Assembly (NCBI GenBank): GCA_964016885.1
Contig: OZ024743.1
Coordinates: forward strand, 363,444,001-363,508,000
Direction: 5' to 3'
DNA length: 64,000 nt
From: Eledone cirrhosa
Lineage: Eukaryota
The notes under the pieces are model-generated. The model was not told where the DNA came from, ran no database searches, and saw only the letters and a list, made by a program, of their open reading frames with translations. How positions within the stretch are numbered: position 1 is the first letter of the stretch; each line of letters begins with the position of its first letter. Positions 1 through 64,000 of the stretch are shown in pieces. Made by a program: the position numbers and the translations under genes.

Positions 1-260
1 CAATCGAATCCCTGTGCAACATTGTGAGCAGCCCTTCTGACTTTTGGGAAGCAGTTTTTCCTAATGTCTCATCTAACTTCAAAAACCTCAATTGGCTCAG
101 CGATTGTCCAAAATGCTAATTGGTTCGTAACTTTTAATAACCGGTTCAACTGCTTTATGCACTTAAATGATAAGCTTATTCGCTTTCAAGCCACGTTTAA
201 CTGTATGTAACTTTTCATAGCAAATGAACAAGTCCGAGCAACGCCGGGCTAAACTGCTAG
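1..260 (+). mobile_element. 3' end of non-autonomous Helitron-like element
   Basis: Subterminal hairpin ccgagcaacgccgg followed by CTAG (257-260) then T; the same terminus recurs at 14006, 21546 and 55945. Confidence 0.6.
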
Positions 261-302
<42 letters not shown>

Positions 303-305
303 AAT

Positions 306-399
306 TATAGAAATTACATGAATCAAACCGAGGTTTGGAATAAACAATTGTAAGCTAATAAATGGTTTGAACAGAACTTTGATTCATGTAATTTCTATA
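306..399. repeat. Inverted repeat (~22-bp arms) in a small element between microsatellites
   Basis: tatagaaattacatgaatcaaa ... tttgattcatgtaatttctata. Confidence 0.8.
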
Positions 400-556
400 T
401 AACTGCTCTGTAGAACAGCTGATGTTATTACATTGAGCTATTTATCTTACTGGTAATAAGGTAGTAATAAATTACTGTCTTTCACTGTTTAGGGTTTAAA
501 ATATATATAACTATAAAAGGTTTTAGTATATACATAACCATAAATAGTATCCTTAA

Positions 557-614
<58 letters not shown>

Positions 615-687
615 GGTGTTGGATGCTTAAAGCGTCCGTTTGCGGTAGGCCGTTTGACACCTCGATGCTCTCATAGAACAGAGTATG

Positions 688-951
688 ATATCACAGAAAA
701 AAAGAGAATCAGTGTTGCGACGAATGGAATTTATTGAACATATTACAATCGTTTCTCTGGTGACCAGCTCGAGGCACGATCGATGTGATGATCGAACCTG
801 ACTCTGAAAATCGCAAGGTTCTCAGATACGTCTTGAGTCAGGTTCGATCATCACATCGATCGTGCCTCGAGCTGGTCGCCAGAGAAACGATTGTAATATG
901 TCCAATAAATTCCATTCGTCGCAACACTGATTCTCTTTTTTTCTGTGATAT
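688..951. repeat. Fold-back hairpin, ~115-bp arms and 30-nt loop, with a unique tail at 612-687, flanked by (TA)n
   Basis: Arms 688-804 and 835-951 are near-perfect reverse complements; the loop region reads ctgaaaa...gatacgtc, a degenerate HHR-like core. Confidence 0.85.
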
Positions 952-974
952 ATATATATATATATGTATGTGTG

Positions 975-2948
975 TGTAGCGAAATCTGTCCACGCCTTGA
1001 ACCCTGGGTGACACCTAAAGGTCAAATTCTAGGTTACCATTCTTTTCGGCGAAAACAAGTACATGCGTGGGCGATGCTTCGAGGCGGGAAACAGAAAACG
1101 ACAGGTATAAAAAGCCTGTATCACCCCACTTCTAAACAGAGAGATCGGAGCAGAACGCTAGAGAATAGCTATGTAAAACATTCACCGCTACCTACAGGCC
1201 GCTGAGGTCTACAGACAACCAGAGACCATTACTTTCTCTCTCTCTCTCTCTCCTGGTCTCAGACTACACCAGCATCATGAAGCAACACCAAAAGCACTTT
1301 CAACCGTTGTAACTCTTTATAACATGTTCATTGTGAATTTATGAAGTGAAGTAAAGTAAACCTTTTTATATATAAAGTAAACTAGCTATTCTTGTTATTT
1401 CATCTAACGACCACTACTAATACCCTTCGTTACATTGGTGACCCCACCGCGGGAACGAACAGGTTCCTCTAAAAAGGAGTACGAATTGGTATTTTCCATG
1501 GCTTCCATTCCTAACATCAACAACTTTCTCAACATCAGCTTTCTCAGCAATCTATAATTACCAAGCTTCTCATCTATATGGTACGATATGAGAAAACTTC
1601 ACTTTTTCAAATTTTTCACCAAACTTCGAATCTACGGAATATTTACAGTGACTTTGCTTCGATGTTTCAATTCATTACCTAACAATTCACCACGTGCTTC
1701 GTAATCTCCAACAACACAGACAATACTACTAGCTTCTTAGCAAGAAAGGGATAACATTCTTATACCGAAAAAAAAACAAAAAAAAACAGACACATAAAGA
1801 AGAGAAAAACAACTTTTTTTTAAGGAACAATTATATATATATTTTTTTACAGGTTATATATTAACGTTCATTTTTTTTTTTTTACTGTATTATATGTCTG
1901 CATGCACTTAAACGTTTTGCATCAAACACATCATTTTCTTTTTACACACAAACAGTTTGTTACCTGTAATGTATGTTCTTGATTCGGTGGGGATTCTTCG
2001 AGATCACTTTTCACCAGGTCGAGGTACGGCAACAGCTATAAAACACATGAAACTCACCCACACCGTGACTAAACTCGCCTGGACTCAATCAGACACGCAA
2101 CTCAAAATTGCACACACTCATGTCATAGCGTAAACCTCGACTCACTGGAAAAGCATCTTACTTATAATAATACATCGAGAGAAAGAGTCCTCTGTATTAT
2201 CATATCATAATCCGATACCGCAACCCCAAACGTTCAGCCATCCATACACAACAGTTCGAAATACATGATCACAACTCTGTATATTTACAGTTTCTTCTAA
2301 ATGTTACACACACACATGCATACACAGTTGTACGATTTTTTTTTTCTCTCTCCAAATTTTTCAGCATTCGAAATACGGACGCAGTACCCACATTTCGTGT
2401 GTCTTGGGACACGCTTCTGGAATCAGATTTCGCTACTCCTTTTGTAATCGATCACTGCTCCTGCATCGATCTGGGTAGGGAACTAATGTAGCGAAATCTG
2501 TCCACCCCTTGAACCCTGGGTGACACCTAAAAGTCAAATTTTAGGTCACCAACCTTTTCGGCGTAAACAAGTTCGTGCGTGGACGATGCTTCGAGGCGGA
2601 AAACAGAAAACGACAGGTATAAAAAGCCTGTAACACCCCACTTCTAAACAGAGAGATCGGAGCAGAACGCTAGAGAATAGCTATGTGAAACATTCACCGC
2701 TAACTATAGGCCGCTGAAGTCTACAGACAACCAGAGACCATTACTCTCTCTCTCTCTCTCTCTCTCCTGGTCTCAGACTACACCAGCATCATGAATCAAC
2801 ACCAAAAGCACTTTCAACCTTTGTAACTCTTCATAACATGTTCTTTGGGAATTTATGAAGTGAAGTAAAGTAAACCTTTTTATATATAAAGTAAACCAGC
2901 TATTCTTGTTATTTCATCTAACGACCACTACTAATACCCTTCGTTACA
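975..2948 (+). mobile_element. Non-autonomous LTR retrotransposon (TRIM/LARD-like, probably Gypsy-derived)
   Basis: Two ~460-bp direct repeats (975-1434, 2487-2948) with TG...CA ends, PBS after LTR1, purine-rich gggtaggga before LTR2, and a ~1-kb internal region with no long ORF. Confidence 0.9.
1436..1445 (+). promoter_or_regulatory. Primer-binding site complementary to the tRNA-Trp 3' end
   Basis: TGGTGACCCC starts 1 nt after LTR1; animal tRNA-Trp ends ...GGGGUCA-CCA. Confidence 0.75.
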
Positions 2949-3019
2949 TATATATAAATATATATATATATAGTGTGTGTGTGTGTGTGTGTTGTGTTAT
3001 TATTTCTGGCAAATATATA

Positions 3020-3158
<139 letters not shown>

Positions 3159-3186
3159 GTGCGTGTTCTGTTATTATTTCTGGCAA

Positions 3187-3228
<42 letters not shown>

Positions 3229-3782
3229 TTATCAACCACAACGGACTACACACACATATATATATATATATAAACGTTTGAATTTGTAAAGTCAAATAAT
3301 GCAGGTATGGACATAGAATTAAAAAAATGCAAATGCAAAAGATATTGTTGACAATTAGTCTTTTACCTTAGATTTATTTAAATGTCCTCAATTTTCGAGA
3401 TAATATCTCTTCTTCGGAGGGAAGTAAAGCGGTTAAACCAGTGTTCTAAATAGCTTGCCAAGTCATGCTGACAGGAAATGGTATAGAGTATCTGTTCTAT
3501 CTCTAATTTCAAAGAGTTAAGGTTAGGTGGATAAAGAGTAGTTACCCTTTAAAAGGTTTTTTTTTGTACATGTCTGTTTAAGTGTGTGGGAGAATGCGTG
3601 AATGTGTAAGTATGTATGTGTGTGTGTGTGAGTGTGAGAAGATATGTCTATACGTAAATGTGGGGGATAGATGTTATCTCGTGTTAGAACTGGTCTTTGT
3701 GTGTGTATGTGTGTGTGTGAGAGAGAATAAGTGGAGGTGTAAGCGTGTGTGTGGGGGTGTAAGTATGGGGCTAGATGCTCTA

Positions 3783-4279
3783 TCAAGGTATAAATTGGGT
3801 GTTGAGTTCTAGTCTATAATTGGTTGGTGGTTGTGTTTTGTCTATAATTAGTGCTTCCTTAATTCTAAGATTGCCGAGGTTTCTTTCCTTAGTTTCTATC
3901 CTAACTGTTATGGTTTTGTAGGTGTTTTTGCATTTCATTAGGTGTTTCTTAAATGAGGAAGCGTTAGTATTGAGGTGTTCTTTTATTCTTATGTGGAGTG
4001 GTCTGGTGGTGCTACCTACGTAGAAGTTGCTGTATTTGTCGCACTCTAATCTGTATACGACGTAAGCCTGGTGGCATAGGTCTGTGTCGTTGATGGGGCA
4101 GTTGGCTAGCCTGCAGCGGTTGTCATGTCTGGTGGAGTGTCTTTTGGTTGGCTGTCCGCGTAGAGAAGGTGCTGAGTGGGCCAGTTGGATATCTAGTCCC
4201 TCTCGTCTGATAGCTCTGCAGATGGCTGTTGTTGTTTCGTCACTGAAGTGTGAGTGCCTCGGGTGTGGTGTCCTCTGTT
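3783..4279 (-). pseudogene. Inverted copy of the PLE GIY-YIG endonuclease
   Basis: VVYRLECDKYSNFYVGSTTRPLHIRIKEH in ORF 3783..4508. Confidence 0.9.
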
Positions 4280-4973
4280 TATATTTCAGATCGGCCCTCC
4301 CAGCCGGTGCTAAGTTTGGATACATAAGGAACGAACTACACGTACCCGGAACAAATGCACCGACGCTAGAGACCGAGACACACACACCACACATTTCCTG
4401 GAAGTACTCAAACTGAACGGATACACGACATCCACTACAAACCGTGCCAGAAAGAACAGAGGACACCACACCCGAGGCCCTCACACTTGTTTCTTGAAGC
4501 TCCCACACTTCAGTGACGAAACAACAACAGCCATCCGCAGAGCTATCAGACGAGAGGGACTAGATATCCAACTGGCCCACTCAGGTCCTTCTCTGCGCGG
4601 ACAGCTAACCAAAAGACACTCCACCAGACATGACAACCGCTGCAGGCTAGCCAACTGTCCCATCAACGACGCAGACCTATGCCACCAGGCTTACGTCGTG
4701 TACAGACTAGAGTGTGACAAATGCAGCAACTTCTACGTAGGTAGCACCACCAGACCACTCCACATAAGAATAAAAGAACACCTCAATACTAACGCTTCCT
4801 CATTTAAGAAACACCTAGTGAAATGCAAAAACACCGACAAAACCATAACAGTTAGGATAGAAACTAAGGAAAGAAACCTCGGCAATCTTAGAATCAAGGA
4901 AGCACTAATTATAGACAAAACACAACCACCAATCAATAATAGACTAGAACTCAACACCCAATTTATAACTTGA
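4280..4973 (+). pseudogene. PLE RT thumb end, linker and GIY-YIG endonuclease (5'-truncated, frameshifted)
   Basis: FLEVLKLNGY thumb motif; VVYRLECDKCSNFYVGSTTRPLHIRIKEH...FKKH (GIY-YIG with CCHH residues); C-terminal KEALII...PPINNR. Confidence 0.9.
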
Positions 4974-5035
4974 TAGAGCATCTAGCCCCATACTTACACA
5001 CCCACACCCACCCACACACACGCACGCACACACAC

Positions 5036-5090
<55 letters not shown>

Positions 5091-5408
5091 TACACCTCCA
5101 CTTATTATCTCTCACACACACACATACACACACAAAGACCAGTTCTAACACGAGAGAATATCTATCCCCCACATTTACGTATAGACATATCTTCTCACAC
5201 TCACACACACACACACATACTTACACATTCGCGCATTCTCCCACACACTTAAACAGACATGTGCAAAAAAAACCTTTTATAGGGTGACTACTCTTTATCC
5301 ACCTAACCTTAACTCGTTGACATTAGAGATAGAACAGATACTCTATACCATTTCCTGTCAGCATGACTTGGCAAGCTATTTAGAACACTGGTTTAACCGC
5401 TTTACTTC

Positions 5409-5443
5409 CCTCCGAAGAAGAGATATTATCTCGAAAATTAAGG
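5409..5443 (+). ncRNA. Minimal hammerhead-like motif in PLE 3' end (variant CCGAAGA core); mirror copy at 3386-3421 (-)
   Basis: cct CCGAAGA a-gagat-att-atctc GAAA ATTA agg: stem I cct/agg, stem II gagat/atctc, palindromic AATT stem III. Confidence 0.55.
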
Positions 5444-5598
5444 ACATTTAAATAAATCTAAGGTAAAAGACTAATTGTCAACAATATCTTTTGCATTTGC
5501 ATTTTTTTAATTCTATATCCATACTTGCATTGTTTGGCTTTACAAATTCAAACGTTTATACCTCATTACACAATGGTTCAAGTGAACTATAACTTCCT

Positions 5599-5640
<42 letters not shown>

Positions 5641-8600
5641 TCTTAGTTATGCCAGTCTCTAAAATTCAAATTCTCCGTTTTTCTCTCTGATTTTCAATTA
5701 TTTATATTTACATGTTTTTAATATGTCTCAATCTGTTGGCTGTTGGACCCTTCCTAAAAACTAACCTTCTCCTAAAGTTACCCATTTCTCGCCCACCCGC
5801 CCCCACTCACCACCATTGCTATATGGTCCAATCAGAACTCACCGGCTTTAGTAAGTTCTCTAACAAATCAGTATAGCAAAGCTACCACCTCGGTTACTAC
5901 TCCTTAAGTTTAGACCTGTTTGATGGGGTGACTGCGGAAATTTGAAAAGTATGAGCACTCAATGACAATGTCACAGTTAAAGATAAATTCCTCTCCCGCT
6001 GCAAGACGAGAAAACAAGGACCCTCTTTATTTCAGACACGGATGACCAACAAAATTCCGTCTCCTACACCCCACCCCACCCCCTCCAACCCATCCATCCC
6101 ACCCTACCAACTTCAGAGGTGGTACCATGAACGTAGGCACATTGAAAGGTCGCTCAAATGAGGTTGTAGAGATGCTTGAACGTAAAGAAGTTGATGTTTG
6201 TTGTATTCAAGAGACTAGGTGGAGAAGGGGGTCTGCCAGATTCATCGTGGGTAAAAAAACGATGCTATAAACTTTTCTGGGTGGGAAATGACAACGGACT
6301 GAGTGGAGTAGGAATTATGTTAGCTGAAAAATGGGTCGATAAGGTAATCGACGTAAATAGAGTAAATGACAGAATAATTAAAATAAGGCTAGTTCTAAAT
6401 AGAACTACCGTGACAATAATATCCGCTTACGCACCCCAATCTGGTCTACCTGACGTTATAAAGGACAGGTTCTATGAGACGTTAATGCACACTACCTCCC
6501 AAATAACCAACAGCGACTACCTAATTATTGCTGGCGATCTAAACGGCCACGTTGGACAACATAGTGATGGCTATGATGTAATCGATGGAGGCTATGGGGT
6601 TAGAAATAGAAATGAGGAAGGTTTCAGAATCCTGGAATTCTGTGACGTCAATAACCCAACTATCTGTAACACAAACTTCAAAAAACGTGAAAACCACTTG
6701 ATCACCTATAGATCAGGGGAACACGCCAACCAGATAGATTATATCCTTACTAGAAGACGGGACAAAGTGTCTGTTGTAAACACTAAACCCCTCCCCCGTA
6801 AAGAATACACCTCCCAACATAGCCTAGTAGTTAGTGACCTCACAGTCAGGACTAGACGTACTCTACGACAGAGAAGGACTAACTTGAGGAGAAGAATATG
6901 GAAGTTGAAGGTCCCCATAGCCAGTGACAAATTTAAAAGTTTATTACTTGATGCCTTTGACAATAAGGAAAAGCAATTAGAGACGTGCGATATAGAGCAA
7001 CAGTGGGAATTCCTGAAAGTGAACCTGCTGAAAGCAACAGATGAAATCTGTGGCTGGAGCAGACCTATTGGCAGGAGGAGAGTAACTTGGTGGTGGAACA
7101 GTAAGGTGGAGGAGACAATCAAGGCAAAATAGCAGGCTTGGAAAGTATGGTGGGATGGAGGAAGTAGAGAGCACTATCAAGTGGTCAGGATAAAAGCTAG
7201 GAGACAAGTGTACCTTGCAAAAAGGGAAGCAGAGGATAGAAAGTTCAAGCATGTTCTACAACGCGGAACAAAAACGCGAGGTGTTCAGGATTGCTAGACA
7301 ACGTGTCAAGAAAAACCGTGATATTGTCAGGGAGAAGTGTGTCTGTAATGACAACGGTGTACTTGCCCTCACTGATGCTGATGAGAAGATAGCTTGGAAG
7401 TGTCACTACGAGAGCCTATTAAATGAGGAGAATAAGTGGGAAAAAAATAGTCTGCCCCAAATCGATCCAATAGAAGGACCAGCGGTGCAAGTTAAAGGTA
7501 GTATAATAAGTAAGGTAATCAAAGATATGAAGACAGGCAAGGCAGCTGGGCCTTCGGAGATAGTTGCTGAGATGTTGAAGGCATCTGAAATGGTGGGACA
7601 TACTATGGTCACCCGTATAGTTAACCAAGTAATACAGAATGGGGTCATACCAAAAGACTGGCGTAGCAGCATCATCATTAACTGCTACAAGGGTAAAGGA
7701 GATGCTCTAGATAGAGAAAACTATAGAGACATTAAGTTAGTTGACCAGGTCATGAAGGTGACAGAAAGAGTTATAGCGCAACTAATCAGAGAGCAAATTG
7801 ATCTAGATGAAATGCAGTTTGGGTTTGTGTCAAGTAAAAGTACCACAGACGCTCTTTTCCTTGTACAACTACAAGAGAAGTACCTAGCTAAAAGTAAACC
7901 CCTCTACTTAGCTTTTGTAGACCTGGAAAAAGCCTTTGACAGAGTCCCCCGCTCCATTATCTGGTGGGCTCTTAGAAAACTAGGTGTAGATGAATGGCTT
8001 GTGAGAGTTAGAGAAGCTATGTATAATGAAACAGTCAGTAAGGTTAGAATTAACAATGAATATTGTGAAGAATTTAATGTAAAAGTTGGTGTTCACCATG
8101 GCTATGTCCTTAGCCCCCTCATATTTATTATTGCCCTTCAGGCTATAACAGAGGAGTTCAAGACCGGCTGCCCATGGGAACTCCTATACGCAGATGATCT
8201 AACGCTCATAGCTAAATCAATGGCTGAACTAGAAAAGAAATTCCAAACATGAATGCATGGCCTAGAATCAAAAGGCCTTAAAGTTAACTTGTCTAAGACT
8301 AAAGTCCTAGTTTGTAGAAAGGAAAATAAGGCACAGGTACCCTCAGGGAAATGGCCTTGCTCAGTGTGTAGGAAAAGAGTAGGCAGAACTTCAATGTTAT
8401 GTCCCAAATGCAAAGTATGGGTACATAAAAGATGTAGTGGGATCACAGGTAAACTATCTAAGAACGTAGATTTTATATGTGGCCGATGCTCAGGTGCAAT
8501 AGGTAGCAAGTGTCCACAGGATACTAGTCCCTTTTATTGCCCAGATGGTTCTATAGAAATAGTAGACACTTTCCGTTACCTGGATGACGAAATCAGCAGT

Positions 8601-9567
8601 GGTGGAGGGTGCTCTGAAAGTACAGTAGCCAGAGTCAGAACGGGATGGAAAAAGTTCAGAGAGCTTATACCGCTGTTGGCCACAAAAGGTTTCTCCCTAA
8701 AAATGAAAGGCAGATTGTATGATGCTTGTATACGAACAGCAATGCTACATGGCAGTGAGACATGGGCATTGCGTGCAGAGGACCTGCGTAGACTGGAAAG
8801 GAACGAAACATGCATGCTCCGTTGGATGTGTAATAGTAATATACGTGAACGGCAAAGCATAAATGAGCTAAGTGAGAAATTAGGAATAAGAGGGATCAGA
8901 TGCTGTTTACTCGAGAGAAGACTACGTTGGTATGGCCACTTGATGCGCATGACAGACGACAGCTGTATAAAAAAGTGCAGGGCGATCAAAATTGATGGTA
9001 CTTACAGAGTAGGTAGACCCAGAAAAACCTGGGACGATCTGATAAATTCCGACCTTACACACTTGAACCTCTCTAAGACAATGTCACTGGACCGAGATCT
9101 TTGGCGCTACGCAGTAATACAGAAGACCCGCCTTGCCTATGTACAAAGCGAAACCTACAGTCAGTAGGCACCTCTTAACCAAATATACACCCCAATCCAC
9201 TACCCCTACCCTATCCTCCCACTCCCACCAACACCACCCTCTCTCTATAAAGTTGGTACCACAACATCCAGTCCAAATAAATGAGATAAATGAGATAGAG
9301 ATCGTGTAGGTGTCACGAGAAAAAAACACACAGTCTACGCTGTAATGTGGTCGTGTAGGTAACACGGTAAAAAGTTCCCAGTTCCACACTGTAAATGTGG
9401 TTGGTGTTAGGAAGGGCATCCAGTCGTAGAAAATCTGCCAGATAGTCCTATATGAGCGAGACACGGTCACCCGAGCAACCTTGCCTCAAGTGGGACAACT
9501 CCCGTCTAACCCATGCTAGCGTGGAAAGTGGACGTTAAACGAGGATGATCATGATCATGATGATGAT
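5641..9567 (+). mobile_element. Near full-length RTE-clade LINE with a disrupted ORF
   Basis: APE (MNVGTL..., CIQETRW, ISAYAPQ, AGDLNGHVG, QIDYIL), RT (FVDLEKAFDRV, LLYADDL), C-terminal RRLRWYGH, 3' tail gacgttaaac(gat)n. Confidence 0.95.
6113..9167 (+). pseudogene. RTE ORF (APE endonuclease, reverse transcriptase, PHD-type finger) broken by frameshifts and stops
   Basis: ORFs 6176-7132, 7215-8252 and 8253-9167 are collinear pieces; in-frame TGA at 8250 where Trp is expected. Confidence 0.9.
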
Positions 9568-9597
9568 ATATATATATATATATAATATATGATGATG

Positions 9598-9629
<32 letters not shown>

Positions 9630-9639
9630 TATCTGTATC

Positions 9640-10060
9640 TAGGGCAGGTAAAATTCCCGAGATCCATGGACGAGTTCTCTCCAGCCGTCTCTGTCCCACA
9701 ACGAAGAGGCGGATCTTCAGTTCTTTACGAAGGTCCGACTTCCACACCGATCTCAAGCTGTGGTACGCTGCCCATGCCTTGCTCTTCCTCTCGACCACAG
9801 AGAGTCTCAGAGCAGGAGAGTTAAGGCGAAAATTATATCGGATGCTGAATATGCCGACGACATAGTTTTGGTGACAAACACAGTGAAGGGGGCAGAGGAT
9901 TTGATGCAGGAGGTGGAGACTGTGTTGATGAGTGTGGGACTGAGAATGAATGAGATTAAGACAAAATATCTGGTAGAGAATATTAAGAAGCCAGAGAAGA
10001 TTACTAATGTAGGCTGGAAGCCGCTAGAATTGGTTTAGGACTTCCTGTATTTGTGAGCAA
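9640..10060. mobile_element. LINE RT fragment with internal inversion
   Basis: + strand 9810-10055 EYADDIVLV...GLRMNEIKTKYL...DFLYL; - strand 9640-9798 KAWAAYHSLRSVWKSDL...KIRLF. Confidence 0.75.
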
Positions 10061-10196
10061 CGATTGGGAAATATATATATATATTTAATGAGGCACTATT
10101 AAGATATGAGTATTAGTATCAATTATGAGTAAGGTAATTAAATACTATACACTCTTAAGCCTACAATGAAATTGCAGCTTTGTACTAACTAAACTA

Positions 10197-10338
<142 letters not shown>

Positions 10339-10418
10339 GGTAAACAGAAATAACAAAACAATCGGTACAGAATATGGAAGGGATATATTAGGTTAACGCT
10401 TCAATATAGCAGGAAGAA

Positions 10419-10458
10419 GGTCTTAACGTTTCGGACGCTAGTTCTTCATCAGAAAAAA
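10419..10458 (-). ncRNA. Minimal HHR-like motif of PLE-terminus type; related degenerate copies at 53719-53757 (-) and 56146-56178 (-)
   Basis: Minus strand CTGATGA agaactagcgtcc GAAA CGTTA; stem I is weak. Confidence 0.5.
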
Positions 10459-10556
10459 GAATGAGAAATAAGATAGATTGAGAGGACGAGTGGGTTGGAA
10501 TTGGAAAAAAGGCGTTTAGATAAAAATAACAGGTTCATTCCTGTTGACATCTCTTG

Positions 10557-10635
<79 letters not shown>

Positions 10636-10638
<3 letters not shown>

Positions 10639-10895
10639 GTAGAACACTCGTAACATCCGTAGTGGTAGAGCACTCAGTCCATGGGACGAGTTAGGTAGAA
10701 GTGGTTACACAACAGTTAGTTCACCATACCGAGAACAATTGTTTAACCTTAGCGGATGCTCAGCTCGTAATGGACATGGTTATACGGAAGAGTAAGGACA
10801 ATGCGCAGAAACGGTCACTTCCCTCAGGCAATACTAAATTGCGCGCGAGAGGTGTAAGGGAGATAATTGCGAAAGTCCGAAAGTTTCTAGTTGAT
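10636..10895 (-). mobile_element. Solo or truncated PLE 3' terminus related to 19037-19250, with a degenerate HHR at 10729-10767
   Basis: Aligns by eye to 19037-19247; minus strand cgag CTGAGCA tccgctaaggt TAAA CAATTG TT ctcg. Confidence 0.75.
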
Positions 10896-10944
10896 AATAT
10901 ATATATATTCGAGGTGAGAGAGCGACTTTACGGACATGATTTTT

Positions 10945-11420
<476 letters not shown>

Positions 11421-11447
11421 CATACATATACATATATACATATATAC

Positions 11448-11531
<84 letters not shown>

Positions 11532-11541
11532 TTATATTATA

Positions 11542-11588
<47 letters not shown>

Positions 11589-11616
11589 TATATATTTATA
11601 TATATATATATATATG

Positions 11617-11704
<88 letters not shown>

Positions 11705-11710
11705 TGTATG

Positions 11711-11778
<68 letters not shown>

Positions 11779-11929
11779 TATATTCACATATATATCGCTA
11801 TTTCAGAGCATTTATTCCAATTTCTAATTTCTGCCGGACCGGCAACCGCTCTTTCAAACCAGTTCATGTACACAGCTAAGTATTCTATAAGTCTCTAGCT
11901 GTGTCATTCTCGATAAAAGCACTGGATAT

Positions 11930-11972
11930 GTAGTCCTGAAGATTTCTAATAAGAATGAAACGCGTAGATTAC
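11930..11972 (+). ncRNA. Minimal type I hammerhead ribozyme, copy 1
   Basis: gtagtc CTGAAGA tttctaataagaat GAAA CGCG TA gattac; stem I is extended by a 16-bp perfect helix (11906-11921/11979-11994). Confidence 0.85.
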
Positions 11973-12239
11973 TTCCCTTGCTTTTATCGAGAATCTAATT
12001 GTAATACGTGACGTATTCTATTCTATAGCGATTAGGTCTTCAAAATGTTTATTATAAACATACAGAATATTTTCGAATATTCTATGTCTATATTCACATA
12101 TATATCGCTATTTCAGAGCATTTATTCCAATTTCTAATTTCTGCCGGACCGGCAACCGCTCTTTCAAACCAGTTCATGTACACAGCTAAGTATTCTATAA
12201 GTCTCTAGCTGTGTCATTCTCGATAAAAGCACTGGATAT

Positions 12240-12282
12240 GTAGTCCTGAAGATTTCTAATAAGAATGAAACGCGTAGATTAC
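12240..12282 (+). ncRNA. Minimal type I hammerhead ribozyme, copy 2
   Basis: Same sequence as 11930-11972, offset by 310 bp. Confidence 0.85.
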
Positions 12283-12446
12283 TTCCCTTGCTTTTATCGA
12301 GAATCTAATTGTAATACGTGACGTATTCTATTCTATAGCGATTAGGTCTTCAAAATGTTTATTATAAACATACAGAATATTTTCGAATATTCTATGTCTA
12401 TATTCACATATATATCGCTATTTCAGAGCATTTATTCCAATTTATA

Positions 12447-12559
<113 letters not shown>

Positions 12560-12584
12560 ATCTTTCTCTCTCTCTCTATATATA

Positions 12585-13010
12585 TATAGGAAAAGGTTCA
12601 GGACCTTGACGACAGAGCTCATGCTGTTTCGACGGCTATTTCTGAGTCCAGAAATAGCCGTCGAAACGTCTTGAGCTCTGCGTCGGGGTCCTGAACCTTT
12701 TCCTATTACCCCCTTTACTACCCAAAGTATCGAGTATTCTGGTGCGTTATGGTCCGCCTGATTCCTTACCACACTTCCTCCGTTATATATATATAGGAAA
12801 ATGTTCAAGACCCCGACGGCAGAGCTGAAGCCGTTTCGACGGCTATTTCTGGACTAAATTGAATTTAGTTCAGAAATAGCCGTGGAAACGGCTTGAGCTC
12901 TGTCGTCGGGATCTTGAACATTTTCCCATTACCCACTCTACTATCCTAAGTATTGAGTATTCTGGTGCGTTATGGTCCACCTGGTTTCTTACCACACTTC
13001 CTTCGTTATA
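12585..13010 (+). mobile_element. Two tandem copies of a hairpin-plus-tail element; related copies at 60640-60780 and 60828-60960
   Basis: taggaaaagg...ccttttccta ~120-bp fold-back followed by the tail gagtattctggtgcgttatggtcc...accacacttcc, twice. Confidence 0.75.
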
Positions 13011-13018
13011 TATCATTA

Positions 13019-14006
13019 TCTATAAAAGGCAGATTGTTGTTGTTGTTGTGTGTGTGTGTGCATGTTCCATGTTTATACATTTGCACAATTTCAAACCGAT
13101 TGACTCAAACTCTGTAAAAAAGTTGTAAATGGTCTAAGTTAGGTCAACGACTATTTATTTCATTCAAACACTTACGGAAATAATCGATAAAACTAAATAC
13201 ATGACGCTTTAACCCTCTAATACAATCTGATTTACTCTCTCTACCCACCTTAAAATTCGATAAAACTACATACATGCTTACACACTTCCTTTAGGAACGC
13301 CGAAGAGAGAGAGAAGAGAGGGAGAGGGAGAGAGAGAGAGAAAACGTTTGTTTTTGAATTTGGAACGGTCAAACATTTATTTACTTCAATGACAAAGAGA
13401 ACTTATTACATTTTATACGAAACAACAATTATTCAACAACAACAAAAATAGCGATAAATCTTTTTTAAAACCTCTCAACGAACGTGGAAGAAAGAAGTAT
13501 CAGTTTATTTACTATACACAATAATATCCTCTATGAGGTCACTAAGCCTGCTAGAAACAGCAGCTAACTCTCCCCCATATCACACCACTCCCTACTGTCT
13601 TAAATTTAGAAAACACATATCCTCTATGAGGTCACTAAACCTGCTAGAAACAGCAGCTAACTCTCCCCCATATCACACCCCTCCATACTGTCTTAAATTT
13701 AGAAAACACACATTAGACAACCATGCAGAACAACTCCATCGCAGCTCTGTTTTTCGGCTGGCATCGTCTACGCGCGTGTTGCGCAAGTACTGTGAAACAA
13801 TAAATTTCAACACTTCTTTGCACAGAGATAATATCCATAGGCGAAACTACAATTGTCACTGCTGGCGCAGCTCCTGCTTCGGCAGTCCAGGTCTGCAATT
13901 CATTCACCCAGTGCCTGGCAGACAAATAAGTGCTGCCATAAAATGGGTGGTGCAACCTAACTTTGGTAACTTACTGACCCCGAGCAACGCCGGGCTTTAA
14001 TGCTAG
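13019..14006 (+). mobile_element. Non-autonomous Helitron-like element with an internal ~95-bp tandem duplication (13524-13710)
   Basis: 5' TCtataaaagg; 3' hairpin cccgagcaacgccggg then CTAG|T. Confidence 0.6.
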
Positions 14007-14013
14007 TATATAT

Positions 14014-14692
14014 ATAAATGAAAAATGGCGAGCTGTGATATATATAATAAATGAAGAATTAGAAATAGAAGCCGGGAATATCCGTCATCAGTGGTCTACT
14101 AGCCATCATAGGTATTTCTTCGCATTACAGACCATATACCCCCGGCTCAGGCGATACAATAACTAAATTAAGTTATTGGGATAAAAAGAGTTGGATGGAG
14201 AAAGAGAGACAGTTAAACAAACGCGAATGGTGAGGCAACGTAAAGAGAGGAAAAAATGAGAAAATCAAGTCAATAATTCATTTTGAAAATAAGAACGTGC
14301 GAATATTGACGAGAAGGCAAAGACACATCTTGGCCGTGCGGATGTGAGCGAGGAAAGAATCTTGTACGGTGTGGGACGATGGAGGAAGTGAGAGATAGGG
14401 TGAGTAGCAGAGAGTGCGTGAGTGAAAGTGTGAGGAAGAGGCTAGCCGAGAGAGGGTGAGTGAAAGTAAGAGGGAGTAGGAGAGAGAAGGGGGAGAGAGA
14501 AAGAGGATAGCAGTAAGGGAAGAGAAAAAGACAGGTCACAGCGAAGGGGAAAGCATATATGAATGAAAAATGGCGAGCTGTGTTGTTGCATATATGATAT
14601 ATATAATAAATGAAGAATTAGAAATAGAAGCCAGGAAGAAATAACTATGAGGGCTAGTAGACCACTGATGACGGATATTCCTGGCTTCTATT
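14014..14692 (-). mobile_element. Small element with terminal direct repeat and inverted 5' piece (PLE-type insertion signature)
   Basis: aatgaaaaatggcgagctgtg...tagaagcc at ~14017 and ~14562; 14636-14691 is the reverse complement of 14066-14121. Confidence 0.7.
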
Positions 14693-14889
14693 ATATATAT
14701 ATATATATATAAAAAACTGAGGATGTGTGTGTGTGTATATCCATACCCACATAACTTCTACAGTTTGCAACCGATTTCCTTAAAATTTGGAACAAACACG
14801 CGTTATGTACCCAGGAGTGTTTTGGACGAATTTTCAAATTTTTGTCTAATGCGGTCCCTAGATAAATATTGGTTGGTTGCACGAAAACT

Positions 14890-14920
<31 letters not shown>

Positions 14921-14981
14921 GGCCGTTTTACAGAGATATTCAGATAGAGAGAGTGAGAGAATGGCGACGAACGCTGGATTA

Positions 14982-15770
<789 letters not shown>

Positions 15771-16083
15771 AATTAAGTTAAACCCCTGGTAATCTACGAC
15801 GAATTTTTTTTATAAGCACAAAATGTAGACACCATCCCCTGGCCAATGTATTCCGTACTTCTCTGTACCGTTTGAGAAAGGAGGGATAAACATTAGTACA
15901 TTAAATGACATAAATAGAGTAGGGAAGGATATAGTTACTAGTTTAGAAATAGATAAGTACACAAACCCATATGTCCCTCTGACGCCTAGATTCTCTCTTA
16001 AGGATCACAAATGTAACTTTAATTAAAGCCCCTCTATTAGACTAATATGTCCCTCTACATCTGATATAGGTAAGATTAGTAAA

Positions 16084-16845
16084 GTGATCCTCGATAGAGT
16101 ACTACTGGAGCTTAATAGAAAGGCTAAGATCTGCCTCTGGAGCAACACCGACCAGCTCATAGATTGCTTCACCGAGTTGCCTGATAAAGCGACCCTGAAG
16201 TTCATCCACTTTGACATAGATAGTTACTACGCCTCTAACTCCCCCATACTCTTAAATAAGGCATTCATCTTAGCTAAATCTAACACTAGCCCCACTAAAA
16301 AAGAAATAGACATAGTTCTAGCGGCGCGTAGAACCATTATCCAGTTCGAAGGCTCCCACTGGACCAGAACCAACCGTCCTGATAACTTCGATATCACGAT
16401 GGGGTCCAGTGACTCGGCGCAAGCAACCGATCTGGTCGGAATATACCTCCTCCATAAGCTTAGGGACGCTCTACAAGGAGGTATATATAGAGACGACGCC
16501 CTGTTTACCGTTAGGAACCATAGCCCCCGTAGAATAGATAACCTTAACAAACATATACACAGGTTCTTCAAGTCATACGGCCTATCCGTAACTATAGACC
16601 TCAACCACCAGGTTGTCAACTTCCTGGACGTGACCCTGGAGTTGAGTACGGGCCTATACAAGCCATACCATAAGCCTGGGGAGAGCCTTTCTTATATGAA
16701 TTATGCCTCCAACCACCCTAAGCAGACTCTCAACTCCATAGTCTATAGCATCTCACATAGGATCTCGAGGCTCTCCGCCAATGAGGATATCTTCAACCAA
16801 GCGGCAGATTACTACAATAAGGGCCTTGATAAGCGCCGGTTTTAA
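16084..16845 (+). pseudogene. PLE reverse transcriptase fragment
   Basis: FDIDSYY, MGSSDSA, IYRDD, FLDVTL, SNHP motifs. Confidence 0.9.
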
Positions 16846-17060
16846 CCGACGAATCTCCTAAATCCCTAATGATAGCTCCAGAAACCACCCCTTTCATAAG
16901 ACTAACGTTATAGTAAGCCATACCTATAACCGATCACGCGGCGGCTTTGAAAGAGTCGGGTGTAATAGTATAGAAAATCGCACTAAAAAACACGGCCACA
17001 ATGTTAATTACACTAGCGATAGTATAGGTAGCTTACCACACAATAAATATCACGACCCCG

Positions 17061-18208
17061 GTGACAGTGACCACTGTAGTCTACTTGAATTATTCCCATA
17101 CTATAAGTTCAACAAAGGCGATGGCCTACTACCAACGCCTTCCAACCAACATCTTCCTATACATAAACGTAGCAGAAGGAAAACGAGTGCACCCGAGCAT
17201 AAAGCGAAAGGGACATGTAACGAGCTACAGCGCAATAACATGCATAAGAACCGTCACCCGTAGCAAACGTACAAAGACACGTAATCGCCACCGTAACGTC
17301 CTATGGTTCCATCCCCCCTACTCTTGGAGTGTGCCCTCCGACATACCCCGGATATTCTTCGAAGCCTTAGAGAAGAAGTTCCCACCCAACCATAAGTATA
17401 GGAAATTCCTTAATAGGAACAATATAAAAATATCCTTCTCTACTACTCATAACCTAGCAGACATCATAGGAACAACTAATCACGGTAAGATAACCAAGAC
17501 ACAGCGCCTTAGCAGCGACGCACCTATACCTGACAACAACTATATCGGCCTTAACGACTCCCTAGCAGCATTCAATAGTGCTGGCAACAGCCACTACAGA
17601 CGCAACCAACATAACCGCGACATGACTTGGGAATATGCAGGTGACCCGCACGGGTCACCTGACGGCAACGGAAGACGCTGCTGCGTGCGGAATAATAATG
17701 GTACCACCCCGCACACAACGGGTTATAATGGTGCTAATGACAGGTGTAGGAGCGTAGGTAACAACGTAGATAGCAATAATAATAGCCTTACCTTGGGAAC
17801 TAGAAGGGACCGCGACCGAAATTGCAACTGCCGCGACAGGGGAGGCTGCCCCCTTAGGGGTAACTGCCTAACTGATAGGGTTATATATAGGTGCAGCGTA
17901 ACTAGCCATAATAGCGTTAAACATTATATAGGGGCTTCCTCTGGCCCGTTCAAAATTAGATTTCGAACACTTCTGCACTCTTTCGCAAACAAGAAACTAA
18001 GACACTCCACTTCGCTCGCGAGCTACATCACAGCATTAAGACTCAAACATCAGTTTCTACATGCACTGGGAAATTGTCGGCAGAGCTGCTCCGTACAACT
18101 TCTTTGCCTCATGGAGCTCTAAAATATCATTAAGGCACCCCACGAGCTCATCAACAGCAGAGCTGAAACGACGATAAGCTGTACACACCGCTTAAAAATA
18201 TCCTACTG
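17061..18208 (+). pseudogene. PLE linker and GIY-YIG endonuclease, frameshifted near 18045
   Basis: WFHPPYS, KKFPPNHKYRKFLNRNNIKISFST, CNC..CPL.G.C, VIY...YIG. Confidence 0.85.
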
Positions 18209-18597
18209 AACGAGGAGAGGAAACCGTAAACCGGGTCTCCCTGCATCAAGCTTTAACACCCGGCGGGCAGGTGCTGCAAAAAACATCCGGAAACTAACCA
18301 TGCATCCCAGACCCGACAAGAATCAACCCAGGTGGGCAGGCGCAGTAAACAAACGTCTCGAAACTAACGTTGTATACCTGCCCCTGTGCGTATCGACAAC
18401 GTTAAGGTAGTAACGACATAGTAGTAACGGATAAAAAAAATCGTCCGGAAAGGACTGCCCTAACACCGGCTAGAGTTATCTCCTTTGACCTACTGCAAAA
18501 TCAATACAAGTTTGTTTTACGAAGAATGAACTCTGACGTGAACTTATCTCTAAAAACCCATTCCGGGTCATGTAAGGAACGCTTTTTAGTTGTTTAT

Positions 18598-18635
18598 GCC
18601 CTTGAGAAACCCATTCGGGTGAAACGTACGTAGGT
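18598..18635 (+). ncRNA. Degenerate minimal HHR in PLE 3' terminus
   Basis: gcc CTTGAGA a-accc-attc-gggt GAAA CGTACG TA ggt; the core deviates from CUGANGA. Confidence 0.55.
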
Positions 18636-18856
18636 GGTATTTTAAATAAACATGTTTTAACGGTTTGTTCTCCTTTATTTACTTCTCCACGTGTTTCCGC
18701 TCTGCTAATTCTCTCGCCCACTAGATATTAACACTTCTAATATTTAACACTGCCGGCACGGCACTAGTATTGAGCACCCTCTGCATACGCTATTGGCAAA
18801 TAACTACATGTATCGCCTATCCCTCCTTCTCTCTCTCGATTCGTAAATATTCTCTC

Positions 18857-19035
<179 letters not shown>

Positions 19036-19036
19036 A

Positions 19037-20525
19037 GTGGTTACACAACAGTTAGTTCACCATACCGAGAACAATTGGTTCACCTTAGCGGATCTTCAGC
19101 TCGGGATGTGCATGGTTATAGAAACAGGAAGGACAACCGTACGAACGCGCATGCACAGAAACTCGGTCACTTCACACAGGCAATACTAGACTGCGTGCGA
19201 GAGGTGTAAGGGAGATAATTGCGAAAGTCCGGAAAGTTTTTAGGTTGAAAATAAGATTAAAATAAAATTAAAAATAAAATTACAAAGAATCAGTCCGGGG
19301 ACTTGTAGTTATGCAATAGATGTTTAGTGACGTGTGGACAACGTGTGAAAAATTCACTTCTCGTGTTTAGGCAATCACTATTGCGCAATCTCTTTAGAAT
19401 AGTTATTCGTTCGTCAATACATAAGCCACACGACGGATTTCCCCTTGCGTATGGCTTGGACTTAGTGATGGCTTTCTCTTGGATGGAGTAGCCTATATTT
19501 GAGTCCTTGAGGGACCATACGTGGCTCGCGAGTTTCGTGGATGAACGTCTGTCCGGGTATCTGAAGGTAGACTGGTGGTTCAGGAAACGCTCCTTGAATC
19601 GGCCCTCCGCCATGCCCACATAGGATTTGACCTCCTGTGGTTCGTTTGGTCGGTTGGAAGTGACCACAGCTTCATAGATTACAGCTGGTGTGTTGCATTG
19701 CTGTTGAAGGGGGCAAGCTTCAGGCTTGTGTCGGTTAAAGATGGAGTGGTATTTATGACATATGGGGAAGTGTCTATCTAAGAGGGCTAGACATTTTTTT
19801 CCTACATTGGTTTTAACGTTGAGTGAGAAGGGAGGAGAGAACCAGATAGTTTGTCTATTGTTGCGCTTACTTTTCTTAAAGGTGTTGTTGCTAGTGGGAG
19901 AGTAAGTGATAGGTTGTGAGAAGCCGTTGTTAGCCAACGCCGTGTTATAGTAGGGTGCCGTCCTGTCAAAGATAGCCTTATTAGAGGGGAGGTTTGAGAT
20001 TCTAGTACTGATATTCTTAACGAAGTTTCTAAAAACGGTGGGAGGGTGGCATGAGTCCTTGTGAATGTAATTAAGTTTCTTGTTTAGCTTATGGAAGGGT
20101 CTGTGGGTGTGTGTGCGAAGGTCTAAATTAATGACTAAGAAATCTGCGCTAGACAGGTTGGTGGCTACTGTTATCCTAAGGCCTAACTCATTGAAGGTAG
20201 AAGCTAAGTCTTTTTTAAACCGGTCGAGGTCGTGACCACTTTTATGGCTCGATAAAGTCAGTCCATCGTCACGGTATATTCCCGTGTGGAAGTCCGGGAA
20301 TCTAACACGTAATATGTCTAAGATAAAAGGCCAACCAAGTCACATACGTCAGCACTGTCAAACGAATCCCATGGAGACGTCGAACAGGTCTGAAAATGTA
20401 GATTTCTTTGCCCAGGCTACTCCGTCGTTGAAGAGGAGGGTTTTCCGGCAGTGCGCGATGATTTCCCTGTCTAAACCATCGACGGTGTTATAAGTGGTAG
20501 CGAAGTCCAACGCTTTGTACACCTT
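19037..20525 (-). mobile_element. Second Penelope-like retroelement (Hydra-clade-like), 5'-truncated, including its 3' terminus
   Basis: FDVSMG, GIYRDDGL (~20260-20283), WFSPPFS, ACPLQQQC, VIYEAVV...SYVGMAEGRFKERF, LNTRSEFFTRCPH. Confidence 0.9.
19065..19104 (-). ncRNA. Minimal HHR in PLE 3' terminus
   Basis: Minus strand ccgag CTGAAGA tccgctaaggt GAAC CAATTG TT ctcgg; consensus with the 10729-10767 copy restores GAAA. Confidence 0.7.
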
Positions 20526-20587
20526 TTCGTAATAATACCGAACAACGTACTGTTGGTCAATCCTTCCTCCAAAAACCGTACAAAGCA

Positions 20588-20618
<31 letters not shown>

Positions 20619-21009
20619 GTTATAAGAACAGATTAAAGTTTAAACAAAGAATCGCTGCTTTCAACATTAACGGGATCTTCTGAAACTAAAAAATTTAATC
20701 TGTGAACGCAGAAGTAAATATTTCGAAAAACTTTGCAACCGAAGGAAAACAGGAAGACGATATTTTGGTTCGTGAAGACGTTCCCTGGTAATGAACGGAA
20801 AAAAAGCGACGATAATACGTCGTTATGTGGACTGAGAAGAACAATTTCATGCAAAGACAAGACCAAGTTTATGGTATAAATGGAGTCGTTAGACTAATAT
20901 TCTATTTAAAATTACCGAATGATTTCCAGCCCCGGAGTTTAAGAATGATGTAAATAAAATTGAAAACGAAAATGACAGAGGTTATTAAAATAGTAAAATA
21001 AATAGTGAA

Positions 21010-21546
21010 GATTTAGGCCAGTACATACGTATGCCCCGACGGACATACACATACATACGCACACACAAATACATACACACCCACAAACACACACACGCAC
21101 ACGCGCGCGTATGTATAAACCTTATGCATTTCTACAGTATTTTCACCAAACTTAAGACATAGGTTACTTATGTACTCCAGATGGTGATGGGCACTTTCAT
21201 TTTTCCAGATATTGATTATAGGGCCTCCCGGCAGATAACCCCTTTCAAAAGCTTCCTTGGAGTCGACTGAAGCACTGCAGTGCAATGCAACAAAACGTCA
21301 TAACTTCTGGAGTTCGCAACCGATTTTCACAAAACTCGACACATGGGCTACGTGTGTTCTACAGATGAATGTGAACTCTCAGAATTGGCACATATTGAGT
21401 AAGGGACCCATGGGGCAGAAACCCCCTTTTGGAAAAAGCCGATGATTTTGTAAAAGTATAGTTTTTGAAGCAGCACTGAAGTATTGACATAAATGGTATA
21501 CACAACTGCTATTTAATACCCGAGCAACGCCAGGTACCTCTGCTAG
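21010..21546 (+). mobile_element. Non-autonomous Helitron-like element (3' end defined, 5' end uncertain)
   Basis: tacccgagcaacgccaggta hairpin then CTAG|T at 21543-21546. Confidence 0.55.
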
Positions 21547-21601
21547 TATTTATATATATATATATGTATGTATATATATATATATATATATATGTATATT
21601 G

Positions 21602-21643
<42 letters not shown>

Positions 21644-21743
21644 GACATATATACATACATACAATACACTCATATACATATATATATATACACACACATA
21701 CATATACACACACACATACATACATACACACACACATACATAC

Positions 21744-21778
<35 letters not shown>

Positions 21779-21785
21779 CGTATGT

Positions 21786-21934
<149 letters not shown>

Positions 21935-22259
21935 GTGGACTATTTCTGGACCCGACCCTTACAAATAAATAATTCTCGAGGGACAAATTATCACGTGATA
22001 CAGCGATCACAGAAGGGAGACAAAAGCCGGACGTTTAGCGAGTACCAAATTTGCTAGACAAAGTAGTCAGCACCCGCCTGATTAACTCAACCTTAAAGGA
22101 GTTGGGACAAAATAGTAATGAATTACACATAGATACATAAGTATATGTGTGTGTGTTGTCCCGCCTTGACCAGTATTGCTGAATAACTGAAATAATTAAA
22201 ATAACCAAAAGAACTTAATAGTTTAATCAGAGTGTTTTATCAAATTATAAATGCGAGGA

Positions 22260-24975
22260 AATAATAGACAAAAATATACCTATTTTTTCTTCAAAGTGCC
22301 GACTGCAGTTTCGCCAACTAAATATTGTCTCCATGACTCCTTTAGCGGACATGGCTGGACAGTCAGTTTGCCACTTACTAACCATTAGCATATAGTGCAT
22401 ATCGTTCATCTTCCCCTTCCTTTCAGTACGTCGCTGATTATTGTGGATTCGAGTGGATTATTGTGCAACCTAGTAGGGCCATTCTAGCAGTATATCCTAC
22501 CCGACACAGTCAATGGCGTAGTATCGTAGCCCCAATGCTGAGGAAAAAGGTTCTGAAGGGGATTTCGTTGCTTGTAATCGAACCTTTCAAGTTAATGTGG
22601 AGGATAGGGTGCAGTTTCGTTTGTTGGAATCCTTTTAACAGTCATAATTCTCGACTCAAAGCTCCAAGTCTCACAAACATAAAGTGAAGTTGAGAGAACC
22701 ATTGATTTAAAGACCATAACTTTCGATTTCATAGTGAAACTGTGATTTTCAAAGAATCGGTATACAATCTTGATTATATTTCAGATGTTATTTTTCACAG
22801 TTACTTTCGTTTGACAAGATGGATCCAAGATATGAAAATTGGCCGACAGTTTCCACTGTGTGGCCTAAACATCAGATGCGTTATATTTAAGTCATGGCTG
22901 TATTAGACCCTTTGTCTTGTCAACGTTGATTTCCATTCCAAAACACTGATAGCTTTACTGTGTTGCATTGTTATCTGCATAATGTAGTTCACACACCCTG
23001 TTTGATAGCAGATTTTGTGTTGGGGCGAAAACGTGAGAGATTAAAAAATCCACCATCTAACTTATAGTGGACATCCACACTAGAAGTATCAGTAGGTAAC
23101 TCGTTAATTATATCAGGGACATATAAAGTAAATAGATTTAGTGCTAGCACCCAGCCTTGTTTCAAATCTCCAGGGTCTGATAAGTTACCTTGATGAAACA
23201 TATTTCCAAGCATGTTAACATTCAAGGAATGAACAAGAGAAAGGAATGTTTCAAGGCAGCCAAAACAGGCGAAGGTGGCCAACATTGTCGGTGTTGGCAC
23301 TTTGTCAAATGCCAATTTAAGTTCCATAAGTGGTTGCGGTTGTTCCCAGCTTTTCTCTTGAAGTTGTCGTACACATAAAACTGTGTCTGAATCATCTCAA
23401 TGTGGTTATGACCCTGGAGGGTCATAACCACATTGAGAGGATTCAGAATGATCGCTCTCTGTCTGTGTGAGTAGCCTGTCCTCGAGGATGTATGCGAAGC
23501 TCTTAACAGCAGCGCTCGACAGAGATACGCCACAATAATTTCATAAGAAATTTCTATCCCCGTTCTTCAAGATTGTCACTATGTTATGTTAGTATTTATG
23601 AAAACGACTGGGATATCTCCTGTTTCCCAGATCAAAGCAATCAGAAGTTTTAGTTACTGCCGAAACTCTAAACTACAATAATTATAGAGCTGAAATAAAT
23701 GACATCAGGACCACAGGTCCTTCCCAACTTTATGCGTTCTAAAACTTCTGCTAGCTCATTGTGCCATTGTGGCAGGGACATCCACTCCCGAGTAAGAAGC
23801 TGGAGGGGTGTTTCTGAAGAGCTGAAGAGTGGTCGTTTAGGAGACTTTGAAAGTGTGATCGCCATCGCAGTAGAATATCTCTTGAGTCTGTGAGAATGAT
23901 TGTATTGAAGTCTCCCATAGATGAGCGAATAGGATAAAAATCTCCTCGGTAGCAGTATAGAGGTTATGCCTATTTCTGTTGTCAGCATATTGCTTGGAGT
24001 TCATCAGGATTTGCTTACCACCAACTATTTTTGAGTACTCGTAAGTGCTTCTGACATAACTTTGTTGTTTTATGGAGGTACTTTTTATTCTCTGATTGTT
24101 TAAGAAGGGCCTAATTTTTCCTGTTCAATTAATGTGAAGTTTCTTCACCATTTTCATCAAACCAATCATGATGATCGTTCTTTGCAAAACAAAGAACCTT
24201 TTTAGCTGGAGAAGTAAGTATGTCACAAATGTTTTCCCAAAATCCTGTTACATCATCAGATTCCGGTAACAGATGTTTGAATATGTACAGATTTTGGTTT
24301 CAGAAATTTAGAGCTGTCGAATTTACGACAAGGTTTGCATATAGTTGACCGTCTGAAAGGGCGATGGTCTGTTCAAATGTAATCTGCTCCAGGCATAGAG
24401 CGGCTAATGCAAGCACCTCTATGTCCCGAGAACGTATCAAGAGATAATCCAAGATGTGCCAGTGTCTTGATCTTGGGTGCTGTCATGTTATTTTGTAACT
24501 ATTTCTGAGACGGAACAAAGAATTTGCAATCATGAGTTCATATTCAGCACACAGACCGAGTAATAAGCTTCCATTTGAGTTACAGTTTCCAGTACCGTGC
24601 CGTCCAAGAATATATTTCTATATGTAGTGGTCATGAAATTCACTAAGCATCACAAACCTATCCGTTTCGCGCATGGCTCATATTGTTCTGTTAAGTAAGT
24701 AAAGTAATTCGTACTTAACTTCATCTTCGAAATCAAGTGGGCATACAGATATATTTTTTTTATTAGAATTTTACCATGAATTAAAATATGCATTTGCTAA
24801 TTGTATTTGATGTTGAATTGTGCTGCTCCACGAACCTGGTCTTTATGGCATATATGATGCCGTGGACTCGCTTCTCGGTAGTGTGCTTTCCTTTCCAAAA
24901 TATTGTATATTTGAGTCTACGTTTCTTAAGGCTGCCATCTCCAGTAGGTTTAGTTTCCTTCAAAGCTGCATATTG
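22260..24975 (-). mobile_element. Highly degenerate RTE (BovB-like) LINE
   Basis: Minus strand YTIFWKG...VHG (APE), HPRSRHWHILDY (~24440-24485), GPDVI, LAFDKV, LKQGWVLA. Confidence 0.8.
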
Positions 24976-25562
24976 AAAATAGAAATAGAATAGTAACTAC
25001 CCAGTAACAAAAATATTACAACACATAGAAATTGACATGCAGACAAATATAGCAACAAGCGTAGAGATGTAAATGTGTATATATATACATGCACACAGAT
25101 GAGCAAAGCCATACGGAGGCTGGTTGGCGATTATCAGTCCATACACAAATACAACACATATTCAGATAAAGATAAACACACATAGAAACTAGAGTAAAAC
25201 ATACGCATCTGCACACCACACACACAAACTTGCAGAATTACCAATTTACAAAGACACACACGTGCAAATACACACAGGGACACATGCATACATGTGCATG
25301 TATACCACACACATACCAAAGAAAGACAAAATGGAATAACTAGAACAGAATCAAAAGGAAGAGGAGACACAAAGGGCTAAAATAGTCATTTAGAAGGTCA
25401 CAGAATGTGTGACGAAATAGCTTTGACAATTAAATAACCATCCGGTTACTGAACCAACGATGAATGGACTAATTACACGAATAATACAGTTTTCTAATCT
25501 GGTCACAAGACCTGCAATTTGTGGGGATGGGAAGTTGATTATATTGACCTGAATTGTTAACT

Positions 25563-25790
25563 CGTACTTTATTTTATCGACCCCGGGAAGATGAAAGACG
25601 AAGTTGACCTCAGCGGTATTTGAACTCAGAATGCTAAAGAAGGAAAAAATGCCGAAAATCATTTTATCCGATGCTCTAACAATTCTGCAAGTCAACCGCC
25701 CTGTTACTGCACTAATAACTGTTTCTACTTTAGGCACAAGGCCAGCAATTACACCAGTGTATTACTGGTACTTTATTTTATCGACAATAA
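25563..25790 (-). mobile_element. tRNA-derived SINE fragments
   Basis: Reverse complement of gagttcaaat.ccgc.gaggt.aac...ggggtcgataaaataaagtac, same family as 48050. Confidence 0.75.
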
Positions 25791-25881
25791 TAAAACCGAA
25801 GTGGAGATTTATTGGTGCATGGGTTTTTATTGACAGCATGACCCTCCCAAACAACTGTTTCAACACACGATTTCACTGAAG

Positions 25882-25920
<39 letters not shown>

Positions 25921-26494
25921 CGGTGTCTTGTAAGAGTGCTTGTATATGTGTGTATGTATGTATGTATGTATGTATGTATGTATGTATGTATGTATGTATG
26001 TATATGTATACACACACACACTTGTATGCATACACACACACACTTGTATGCATACACACACACACTTGTATGCATACATACACACACGCATACACACTTC
26101 GACTCATCACATTCTGTCTTTTGATCTCTGTAACTAAACTCACGAGTGGACTGTCTCGTAGGTGACGGGATGGTAGAGTAGATGAGAAACGATGGGTAGT
26201 GGTGGTGTATATGCAGGTGGTAGTGATGATGACGATGATGATGACTATGATGATGATATTGATGGTGTAGCTTTATTGGTGATGGTGGTGGTGGTGTTAG
26301 GTTTAAAGTTGCCGTGATATTTCCCCCATAGGTATATATCTCACCTTTGCTACGTTATTAACTGATTGAATTACTGCGGCCAAACAACCGCTCAACTGAC
26401 TGTTGACATTACGTTTCTCCAACAATATTTTTATGAACGTTTATCTCCCCTTCCACATACACGTATATCATATATCATACATACATTCGTGTAC

Positions 26495-26526
<32 letters not shown>

Positions 26527-26654
26527 CTATAGACATCTATATCTATATATACTTATCTATGTATGTATCTATCTACATCACTATGTGTGTGTGTGTGTGT
26601 CAGTGTGTGTATAAATAATTATGCACAGCACACGCTCATGCACACACACACACG

Positions 26655-26737
<83 letters not shown>

Positions 26738-27747
26738 CATTCTTCACACGTGTGAGTGTAGGAGTGGGGGAGAACACTATATCATTTTAAGCCATCATAA
26801 AAGGAAAGGACACAATTTTATGATGTGTGTAAATGTGACGGGTTGGAAGAAATAACGGTCAGTAAACGGCGGCTGTTTTTGTTGGTTTGGTGGTGGTGGT
26901 GGTGGTGGAGGTGGTGGTGGTGGTGGTGGTGGTGGTGGTGATGGTGGAGGTGGTGGTGGTGGTGGTGGTGGTGGTAGTGGTGGTGGTACCGCTGCTGGCT
27001 TTGGTGTGGTGGAGGTGGTGTTGCTGGTTATTTTCAGGTGAGCTGGTGGTGCTGGTGTTTTCCAGGTAGTGTGTGTAGTGTGGTGATTTTGGTGGGTTGG
27101 TGGTGTAGGTGATTTTCATGTGGTGTGTGGGCGTTAGTGATTTTTAAGCTATGTGATGGTGATGGTGCTGGTAGTTTTCATGACGTGTGGGGGGAGCTGG
27201 TGGTTTTCAGGTGGTTAGGGGCAGTGGTTTGAGAGACATTCCATAAATGTAGAAATGTTACTTTAAGTATTGGTAATATGTTTCGAATGGGTTCTATTTG
27301 AGGTGTTTGGTGTGTGTGTGTGGGTGGGCTTGTAGATGTGTGTACATGTGTTTGCATGTGTGTGTACCTATGTGCGTTGGTGTGTTTGTATGTGTTAGTG
27401 TGTGTATGTGAGCGCGTTTATGTGTTTGAATGTGTCTGTGTGTATGTGTATTTATATGTGCTTATAACTATGCACGTGTGTTTGTAGGGTGGTGAGGTGG
27501 AAAGAGAGCTGGTGATATTACATAAAGCTGACGAATTCATCATCATCATCATCGTCATCGTCGTCGTCATGCTCATCGTTGTCGCCATCATCATCATCAT
27601 CATCATCATCATGGTTGTGGTTGTTGGTGATGGTGGTTGTAATGTTGCCTGTGTTAATAGTGGTGGCTGTTAGACTGCTATAATTAAAAATAAAAAAGAA
27701 CTTTGATTTTCAGTTGGTGAGTGAGGAGTGTGATGATCATGATGGCG

Positions 27748-27978
27748 ATGGTGGTGATGGTGGTGATGGTGACGGTGATATTGCTAATGGTTATGGCTAT
27801 GGCGATGGTGGTGATGGTGGTGATGGTGACGGTGATATTGCTAATGGTTATGGCTATGGCGATGGTGGTGATGGTGGTGATGGTGACGGTGATATTGCTA
27901 ATGGTTATGGCTATGGCGATGGTGGTGATGGTGGTGATGGTGACGGTGATATTGCTAATGGTTATGGCTATGGCGATG
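27748..27978. repeat. 57-bp minisatellite, 4 copies
   Basis: gatggtggtgatggtggtgatggtgacggtgatattgctaatggttatggctatggc repeated. Confidence 0.9.
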
Positions 27979-28336
27979 GGGCCGATGGCGAGAAAAAAAT
28001 TTAGGTAGTGGATGTAAGGGTGCTGGTGGTCGTGGTGATAATGGAGGTGGTTGTGGTGGTGGTGGCGGCCATGTTAGTACGACAGTAATGGTTATAGAGT
28101 CGATGTTAATGGTTGTGATAGTGTTGGGTACTGTGGTGGTTGTAGAGGGAGTAATAATTGTAGTTATGGTGTCGTTTGTGAGGAGGCTTGATGGTGATGG
28201 TTGTCGTGGTGGTGGTGGTGGTGGAGTACGGCGGTTTTACTGGTATTACTGATTTTGATAGTCCTCTAGTATGAGTGTTGTGATGGTTGTGGAGGGGATT
28301 AGTTGTAGTAGTGTTAATATAGTGTTGTTGTTGTTG

Positions 28337-31300
28337 TTTGTGGTGGTGGTGATGGTAGAGTTTGTGGTGGTGGTGATGGTAGGGTTTGTGGTGGTGGTGA
28401 TGGTAAAGTTTGTGGTGGTGGTGATGGTAGAGTTTGTGGTGGTGGTGATGGTAGAGTTTGTGGTGGTGGTGATGATGGTAAAGTTTGTGGTGGTGGTGAT
28501 GGTAAAGTTTGTGGTGGTGGTGATGGTAAAGTTTGTGGTGGTGGTGATGGTAGAGTTTGTGGTGGTGGTGATGGTAAGGTTTGTGGTGGTGGTAATGGTA
28601 AAGTTTGTGGTGGTGGTGATGGTAGAGTTTGTGGTGGTGGTGGTGGTAGAGTTTGTGGTGGTGGTGATGGTAGAGTTTGTGGTGGTGGTGATGGTAGAGT
28701 TTGTGGTGGTGGTGATGATGGTAAAGTTTGTGGTGGTGGTGATGGTAAGGTTTGTGGTGGTGGTAATGGTAAAGTTTGTGGTGGTGGTGATGGTAGAGTT
28801 TGTGGTGGTGGTGATGGTAAAGTTTGTGGTGGTGGTGGTGGTAAAGTTTGTGGTGGTGGTGATGGTAAAGTTTGTGGTGGTGGTGATGGTAAAGTTTGTG
28901 GTGGTGGTGATGGTAAAGTTTGTGGTGGTGGTGATGGTAAGGTTTGTGGTGGTGGTAATGGTAAAGTTTGTGGTGGTGGTGATGGTAGAGTTTGTGGTGG
29001 TGGTGGTGGTAGAGTTTGTGGTGGTGGTGATGGTAAGATTTGTGGTGGTGGTAATGGTAAAGTTTGTGGTGGTGGTGATGGTAGAGTTTGTGGTGGTGGT
29101 GGTGGTAGAGTTTGTGGTGGTGGTGATGGTAAAGTTTGTGGTAGTGGTGATGGTAGAGTTTGTGGTGGTGGTGATGGTAGAGTTTGTGGTGGTGGTGATG
29201 GTAGAGTTTGTGGTGGTGGTGGTGGTAAAGTTTGTGGTGGTGGTGATGGTAAGGTTTGTGGTGGTGGTGATGGTAAAGTTTGTGGTGGTGGTGATGGTAG
29301 AGTTTGTGGTGGTGGTGATGGTAGAGTTTGTGGTGGTGGTGATGGTAGAGTTTGTGGTGGTGGTGGTGATGGTAAAGTTTGTGGTAGTGGTGATGGTAGA
29401 GTTTGTGGTGGTGGTGATGGTAGAGTTTGTGGTGGTGGTGATGGTAGAGTTTGTGGTGGTGGTGATGGTAGAGTTTGTGGTGGTGGTGATGGTAGAGTTT
29501 GTGGTGGTGGTGATGGTAGAGTTTGTGGTGGTGGTGATGGTAGAGTTTGTGGTGGTGGTGGTGATGGTAAAGTTTGTGGTAGTGGTGATGGTAGAGTTTG
29601 TGGTGGTGGTGATGGTAGAGTTTGTGGTGGTGGTGATGGTAGAGTTTGTGGTGGTGGTGATGGTAGAGTTTGTGGTGGTGGTGATGGTAGAGTTTGTGGT
29701 GGTGGTGGTGGTAAAGTTTGTGGTGGTGGTGATGGTAGAGTTTGTGGTGGTGGTGGTGATGGTAAAGTTTGTGGTAGTGGTGATGGTAGAGTTTGTGGTG
29801 GTGGTGATGGTAGAGTTTGTGGTGGTGGTGATGGTAGAGTTTGTGGTGGTGGTGGTGATGGTAAAGTTTGTGGTAGTGGTGATGGTAGAGTTTGTGGTAG
29901 TGGTGATGGTAGAGTTTGTGGTGGTGGTGATGGTAGAGTTTGTGGTGGTGGTGATGGTAGAGTTTGTGGTGGTGGTGGTGATGGTAAAGTTTGTGGTGGT
30001 GGTGATGGTAGAGTTTGTGGTGGTGGTGATGGTAAAGTTTGTGGTAGTGGTGATGGTAGAGTTTGTGGTGGTGGTGGTGATGGTAAAGTTTGTGGTGGTG
30101 GTGATGGTAGAGTTTGTGGTAGTAGTGATGGTAGAGTTTGTGGTGGTGGTGATGGTAGAGTTTGTGGTGGTGGTGATGGTAGAGTTTGTGGTGGTGGTGA
30201 TGGTAGAGTTTGTGGTGGTGGTGATGGTAGAGTTTGTGGTGGTGGTGATGGAAGAGTTTGTGGTGGTGGTGATGGTAGAGTTTGTGGTGGTGGTGATGGT
30301 AAGGTTTGTGGTGGTGGTAATGGTAAAGTTTGTGGTGGTGGTGATGGTAAAGTTTGTGGTGGTGGTGATGGTAGAGTTTGTGGTGGTGGTGATGGTAGAG
30401 TTTGTGGTGGTGGTGGTGATGGTAAAGTTTGTGGTAGTGGTGATGGTAGAGTTTGTGGTGGTGGTGATGGTAGAGTTTGTGGTGGTGGTGATGGTAGAGT
30501 TTGTGGTGGTGGTGATGGTAGAGTTTGTGGTGGTGGTGATGGAAGAGTTTGTGGTGGTGGTGATGGTAGAGTTTGTGGTGGTGGTGATGGTAGAGTTTGT
30601 GGTGGTGGTGATGGTAGAGTTTGTGGTGGTGGTGATGGTAGAGTTTGTGGTGGTGGTGGTGGTAAAGTTTGTGGTGGTGGTGATGGTAGAGTTTGTGGTG
30701 GTGGTGGTGATGGTAAAGTTTGTGGTAGTGGTGATGGTAGAGTTTGTGGTGGTGGTGATGGTAGAGTTTGTGGTGGTGGTGATGGTAGAGTTTGTGGTGG
30801 TGGTGGTGATGGTAAAGTTTGTGGTAGTGGTGATGGTAGAGTTTGTGGTGGTGGTGATGGTAGAGTTTGTGGTGGTGGTGATGGTAGAGTTTGTGGTGGT
30901 GGTGGTGATGGTAAAGTTTGTGGTAGTGGTGATGGTAGAGTTTGTGGTGGTGGTGATGGTAGAGTTTGTGGTGGTGGTGATGGTAGGGTTTGTGGTGGTG
31001 GTGGTGATGGTAAAGTTTGTGGTAGTGGTGATGGTAGAGTTTGTGGTGGTGGTGATGGTAGGGTTTGTGGTGGTGGTGGTGATGGTAAGGTTTGTGGTAG
31101 TGGTGATGGTAGAGTTTGTGGTGGTGGTGGTGATGGTAAGGTTTGTGGTAGTGGTGATGGTAGAGTTTGTGGTGGTGGTGATGGTATAGTTTGTGGTGGT
31201 GGTGATGGTAGAGTTTGTGGTGGTGGTGATGGTAAAGTCTGTGGTGGTGGTGATGGTAAAGTTTGTGGTAGTGGTGATGGTAGAGTTTGTGGTGGTGGTG

Positions 31301-34300
31301 ATGGTAAAGTTTGTGGTGGTGGTGATGGTAAGGTTTGTGTTGGTGGTGGTGGTGATGGTAAAGTTTGTGGTGGTGGTGGTGATGGTAAAGTTTGTGGTGG
31401 TGGTGGTGATGGTAAAGTTTGTGGTGGTGGTGATGGTAAGGTTTGTGGTAGTGGTGATGGTAGAGTTTGTGGTGGTGGTGATGGTAGAGTTTGTGGTGGT
31501 GGTGGTGGTGGTGGTGATGGTAAAGTTTGTGGTGGTGGTGGTGATGGTAAAGTTTGTGGTGGTGGTGATGGTAGAGTTTGTGGTGGTGGTGATGGAAGAG
31601 TTTGTGGTGGTGGTGATGGTAAAGTTTGTGGTGGTGGTGATGGTAAGGTTTGTGGTAGTGGTGATGGTAGAGTTTGTGGTGGTGGTGATGGTAGAGTTTG
31701 TGGTGGTGGTGATGGTAAAGTTTGTGGTGGTGGTGATGGTAAGGTTTGTGGTAGTGGTGATGGTAAAGTTTGTGGTGGTGGTGATGGTAAAGTTTGTGGT
31801 GGTGGTGATGGTAAAGTTTGTGGTGGTGGTGATGGTAAAGTTTGTGGTGGTGGTGATGGTAGAGTTTGTGGTGGTGGTGATGGTAGAGTTTGTGGTGGTG
31901 GTGATGGAAGAGTTTGTGGTGGTGGTGATGGTAAAGTTTGTGGTGGTGGTGATGGAAGAGTTTGTGGTGGTGGTGATGGTAAGGTTTGTGGTAGTGGTGA
32001 TGGTAGAGTTTGTGGTGGTGGTGATGGTAGAGTTTGTGGTGGTGGTGATGGTAAAGTTTGTGGTGGTGGTGATGGTAGAGTTTGTGGTGGTGGTGATGGT
32101 AAAGTTTGTGGTGGTGGTGATGGTAGAGTTTGTGGTGGTGGTGATGGTAGAGTTTGTGGTGGTGGTGATGGTAAAGTTTGTGGTGGTGGTGATGGAAGAG
32201 TTTGTGGTGGTGGTGATGGTAGAGTTTGTGGTGGTGGTGATGGAAGAGTTTGTGGTGGTGGTGATGGTAAAGTTTGTGGTGGTGGTGATGGTAGAGTTTG
32301 TGGTGGTGGTGATGGTAGAGTTTGTGGTGGTGGTGATGGTAAAGTTTGTGGTGGTGGTGATGGAAGAGTTTGTGGTGGTGGTGATGGTAGAGTTTGTGGT
32401 GGTGGTGATGGAAGTGTTTGTGGTGGTGGTGATGGTAGAGTTTGTGGTGGTGGTGATGGTAAAGTTTGTGGTGGTGGTGATGGAAGAGTTTGTGGTGGTG
32501 GTGATGGTAGAGTTTGTGGTGGTGGTGATGGTAAAGTTTGTGGTGGTGGTGATGGTAAAGTTTGTGGTGGTGGTGATGGTAAAGTTTGTGGTGGTGGTGA
32601 TGGTAGAGTTTGTGGTGGTGGTGATGGTAAAGTTTGTGGTGGTGGTGATGGAAGAGTTTGTGGTGGTGGTGATGGTAGAGTTTGTGGTGGTGGTGATGGT
32701 AAAGTTTGTGGTGGTGGTGATGGTAAGTTTGTGGTGGTGGTGATGGTAAAGTTTGTGGTGGTGGTGATGGTAGAGTTTGTGGTAGTGGTGATGGAAGAGT
32801 TTGTGGTGGTGGTGATGGTAGAGTTTGTGGTGGTGGTGATGGTAGAGTTTGTGGTGGTGGTGGTGATGGTAGAGTTTGTGGTAGTGGTGATGGTAGAGTT
32901 TGTGGTGGTGGTGGTGATGGTAAAGTTTGTGGTGGTGGTGATGGTAGAGTTTGTGGTGGTGGTGATGGTAGAGTTTGTGGTGGTGGTGATGGAAGAGTTT
33001 GTGGTGGTGGTGATGGTAGAATTTGTGGTGGTGGTGATGGTAGAGTTTGTGGTGGTGGTGATGGTAGAGTTTGTGGTGGTGGTGTTGGTGGTGGTGATGG
33101 TAAAGTTTGTGGTGGTGGTGGTGATGGTAAAGTTTGTGGTGGTGGTCATGGTAGAGTTTGTGGTGGTGGTGATGGTAGAGTTTGTGGTGGTGGTGATGGT
33201 AGAGTTTGTGGTGGTGGTGATGGTAAGGTTTGTGGTGGTGGTGATGGTAAAGTTTGTGGTGGTGGTGATGGTAGAGTTTGTGGTGGTGGTGGTGGTGGTG
33301 GTGATGGTAAAGTTTGTGGTGGTGGTGGTGATGGTAAAGTTTGTGGTGGTGGTGGTGATGGTAAGGTTTGTGGTAGTGGTGATGGTAGAGTTTGTGGTGG
33401 TGGTGATGGTAGAGTTTGTGGTGGTGGTGATGGTAGAGTTTGTGGTGGTGGTGATGGTAAGGTTTGTGGTGGTGGTGATGGTAAAGTTTGTGGTGGTGGT
33501 GATGGAAGAGTTTGTGGTGGTGGTGATGGTAGAGTTTGTGGTGGTGGTGATGGTAGAGTTTGTGGTGGTGGTGATGGTAAGGTTTGTGGTGGTGGTGATG
33601 GTAAAGTTTGTGGTGGTGGTGATGGTAAAGTTTGTGGTGGTGGTGATGGTAGAGTTTGTGGTGGTGGTGGTGGTGGTGGTGATGGTAAAGTTTGTGGTGG
33701 TGGTGGTGATGGTAAAGTTTGTGGTGGTGGTGGTGATGGTAAGGTTTGTGGTAGTGGTGATGGTAGAGTTTGTGGTGGTGGTGATGGTAGAGTTTGTGGT
33801 GCTGGTGATGGTAAAGTCTGTGGTGGTGGTGATGGTAAAGTTTGTGGCAGTGGTGATGGTAGAGTTTGTGGTGGTGGTGATGGTAAGGTTTGTGGTAGTG
33901 GTGATGGTAGAGTTTGTGGTGGTGGTGATGGTAGAGTTTGTGGTGGTGGTGATGGTAAAGTTTGTGGTGGTGGTGATGGTAAGGTTTGTGGTAGTGGTGA
34001 TGGTAGAGTTTGTGGTGGTGGTGATGGTAAAGTTTGTGGTGGTGGTGATGGTAGAGTTTGTGGTGGTGGTGGTGATGGTAAGGTTTGTGGTGGTGGTGAT
34101 GGTAAAGTTTGTGGTGGTGGTGATGGTAGAGTTTGTGGTGGTGGTGATGGTAGATTTTGTGGTGGTGGTGATGGTAAGGTTTGTGGTGGTGGTGATGGTA
34201 AAGTTTGTGGTGGTGGTGATGGTAAAGTTTGCGGTGGTGGTGATGGAAGAGTTTGTGGTGGTGGTGATGGAAGAGTTTGTGCTGGTGGTGATGGTAGAGT

Positions 34301-37300
34301 TTGTGGTGGTGGTGGTGATGGTAGAGTTTGTGGTGGTGGTGATGGTAGAGTTTGTGGTGGTGGTGATGGTAAGGTTTGTGGTAGTGGTGATGGTAAGGTT
34401 TGTGGTGGTGGTGATGGTAAAGTTTGTGGTGGTGGTGATGGTAAAGTTTGTGGTGGTGGTGATGGTAAAGTTTGTGGTGGTGGTGATGGTAGAGTTTGTG
34501 GTAGTGGTGATGGAAGAGTTTGTGGTGGTGGTGATGGTAGAGTTTGTGGTGGTGGTGATGGTAGAGTTTGTGGTGGTGGTGGTGATGGTAGAGTTTGTGG
34601 TGGTGGTGATGGTAGAGTTTGTGGTGGTGGTGATGGTAAGGTTTGTGGTAGTGGTGATGGTAGAGTTTGTGGTGGTGGTGGTGATGGTAGAGTTTGTGGT
34701 GGTGGTGATGGTAAAGTTTGTGGTGGTGGTGATGGTAGAGTTTGTGGTGGTGGTGATGGTAGAGTTTGTGGTGGTGGTGATGGTAAGATTTGTGTTAGTG
34801 GTGATGGTAGAGTTTGTGGTGGTGGTGGTGATGGTAGAGTTTGTGGTGGTGGTGATGGTAAGGTTTGTGGTAGTGGTGATGGTAGAGTTTGTGGTGGTGG
34901 TGATGGTAGAGTTTGTGGTGGTGGTGATGGTAAAGTTTGTGGTGGTGGTGATGGTAGAGTTTGTGGTGGTGGTGATGGTAAAGTTTGTGGTGGTGGTGGT
35001 GGTAAGGTTTGTGGTAGTGGTGATGGTAGAGTTTGTGGTGGTGGTGGTGATGGTAGAGTTTGTGGTGGTGGTGATGGTAAGGTTTGTGGTAGTGGTGATG
35101 GTAGAGTTTGTGGTGGTGGTGATGGTAGAGTTTGTGGTGGTGGTGATGGTAAAGTTTGTGGTGGTGGTGATGGTAGAGTTTGTGGTGGTGGTGATGGTAA
35201 AGTTTGTGGTGGTGGTGGTGGTAGAGTTTGTGGTGGTGGTGATGGTAAGGTTTGTGGTGGTGGTGGTGGTGATGGTAGAGTTTGTGGTGGTGGTGATGGT
35301 AGAGTTTGTGGTGGTGGTGATGGTAGAGTTTGTGGTGGTGGTGGTGATGGTAAAGTGTGTGGTGGTGGTGATGGTAGAGTTTGTGGTGGTGGTGATGGTA
35401 AAGTTTGTGGTGGTGGTGATGGTAGAGTTTGTGGTGGTGGTGGTGATGGTAGAGTTTGTGGTGGTGGTGATGGTAGAGTTTGTGGTGGTGGTGATGGTAG
35501 AGTTTGTGGTGGTGGTGATGGTAAAGTTTGTGGTGGTGGTGATGGTAGAGTTTGTGGTGGTGGTGATGGTAGAGTTTGTGGTGGTGGTGATGGTAAAGTT
35601 TGTGGTGGTGGTGATGGTAAAGTTTGTGGTGGTGGTGGTGATGGTAGAGTTTGTGGTGGTGGTGATGGTAGAGTTTGTGGTGGTGGTGATGGTAAAGTCT
35701 GTGGTGGTGGTGATGGTAAAGTTTGTGGTGGTGGTGGTGATGGTAGAGTTTGTGGTGGTGGTGATGGTAGAGTTTGTGGTGGTGGTGATGGTAAAGTCTG
35801 TGGTGGTGGTGATGGTAAGGTTTGTGGTGGTGGTGATGGTAAAGTCTGTGGTGGTGGTGATGGTAAGGTTTGTGGTAGTGGTGATGGTAGAGTTTGTGGT
35901 GGTGGTGATGGTAAAGTCTGTGGTGGTGGTGATGGTAAGGTTTGTGGTGGTGGTGATGGTAGAGTTTGTGGTGGTGGTGATGGTAAAGTCTGTGGTGGTG
36001 GTGATGGTAAAGTGTGTGGTGGTGGTGATGGTAGAGTTTGTGGTGGTGGTGGTGATGGTAGAGTTTGTGGTGGTGGTGATGGTAAAGTCTGTGGTGGTGG
36101 TGATGGTAAGGTTTGTGGTAGTGGTGATGGTAGAGTTTGTGGTGGTGGTGATGGTAGAGTTTGTGGTGGTGGTGGTGATGGTAGAGTTTGTGGTGGTGGT
36201 GATGGTAAAGTTTGTGGTGGTGGTGATGGTAGAGTTTGTGGTGGTGGTGATGGTAGGGTTTGTGGTGGTGGTGATGGTAAAGTTTGTGGTGGTGGTGGTG
36301 GTAGGGTTTGTGGTGGTGGTGATGGTAGAGTTTGTGGTGGTGGTGATGGTAGAGTTTGTGGTGGTGGTGGTGATGGTAAAGTGTGTGGTGGTGGTGATGG
36401 TAGAGTTTGTGGTGGTGGTGATGGTAGGGTTTGTGGTGGTGGTGATGGTAGAGTTTGTGGTGGTGGTGATGGTAGAGTTTGTGGTGGTGGTGGTGATGGT
36501 AAAGTGTGTGGTGGTGGTGATGGTAGAGTTTGTGGTGGTGGTGGTGATGGTAAAGTGTGTGGTGGTGGTGATGGTAGTGTTTGTGGTGGTGGTGATGGTA
36601 GAGTTTGTGGTGGTGGTGATGGTAGAGTTTGTGGTGGTGGTGATGGTAAAGTTTGTGGTGGTGGTGATGGTAAGGTTTGTGGTAGTGGTGATGGTAGAGT
36701 TTGTGGTGGTGGTGATGGTAGAGTTTGTGGTGGTGGTGATGGTAAAGTTTGTGGTGGTGGTGATGGTAGAGTTTGTGGTGGTGGTGATGGTAAAGTTTGT
36801 GGTGGTGGTGATGGTAAAGTTTGTGGTGGTGGTGATGGTAGAGTTTGTGGTGGTGGTGATGGTAAAGTTTGTGGTGGTGGTGATGGTAAAGTTTGTGGTG
36901 GTGGTGATGGTAGAGTTTGTGGTGGTGGTGATGGTAGAGTTTGTGGTGGTGGTGGTGATGGTAAAGTGTGTGGTGGTGGTGATGGTAGAGTTTGTGGTGG
37001 TGGTGGTGATGGTAAAGTGTGTGGTGGTGGTGATGGTAGTGTTTGTGGTGGTGGTGATGGTAGAGTTTGTGGTGGTGGTGATGGTAGAGTTTGTGGTGGT
37101 GGTGATGGTAAAGTTTGTGGTGGTGGTGATGGTAAGGTTTGTGGTAGTGGTGATGGTAGAGTTTGTGGTGGTGGTGATGGTAGAGTTTGTGGTGGTGGTG
37201 GTGATGGTAGAGTTTGTGGTGGTGGTGATGGTAAAGTTTGTGGTGGTGGTGATGGTAGAGTTTGTGGTGGTGGTGATGGTAGAGTTTGTGGTGGTGGTGA

Positions 37301-37437
37301 TGGTAAAGTTTGTGGTGGTGGTGATGGTAGAGTTTGTGGTGGTGGTGATGGTAGAGTTTGTGGTGGTGGTGATGGTAAGGTTTGTGGTGGTGGTGGTGAT
37401 GGTAGAGTTTGTGGTGGTGGTGATGGTAGAGTTTGTG
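28337..37437. repeat. Large 24-bp minisatellite (~9.1 kb, roughly 380 units)
   Basis: Unit atggtagagtttgtggtggtggtg with gag/aag/agg variants and extra gtg triplets. Confidence 0.97.
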
Positions 37438-37666
37438 GCTGTGGAGAGGTTGACAGCGGTGGTGTAGTGGTGGACATGGTTGTGGTAATGATGTTTGTGG
37501 AGGTAAAGTTTGTGGCTGTGATATTATGGTGTTTTTCATAGCTCTACTGAAGCGAAAACAACGGGGAGTCCAGAGAAAGAAATGTGGCGGAGACTTACAG
37601 AGAGGATAGAGACGGAATGGAACTGGAAAAAGAAATGTCTTGGGAAATCTGTGGAATGGCAACCGT

Positions 37667-37866
37667 NNNNNNNNNNNNNNNNNNNNNNNNNNNNNNNNNN
37701 NNNNNNNNNNNNNNNNNNNNNNNNNNNNNNNNNNNNNNNNNNNNNNNNNNNNNNNNNNNNNNNNNNNNNNNNNNNNNNNNNNNNNNNNNNNNNNNNNNNN
37801 NNNNNNNNNNNNNNNNNNNNNNNNNNNNNNNNNNNNNNNNNNNNNNNNNNNNNNNNNNNNNNNNNN
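37667..37866. other. Assembly gap (200 N)
   Basis: Run of N. Confidence 1.
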
Positions 37867-40800
37867 GTGATGTAGTTGTGGTTGATGGTAGAGTTTGTGG
37901 TGGTGGTGGTGATGGTAAAGTTTGTGGTAGTGGTGATGGTAGAGTTTGTGGTGGTGGTGATGGTAGAGTTTGTGGTGGTGGTGATGGTAGAGTTTGTGGT
38001 GTGGTGGTGATGGTAAGTTTGTGGTAGTGGTGATGGTAGAGTTTGTGGTGGTGGTGATGGTAGAGTTTGTGGTGGTGGTGATGGTAGGGTTTGTGGTGGT
38101 GGTGTATGGTAAGTTTGTGTAGTGGTGATGGTAGAGTTTGTGGTGGTGGTGATGGTAGGGTTTGTGGTGGTGGTGGTGATGGTAAGGTTTGTGGTAGTGG
38201 TGATGGTAGAGTTTGTGGTGGTGGTGGTGATGGTAAGGTTTGTGGTAGTGGTGATGGTAGAGTTTGTGGTGGTGGGTGATGGTATAGTTTTGTGGTGGTG
38301 GTGATGGTAGAGTTTGTGGTGGTGGTGATGGTAAAGTCTGTGGTGGTGGTGATGGTAAGTTTGTGGTAGTGGTGATGGTAGAGTTTGTGGTGGTGGTGAT
38401 GGGTAAAGTTTGTGGTGGTGGTGATGGTAAGGTTTGTGTTGGTGGTGGTGGTGATGGTAAAGTTTGTGGTGGTGGTGGGTGATGTAAAGTTTGTGGTGGT
38501 GGTGGTGATGGTAAAGTTTGTGGTGGTGGTGATGGTAAGGTTTGTGGTAGTGGTGATGGTAGATGTTTGTGGTGGTGGTGATGGTAGAGTTTGTGGTGGT
38601 GGTGGTGGTGGTGTGATGGTAAAGTTTGTGGTGGTGGTGGTGATGGTAAAGTTTGTGGTGGTGGTGATGGTAGAGTTGTGGTGGTGGTGATGGAAGAGTT
38701 TGTGGTGGTGGTGATGGTAAAGTTTGTGGTGGTGGTGATGGTAGGTTTGTGGTAGGTGGTGATGGTAGAGTTTGTGGTGGTGGTGATGGTAGAGTTTGTG
38801 GTGGTGGTGATGGTAAGTTTGTGGTGGTGGTGATGGTAAGGTTTGTGGTAGTGGTGATGGTAAAGTTTGTGGTGGTGGTGATGGTTAAGTTTGTGGTGGT
38901 GGGTGCATGGTAAAGTTTGTGGTGGTGGGTGATGGTAAAGTTTGTGGTGGTGGTGATGGTAGAGTTTGTGGTGGTGGTGATGGTAGAGTTGTGGTGGTGG
39001 TGATGAGGTTTGTGGTGGTGGTGATGGTAAGTTTGTGGTGGTGGTGATGGAAGAGTTTGTGGTGGTGGTGATGGTAGGTTTGTGGTAGTGGTGATGGTAG
39101 AGTTTGTGGTGGTGGTGATGGTAGAGTTTGTGGTGGTGGTGTGGTAAGTTTGTGGTGGTGGTGATGGTAGAGTTTGTGGTGGTGGTGATGGTAAGTTGTG
39201 GTGGTGGTGTGGTAGGTTTGTGGTGGTGGTGATGGTAGAGTTTGTGGTGGTGGTGATGGTAAGTTTGTGGTGGTGGTGATGGAAGGTTTGTGGTGGTGGT
39301 GATGGTAGGTTTGTGGTGGTGGTGATGGAGAGTTTGTGGTGGTGGTGATGGTAAGTTTGTGGTGGTGGTGATGGTAGGTTTGTGGTGGTGGTGATGGTAG
39401 AGTTTGTGGTGGTGGTGATGGAAAGTTTGTGGTGGTGGTGATGGAAGAGTTTGTGGTGGTGGTGATGGTAGAGTTTGTGGTGGTGGTGTGAAGTGTTTGT
39501 GGTGGTGGTGATGGTAGGTTTGTGGTGGTGGTGATGGTAAGTTTGTGGTGGTGGTGATGGAAGAGTTTGTGGTGGTGGTGAGGTAGAGTTTGTGGTGGTG
39601 GTGATGGTAAGTTTGTGGTGGTGGTGATGGTAAGTTGTGGTGGTGGTGATGGTAAGTTTGTGGTGGTGGTGATGGTAGAGTTTGTGGTGGTGGTGATGGT
39701 AGTTTGTGGTGGTGGTGATGGTAGAGTTTGTGGTGGTGGTGTGGTAGAGTTTGTGGTGGTGGTGATGGTAAGTTTGTGGTGGTGGTGATGGTAAGTTTGT
39801 GGTGGTGGTGATGGTAAGTTTGTGGTGGTGGTGATGGTAGAGTTTGTGGTGGTGGTGATGGAGAGTTTGTGGTGGTGTGATGGTAGAGTTTGTGGTGGTG
39901 GTGGTGGTAGGTTGTGGTGTGGGGTGATGGTAGAGTTTGTGGTGTGGTGATGTAGAGTTTGTGTGTGGTGGTGATGGTAGTTTGTGGTTGGTGGTGGATG
40001 GTAGAGTTTGTGGTGGTGGTGGTTGGTAGAGTTTGTTGGTGGTGGTGATGGAAGAGTTGGTGGTGGTGGTGTGGTAGATTTGTGGTGGTGGTGATGGTAG
40101 GTTTGTGGTGGTGGTGATGGTAGAGTTTGTGGTGGTGGTGTTGGTGGTGGTGATGGTAAGTTGTGGTGGTGGTGGTGATGGTTAAGTTTGTGGTGGTGGT
40201 GATGGTAGAGTTTGTGGTGGTGGTGATGGTGAGTTTGTCGGTGGTGGTGATGGTAGAGTTTGTGGTGGTGGGTGATGGTAAGGTTTGTGGTGGTGGTGAT
40301 GGTAAGTTTGTGGTGGTGGTGATGGTTGGTTTGTGGTGGGGGTGGTGGTTGTGGTGTGGTAAGTTGTGGTGGTGGTGGTGATGGTTAAGTTTGTGGGGTG
40401 GTGGTGGTGATGGTAGGTTTGTGTGTGGTGGGGGGGTTGGTTTGTGTGGTGGTGTGGTAGGTTGTGGTGGTGGTGTTGGAGGTTTGTGGTGGTGGTGTGG
40501 TGGTTTGTGGTGGTGGTGTTGGTAGGGTTTGTGGTTGGTGGTGTGGAGGGAGTTTGTGGTGGTGGTGTTGGTAGAGTTTGTGGGTGGTGGTGATGGTAGA
40601 GGTTTGTGGTGGTGGTGATGGTAGGTTGTGGTGGTGGTGATGGTAAGTTTTGTGGTGGTGGTGATGGTAAGTTTTGTGGTGGTGGTGATGGTTTGAGTTT
40701 GTGGTGGTGGTGGTGGTGGTGGTGTGGTTGGTGGTTTGGGTGGTGGTGGGTGATGTAAGTTTGTGGTGGTGGTGGTGATGGTAAGGTTTGTGGTAGTGGT

Positions 40801-43800
40801 GATGGTAGAGTTTGTGGTGGTGGTGATGGTAGAGTTTGTGGTGCTGGTGATGGTAAGTTGTGGTGGTGGTGATGGTAAGTTTGTGGCAGTGGTATGGTAG
40901 GTGTTGTGGTGGTGGTGATGGTAAGGTTTGTGGTAGTGGTGGTGGTAGAGTTTGTGGTGGTGGTGATGGTAGAGTTTGTGGTGGTGGTGATGGTAAGTTT
41001 TGTGGTGGTGGTGATGGTAGGTTTGTGGTAGTGGTGATGGTAGAGTTTGTGGTGGTGGTGATGGTAAAGTTTGTGGTGGTGGTGATGGTAGAGTTTGTGG
41101 TGGTGGTGGTGATGGTAAGGTTTGTGGTGGTGGTGATGGTAAAGTTTGTGGTGGTGGTGGATGGTAGAGTTTGTGGTGGTGGTGATGGTAGATTTGTGGT
41201 GGTGGTGATGGTAAGGTTGTGGTGGTGGTGATGGTAAGTTTGTGGTGGTGGTGATGGTAAAGTTTGCGGTGGTGGTGATGGAAGAGTTTGTGGTGGTGGT
41301 GATGGAAGGTTTGTGCTGGTGGTGATGGTAGAGTTTGTGGTGGTGGTGGTGATGGTAGAGTTTGTGGTGGTGGTGATGGTAGAGTTTGTGGTGGTGGTGA
41401 TGGTAAGGTTTGTGGTAGTGGTGATGGTAAGGTTTGTGGTGGTGGTGATGGTAAGTTTGTGGTGGTGGTGATGGTAAAGTTTGTGGTGGTGGTGATGGTA
41501 AAGTTTGTGGTGGTGGTGATGGTAGAGTTTGTGGTAGTGGTGATGGAGAGTTTGTGGTGGTGGTGATGGTAGGTTTGTGGTGGTGGTGATGGTAGAGTTT
41601 GTGGTGGTGGTGGTGATGGTAGAGTTTGTGGTGGTGGTGATGGTAGAGTTTGTGGTGGTGGGTGGTAGGTTTGTGGTAGGTGGTGATGGTAGAGTTTGTG
41701 GTGGTGGGGGTGTGGTAGAGTTTGTGGTGGTGGTGATGGTAAGTTTGTGGTGGTGGTGATGGTAGAGTTTGTGGTGGTGGGTGTTGGTAGAGTTTGTGGT
41801 GGTGGTGATGGTAAGATTTGTGTTAGTGGTGTGGTAGAGTTTGTGGTGGTGGTGGTGATGGTAGAGTTTGTGGTGGTGGTGTGTAGGTTGTGGTGTGGTG
41901 ATGGTTGAGTTTGTGGTGGTGGTGATGGTAGAGTTTGTGGTGGTGGTGATGGTAAGTTGTGGTGGTGGTGATGGTAGGTTTGTGGTGGTGGTGATGGTAA
42001 GTTTGTGGTGGTGGTGGTGGTAAGGTTTGTGGTAGTGGTGATGGTAGAGTTTGTGGTGGTGGTGGTGTTGGTAGGTTTGTGGTGGTGGTGATGGTAAGGT
42101 TTGTGGTGTGGTGATGGTAGAGTTTGTGGTGGTGGTGATGGGTAGAGTTTGTGGTGGTGGTGATGGTAAGTTTGTGGTGGTGGTGTGGTAGGTTTGTGGT
42201 GGTGGTGATGTAAGTTTGTGGTGGTGGTGGTGGTAGGTTTGTGGTGGTGGTGTGGTTAGGTTGTGGTGGTGGTGGTGGTGATGGTGGTTTGTGGTGGTGG
42301 TGGTGGTGGTTTGTGGTGGTGGTGATGGTAGAGTTGTGGTGGTGGTGGTGATGGTAAGTGTGTGGTGGTGGTGATGGTAGTGTTTGTGGTGGTGGTGTGG
42401 TAGTTGTGTGGGTGGTGGTGTGGTAGGTTTGTGGTGGTGGTGGTGATGGTAGTTTGTGTGGTGGTGGTGAGTTGTGGTGGTGATGGTAGGGTTTGTGGTG
42501 GTGGTGTGTGTGTTTGTGGTGGTGGTGATGGTAAGTGTGTGTGGTGGTGTGGTGAGTTGTGGTGAGGTGGTGGTGGGGTGTGGGTTGTGGTGAGGGTGGG
42601 TTTGTGGTGGTGGTGATGGTAAGTTTGTGGTGGTGGTGATGGTAAGTTTGTGGTGGTGGTGGTGATGGTAGAGTTTGTGGTGGTGGTGATGGTGAAGTTG
42701 TGGTGGTGGTGATGTAAGTTGTGGTGGTGGTGGGGATGGTAAGTTTGTGGTGGTGGTGGTGATGGTAGAGTTGTGGTGGTGGTGTGGTAGGGTTTGTGGT
42801 GGTGGGTGGTGGTAAGTCTGTGGTGGTGGTGATGGTAAGGTTTGTGGTGGTGGTGATGGTAAGTTGTGGTGGTGGTGATGGTAAGGTTTGTGGTAGTGGT
42901 GATGGTAGAGTTTGTGGTGGTGGTGATGGTAAGTCTGTGGTGGTGGTGATGGAAGGTTTGTGGTGGTGGTGATGGTAGAGTTTGTGGTGGTGGTGATGGT
43001 AAGTTTGTGGGTGGTGGTGATGGTAAGTGTGTGGTGGGTGGTGATGGTGAGTGTTTGTGGTGGTGGGGTGATGGTAGAGTTTGTGGTGGTGGTGATGGTA
43101 AGGTTGTGGTGGTGGTGATGGTAAGGTTGTGGTGGTGGTGATGGTAGGTTTGTGGTGGTGGTGATGGTAGAGTTTGTGGTGGTGGTGGTGATGGTAGAGT
43201 TTGTGGTGGTGGTGATGGGTAAGTTGTGGTGGTGGTGATGGTAGAGTTTGTGTGGTGGTGATGGTAGGGTTTGTGGTGGTGGTGATGGTAAGTTTGTTGG
43301 TGGTGTGGTGGTAGGGTTTTGGTGGTGGTGTGGTAGAGTTTGTGGTGGTGGTGATGGTAGAGTTTGTGTGTGGTGGTGGTGATGGTAAGTGTTGTGGTGG
43401 TGGTGATGGTAGGTTTGTGGTGGTGGTGATGGTAGGGTTTGTGGTGGTGGTGATGGTAGGTTGTGGTGGTGGTGATGGTAGAGTTTGGGGGTGGTGGTGA
43501 TGGTAGTGTGTGGTGGTGGTGGTAGGGTTTGTGGTGGTGGTGGTGATGGTAAGTGTGTGGTGGTGGTGATGTAGTGTTTGTGGTGGTGGTGTGGTAGGTT
43601 TGTGGTGGTGGTGATGGTGAGTTTGTGGTGGTGGTGATGGTAAGTTTGTGGTGGTGGTGATGGTAAGTTTGTGGTAGTGGTGATGGTAGAGTTTGTGGTG
43701 GTGGTGATGGTAGAGTTTGTGGTGGTGGTGATGGTAAGTTTTGGTGGTGGTGTGGGGTTTGTGGTGGTGGTGTGGTAAGTTGTGGTGGGTGGTGATGGTA

Positions 43801-44632
43801 AGTTTGTGGTGGTGGTGATGGTAGAGTTTGTGGTGGTGGTGATGGTAAAGTTTGTGGTGGTGGTGGTAAGGTTTGTGGTGGTGGTGATGGTAGAGTTTGT
43901 GGTGGGTGGTGATGGTAGAGTTTGTGGTGGGTGGTGGTGATGGTAAGTGTGTGGTGGTGGTGATGGTAGAGTTTGTGGTGGTGGTGGTGATGGTAAAGTG
44001 TGTGGTGGTGGTGATGGTAGTGTTGTGGTGGTGGTGATGGTAGAGTTTGTGGTGGTGGTGATGGTAGAGTTTGTGGTGGTGGTGATGGTAAGTTTGTGGT
44101 GGTGGTGATGGTAGGGTTTGTGGTGTGGTGTTGGTAGAGTTTGTGGTGGTGGTGTGGTAGAGTTTGTGGTGGTGGTGGTGATGGTAGAGTTTGTGGTGGT
44201 GGTGTGGTAAGTGTGGTGGTGGTGATGGTAGGTTTGTGGTGGTGGTGTGGTAGAGTTGTGGTGGTGGTGATGGAAGTTGTGGTGGTGGTGATGGTAGAGT
44301 TTGTGGTGGTGGTGATGGTAGAGTTTGTGGTGGTGGTGATGGTAAGGTTTGTGGTGGTGGTGGTGATGGTAGAGTTTGTGGTGGTGGTGATGGTAGAGTT
44401 TGTGGCTGTGGAGAGGTTGACAGCGGTGGTGTAGTGGTGGACATGGTTGTGGTAATGATGTTTGTGGAGGTAAAGTTTGTGGCTGTGATATTATGGTGTT
44501 TTTCATAGCTCTACTGAAGCGAAAACAACGGGGAGTCCAGAGAAAGAAATGTGGCGGAGACTTACAGAGAGGATAGAGACGGAATGGAACTGGAAAAAGA
44601 AATGTCTTGGGAAATCTGTGAATGGCAACCGT
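37867..44632. repeat. Indel-rich second copy of the distal satellite and its unique flank (probable false duplication of ~30770-37666)
   Basis: Rare variants recur in the same order (ggtatagttt 31183/38281; aagtgtttg 32412/39491); the unique flank 37436-37666 recurs at 44402-44632 with 1-bp deletions. Confidence 0.85.
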
Positions 44633-44918
44633 CAGTGGCTACAGAGAGATGACGGGGTTGTAAGGTGTGATGGTGATGAGGAGCGGTCTGAGGGAACTGT
44701 GTTGTTTTCAAGGTAATCACTCTCTTCGGAGATGTTTATGACGGAGAAATTGGCACCGTGCTCAATTGTTGTTGTCATAGTTACTGACCAGCATCTCCAT
44801 CACTGCTCACTGGAACACAGCCATTTCTATAATTGATTTATCATATTCACTTTCATAACTTTTATCTATTTGTCTGTATGTCTGTTTGACTAAATGACTG
44901 ACTATAATAATATGTATG

Positions 44919-45040
<122 letters not shown>

Positions 45041-45151
45041 TGTATGTATGTATGTATGTATGTATGTATGTATGTATGTATGTATGCATGTATGCATGTA
45101 CCTATGTAGGTAGGTATGTCGTATGTGTCTGTGTGTATACACATGTACATA

Positions 45152-45203
<52 letters not shown>

Positions 45204-45856
45204 ATATATGCGTACACACACACAAATGTATACATACATACATACATACATACATACATACATAGATACATACATACATACATACATACATACATACATA
45301 CATACATACATACATACATACATACATACATACATACTTATCACTGTCACTATATAAAGTCTATAAACAATAAACTGAAATAATCCCTATATAAGTTGGA
45401 CCCATTTCATCTTTGATGTGTTTTGTGTGTTCGGTTTATGTATACTAATGTCTCCGTGTGTTAGTGTGTTCGTATGCTGTAAGTGTTTGGTGAGGATGTA
45501 TGTAAGTCGTGTAGTTATTCGGCGTTATATCGCTGTGTATGTGTGATGTGTTTGAATGTGGTGAACTGATTTGTGTGATGTTTGTGTGGTGTGTCCTGAG
45601 AGCATGTGTGTGGTGTGTAGTATGAGTGTGTCTGTGTGTGTGTGTGTCGGTGTGTGTACGCGCATTAGTGTGTGTATGGCTATGAGGTCCAAATGATCCG
45701 TAATATAGATTTCTTTATTAAGATAGATAGCCGTAATATAGCAATGCCAACTGCAGTATAGTTTGCTAGAAAATGACCTGCTAATCGTACACCACCACCA
45801 CCACCACAAACAACACCACCACCACCACAAACAACACACCATCATTACTATTGCTG

Positions 45857-46045
45857 ATTGGCAGTATCGGTAGAGGGTCGGACGCCATGCTTTGACGCAT
45901 AGAGTTACGGCCCTTGCCATTCTGAGTTCAAATCCCGCCGAGGTTAACTTTGCCTTTCATCCTTACGGGGTCGATAAAATAAAGTACCAGTAATGCACTG
46001 GGTAATTGCTGGCCTTGTGCCAATAGTAGAAACAATTACTATTGC
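45857..46045 (+). mobile_element. tRNA-derived SINE
   Basis: A-box-like tggcagtatcggtag, B-box-like gagttcaaatcc, conserved core gcctttcatccttacggggtcgataaaa. Confidence 0.85.
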
Positions 46046-46099
46046 TAATTCTTTATCATTATCAACAACTCCATTACAATCAACCAGTACAAACTCTAC

Positions 46100-48010
46100 C
46101 GCGACAATACCACCATCACCACAACCACTACACCACTACCATGACATCACTGTCCACCACTACACTACCACCACTACACCACAACCACTACACCACCATC
46201 ACTACACCACCACCACAACCACAACCACATCACCACAACCACTACACCACTACCATGACATCACTGTCCACCACCATCACCACAAACACTACACCACTAC
46301 CATGACATCACTGTCCACCACTACACTACCACCACTACACCACAACCACTACATCACCACGACATCACTGTCCACTACTACACTAGCATCACTACACCAC
46401 CACAACACCACAACCACTACACCACTACCATGACATCACTGTCCACCACTACACTACCATCACTACACCACCATCACTACACTACCATCACTACACCACC
46501 ATCACTACACCACCACCACAACACCACAACCACTACACCACCACCACCACGACATCACTGTCCACTACTACACTACCATCACTACACCACCATCACTACA
46601 CCACCACACCACCACAACCACTACACCACTACCATGACATCACTGTCCACCACTACACTACCACCACTACACCACAACCACTACACCACCATCACTACAC
46701 CACCACCAAAACCACTACCACATCACCACAACCACTACACCACTACCATGACATCACTGTCCACCACTACACTACCACCACTACACCACAACCACTACAC
46801 CACCATCACTACACCACCACCAAAACCACTACCACATCACCACAACCACTACACCACTACCATGACATCACTGTCCACCACTACACTACCACCATTACAC
46901 CACAACCACTACATCACCACGACATCACTGTCCACTACTACACTAGCATCACTACACCACCACAACACCACAACCACTACACCACTACCATGACATCACT
47001 GTCCACCACTACACTACCATCACTACACCACCATCACTACACTACCATCACTACACCACCATCACTACACCACCACCACAACACCACAACCACTACACCA
47101 CCACGACATCACTGTCCACTACTACACTACCATCACTACACCACCATCACTACACTATCACCACAACACCACGACCACTACATCACCACCACCATCACAT
47201 CACTATCCACCACTACACTACCACCACTATACCACAACCACTACATCACCACGACATCACTGTCCACTACTACACTACCATCACTACACCACCACAACAC
47301 CACAACCACTACACCACTACCATGACATCACTGTCCACCACTACACTACCACCACTACACCACAACCACCACTACACCACAACCACTACATCACCACCAC
47401 CACGACATCACTGTCCACCACTACACCACAACCACTACACCACCACTACTACACCACCACTACACCACTACACCACTACACCACTACACCACTACACCAC
47501 CACTACACCACCACCACTACACCACTACTACTACAACACCACCACTACACCACCACTACACCACTACACCACTACACCACCACCACTACACCACCACTAC
47601 ACCACCACTACTACACCACTACTACACCACCACTACACCACCACCACTACACCACTACCACTACACCACCACTACTACACTATCACCACTACACTACTAC
47701 CACTACACCACCCCACTACATCACCACCACTAAACCACCACCACTCTACCATTCCACTACACCACCACCACAACATAACCATTTCCTCCCCACCACTACT
47801 ACCTCAACACCACTACACCACTGTCACCACTACACCACCACCACCATTACACCACCACCACTACCACTACACCACCACCACCACCACTACTACCTCAACG
47901 CTACTACACCACCACCACCACTACACCACCACCATCACTACTACCTCAACACCACTACACCACTGTCACCACTACACTACCACCACCACCACCACTATAC
48001 TACCACCGCC
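46100..48010. repeat. Complex CAC-rich minisatellite with a higher-order ~560-bp duplication
   Basis: Recurrent caccactaccatgacatcactgtccacc; the block near 46290-46560 recurs near 46850-47120. Confidence 0.85.
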
Positions 48011-48049
48011 ATCTTGGATTTTATCATTCTTTACTTCACTCTCAATCAG

Positions 48050-48240
48050 GGCGGTGGATTGGCAGTATCGGTAGAGGGTCGGACGCCATGCTTCCCAGCA
48101 TAGTTACGTCCCTTTACGATCTGAGTTCAAATCCCGCCGAGGTTGACTTTGCCTTTCATCCTTACGGGGTCGATAAAATAAAGTACCAGTAATGCACTGG
48201 GTAATTGCTGGCCTTGTGCCTAAAGTAGAAACAATTAATT
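48050..48240 (+). mobile_element. tRNA-derived SINE
   Basis: Same A/B boxes and core as 45857-46045; partial copy also at 63496-63623. Confidence 0.85.
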
Positions 48241-48374
48241 CTCTATAGTTAATATGTTTGCTCTAGAATCACATGATAACAGGTCCAGTCATACTGCGAG
48301 AGACGCTGGGTAAGTTTGTTCTATTATAACCTCCAGTCAAATAAAACTTTTTAAGGGAAATTTGGTAAAGAGAA

Positions 48375-48670
48375 CCGAATTGAGAGATCACAGCTTCGAA
48401 ACTATTGGCATGTGGTTTGAATGTCACAGGAAAGAATCGCTGGACAGACTTTACGGGCAAAACCAACCGGTAAGAGACCCAGGGATAGACCCCCGAGCAA
48501 GGTAGTTGGATAACATCCATGAGACTGGCTGGTCACGCTTGGGGATCCAGCCGGATCAGTTGAAGATGGTTGTTTCTTACAGGACACACTGGAAGGAGTG
48601 TTTGAGGAGGAAGTCTGCTACCACGACCCTCTCACGAATAAGTGGGTGATGGCTTTCAAGAAGAAGAAGA
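48375..48670 (+). mobile_element. 3' end of RTE/Expander-type LINE with (GAA)n tail
   Basis: IERSQLR..WHVV.MSQERI...KPTGKRPQG, resembling the LRWFGH...GKRPRGRP C-terminus. Confidence 0.65.
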
Positions 48671-49143
48671 AGGAGTAGGAGGAGGAGGAGTAGTAGGATG
48701 AGGAGGAGGATGAGGAGGAGGAGGTGGGGGGAGAAGGAGACGGGGGGGAGAAGGAGAATAAGGAGGAGGAGGGTGAGGGTGGTGAGGAGGGGGAGGAGGA
48801 GAAGGAGAAGAATGAGGAGGAGGATGAGGGGAGGAGGAGGAGGAGGAGGAGGAGAAGGAGGATGAGGAGGAGGAGGAGGAGAAGGAGGAGAATGAGGAGG
48901 AGGAGAAGAAGAAGAAGAAGAAGAAGAAGAAGAAGAAAAAGAAGGAGGAGGGGAGGGGAGGGGGGAGGGGGAGGATGAGGAGGAGGGGGAGAAGAAGGAG
49001 GAGGAGGATGAGGAGGAGAAGGAGGAGGAGGAGAAGGTGAAGGAGGAGGAGGAGAAGGAGGAGGAGGAGGAGAAAGGAGGAGGAGGAGGAGAAGAAGAAG
49101 AAGAAGAAGAAGAAGAAGAAGAAGAAGAAGAAGAAGAAGAAGA
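48660..49143. repeat. Polypurine (GAG)n/(GAA)n tract
   Basis: Seen directly. Confidence 0.95.
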
Positions 49144-49236
49144 TCCGCATCTTAAGCAGTTAGTAGGCTCATCAAACACAACGCGATATTTAAAAAAAAA
49201 AAAACCATATGTTCAATACCGTTATTTGTCGATGGT

Positions 49237-49507
49237 ATAAACCTCAGGAGGTGGCATAAACCCCAGGAGGTGGCATAAACCCCAGGAGGTGGCATAAACC
49301 CCAGGAGGTGGCATAAACCCCAGGAGGTGGCATAAACCTCAGGAGGTGGCATAAACCCCAGGAGGTGGCATAAACCCCAGGAGGTGGCATAAACCCCAGG
49401 AGGTGGCATAAACCCCAGGAGGTGGCATAAACCTCAGGAGGTGGCATAAACCTCAGGAGGTGGCATAAACCCCAGGAGGTGGCATAAACCTCAGGAGGTG
49501 GCATAAA
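49237..49507. repeat. 19-bp minisatellite, ~14 copies
   Basis: ataaacc(c/t)caggaggtggc head-to-tail with no spacers. Confidence 0.95.
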
Positions 49508-49678
49508 TGTCAGGTTTTCTAGAAGTTGAGAAAACTCCGGAATAGAATGATAGTTTTATTCCCTTATGTTAGTGAAACGGTACCATATAGAAAACCACGT
49601 TAGAACCATACAAAACAGTTTTACAGCTTTTTGATGAAAGTTTTTTTTCCAACCACGTGTTCTAAATCACACTATAAA

Positions 49679-49720
<42 letters not shown>

Positions 49721-49849
49721 CAGTGGTGAAGGGTAACCTGGAAAGCAGGGCATGCACTACAATCGCCATGGCGGAAAGTGGGGCTGTGCAGCCTTACCCC
49801 CCCCCCCCCAATTGATGTTTGCCTCATCTTGTCATCTGGCAACCTAGTC

Positions 49850-51740
49850 CCACTCCCATATATATTTGACACAGCATAACTGCCGGAGTGTATATCACCT
49901 TGGTCTTAGTTAAGCTTACAGTGAGCTCCAAAATAACACACGCTTCCAGAAATGTATCCATTGTATACTGCAGGTCTCATTCTGAGTGTGCAACAAAGTT
50001 CGCATCATCAGCATACAAAAGTTCTCGAATTAACATATTGAATATCACAGATTTATTAGTAATCTTTTTTTTAATTTTTAGAAGACTTGCGCAGATTTAT
50101 GCCTTGATTACAGTTGTGGGATGCATAAGCAAGGAGAATGGCAAAGTATATTGCAAATAATGCTGAAGCAGTAATTACCCCTTGCTTAACACCGTTGTCC
50201 ACAGAAATTTGTTCCGAGATTTTTCCATTAAATACAAACCTGGTCTTCGTGTCTAGATGTAGTTGCTTGAAGATCTACAAAAAATTCTGTAGATAGCCTA
50301 ATTTACTCAGAATGACCCATAAGGCTTCTCTGTTAACTGTATCAAAAGCTTTAGTCAAGTAGATAAACACTTGATACAAAGGCATGTACCGAACAATTAT
50401 ACCCACCTCCACCTTTTTGCTCTGAAACCATATTAAACTTCTGGAAGAATCAGTGAACATCTATTTTCTGAAAGGCGATTCAGCATCAGCCTAGATTTCC
50501 AACAGATTCCAGTATTGCGATCCCACGGAAGTTCTTACAGTTGGATAGTTTTCCTCTACCTTTGTTGATAGTGATCAAGATTCCATCAATCCGGTCTTGT
50601 GGTATTGGTGCTCCTTACCAACATTTCATGAGAAGTGCATGGATAGCCGATGATATGTGGACTCCTCCACCTTTCAATAATTCGACTGGAATGCCATCTA
50701 ACCTTGGTGCCTTGTCTGAGTTTACCTTGAGTTGCCTTTCTGATTTTTTCACTAGTCGGTGGAGTGTCCATTGATAATATTATATCATGCTGAGGTAGAC
50801 CCTCTATAACACCAAAGTTGACAATATAGGGATTGTAAAAGGGGTCAGAGGAATGCCCTTTCTATTTTTTATAATGTTCTCTGGGTCTTTATAGAGAACT
50901 ATACCATCAGTCGATTGCGCAAGGAAAATGGAAGGTGATTGGGGACCAAATGATTGCCGTAAAAAGGCATACAACGTTTCATTATCTTTACTATTAAAGG
51001 CAGCTTGCACTGCTTCAGATTAAAGGATTCTCACTCAGGATCTTTTCACAGAGTGTCTTTTCTTTTCAGTAACTGGCTGACAATAGGATCGCTATTATCA
51101 AACCAGTCTTTATGTTTTTCCCACTATACCCAAGTATATCGGCTCCGGTGGAATAAACTTGGTCTTTAAACTTTTCCCATGTTCCATCCAGTTCTAGACG
51201 ATCAAGTCGTTCAGATAAGGTTTGACAATTACCAGACTGTGTCAATCTACTAACATCAATACGATTCGGAATTTTGACCTCATTTATACGGGCCTTCTTA
51301 CGGATATGAAACTTTCCTCGCACCAGCTTGTGATCCGTGCCATATTCTACACTACACATCACAAGTACATTACACACATCAGTAAGATCATGTTTACGGA
51401 TGATGATAAAACCAGTTATGTGTCCATGCTTTAATCTCGTAATTTTGTGTTTAAGTTTGTCTGAAGAATGTGTTGGAAATCGCCAAGTTGAGTTCTGAGC
51501 AAAGTTCAAGTCGCTTCAAACTATTTTCATTCACTTTACCAATGTCATGCCAACCAAGAACATTCCAAGTTTCACAGTCCCTGCCAACACGCGCATTGAA
51601 GTTACCAAGAAGTATTAGCTTGTCATCATTTGGTATGGAAGTAATGGCAGTATGAAGGCTTTCATTGAAAGTTATAACAGTTTCTTCATTAGCTTGGAGA
51701 GTTAGAGCATAAACGGAAAATATTGTCTTAAAACGTCCAC
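49850..51740 (-). mobile_element. Degenerate RTE (BovB-like) LINE
   Basis: Minus strand LLGNFNARVG, GTDHKLVR (APE); LTKAFDTVNREALWVILSKLG, GVKQG, LLYADDA (RT). Confidence 0.85.
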
Positions 51741-51948
51741 AGAAGAAGAAGAAGAAGAAGAAGAAGAAGAAGAAGAAGAAGAAGAAGAAGAAGAAGAAGA
51801 AGAAGAAGAAGAAGAAGAAGAAGAAGAAGAAGAAGAAGAAGAAGAAGATATTTGCTTCTCCAAATTGAGTCCATCTATATATTCATTTATCTATCTATTT
51901 ATCTATCTACTTGTTTGTATATCCGTCCATCTGCCCGTCCGTCCATTC

Positions 51949-52085
<137 letters not shown>

Positions 52086-52681
52086 GCTATCTATATGTCT
52101 GTCTGCTGCCTATCTGTTTGTCTATCTATCTAAATTAGTCAGTATCGGCGTTTCCATGGTTGACGTTGATTCATTAGAAGGTGCCGACACTAGTAAATAA
52201 TAAATATCTGGTGATTTTATCTGACAAAATTATTAATTTGAAACATTTTCTTAGTCTAAGAGAGAAATTTCCTCTAGCCGCCCCTTTCTCATTGAGAAAT
52301 AATATTGACAGGGAGGGATATGTGGTGTAAGTAATGTTTTAATTGTGTCCACGGCCTTTAGGGCTTGATCATACCAGCGTAGCTGTGTCACACTAGGAGG
52401 TCTCCATAGTTTGACAGCTAGCTTGTTCAGCTAAATTAAGCTACTTCTATTGTGCATCCGTATTAAATAGGTAGATAGCAAAAATAACAGGAAAACATTA
52501 AAAAAGAGGACATTGGATGAGGCTAATAACTGACGAAAATAAGATGTTTCTCTGGGATCAAATGGTAAAGTGAAAGATAAAAGTGTCGCGTTCGGCCAAG
52601 CCGACTTACCGCCAGTCCATTGGCAGGAGTAAACACTTGACGTGTACATTGGAAAAAAACAGTCTAACATGACTTCGGTGA

Positions 52682-52798
<117 letters not shown>

Positions 52799-52844
52799 GC
52801 AGAGGTTATATTTAATTTGTTGGGATTCAAGAAGCTTAAAATTT

Positions 52845-52886
52845 TTTTATAACTGATATAAAGCACTCAACAAGTTAGTGGAGTAA

Positions 52887-52930
<44 letters not shown>

Positions 52931-53342
52931 ATATTAAATAAATGGAAACTATATTTATAAAACCATATTTATTTTATTATATATATTTCAAGGGTACCAA
53001 AAGACTTTGGTGCGCTATCTTCAGATAAAATACAAAATTTGTTTTATAAATAGAGACATACCCAGGAAAATCATACCTTATCACTTGGATATTCTCTGGG
53101 TAGAGTTGGATATTCTCTATCCAAAGTATATCCAAGTGATAAGGTATGATTTTCCTGGGTATGTCTCTATTTATAAAACAAACTTTGTATTTTATCTGAA
53201 GAAAGCGTACCAAAGTCTTTTGGTACCCTTGAAATATATATAATAAAATAAATATGGTTTTATAAATATAGTTTCCATTTATTTAATATCATTGTATATA
53301 TTTACTCCAGGAGACTGTTGAGTGCTCTAAATCAGTTATAAA
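52845..53342. mobile_element. Fold-back element (~230-bp arms) carrying an HHR in each arm
   Basis: 52923-53099 is reverse-complementary to 53121-53298; the arms extend outward across a (TA)n expansion. Confidence 0.85.
53188..53250 (+). ncRNA. Minimal HHR-like motif; mirror copy at 52970-53032 (-)
   Basis: tattttat CTGAAGA aagcgtaccaaa-gtct-tttggtaccctt GAAA TATATATA ataaaata. Confidence 0.7.
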
Positions 53343-53400
53343 CATTTATATTTATATTTGTCGGATTAAATACCCCTTATTAAATTAAATACCCCTTCTA

Positions 53401-53496
<96 letters not shown>

Positions 53497-53525
53497 TGTT
53501 TGAGTGAGTGAGTGAGAGAGAGAGA

Positions 53526-53569
<44 letters not shown>

Positions 53570-53839
53570 GAGAGAGAGAAGGGGGAGAGAGAGAGAGACA
53601 GTGAGAGCGAATGAGTGTGTGTATGTGTATGCGAAAAGCCAACAAGGTGAAACAACACAGGTAATGATACTGTACAATGATGATATCTATTAAGTCAAAG
53701 CTTGATATAGTAAGAAAAAAGTTTTAACGTTTCGGACGTTAGTCATTCATTAGACGATAGAATGAAAGTAGAAGAAACAGGAAAATAGACAAGTGTAAGA
53801 AGACGAAGAAACGTAATTTTTTTTCCGAGAGGAAAGCAC

Positions 53840-53916
<77 letters not shown>

Positions 53917-54104
53917 TTCAATACATTAACAGAGACAGCCTTAAGCTTTACTCTGACTGGCTACCATCTCACTCAACAAACATTAGGATATACCTTAGTA
54001 TAATCCCAATTATATGTTTGGGGTGCTAACTATATGTATTTTGTGGAAAGCCAGTTGTATTATTTTATATGAGATATAATTAAAATTAAAATATATATCT
54101 CTCT

Positions 54105-54227
54105 TTCCAAACAATTGTTTCATTATAAGTTTTTTACAAGTTGGGAGAATGTATCCGGGTTATGTAAAAGCCAACATATTTTTCTGTAAGAACACATGCA
54201 GGTGGGCACTTATAAATCATCAGTGGA
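54105..54227 (-). ncRNA. Type I HHR with a large loop II (second copy of 10989-11114)
   Basis: Minus strand tcca CTGATGA tttataagt...acttataat GAAA CAATTG TT tgga. Confidence 0.8.
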
Positions 54228-54579
54228 TGCCCGTCAAACATTGATATAAGAAAAAATTCCTTACCGATGTCATTTTTTGTGTCACCTAATCATCCCTCCA
54301 CGCATCATAATGACCGCCAAATTTGAAATTCCAGCAGTCTCAGAATGAGGAATTTCATAGCGTCACGAAGCGGAAAAGGGAGGCAATCGCGAAACACAAG
54401 AAAGTAAAATAATATACATGTGGGTGAATTAAATTTTTTCAACAATTTTAACCCTGCGTGTTAAGAACTCAATTAAATTAAAAAAAAATAAATGTATGCA
54501 TGTATTAATTATACACGCATATAGATATTTTCTTAGGCTAAAAACAGAGATATGATACCAAAATAATATATATATATAT

Positions 54580-54640
<61 letters not shown>

Positions 54641-54665
54641 CATATATATATATATATATATATAT

Positions 54666-54734
<69 letters not shown>

Positions 54735-55083
54735 TTGTTCATGTATATGTACGTATGTGTGTATGTGTGTGTAACCATTTGTATGCCTGTGTGCATGTGT
54801 CAGTGCTTATGTGGAGTAAGGCCCATCCTAATTGGTCTAATTGTAACGTGTATTCACTGAGGGAGCTCAACAACTAATTGGAAATTAGTCGACCCTATAA
54901 CATATGGTTATCTCCTTATAATATATAACCACCAATTTCTCTGTCTGTCTGTCCGACAGTGGAAACACGTGCGCGCGTGCGAATGTTTTTTGCGCACGCG
55001 TAGAGAGAGAGTGAGAGTGAAAGAAAGAGACAGACTACAAGAGGGGGATAGCGGGAGGGAGAGAGGGGGAATTGAGGAGTGCT

Positions 55084-55165
55084 ACAGAAACATATATACA
55101 TTTCTGTGTGTGTGTAATATATATATATATACACACAGAAATATATATACATTTCTGTGTGTGTA

Positions 55166-55199
<34 letters not shown>

Positions 55200-55228
55200 T
55201 CAGAAATATATATACATTTCTGTGTGTG

Positions 55229-55267
<39 letters not shown>

Positions 55268-55310
55268 CACAGGAATATATATACATTTCTGTGTGTGTAA
55301 TATATATATA
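55084..55310. repeat. Four tandem small hairpin units separated by (TA)n
   Basis: cagaaatatatatacatttctgtgtgtgtaa x4. Confidence 0.8.
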
Positions 55311-55353
55311 TATATACTAGCAGAAAACCGTCCACCGCGTGGTTTTCTGCTAG

Positions 55354-55945
55354 TCTATATATATAAAACTGAAGATGTCTGTCTGTGTGTGTGTGAGTTT
55401 GAATCCCTAAAACTAGAGATCCACCCAATGGATTGTTTTCAAACTTTACACATGTAATACTTATGTTTCAGGGAATGTTCTGAGCAAAAGAAATTTCAAA
55501 TTTTCAATGCCCTAGGGACCGCATTAGGCGATTTAGCGATCTCTCTCTATAATTCTTAGTCTTTCTCTTTTCAGATAGATACATACATATAACGTCGCGC
55601 CCTTATAATATCTGTCTGTATGTCTGGCTGTCTGCATTACGTCACTTTCTACAATTTGCTCTGCGTCCAGAACGCGCCCTTATAATATCTGTGTGTATGT
55701 CTGGCTGTCTGCTGCCTCGGGTTATTCAGCCACCCTTGCTCAAGACAAATCTCAAACTCATTCCCCAAACAGTTGGTAAGTGCACACAACTTCTTCCTCA
55801 CGTTTTAACCCACAGTGTTGCTTACTTACGTACCACCAGACCCTTACTTCTTTGCCAGCCGTGGTTGTGGCAATACTAAGCTTAGCTAAGGCGGTTATAT
55901 ATTTCACAATACCTTATCCCGTGCAACGCCGGGTATCACTGCTAG
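55354..55945 (+). mobile_element. Complete non-autonomous Helitron-like element
   Basis: 5' TCtatatatataaaac; 3' cccgtgcaacgccggg hairpin then CTAG|T. Confidence 0.65.
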
Positions 55946-55981
55946 TATGAAATAAATGAATAGAAACAATAAATCTCAAAT

Positions 55982-56065
<84 letters not shown>

Positions 56066-56242
56066 AGAATATAAGAAGCAAACAAAGTCGAAGATGCATT
56101 AACATAAAGTCTTACTAGTGTCATGCTTAAAAGTAAGTTAGACAGTTAATGTGTCGGGCATATTCCCTTCATCAGGAATAACACAGTTTCGAGCGTAGAA
56201 TTAAAAAAAAAGAAAGACAGAATAACAAAGGAAAAACGCAAC

Positions 56243-56390
56243 GAAAATAAAAATAAAAATAAAAATAAAAATAAAAATAAAAATAAAAATAAAAATAAAA
56301 ATAAAAATAAAAATAAAAATAAAAATAAAAATAAAAATAAAAATAAAAATAAAAATAAAAATAAAAATAAAAATAAAAATAAAAATGAAA
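56243..56390. repeat. (AAAATA)n microsatellite
   Basis: Seen directly. Confidence 0.95.
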
Positions 56391-56794
56391 ATATAAAGGA
56401 GAGGGGAGAGGAATTATGATGGATGTGGTGGGCTCGAGGTGAGGGGTGCAGATGTGTATTTGTGGTTGTGTAGAGGTGGGGTGTATATTATGCTGGGTGT
56501 GTACTTGTACAGATATTAAATGTGTTGGTGTTTGAAATATACGTATATATATATGTCATACGAATCGCTGGAAATTTGTAAAATTGAAAATGTGAGATTC
56601 CTAAACAGAAAATTACGGTAATAACAATCAATCACGATAGATAATAGTTGCAAAAATCGGGTAAATTACCTTTAATGACGGTCAAAATAGATCAACTTAG
56701 TGCATATGATACGACATGAGGTGAGCCTTGAAACTCGAACAGCGTGCATTTTCCAGTACTTCAGTGTCAGATGTAAATGATTACTAGCTGATGT

Positions 56795-56928
56795 ACAACA
56801 TGCGCCTGAGGCACATCTGGTGGAATCTTTCGAGGAACTGGGTGTGTCGTCGATATGACAAGCAGCGATATGATGACACACCCAGTTCCTCGAAAGATTC
56901 CACCAGCTGTGCCTCAGGCGCATGTTGT
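56795..56928. repeat. Hairpin formed from an inverted duplication of an RTE C-terminal fragment
   Basis: ~55-bp arms; translation TQFLERFHQMCLRRML resembles the RTE LERFHQRCLRRIL motif. Confidence 0.8.
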
Positions 56929-57310
56929 GCTCCCACATTTTTCAACCGATTTCGTTCAAATTCGAAACTTCGGCTCCACCTCACACATAAATTTATTTGG
57001 TTCAACTTTTATACTACGATAGAACCTATCATTGCACATCTTATAGATGGTCAAAAGCAAGTCGTCTGAGCTTTTAGTTGTGTATTTGAGAATTCATCGG
57101 TTTCCAATCAAGTACCGTGAGAAAATTTGGCTTAGTGTTAGAGGTCATTACCTCCCTCACCCAGAATGCCCCTTCGTCAGTCACCCGCGTTTTTCAGTGA
57201 TAGAGGTCATCACCACCCTCCCCCGCATGGCCTGTGTGTGGCCAAAGATGAGTCATCGACAAGCAGTCGCTAAGATCAACACCTTTTCATCAAAGCAGGT
57301 ACTGCTGCTA

Positions 57311-57344
<34 letters not shown>

Positions 57345-59429
57345 GCCAGATTTAACTTGGGATACATGTCTCATCGCTGTCGGATCTCTGGATGCCAGCC
57401 TCAACTGTGAATGTCTCTATCATTCCTGCTTCATTTCCAAACCACTGTACAACCTCTACATGTCTCATCTTTGTTTCATTGTTCACTGTTTATTTCATCT
57501 CTGTGGCTAACACAAAAATACAGTGGTTCTCAGAGACATAGATCACATTTTCCCCTTGCAATCTGATTTCCCCAATTCTTCCCCCATTTAGCATTGTCAT
57601 CTAGTAAATTTTCACCCAAGCACCATATTAATATGAACAAGCGTTTCAAACATCAATAATTGTATAGTCTCAAGTGGGATAAATCTGAAGCACTAGTTTT
57701 TTGTGAACTGTTGATTTGTGATCGCCCTTTTCGTTATGCATATTGGTATTTCATGATATATACACAATATACACTATTCCTTTTCAGTGTGAATTACTCC
57801 ATTGACAAACATTCCTATCTAATTCCTTCTTTGGTTAATATTCCTTTTCTGCAATTTGAAGTTCTTCCTTGGAAGCCAAGTGTCCCCCGTTTGAGATCCA
57901 CTACTTCAAAAGATACCATTTTAAAGCCAAATCGTTATCAAACCACATCAAAATACCTTTAAAGGGAAGAAAACGTTGTATCATGCAGTCTCAAATCCAA
58001 CACGTTTGGGGAAAATGACAAGGCAATCATAGCTAGATCACTACTGACCATAAATATACCCGATCACAGCTGAGATGGAACTAAACAACATTTGACTACT
58101 CTTGCAAGACTATCTATCTGTAAATAGGTTCAATGTAGTGGTGCATGTCCCAGTTTATCGAATATACTTAGCCTTGAATAAGTTAAGAATGTAATAGCCC
58201 CAAACTAGAAAACGAAACAGTAGAGTATAGTTTCGAAAAGTTGAGTAATTCGCTACTTCTAAGCCCATTCAGGTAAACCTGACTCCGGGAAAATTAAAGG
58301 CAAAGTCAACGTCAGTCGGATTTGAATTTGGAAAGTATAGGAATGTTAAATATCTATTGCAATTTATTTAATGCTATACCGACTCTAGCATCTACCATTT
58401 TCCATCTTGATGAGTAATAGCAATAATACGATGTAGGAGAAGGATATATAGGAGAGATTCTATACCTAGGGCTAGTAGGATCAATCTTTTTCTCCCACAC
58501 ATTCTGTATATCTATAGAGATATTTCTATGTTATGCAAGACTTACTCTAACAATACTCTAACTTTCTCAGTCCCACTGGCAATATATATCAAATGACGAT
58601 TTCTTGTTTGACATTTTAATAACCTCCCTTTACTCTAAACATATTCTAAAGTCTGCCATATCACTAAAATTATGTTGATTTATTTCTAACGTTTACACAT
58701 TGATTTTACTTATTCATTTTCTCTCACCCTCATACTCTTCCTCTCTCTGTAAACAAATACTTATTTACATGTATACATACATATAAAACATACAAAAATA
58801 CAGGCACACATACACTCATATACAGTTATAGTGCTCTTATGATTGCTTTAGTCCATAAACTAATTGTCAATTATTCAAATCGACTGTGAGATATTGGCAA
58901 AGACATTTAAAATTCGAAGTTCGATTTTTGCGCAGAGTGTTGATACACTTTACCATGCTGATATATTTTAACTAAGACTCTTCCACACGCATACACACAC
59001 TAACCCATACACACACTAACCCATACACACATAGGTAAATAAACATATATATGTATGCGTATTTATATATATATATACATTACATATATATCTCTTTATC
59101 TCTCTCCCCTCCCCTCTTTATATATATATATATATATATATGAAAAAACAATATATGAAACACTCATATATGAAAAAACAACCTGTGACAACCCCCCCCC
59201 CCTCTCTTATTTGAAGAACTATTGTAACGCGAACTGGCGCGAAATTTATTATAATTATTGACAAACCAATCAAATTACTTCTCGAAAAACCTGGTTTTCG
59301 AGCCAGTTTTTCCATATAAAACAAGTAACATTTAGAGACCAACCAGATGTGAGAAAAACCACAGACCCTCCATCTCAACTCACCTTTTGAAAAGCAGAAG
59401 AACTGCGAAACCGGTAAAGGAACCAAATA

Positions 59430-59550
59430 AATATATATATTTAAAAAAAAATAAGACTTCAGTTGCATTTTCGATTTCATCCCTTTTTCTTTATACTTCC
59501 ACTCGTGTAGGACACCTCGGTTATTTTTCATTTTGTAAAAAAAACCTCAC

Positions 59551-59560
<10 letters not shown>
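59430..59560. repeat. Dispersed repeat, second copy at ~63700-63840
   Basis: ataagact.cagttgcattttcgatttcat...actcgtgtaggacacctcggttatttttcattttg is shared. Confidence 0.75.
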
Positions 59561-59589
<29 letters not shown>

Positions 59590-59619
59590 AGCAAATATAT
59601 ATATATATGTATATATATA

Positions 59620-60237
59620 TTTGAGCTAATAATACTATTATTATTATTATTACAGTGAACTGCGGAATACTCTTAATTCCGATTTTTGTATAATTAATGA
59701 GCTCCAAATTGTTGAGCTAATAATTCGCATGGTTGGGCTGCACTTTCTAGCATCTTCCCCAATCTACGAGAGCCGTTATTTGATTCGAATAACACGTGAT
59801 TTTGCCCACTCTGGCCCGCGTATCTATTTGCAATCTCTCTAGCCATGAGGTTAGATGTGCAGTGTTCAGTGTTCGCATTTGCTGACTGATGATCCATGTG
59901 GACCGATACTGCACATATAAGTGGTGAAACGAAGCTAGGTTCGTATCAGCAAAATATAGTTATAAGGTTTGTGATTTAAAATTCCAATCCAGAGATTTGA
60001 TTCTGATCTGGTTTTTTTCTATGTAATTGCTAACCTGTAGATATTGTTCCCTATACAATAACGGTAAAATCACTTGTAATAATTCTTTACACACATCTCA
60101 CTGTGTAACATATTTCTCTTTGTGTAATATATACTTGCATTTGAGCTCGGAAGGAAATTCTATATTCTTCTTTGAGCTAATAATACTATTATTATTATTA
60201 TTACAGTGAACTGCGGAATACTCTTAATTCCGATTTT

Positions 60238-60240
<3 letters not shown>
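59620..60240 (+). mobile_element. 551-bp non-coding unit with a 70-bp terminal direct repeat and a complete HHR (retrozyme-like)
   Basis: 59620-59689 equals 60171-60240; flanked by (TA)n. Confidence 0.85.
59878..59953 (+). ncRNA. Complete type I hammerhead ribozyme
   Basis: tttgctga CTGATGA tcca...tggt GAAA cgaa-gctagg-ttcg TA tcagcaaa: 8-bp stem I, 4-bp stem III plus A-U, GUA cleavage after 59945. Confidence 0.9.
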
Positions 60241-60287
<47 letters not shown>

Positions 60288-60774
60288 ATGGCTGCACTCG
60301 ATTTCGAGTAATGCCATCGCTTGATACTCAAGCATGAGCATCACGGACGTGGCTTTTTAGTACTGGTAGGGACTTGCCTATGGCCAGCAATACCATGCAT
60401 CGCAAAAAATGTCACATATCAAGCGATGCCTGTTCTTGAAACCTTTTTAAGTGGGGAAAGGCTTTGCACGGAGCTTTTACTCAAAAAGAAGAACTGGTTT
60501 ACATCATTGGAAATTTTATATCAGAGTGACCCGCTTGAGAGACGTCTTAATGAAGTCTAGGAATCTCTCGCTCCACAGGAAAAAAACATACATACATTCA
60601 TACATACATACATATATATATAAGTATATATATATATAAAACAAAGAAAGTGTGGTAAGAAACTAGGCGGACCATAACGCACCAGAGTACTCGATACTTA
60701 GGGTAGTTTCGGCAGCTGTTAGGATCTAGCTGTCCAAACGGCCGGAGCTCAGCCATCGGAGTCCTGACTCTTTT

Positions 60775-60828
<54 letters not shown>

Positions 60829-60982
60829 GATGGAGTTGTGGTAAGGAACCAGATGGACCATAACGCACCAGAGTACTCAATGCTTAGTAGTAGAGTGGGT
60901 AATAGGAAAAAGTATGACCCCGACGGCAGAGCTCAAGCTGTTTCGACGGCTATTTCTGGACGCATATATATATATATATATA

Positions 60983-61884
60983 TAAACGGAAAAAATGAAA
61001 TGAAATTTTATTTCTCACTCTTAGTACGGCTGTTACTTAAATATAAGTATGTATACGTACATACATATATGTATACAGACGTACAGTAGTATGTATATAT
61101 ATATATATATACATACATGCACACATATATATATATGTACGTATGGATTTACCGAACATTTATTATAATGCTCGGTGTGTTTGTAAACAAACATCCCGAA
61201 TTAAGCCGTACAACACTGACAAAGGAACGCTGTACTAGTTCCAAGCTTATTAGCTATCGTCAGCAACGTATACCTTCCTGCCAGATGATTGAACGTCTGA
61301 AAGTATATACTTTCCTTATGCATATTAACGGCTGAGCAGCCTAGCATTATAATAAATGTTCGGTAAATCCATACGTACATATATATGTGTGCATGTATAT
61401 ATATATATACATACTACTGTACGTCTGTATACATATATGTATGTACGTATACATACTTATATTTAAGTAACAGCCGTACTAAGAGTGAGAAATGAAATTT
61501 CGTTTCATTTTTTCCGTTTATCGTTTTCGGTGCCCCCGGCCGATTAACTCACTCGATATGCAAATTAGGCTGCTCAGCCGTTAATATGCATAAGGAAAGT
61601 ATATACTTTCAGACGTTCAATCATCTGGCAGGAAGGCATACGTTGCTGACGATAGCTAATAAGCTTGAAACTAGCACAGCGTTCCTTTGTCAGTGTTGAA
61701 CAAAAGAGCAATGATGGTTGCTAAACACTGTACGGCTTAATTCGGGATGTTTGTTTACAAACACACCGAGCATTATAATAAATGTTCGGTAAATCCGTAC
61801 GTACATATATATATGTGTGCATGTATGTATATATATATATATATACATACTACTGTACGTCTGTATACATATATGTATGTACGT

Positions 61885-61890
<6 letters not shown>
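60983..61890 (+). mobile_element. 426-bp HHR unit with terminal redundancy, preceded by an inverted, differently permuted copy
   Basis: agcattataataaatgttcgg at 61343 and 61769; 60983-61342 is a reverse-complement copy running across the unit junction. Confidence 0.85.
61640..61682 (+). ncRNA. Minimal type I HHR; mirror copy at 61227-61269 (-)
   Basis: acgttg CTGACGA tagctaataagctt GAAA CTAG CA cagcgt; the mirror copy reads GGAA CTAG TA, so the consensus is canonical. Confidence 0.8.
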
Positions 61891-61968
<78 letters not shown>

Positions 61969-62199
61969 GCATACATAAATATTTATATGAAGGCTGTAAA
62001 CTCTGCTAAGAGTATTGCAATCGCTTGTCAGATTACAGAAAAAAGTGCACCATTAGGCTACGGCCAGCCACACGAACTTGTAACAGGTCTTGAACAAACA
62101 ATGCCTGTATGCTTTAAAGATTTTTTAAGCGGGGAAAGGCCTTGCACTCGACCAATCCCACTCTCTGAGCATCGAAAACACTACCCGAAATGGAGAATA

Positions 62200-62264
<65 letters not shown>

Positions 62265-62267
<3 letters not shown>

Positions 62268-63076
62268 TTTATTTTGTTTGACCTGTTTAGCTTGACTTGT
62301 TTTTTGGCTTAGGTGGTTAATGCCTTCTTGACCACTTTTCAGTTTGTATGGCGTTTTAAAATATCGTTTAGCTCTAGTTTTTCTTAACTATTGAAGCGCT
62401 TGCCACCATTTCTACGATTTTGCGTTTCGTTTCGCTTTTTCTACCGGCCGAAATACGATTCTCGCTGAATATATATTTATATTAAACTCCCGAGTTTTAC
62501 AATTAACCTGTTAATAATTCTATTGACAGATTAATTGCATAAGTTTATTTTAAAAACTACCCGGTGGAGTGCTTATTCGATTTGTGCTATCTATGCAATT
62601 TTTTGTATGATATACACTTACTGAATTCATTTGCCAAAATCTGGGAATTTTTCCCCTCGTGACTTATGCATGTGCCTTTTCAAGGTTCTGCGTCACTCAC
62701 AAAGTTGGTTAAAGAGCAAAATACCTATTGATAACGTAATATTCCTTGTTCGATCTTTATGCTGAAAGTTTCTAGTTTTAAGCAGACAGTATTATTGATT
62801 TAGGTGTCATAGAAACCCTGCATTTGGATTTTACCATCAATTCCATTTGGGTCCAGGTCTGTTTATATCATTTATTTTGTTTGACCTGTTTAGCTTGACT
62901 TGTTTTTTGGCTTAGGTGGTTAATGCCTTCTTGACCACTTTTTCAGTTTGTATGGCGTTTTAACATATTGTTTAGCTCTAGTTTTTCTTAACTATTGGAG
63001 CGCTTGCCAGCATTTCTACGATTTTGCGTTTCGTTTCGCTTTTTCCACCGGGCGAAATACGATTCTCGCTGAATAT
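62265..63076 (+). mobile_element. 603-bp unit with a ~205-bp terminal direct repeat, in (TA)n
   Basis: 62265-62471 recurs at 62868-63076; no TG..CA ends or PBS. Confidence 0.8.
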
Positions 63077-63077
63077 T

Positions 63078-63161
<84 letters not shown>

Positions 63162-64000
63162 TATATATACATAAATATATATATATATACATAAATATAT
63201 GCACACACACATATACCAATAAACAGGCGATGAATTCATAAGCTCTGCCCGAATCACACGGCACGTAGCATTAAACATTCACTTCATTTTGATTACCAGA
63301 GCTTAGCAAAGGACCTAACCCATTCCTATAAACTAGCGGAATACCCAGGATAACAACATTCCCTTCTCCCCTGCTGCACACAAACTGGCAGACCAGAGGA
63401 AGTTTCTCTACGAACACTATGAACTCTATCCCAACTCCTATCTTAACGTTATTCTCCATATTTTCCCCCTATCTATCTTCCCAGTCCTCATTGTATGGCA
63501 GTATCGATAGAGGGTCGGGCGCCATGATTTGCAATCTTAGAGTTACGCCCCTTTACGGGGTCGATAAAGTATCTGTAATGCACTGGGATAATTGCTGGCC
63601 TTGTGCCAAAAATAGAAACAATTATATATTTAGACACATTTGTACCTGTTAGGAGACCTTTACGCGGATCCCAGACCATATTTCCTTGCCTTTATATATA
63701 TATATATATATTTAAAAATAAGACTCCAGTTGCATTTTCGATTTCATCTTCTTTTTTTTTATACTTTCACTCGTGTAGGACACCTCGGTTATTTTTCATT
63801 TTGTTAAAAAAAAAACAAAAAAACCCTCACTTTTTAATATATATATATATATATTATACATACACACACATACACACATACATATGAACGCCCATATACA
63901 CGTACAAATGTGCGTACACATATAAACGTAAAATACGCGCAAACATGAATAAATACATGCCTACACACAGACATGCATATATACATTCATATATGAATAT

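Follow-up and report, generated by a model that had tools for sequence, protein, structure and literature searches.

A 310-bp tandem insert in a TA microsatellite

The window, that is, the whole stretch of 64,000 nucleotides that was analysed, contains at positions 11773-12443 a 671-bp insert bounded by (TA)n on both sides, with a left tract of about 470 bp (11300-11772) and a right tract of 92 bp (12444-12535), neither of which is assigned to a strand. On the plus strand, the insert is made up of unit 1 (11773-12082), unit 2 with the same sequence (12083-12392) and a partial third unit (12393-12443), a terminal redundancy of 51 bp that is the same as the first 51 bp of the unit. Letter comparison gave 310+310+51 bp with 100% identity between the units, and TRF reported a period of 310, 2.2 copies and 100%, confirming the identical 310-bp tandem described in an earlier interpretation made from the letters alone (the sequence-only reading). 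The copy number is 2.16, the repeat is not extendable on either side, and its ends are sharp.

The unit has a GC content of 33.5% and is non-coding, the longest ATG frame in the closed 310-bp unit being 30 aa, with nothing longer on either strand. No ORF was found beside the insert and no RT or GIY-YIG ORF in or beside 11773-12443, and neither a tRNA gene nor an LTR organisation is present at the insert, which is a pure tandem. A promoter scan of the sequence with a bacterial model stayed at chance level. Both junctions of the insert lie inside (TA)n, where a target-site duplication is unreadable. The insert at 11773-12443 likely represents a copy of an animal retrozyme that is abundant; retrozymes are small mobile elements of a known kind, and this one is predicted to cut itself into RNA circles of 310 bases.

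Anatomy and class of the hammerhead ribozymes

Two type I hammerheads of the same sequence were located on the plus strand, at 11930-11972 and 12240-12282, so that each unit carries one, as the sequence-only reading had claimed and as both a pattern and a helix descriptor found in the two units. Stem I has 6 bp, GTAGTC/GATTAC (11930-35/11967-72 in the first hammerhead), and its 5' arm is followed in both units by CTGAAGA, the stem II sequence TTTC-TAATAA-GAAT, GAAA, the CGCG loop and TA, with GUA as the cut triplet. The core elements CUGANGA, GAAA and UH stand in order around three helices with an open-ended stem I, the arrangement of a type I hammerhead, and all catalytic bases are present in both copies. 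Cleavage is predicted on the plus strand after A11966 (11966-11967), at position 17 of the hammerhead consensus, and after A12276, at the consensus position 310 nt from the first site; the predicted 310-nt monomer (11967-12276) lies between both predicted cuts.

A loose hammerhead pattern gave five matches in the window against 0.30 expected, and a helix-bearing descriptor gave five matches in the window against two in 20 shuffled windows together. No minus-strand hammerhead was found in the unit by descriptor search. In Rfam, nothing in the whole window reached the gathering score; the best weak match was Hammerhead_HH9, with 17 bits against a cut-off of 52 (E 0.29), and the UAU/U internal loop and the UAAUAA loop of the insert, candidate partners of a tertiary contact between loop 1 and loop 2, align to the HH9 model at this score of 17 of the 52 bits needed.

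The base of stem II (11943/11956) is a U-U in place of the standard 10.1-11.1 pair, and stem II therefore has three pairs plus the U-U, while stem III is one A-U pair under the CGCG tetraloop. A U-U at the base of stem II is described as tolerated in hammerheads (PMC3088659), and axolotl HHR_Amex2 is described as carrying one at the base of helix II (PMC7229834). With a mismatch at the start of stem II and a single pair in stem III, the ribozyme of the insert is probably weak. The canonical metazoan type I form is described with a 6-bp helix I, a four-position helix II, a 1-bp helix III and a palindromic tetraloop, and the minimal form of Penelope-like elements (min-HHR) with a helix II of 6-8 bp, a helix I of 4-5 bp or less, an extra base between positions 9 and 10.1 and G10.1-C11.1 (PMC4209133). 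With a helix I of 6 bp, a helix II of three pairs plus the U-U and no extra base after position 9, the insert ribozyme is by its sequence of the canonical metazoan form, not of the minimal form of Penelope-like elements, and the term minimal used in the sequence-only reading does not agree with these helix sizes.

The exact 20-base motif of the ribozyme had no match in the viral, metagenome and prokaryote collections, and a relaxed motif had none in the viral collection. The relaxed motif matched three metagenome contigs (L001-L003, one related set), in which 29 of 31 core bases agree with the insert, including the U-U, CGCG and GUA, with no other homology. The U-U at the base of stem II is present in all three, found with a search pattern that left both positions free. 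None of the six stem I pairs of the insert is kept in L001 and L002, where both sides have changed, and in L003 the 5' arm of stem I is replaced. The comparison of these sequences shows the core on an exchangeable helix, which amounts to two independent ribozymes in effect and is not a statistic. In L001, the hammerhead at 930-1037 has nearly the same core and lies behind a tRNA-like A/B-box stretch recognised by eye, in which ARAGORN found no tRNA; the frame upstream of it is presumably scramblase-like. This stretch of L001 is probably a SINE-like hammerhead element of another organism.

Copies and end points of the family in public runs

Twenty-four public runs were listed, 20 of which hold 57-93% of the unit's 31-letter words, and four of the 24 were compared with one 310-bp unit in detail. 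There is no RNA run among the listed holders, and they have no bearing on expression. In run X1, which holds 93% of the words, 713 contigs (contigs, not loci) align to one unit, 350 of them at 99% identity or more, 146 at 95-99%, 93 at 90-95% and 124 under 90%. The X1 variants are at 11940, 11943, 11950 and 11951, all within the ribozyme, where they affect a free core position, the U-U and loop 2, and a standard pair at the stem II base is found in X5, X20 and part of X1. Summed contig depths are neither allele frequencies nor copy numbers, and do not show which allele is commonest. The head-to-tail joint, from unit end to unit start, is present in X1, X5 and X20, that is, in three of the four runs compared. 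X5 has one contig of 340 bases (310+30) that forms a closed loop without a branch at a depth of 25.9; the loop is explicable by tandem DNA as well as by an RNA circle.

An assembly artefact beside the hard-to-assemble (TA)n tract could produce a tandem with 100% identity and microsatellite flanks, and the tandem at this locus is known from the assembly alone. Such an artefact is nevertheless very improbable, given the head-to-tail joint in three public runs, the exact period, the sharp ends and the allele set that both units share at the family-variable positions 11940, 11943, 11950 and 11951.

Loose ends were taken from eight of 56 rows, six of them from X1 and the other two from other runs. 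Among these rows, four X1 ends enter TA-rich sequence, at 11996 on the 5' side and at 12105, 12120 and 12136 on the 3' side, and the insert's own 3' end, 12133 in register, lies beside the X1 3' ends. The X1 end at 12162, one of the better supported (12 contigs), leads into non-TA sequence, the X1 row at 11997 is a variant, and the one at 12105 possibly reflects growth of the (AT)4 within the unit itself. Among these rows, the 3' ends at 12105, 12120 and 12136, taken with the insert's own at 12133, occupy a zone of about 35 bases where the predicted circle is least paired (mean unpaired 0.66). Because X1 contigs have several end points, some of them in (TA)n, and because the joint occurs in three of four runs, the 310-bp unit is real and mobile. 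The sequence-only reading had suggested a look at other loci with different permutations, and the 713 X1 contigs show several end points. Fixed ends in all copies and an assembly artefact were among the findings that it named as speaking against it; the first is contradicted by the X1 ends at 11996, 12105, 12120, 12136 and 12162 among the eight of 56 rows, and the second is made very improbable by the joint in three of the four runs.

In some X1 contigs the match is confined to 12057-12162, at about 81-86%, and the sequence then continues differently. A single X1 contig of low depth (2.65), to which no weight is given, departs from the unit precisely at 11966 and rejoins it 45 bases on, with five other letters between. 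The 51-bp redundancy of the insert was also considered as a target-site duplication and rejected, since X5 shows the 310-bp unit closed on itself and the ends of other copies lie at different places.

No end lies at the cut site among the eight of 56 rows, and the insert in the window crosses the cut site twice. Since the insert ends avoid the cut site, they fit copying from a circle or an uncut multimer; a cut linear monomer would be unable to template an insert that crosses the site, whereas a circle or an uncut multimer could. The sequence-only reading went further and attributed the 2.16 copies to reverse transcription more than twice around a circle or along a multimer. The circle or multimer fits, but two turns are not demonstrated by the copy number, as a 1.16-copy insert could gain units by recombination. 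Specifically, the 2.16 copies do not separate circle or multimer copying from later local duplication, because recombination between the 51-bp end repeats would add whole units.

It is therefore a reasonable, if minority, possibility that the same family inserted here without ever going twice round a circle, and that the starting point was an insert of 1.16 units, or a copy of an uncut multimer, to which unequal recombination or slippage between the 51-bp end repeats later added a unit. A hammerhead element of 1.13 units in the same window is in line with this route, local amplification is the model of a recent preprint (10.64898/2026.07.22.740005), and perfect identity of the units is expected from it too. 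Even 1.16 units, however, would need more-than-unit copying across the cut site, and since both routes give identical units, nothing favours duplication over a second turn. Local duplication is compatible with the retrozyme interpretation; its sole consequence is that the copy number no longer speaks for a circle.

Foreign holders of the unit

Seventeen runs with other organism labels (X4-X20) hold 57-77% of the unit's words, and two of them (X5 and X20) were examined in detail. Taken together, the 20 holders among the 24 listed runs, with 57-93% of the 31-letter words, carry 18 organism labels from 17 studies, and the units of X5 and X20 are near-identical to that of the insert (four and five differences) with the standard pair at the stem II base. 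These data would suit a spread of the unit between species as a viroid-like RNA or retrozyme, of which the genomic copies would be footprints. In its full form, one 310-nt hammerhead circle with the stronger ribozyme would occur in many unrelated organisms, as an animal retrozyme that spreads in viroid-like RNA form or has recently jumped horizontally, and that lands in TA microsatellites via resident Penelope-like enzymes. Both the general and the full form are highly unlikely. X5 and X20 have one flank-less contig each (depths 25.9 and 3.3), the trace to be expected when a highly abundant repeat is carried over from another library. In X20 the contig holds one full unit at a depth of 3.3, with both of its ends at the single GANTC site of the unit (11991), and it continues into foreign sequence whose last letters are GATC; the junction looks like that of a Hi-C ligation product, and hence like DNA. 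In a raw Hi-C run of organism B (X24), 1,938 million letters contained 0 reads of the unit, a result that carries no weight as a test. Carry-over of an abundant repeat is the likeliest reading of the foreign holders, two of the 17 having been examined, and single flank-less units in foreign runs are a caution for circle searches in public contigs.

Predicted folding of the monomer and the dimer

Hammerhead 1 is part of a long hairpin on the plus strand (11906-11994, and the same at +310), which comprises a 16-bp helix (11906-21/11979-94), a 2x2 loop, a 3-bp helix, the UAU/U internal loop and stem I. The 16-bp helix is perfect, a 101-nt fold has a z of -5.75, and the ribozyme is thereby placed on a 25-bp extended stem I. 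An 8-bp hairpin with a UUCG loop is present at 12064-12083 on the plus strand (AGAATATT-TTCG-AATATTCT), and the 5' end of the insert (11773, equal to 12083 in the unit register) is the last base of this hairpin. The helix extending stem I and the TTCG hairpin had both been pointed out in the sequence-only reading and are borne out. The linear fold of the predicted 310-nt monomer is -73.4 (z -4.9), and the circular fold of the predicted 310-nt circle is -68.7 (z -4.8), with 58% of bases paired and none of 100 shuffles as stable. Much of the stability of the circle fold derives from the single long hairpin. In the ensemble, stem II has a pairing probability of 0.15-0.17. The hammerheads, called intact in the sequence-only reading, are so in their core bases, but stem II has the U-U at its base and this low pairing.

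The self-complementary word ACGCGT at 11960-11965, which occurs also at 12270-12275 on the plus strand, would make a 6-bp shared stem III of a double hammerhead, and the duplex of two ACGCGU words has a predicted energy of -7.5 kcal/mol. In constrained folds of the whole insert, the best fold (-167.1 kcal/mol) consists of two local hairpins with closed cores, while opening one monomer to the active shape gives -160.4 kcal/mol, both monomers -153.7 kcal/mol and the double hammerhead -160.7 kcal/mol, 6.4 kcal/mol above the best fold; these energies leave out tertiary contacts and Mg. Both stems I are local in the best fold with a probability of 0.997, and swapped with one of 1e-5. The double hammerhead requires each core to use the stem I of the other unit, so that all 25 pairs of the long arm change partner, and the local hairpin would presumably form first during transcription. 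As modelled, the double hammerhead opens two sites at the energy cost of a single one, without being the ground state. The double hammerhead proposed from CGCG in the sequence-only reading is thus possible, but not preferred and no better than one active monomer, and the insert is not the ready template for dimeric cleavage that it was thought to be, as the very 16-bp extension that was praised must first swap between units in a 25-bp strand swap. Loop-to-loop kissing without a stem I swap was considered as an active dimer and rejected by reasoning, since the base at the cut has to continue into the stem I that belongs to its own core.

The axolotl ribozymes HHR_Amex1 and HHR_Amex2 are described as cleaving 6% and 22%, respectively, alone and much better as dimers (PMC7229834), and one of nine Xenopus dimer elements is reported to have cleaved in vitro (preprint 10.64898/2026.07.22.740005). 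Judged by the modelled folds and by analogy with these cases, useful cleavage of the 11773-12443 copy has about an even chance. The family may have been, or may still be, a retrozyme while this particular copy is dead or nearly dead, its ribozyme without useful cutting and no circle being formed. This is a serious possibility, somewhat short of even. It is favoured by the U-U at the stem II base together with the 1-bp stem III and the stem II pairing probability of 0.15-0.17, by the standard pair in X5, X20 and part of X1, and by the eight of nine Xenopus dimers that did not cleave (10.64898/2026.07.22.740005). On the other side, the same U-U in all three metagenome matches (one related set) and in the second hammerhead of the window makes it a recurring natural form, and no catalytic base is missing.

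Penelope-like relics and a second hammerhead element in the window

Decayed Penelope-like sequence lies in a long inverted arrangement (92-93%) at 3190-5639, inside which is a GIY-YIG frame (4314-4973; Pfam E 1.2e-6), and further Penelope-like frames, in which YRDD and a Cys-rich linker precede a GIY-YIG-like word, are at 16027-18122 and 19290-20339. The descriptor search found no hammerhead in these relics, no DNA is shared between the 310-bp unit and the three relics of the window, and a protein search with the relic at 19293-20339 gave two relatives, which do not fix its clade. A (TA)n bias has been reported for Naiad elements and proposed for Neptune elements, and that of Naiad is linked to the Cys-rich linker, which is present too in Neptune and Nematis (Craig et al. 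2021). It is the choice of (TA)n as target and the co-occurrence in the window that point to a Penelope-like helper for the insert.

A second hammerhead element is present on the plus strand at 59620-60243, also in (TA)n, with a 551-bp unit and a 73-bp end repeat (98.6%), that is, 1.13 copies. It has one type I hammerhead at about 59878-59954, with an 8-bp stem I, a long stem II starting with U-U and a 5-bp stem III, and its first 7 bases are repeated just upstream within the TA tract. This element has no DNA likeness to the 310-bp unit, and the insertion of two unrelated hammerhead families in the same manner speaks for a common route.

Penelope-like elements also offer a different account of the insert itself, as what remains, in the form of a partial tandem truncated at its 5' side, of the terminal repeat (pLTR plus tail) of an autonomous element; its hammerhead would then serve the parent and release no free 310-nt circle. 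Type I hammerheads in pLTRs, partial tandems with a tail of 30-40 bp and a preference for microsatellites are all described for these elements (PMC4209133; Craig et al. 2021), and 24 of 57 Xenopus retrozyme families are reported to match known repeats, nearly all of them Penelope-like ends (10.64898/2026.07.22.740005). The X1 contigs that match only 12057-12162 at about 81-86% and then diverge fit this account as well. It is improbable, however, as the 310-bp unit is self-closed without a branch in X5, the ribozyme is canonical and not of the minimal pLTR type, and the insert has neither an ORF beside it nor a match to the Penelope-like relics of the window.

Several other repeats were observed in the window. 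A fold-back element with a 390-bp inverted repeat (94%) lies beside (TA)n at 52916-53304, and both of its arms carry a hammerhead-like CTGAAGA...GAAA TATATA TA (53024 minus, 53196 plus); it is possibly the inverted end of a Penelope-like insertion. To the right of the 310-bp tandem, and again starting in TA, an element with an imperfect palindrome of roughly 130 bases and an 80-base tail is present at 12577-13024 in two copies, arranged head to tail and 83% alike; related pieces occur at 60629-60970. A broken LINE-like element with endonuclease and RVT_1 frames is present at 6170-9167 on the plus strand, and the LINE and Penelope-like relics mark the host as an animal, seemingly octopus-like. 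A 16-kb GT-rich satellite (28336-44405) consists of about 670 copies of a 24-bp unit with a GC skew near 1, and faces a 1.9-kb CA-rich array of opposite skew (46109-48011).

Proposed origin and life cycle of the insert

The insert is very probably a 2.16-unit copy of a non-coding animal non-LTR retrozyme, lying in a TA microsatellite and belonging to a multi-copy family whose transcripts would cut, circularise to 310 nt and be copied back by a borrowed, probably Penelope-like, RT. In the proposed cycle, RNA reading through the insert would be cut after 11966 and 12276, a step that for this copy is about as probable as its failure. With a 1-bp stem III and a U-U at the stem II base, cutting would be weak as long as the ribozymes act singly, and would improve once the units swap their stem I arms and the two ACGCGU words form one 6-bp stem III. 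The monomer would then probably be closed by a host ligase of the RtcB type, by analogy with the coral, mussel and axolotl families, a step proposed for the family. With slightly less assurance, an endonuclease-bearing Penelope-like element would nick (TA)n, prime in the AU-rich and mostly unpaired 12105-12140, copy more than one unit length and stop close to where the UUCG hairpin begins to pair. Either copying went round a second time or the 51-bp end repeats recombined later, and one of these would have supplied the second full unit. The sequence-only reading is partly supported and right in kind, in that it described a hammerhead tandem that would release a 310-nt monomer and belong to a multi-copy family with more than one end point.

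Comparison with known systems

The insert was compared with parts of the literature on hammerhead elements (PMC7229834, 10.64898/2026.07.22.740005, PMC4209133, 10.1101/2021.04.23.441226, PMC7761336 and PMC3088659). The life cycle put forward in the sequence-only reading is the already published model for retrozymes, and the kind of element is known (PMC7229834). No report of the 310-bp element was found in titles and abstracts of the cephalopod, hammerhead and Penelope literature, and the PMC7229834 supplement of further invertebrate retrozymes may hold it. Similarly, TA targeting or a clustered priming zone for retrozymes was not found in the parts of the literature compared, whose supplements may hold it, and the enzyme mobilising animal retrozymes is there described as still only a candidate. 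One more animal retrozyme matters little as such. Its modest use is that the family is young and abundant, has (TA)n as its target and has 3' ends that seem to be gathered within 35 bases, and the second unrelated hammerhead element with the same insertion pattern adds to the use of this genome. An end map of all copies would directly probe the Penelope-helper and circle-template models, and the natural alleles with U-U or a standard pair at the stem II base would show whether the copies that spread cut better.

Penelope-like pLTR hammerheads resemble the insert in being of type I and in their partial tandems and microsatellite targets, and dimer-dependent cleavage is a feature described for them (PMC4209133; Craig et al. 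2021; 10.64898/2026.07.22.740005). The insert differs from Penelope-like elements in having no RT or GIY-YIG ORF attached, no extra base after position 9, a short helix II and a helix I of 6 bp; a descent of retrozymes from Penelope-like pLTRs is argued in the preprint (10.64898/2026.07.22.740005). With viroids and viroid-like circular RNAs, the insert shares a length of about 300 nt, the lack of coding, a structured predicted circle and the double-hammerhead option. It differs from viroids as a multi-copy repeat integrated in DNA, with a hammerhead on one strand only and a predicted circle that is 58% paired and not rod-like. The unit having no minus-strand hammerhead and its copies being integrated DNA, the features of a viroid-like replicating RNA are lacking.

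Metazoan non-LTR retrozymes are described as having units of 170-400 nt, a type I hammerhead, a GC content under 50%, no LTR features, a self-paired circle, a target-site duplication that exceeds 4 bp where there is one and, as the defining biological feature, linear and circular monomer RNA (PMC7229834), with sizes of 220-245 nt in coral, 350-390 nt in mussel and 330/350 nt in axolotl (Cervera and de la Pena 2020, PMC7229834). The insert is like them in its tandem unit within 170-400 nt (310 bp, two full units, two ribozymes), each unit with one canonical type I hammerhead, in its GC content under 50%, in its lack of an ORF or LTR, in its many dispersed copies (713 X1 contigs with several different loose ends) and in its self-paired predicted circle with the ribozyme free to fold. 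It differs in being a new sequence known here from DNA alone, in its (TA)n insertion, which the part of PMC7229834 consulted does not describe for retrozymes, and in its 25-bp extended stem I. Among the axolotl ribozymes described there, HHR_Amex1 has a one-pair helix III and a palindromic tetraloop like the insert, and HHR_Amex2 shares its U-U at the helix II base. Compared by description and not by sequence, the insert joins the two weak features that HHR_Amex1 and HHR_Amex2 have one each. By its sequence and predicted fold features, the insert belongs to the metazoan non-LTR retrozymes (PMC7229834).

What the first reader, a model, noticed from the sequence alone, without database searches (positions are those of the whole stretch)
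59620..60240. Complete canonical type I hammerhead in a 551-nt terminally redundant unit
All core nucleotides are intact, with an 8-bp stem I, a stable stem III and a GUA site, so it should be able to cleave as a monomer. The upstream atgtgcagt (59855-59863) is exactly complementary to actgcacat in loop II (59908-59916), a candidate pseudoknot. The identical 70-bp end repeats suggest recent copying 1.13 times around a circular or tandem template.
Basis: partly seen in the sequence, partly recalled or inferred. Interest (0 to 1): 0.82.

Follow-up and report, generated by a model that had tools for sequence, protein, structure and literature searches.

The report
Hammerhead retrozyme carried by Penelope elements
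A 551-base repeat that encodes no protein but holds a predicted self-cutting RNA lies in hundreds of copies in this animal genome, with the end structure of Penelope retrotransposons, so it likely borrows their enzymes to copy itself, probably from a circular RNA.

Summary
But this is one copy of a family with hundreds of members. In 83 sampled insertions (148 arms) the element is only concatemers of the unit. 3' ends are fixed at two sites about 105 nt apart (73 and 60 arms), 5' ends are scattered, and 41 of 43 fully typed head-to-head pairs join one end of each kind, mostly inside (TA)n. That is the Penelope-like element (PLE) signature. The 70-base redundancy is just where this copy stopped, and it does not show recent copying. 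The ribozyme is not canonical: U·U replaces G10.1-C11.1, stem II is 2-3 bp, and Rfam misses it. Arms read through the cut site without scars, so the template was a circle or an uncut multimer; no RNA data decide this. Three insertions join a retrozyme arm to an autonomous PLE arm, two of them Hydra-like. Verdict: an animal non-LTR retrozyme variant with PLE insertion anatomy.

The parts
59620..60240 (+). One 5'-truncated insertion (1.13 units) of the 551-nt element; single arm, no inverted arm
59620..59689 (+). First copy of the 70-base redundancy; its left edge is this copy's own 5' truncation point, not a fixed end
   Evidence: 5' ends scattered over the whole unit
59855..59863 (+).
59872..59877 (+). 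5' strand of the proximal pseudoknot helix; pairs with 59897-59902; compensatory changes at 3 of 6 pairs
59878..59953 (+). Type I hammerhead: stem I 59878-85/59946-53, core 59886-92, U·U at 59893/59925, stem II 59894-96/59922-24, GAAA 59926-29, stem III 59929-33/59940-44, predicted cut after 59945
59897..59916 (+). Loop II stretch that pairs with 59855-59877 (proximal, middle and distal helices; together a ~20-bp hairpin)
60064..60129 (+). AC-rich predicted stem-loop region just upstream of the inner fixed end; no compensatory changes seen
60130..60144 (+). Inner fixed 3' end (site B, unit 511-525, modes 513-517): where the other arm of two-armed insertions stops
60137..60240 (+). 'Tail' of about 104-111 nt between the two fixed ends
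60240..60243 (+). Outer fixed 3' end (site A, unit 70-73), running into (TA)n
59557..59619 (.). Left (TA)n target flank, with a short imperfect stutter of the element's first bases at 59586-59595
60242..60284 (.). Right (TA)n target flank

Best explanation
It is one truncated copy of a dispersed, protein-less 551-nt hammerhead repeat with two fixed 3' ends, scattered 5' ends and head-to-head arms in (TA)n, likely copied in trans by the reverse transcriptase-endonuclease of a Penelope-like element from a template that was probably a ligated RNA circle. Shown: family, fixed ends, A+B pairing of arms, scar-free read-through of the cut site, no ORF, conserved core and covarying stems. Inferred steps: (1) a rare locus with two ribozymes in one arm is transcribed and cut twice; (2) the monomer is ligated, and the long 5' flank/loop II hairpin keeps the ribozyme off in the circle; (3) a PLE protein cuts both strands of a (TA)n target; (4) one target end primes at site A and the other at site B, about 105 nt upstream; (5) each cDNA runs round the template for 0.1-2.3 units and the two are joined head-to-head, often over a few shared bases, or one arm is lost, as in the window copy. 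A Hydra-clade PLE is the best guess for the donor. Class assignment about 0.9; with the circle about 0.65.
For: Family: 1052 and 1259 candidates, 773 exact matches to a 23-mer, 212 to the ribozyme pattern, control 0. Anatomy in 83 insertions, 148 arms: 73 end at A, 60 at B, 15 elsewhere; of 57 head-to-head junctions 41 are A+B, 1 A+A, 1 B+B, 14 involve an untyped end; 37 of 57 junctions overlap by BLAST edges. 22 of 22 true A ends and 18 of 21 true B ends listed run into TA repeats. This matches the PLE description (partial tandems, inverted 5'-truncated copy, tail at one end; PMC8557442) and the two internal start sites measured for a lizard PLE (PMC11167929). Template: 2 of 148 5' ends lie within 6 nt of the cut site against 3.5 expected; 6 arms cross it twice, longest 1246 nt; 94 of 96 crossings keep length. 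No ORF: longest stop-free frame in a dimer 83 codons. Ribozyme kept: in loci not chosen by the core pattern, 0 of 24 core, stem II and stem III sites have a second allele in >= 4 insertions, against 61 of 402 sites in five other regions. Donors exist: 10,596 GIY-YIG candidates, a Hydra-like family with many open ~758-codon frames at 93-96% identity, and two chimeras with it.
Against: No parent found: no blastn hit to 46 PLE loci at E 0.05, and local alignments to five PLE end regions scored within shuffle range. The tail (104-111 nt) is longer than the published 30-40 nt and than the 40-80 nt seen in five autonomous families here. The duplicate test for a single circular template was inconclusive: 41 of 227 within-arm differences fall on alleles shared with other insertions, which recurrent mutation or mixed templates could both give. 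In the lizard PLE, unprocessed RNA was the main substrate and ribozyme mutants still inserted. In the 2026 preprint 8 of 9 predicted retrozymes did not cleave in vitro. Samples were chosen by best similarity or by pattern, so long arms and intact ribozymes are over-represented.
Confidence: 0.65

Rival explanations
1. Same PLE passenger, but the template is an uncut linear read-through transcript of tandem loci; no circle is needed and the ribozyme is mostly off or acts at another step.
For: Scar-free read-through fits this equally. In this copy the off hairpin is predicted far more stable (-23.1 kcal/mol as a duplex) than the three-helix ribozyme (-10.5), and stem I has probability 0.0 in the pseudoknot-free ensemble. 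Unprocessed RNA was the main substrate in vitro for a lizard PLE. Some tandem units within one arm differ at shared alleles, for example 8 of 34 differences in L130.
Against: No long array that could serve as master was seen among the listed hits (longest arm 2.3 units). Without a way to regain length, daughters can only shorten, yet subfamilies 76-95% identical persist. The core is conserved across subfamilies.
Confidence: 0.25
2. The unit is simply the pLTR of an autonomous PLE that was not sampled, and these are its short truncated copies.
For: The preprint finds many Xenopus retrozymes homologous to pLTRs. Only a small part of the PLE diversity was sampled (87,481 Hydra-like and 10,596 GIY-YIG candidates). 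An unexplained tenfold depth peak at 60060-60134 could mark a more abundant relative.
Against: In real pLTRs here the sequence past the outer end runs into the ORF start; in this element it returns to the unit. All 30 loci taken by the 23-mer inside the depth peak were family members without an ORF in the arm.
Confidence: 0.06
3. An LTR-like or DNA-level repeat: a fixed unit with 70-base terminal repeats (plant-type LTR retrozyme), or a satellite spread by DNA recombination.
For: The window copy alone looks like a unit with direct terminal repeats; the 3' end is invariant.
Against: The redundancy differs in every copy and 5' ends are scattered; the ribozyme is type I and lies outside the repeat; inverted arms with an A+B rule and (TA)n targeting are not expected from recombination.
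Confidence: 0.03

Closest known systems
Animal non-LTR retrozymes (Cervera and de la Pena 2020, PMC7229834; Li, Clavereau and Pollet, bioRxiv 10.64898/2026.07.22.740005)
   Same: Type I hammerhead in a non-coding head-to-tail unit, low GC (35.8%), coexisting with PLEs. The axolotl HHR_Amex2 also has U·U at the base of helix II.
   Different: 551 nt (150-450 in the 2020 paper, 51-972 in the preprint). Dispersed 0.1-2.3-unit arms rather than arrays. Two fixed ends, tail and inverted arms: 'inverted' occurs 0 times in the 2020 main text, 'tail' 0 times in the preprint. Long stem III and a covarying pseudoknot. Expression unknown.
EN+ Penelope-like elements, insertion anatomy (Craig et al. 2021, PMC8557442; Arkhipova et al. 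2013, PMC3846280; Frangieh et al. 2024, PMC11167929)
   Same: Partial tandems, inverted 5'-truncated arm, tail at one end only, microhomology joins, AT-rich targets, an AC-rich stem-loop near a start site, hammerhead upstream of the ends.
   Different: No ORF; tail about three times longer; no homology found to an autonomous pLTR. Non-autonomous PLEs were already described in Chlamydomonas, but there without canonical hammerheads.
Hydra-clade PLEs (PMC8557442 section 11)
   Same: (TA)n targets and canonical hammerheads. Two Hydra-like families here carry U·U at 10.1/11.1; one shares the CC/GG stem II, the other a long stem III. Two chimeric insertions involve one of them.
   Different: Their tails are about 65-80 nt and their end regions do not align significantly with the unit.
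Pseudoknotted hammerheads with short stem II (Perreault et al. 2011, PMC3088659)
   Same: 2-bp stem II, natural U10.1-U11.1 mismatch, pseudoknot between loop II and the strand extending from stem I.
   Different: Here the pairing can extend to about 20 bp, predicted too long to coexist with stem II, which suggests an off state.

Membership tests
Type I hammerhead ribozyme | Core C3-A6, G8, A9, G12-A14, A15.1-U16.1, H17 | tested here: met
   (44-49 of 46-50 insertions keep each base)
Type I hammerhead ribozyme | Stems I, II, III with stem I open | tested here: met
   one compensatory pair in stem I; stem II only 2-3 bp
Type I hammerhead ribozyme (canonical) | G10.1-C11.1 pair | tested here: not met
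   U·U in the window; U/A/C and U/C/G in the family; a known active variant
Type I hammerhead ribozyme | Match to Rfam hammerhead models | tested here: not met
Type I hammerhead ribozyme | Self-cleavage | not testable with these tools
   needs an in vitro assay
Animal non-LTR retrozyme | Non-coding head-to-tail unit of a few hundred bases, GC < 50%, type I hammerhead in each unit | tested here: met
Animal non-LTR retrozyme | [quoted passage not shown] | tested here: inconclusive
   Not met by the window copy; 6 of 148 arms cross two cut sites, whose cores were not each checked
Animal non-LTR retrozyme | Expressed as circular RNA | not testable with these tools
   no RNA holder listed
Penelope-like element | Partial tandems with 5' truncation and an inverted 5'-truncated arm | tested here: met
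   57 head-to-head junctions in 83 insertions
Penelope-like element | [quoted passage not shown] | tested here: met
   two fixed ends, A+B in 41 of 43 typed pairs; length 104-111 nt, not 30-40
Penelope-like element (autonomous) | ORF with RT and GIY-YIG endonuclease | tested here: not met
   hence non-autonomous
Derivative of a named PLE family | Sequence homology to an autonomous pLTR | tested here: inconclusive
   none found in the families sampled; most families not sampled
Plant LTR retrozyme | Type III hammerhead inside fixed LTRs, 4-bp target duplication | tested here: not met
   type I, outside the repeat, variable redundancy; PBS and PPT not searched
Hydra clade (for the partner element in L081/L146) | RWK-like and DKT motifs, CxCX5C linker, CxxC and CxH in the endonuclease, C-terminal GIY-YIG, hammerhead, (TA)n target | tested here: met
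   motifs read in the translation against PMC8557442 section 11; profile match to the Pfam-positive RT/GIY-YIG family at probability 96.7, E 3.6e-10. Pfam itself gave no RT or GIY-YIG hit; no tree was built

The most novel reading that the evidence does not exclude
Each two-armed PLE insertion is built from two RNA templates: the two cut target ends prime at the outer and inner start sites, and the two cDNAs are joined head-to-head. That is why a retrozyme arm can be welded to the arm of an autonomous Hydra element. These chimeras would name the mobiliser of an animal retrozyme circle and replace the antisense self-priming model for the PLE inverted repeat.
Probability: 0.35. Interest if true: 0.72.

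Novelty: new variant of a known kind. Interest (0 to 1): 0.45.

Why it matters
That PLEs mobilise animal retrozymes is a current proposal resting on co-occurrence and pLTR homology, with the mechanism stated as open. This family shows the PLE insertion footprint on a retrozyme directly and gives two precise start sites, a candidate intact donor family and a rule (one outer plus one inner end per insertion) that can be tested in the existing in vitro PLE assay. The chimeras bear on how the PLE inverted arm is made. The ribozyme offers a natural animal example of a pseudoknot that may double as an off switch. The parts are each known, so a specialist would find this useful rather than startling.

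Tried and rejected
Rfam: no hammerhead hit; the E <= 10 hits are (TA)n artefacts. Expression: no RNA holder listed, three runs of unknown kind from one study; their contigs confirm family variants only. No match to the ribozyme pattern in metagenome or viral contigs. Parent search: PF26215 is not in the library; GIY-YIG loci, Neptune-like, Hydra-like and 459-nt families gave no significant similarity to the unit; a 15-of-16 match near site B with one Hydra-like family was not significant. I first took the upstream Neptune-like 3' end (59158-59557) as a possible parent and dropped it: it is a neighbour in the same TA tract, with a 62-nt tail and no hammerhead found. Tail structure: 35 predicted pairs, 0 compensatory. 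Circle-versus-multimer duplicate test: inconclusive. PDB sequence search of the partner protein: nothing below E 0.2. Alignment A1 had shifted minus-strand rows and was replaced by A2. The Hydra query was out of frame and was redone. One of 8 Hydra rows was out of frame; the program used 7 of 8. Literature search returned nothing relevant. Earlier findings: none by place or sequence.

Full report
Observation. The hammerhead is not chance: a strict descriptor hits once in the window and never in 60 shuffles. It is not canonical, though. After CUGAUGA comes U59893, facing U59925, and stem II is CC/GG plus one A-U pair closing a 25-nt loop. Rfam finds no hammerhead. A U10.1-U11.1 mismatch and 2-bp stems II occur in natural hammerheads (PMC3088659, passages and section 8), and the axolotl retrozyme with U·U cleaved 22% in an hour as a monomer and better as a dimer (PMC7229834, parts 2-3 of 6 and passages). 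Monomer cleavage is therefore plausible but untested.

The family. The window lies in a 3.0-Gb genome; no call names the organism. The unit has 1052 and 1259 first-look candidates, 773 exact matches to a 23-mer and 212 to a ribozyme pattern. I examined 120 loci from four searches, removed 31 re-fetches by hand and 6 loci of another family, leaving 83 insertions with 148 arms. These were chosen by best similarity, by ribozyme pattern or as the first places on one chromosome, so long arms and intact ribozymes are over-represented. Arms consist only of the unit, head to tail, 76-100% identical to the window copy. A dimer has no frame longer than 83 codons.

Ends. 73 arms end at unit 63-79 (60 of them at 73; site A, window 60240-60243), 60 at unit 500-525 (site B, window about 60130-60144), 15 elsewhere. 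5' ends are spread over the whole unit. There are 57 head-to-head junctions: 41 A+B, 1 A+A, 1 B+B, 14 with one untyped end; 26 insertions, including the window copy, have none. 37 junctions overlap by 1-20 nt, 6 are blunt, 14 have extra bases (BLAST-edge estimates). In one search, 22 of 22 true A ends and 18 of 21 true B ends run into TA repeats. Partial tandems, an inverted 5'-truncated copy and a tail at one end are the described PLE structure (PMC8557442, passages; PMC3846280, passages and discussion). In vitro, a lizard PLE cuts and extends both target strands and starts cDNA at two internal sites that bound the tail (PMC11167929, parts 1-2 of 4). I read A and B as those two sites (inference). 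The tail here is 104-111 nt. A second ORF-less hammerhead family (459 nt) has the same anatomy with a 111-nt tail, though the two units do not align significantly. It cannot date the copy: within-arm duplicates differ at 3.9% on average, and the closest sampled relatives are 95-96% identical.

Template. 84 arms cross the predicted cut site once and 6 twice; 2 of 148 5' ends lie near it against 3.5 expected; 94 of 96 crossings keep exact length. So cDNA was not made on cut linear monomers, and jumping between them would probably leave scars. A ligated circle or an uncut multimer remain. I favour the circle because no long array appeared and something must restore length over many subfamilies, and because related retrozymes are expressed as circles. 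The duplicate test did not decide (41 of 227 differences on shared alleles), and no RNA run was available. The window copy has one ribozyme and cannot release a monomer.

Ribozyme structure across copies. In loci not selected on the core, 0 of 24 core, stem II and stem III sites carry a common second allele, against 61 of 402 sites in five comparison regions; position 7 and 10.1/11.1 vary. The helix 59872-59877/59897-59902 has 3 of 6 pairs with two-sided changes in 4, 9 and 4 sequences. A second set of 14 (13 not selected on the core) repeats this: 3 of 6 against 1 of 9. Across both alignments all 5 copies with an extra U before stem I also have an extra A after stem II, which adds a pair to that helix; none of the copies lacking the A has the U. 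These are subfamily events, probably few and not independent. Seven copies with a duplication inside loop II were left out of both alignments. The proximal helix abuts stems I and II, the geometry described for pseudoknotted hammerheads. Proximal, middle and distal helices together form a ~20-bp hairpin, -23.1 kcal/mol as a duplex in this copy against -10.5 for the three ribozyme helices; it dominates the pseudoknot-free folds. The window copy's distal helix is the strongest of those scored (-13.1, medians -6.8 and -6.4). A 5-nt linker cannot span a 20-bp helix (geometric inference), so the full hairpin is likely an off state, which would suit a circle that must not recut.

Donor. No autonomous parent was found. 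Three of 83 insertions join a unit arm directly, 5' to 5', to an arm of an autonomous PLE, with (TA)n at both outer ends. L081/L137: unit arm ending at A plus 2.3 kb of a PLE ending at its own short end, over a 2-base overlap. L127/L139: unit arm ending at B plus a short arm of a related family. L126: unit arm ending at A plus the 3' end of a different element, whose relative in L062 shows a GIY-YIG-like motif by my reading. The L081 partner has the Hydra-clade motifs, aligns by profile to the Pfam-positive RT/GIY-YIG family, resembles Atlas clusters with PLE-type domains (a lead only), and has at least 105 copies at 93-96% identity, many with open frames. Against a simple reading: the two arms of ordinary insertions are close kin (3.0% apart, against 8.2% for random pairs); L127 joins two short ends; L126 has another partner; and deletion between neighbours in crowded TA tracts could give the same picture. 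The arms of one insertion often overlap over the whole unit, which excludes twin priming on one linear monomer but not on a circle. The published model for the inverted arm is self-priming on an antisense template.

Novelty. The class is known, and a 2026 preprint (parts 1-3 of 5 and a term search) argues that animal retrozymes are non-autonomous PLE derivatives while leaving the mechanism open. Circular templates for PLE tandems were proposed in PMC4209133 (parts 1-2 of 4). Seven literature searches showed no report of PLE tail and inverted-arm anatomy on a retrozyme or of inter-family two-armed chimeras; the library lacks most subscription papers and I read no supplements, which may list such families. 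I rate it a new variant of a known kind, interest 0.45.

Noticed in passing
window 11773-12443: 2.2 identical copies of a 310-base unit between TA tracts, with a hammerhead at 11936 and 12246: a very young two-ribozyme retrozyme of another family, a better candidate for a circle source than the finding itself.
   Followed up: partly
window 52925-53304: Head-to-head pair with minimal hammerheads at 53024 (-) and 53196 (+) beside a TA tract; PLE-type stub.
   Followed up: partly
window 60982-61900: Inverted-arm element with hammerhead-like motifs at 61263 (-) and 61646 (+); related to a ~491-nt tandem array of at least four units in L071 7718-9901.
   Followed up: partly
window 59158-59557 and 63694-63862: 3' ends of a Neptune-like PLE (near full-length in L061). 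No hammerhead was found in its pLTR by my descriptors, although canonical PLEs are said always to have one.
   Followed up: partly
window 15901-18191 (+) and 19332-20513 (-): Broken fragments of Hydra-like PLE reading frames.
   Followed up: no
window 62261-63000: 603-base direct repeat beside a TA tract, no hammerhead found.
   Followed up: no
window 28336-44405: 16-kb satellite of a 24-base GT-rich unit with GC skew near +1; an opposite-strand relative at 46100-48000.
   Followed up: no
window 60060-60134: Summed contig depth about ten times that of the rest of the unit in three runs; not explained by the 30 loci sampled there.
   Followed up: partly
L062 7010-7919; L107-L128: A second ORF-less family, 459 nt, same U·U and CC/GG stem II base, long branched stem II, two fixed ends 111 nt apart.
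   Followed up: partly
G000, L141-L207: Hydra-like PLEs are very abundant: 87,481 candidates, many open ~758-codon frames; 7,530 exact matches to a short-stem-II hammerhead pattern, tied to a Hydra-like ORF in several loci. Pfam misses the protein.
   Followed up: partly
L009, L081, L082, L102, L119, L120, L126: Subfamily with a 16-20 nt duplication inside loop II of the ribozyme.
   Followed up: no
L210 about 1713-1760; L133 and L232: One arm's 5' end abuts a telomere-like hexamer run; two other arms abut the same LINE-like 3' region.
   Followed up: no
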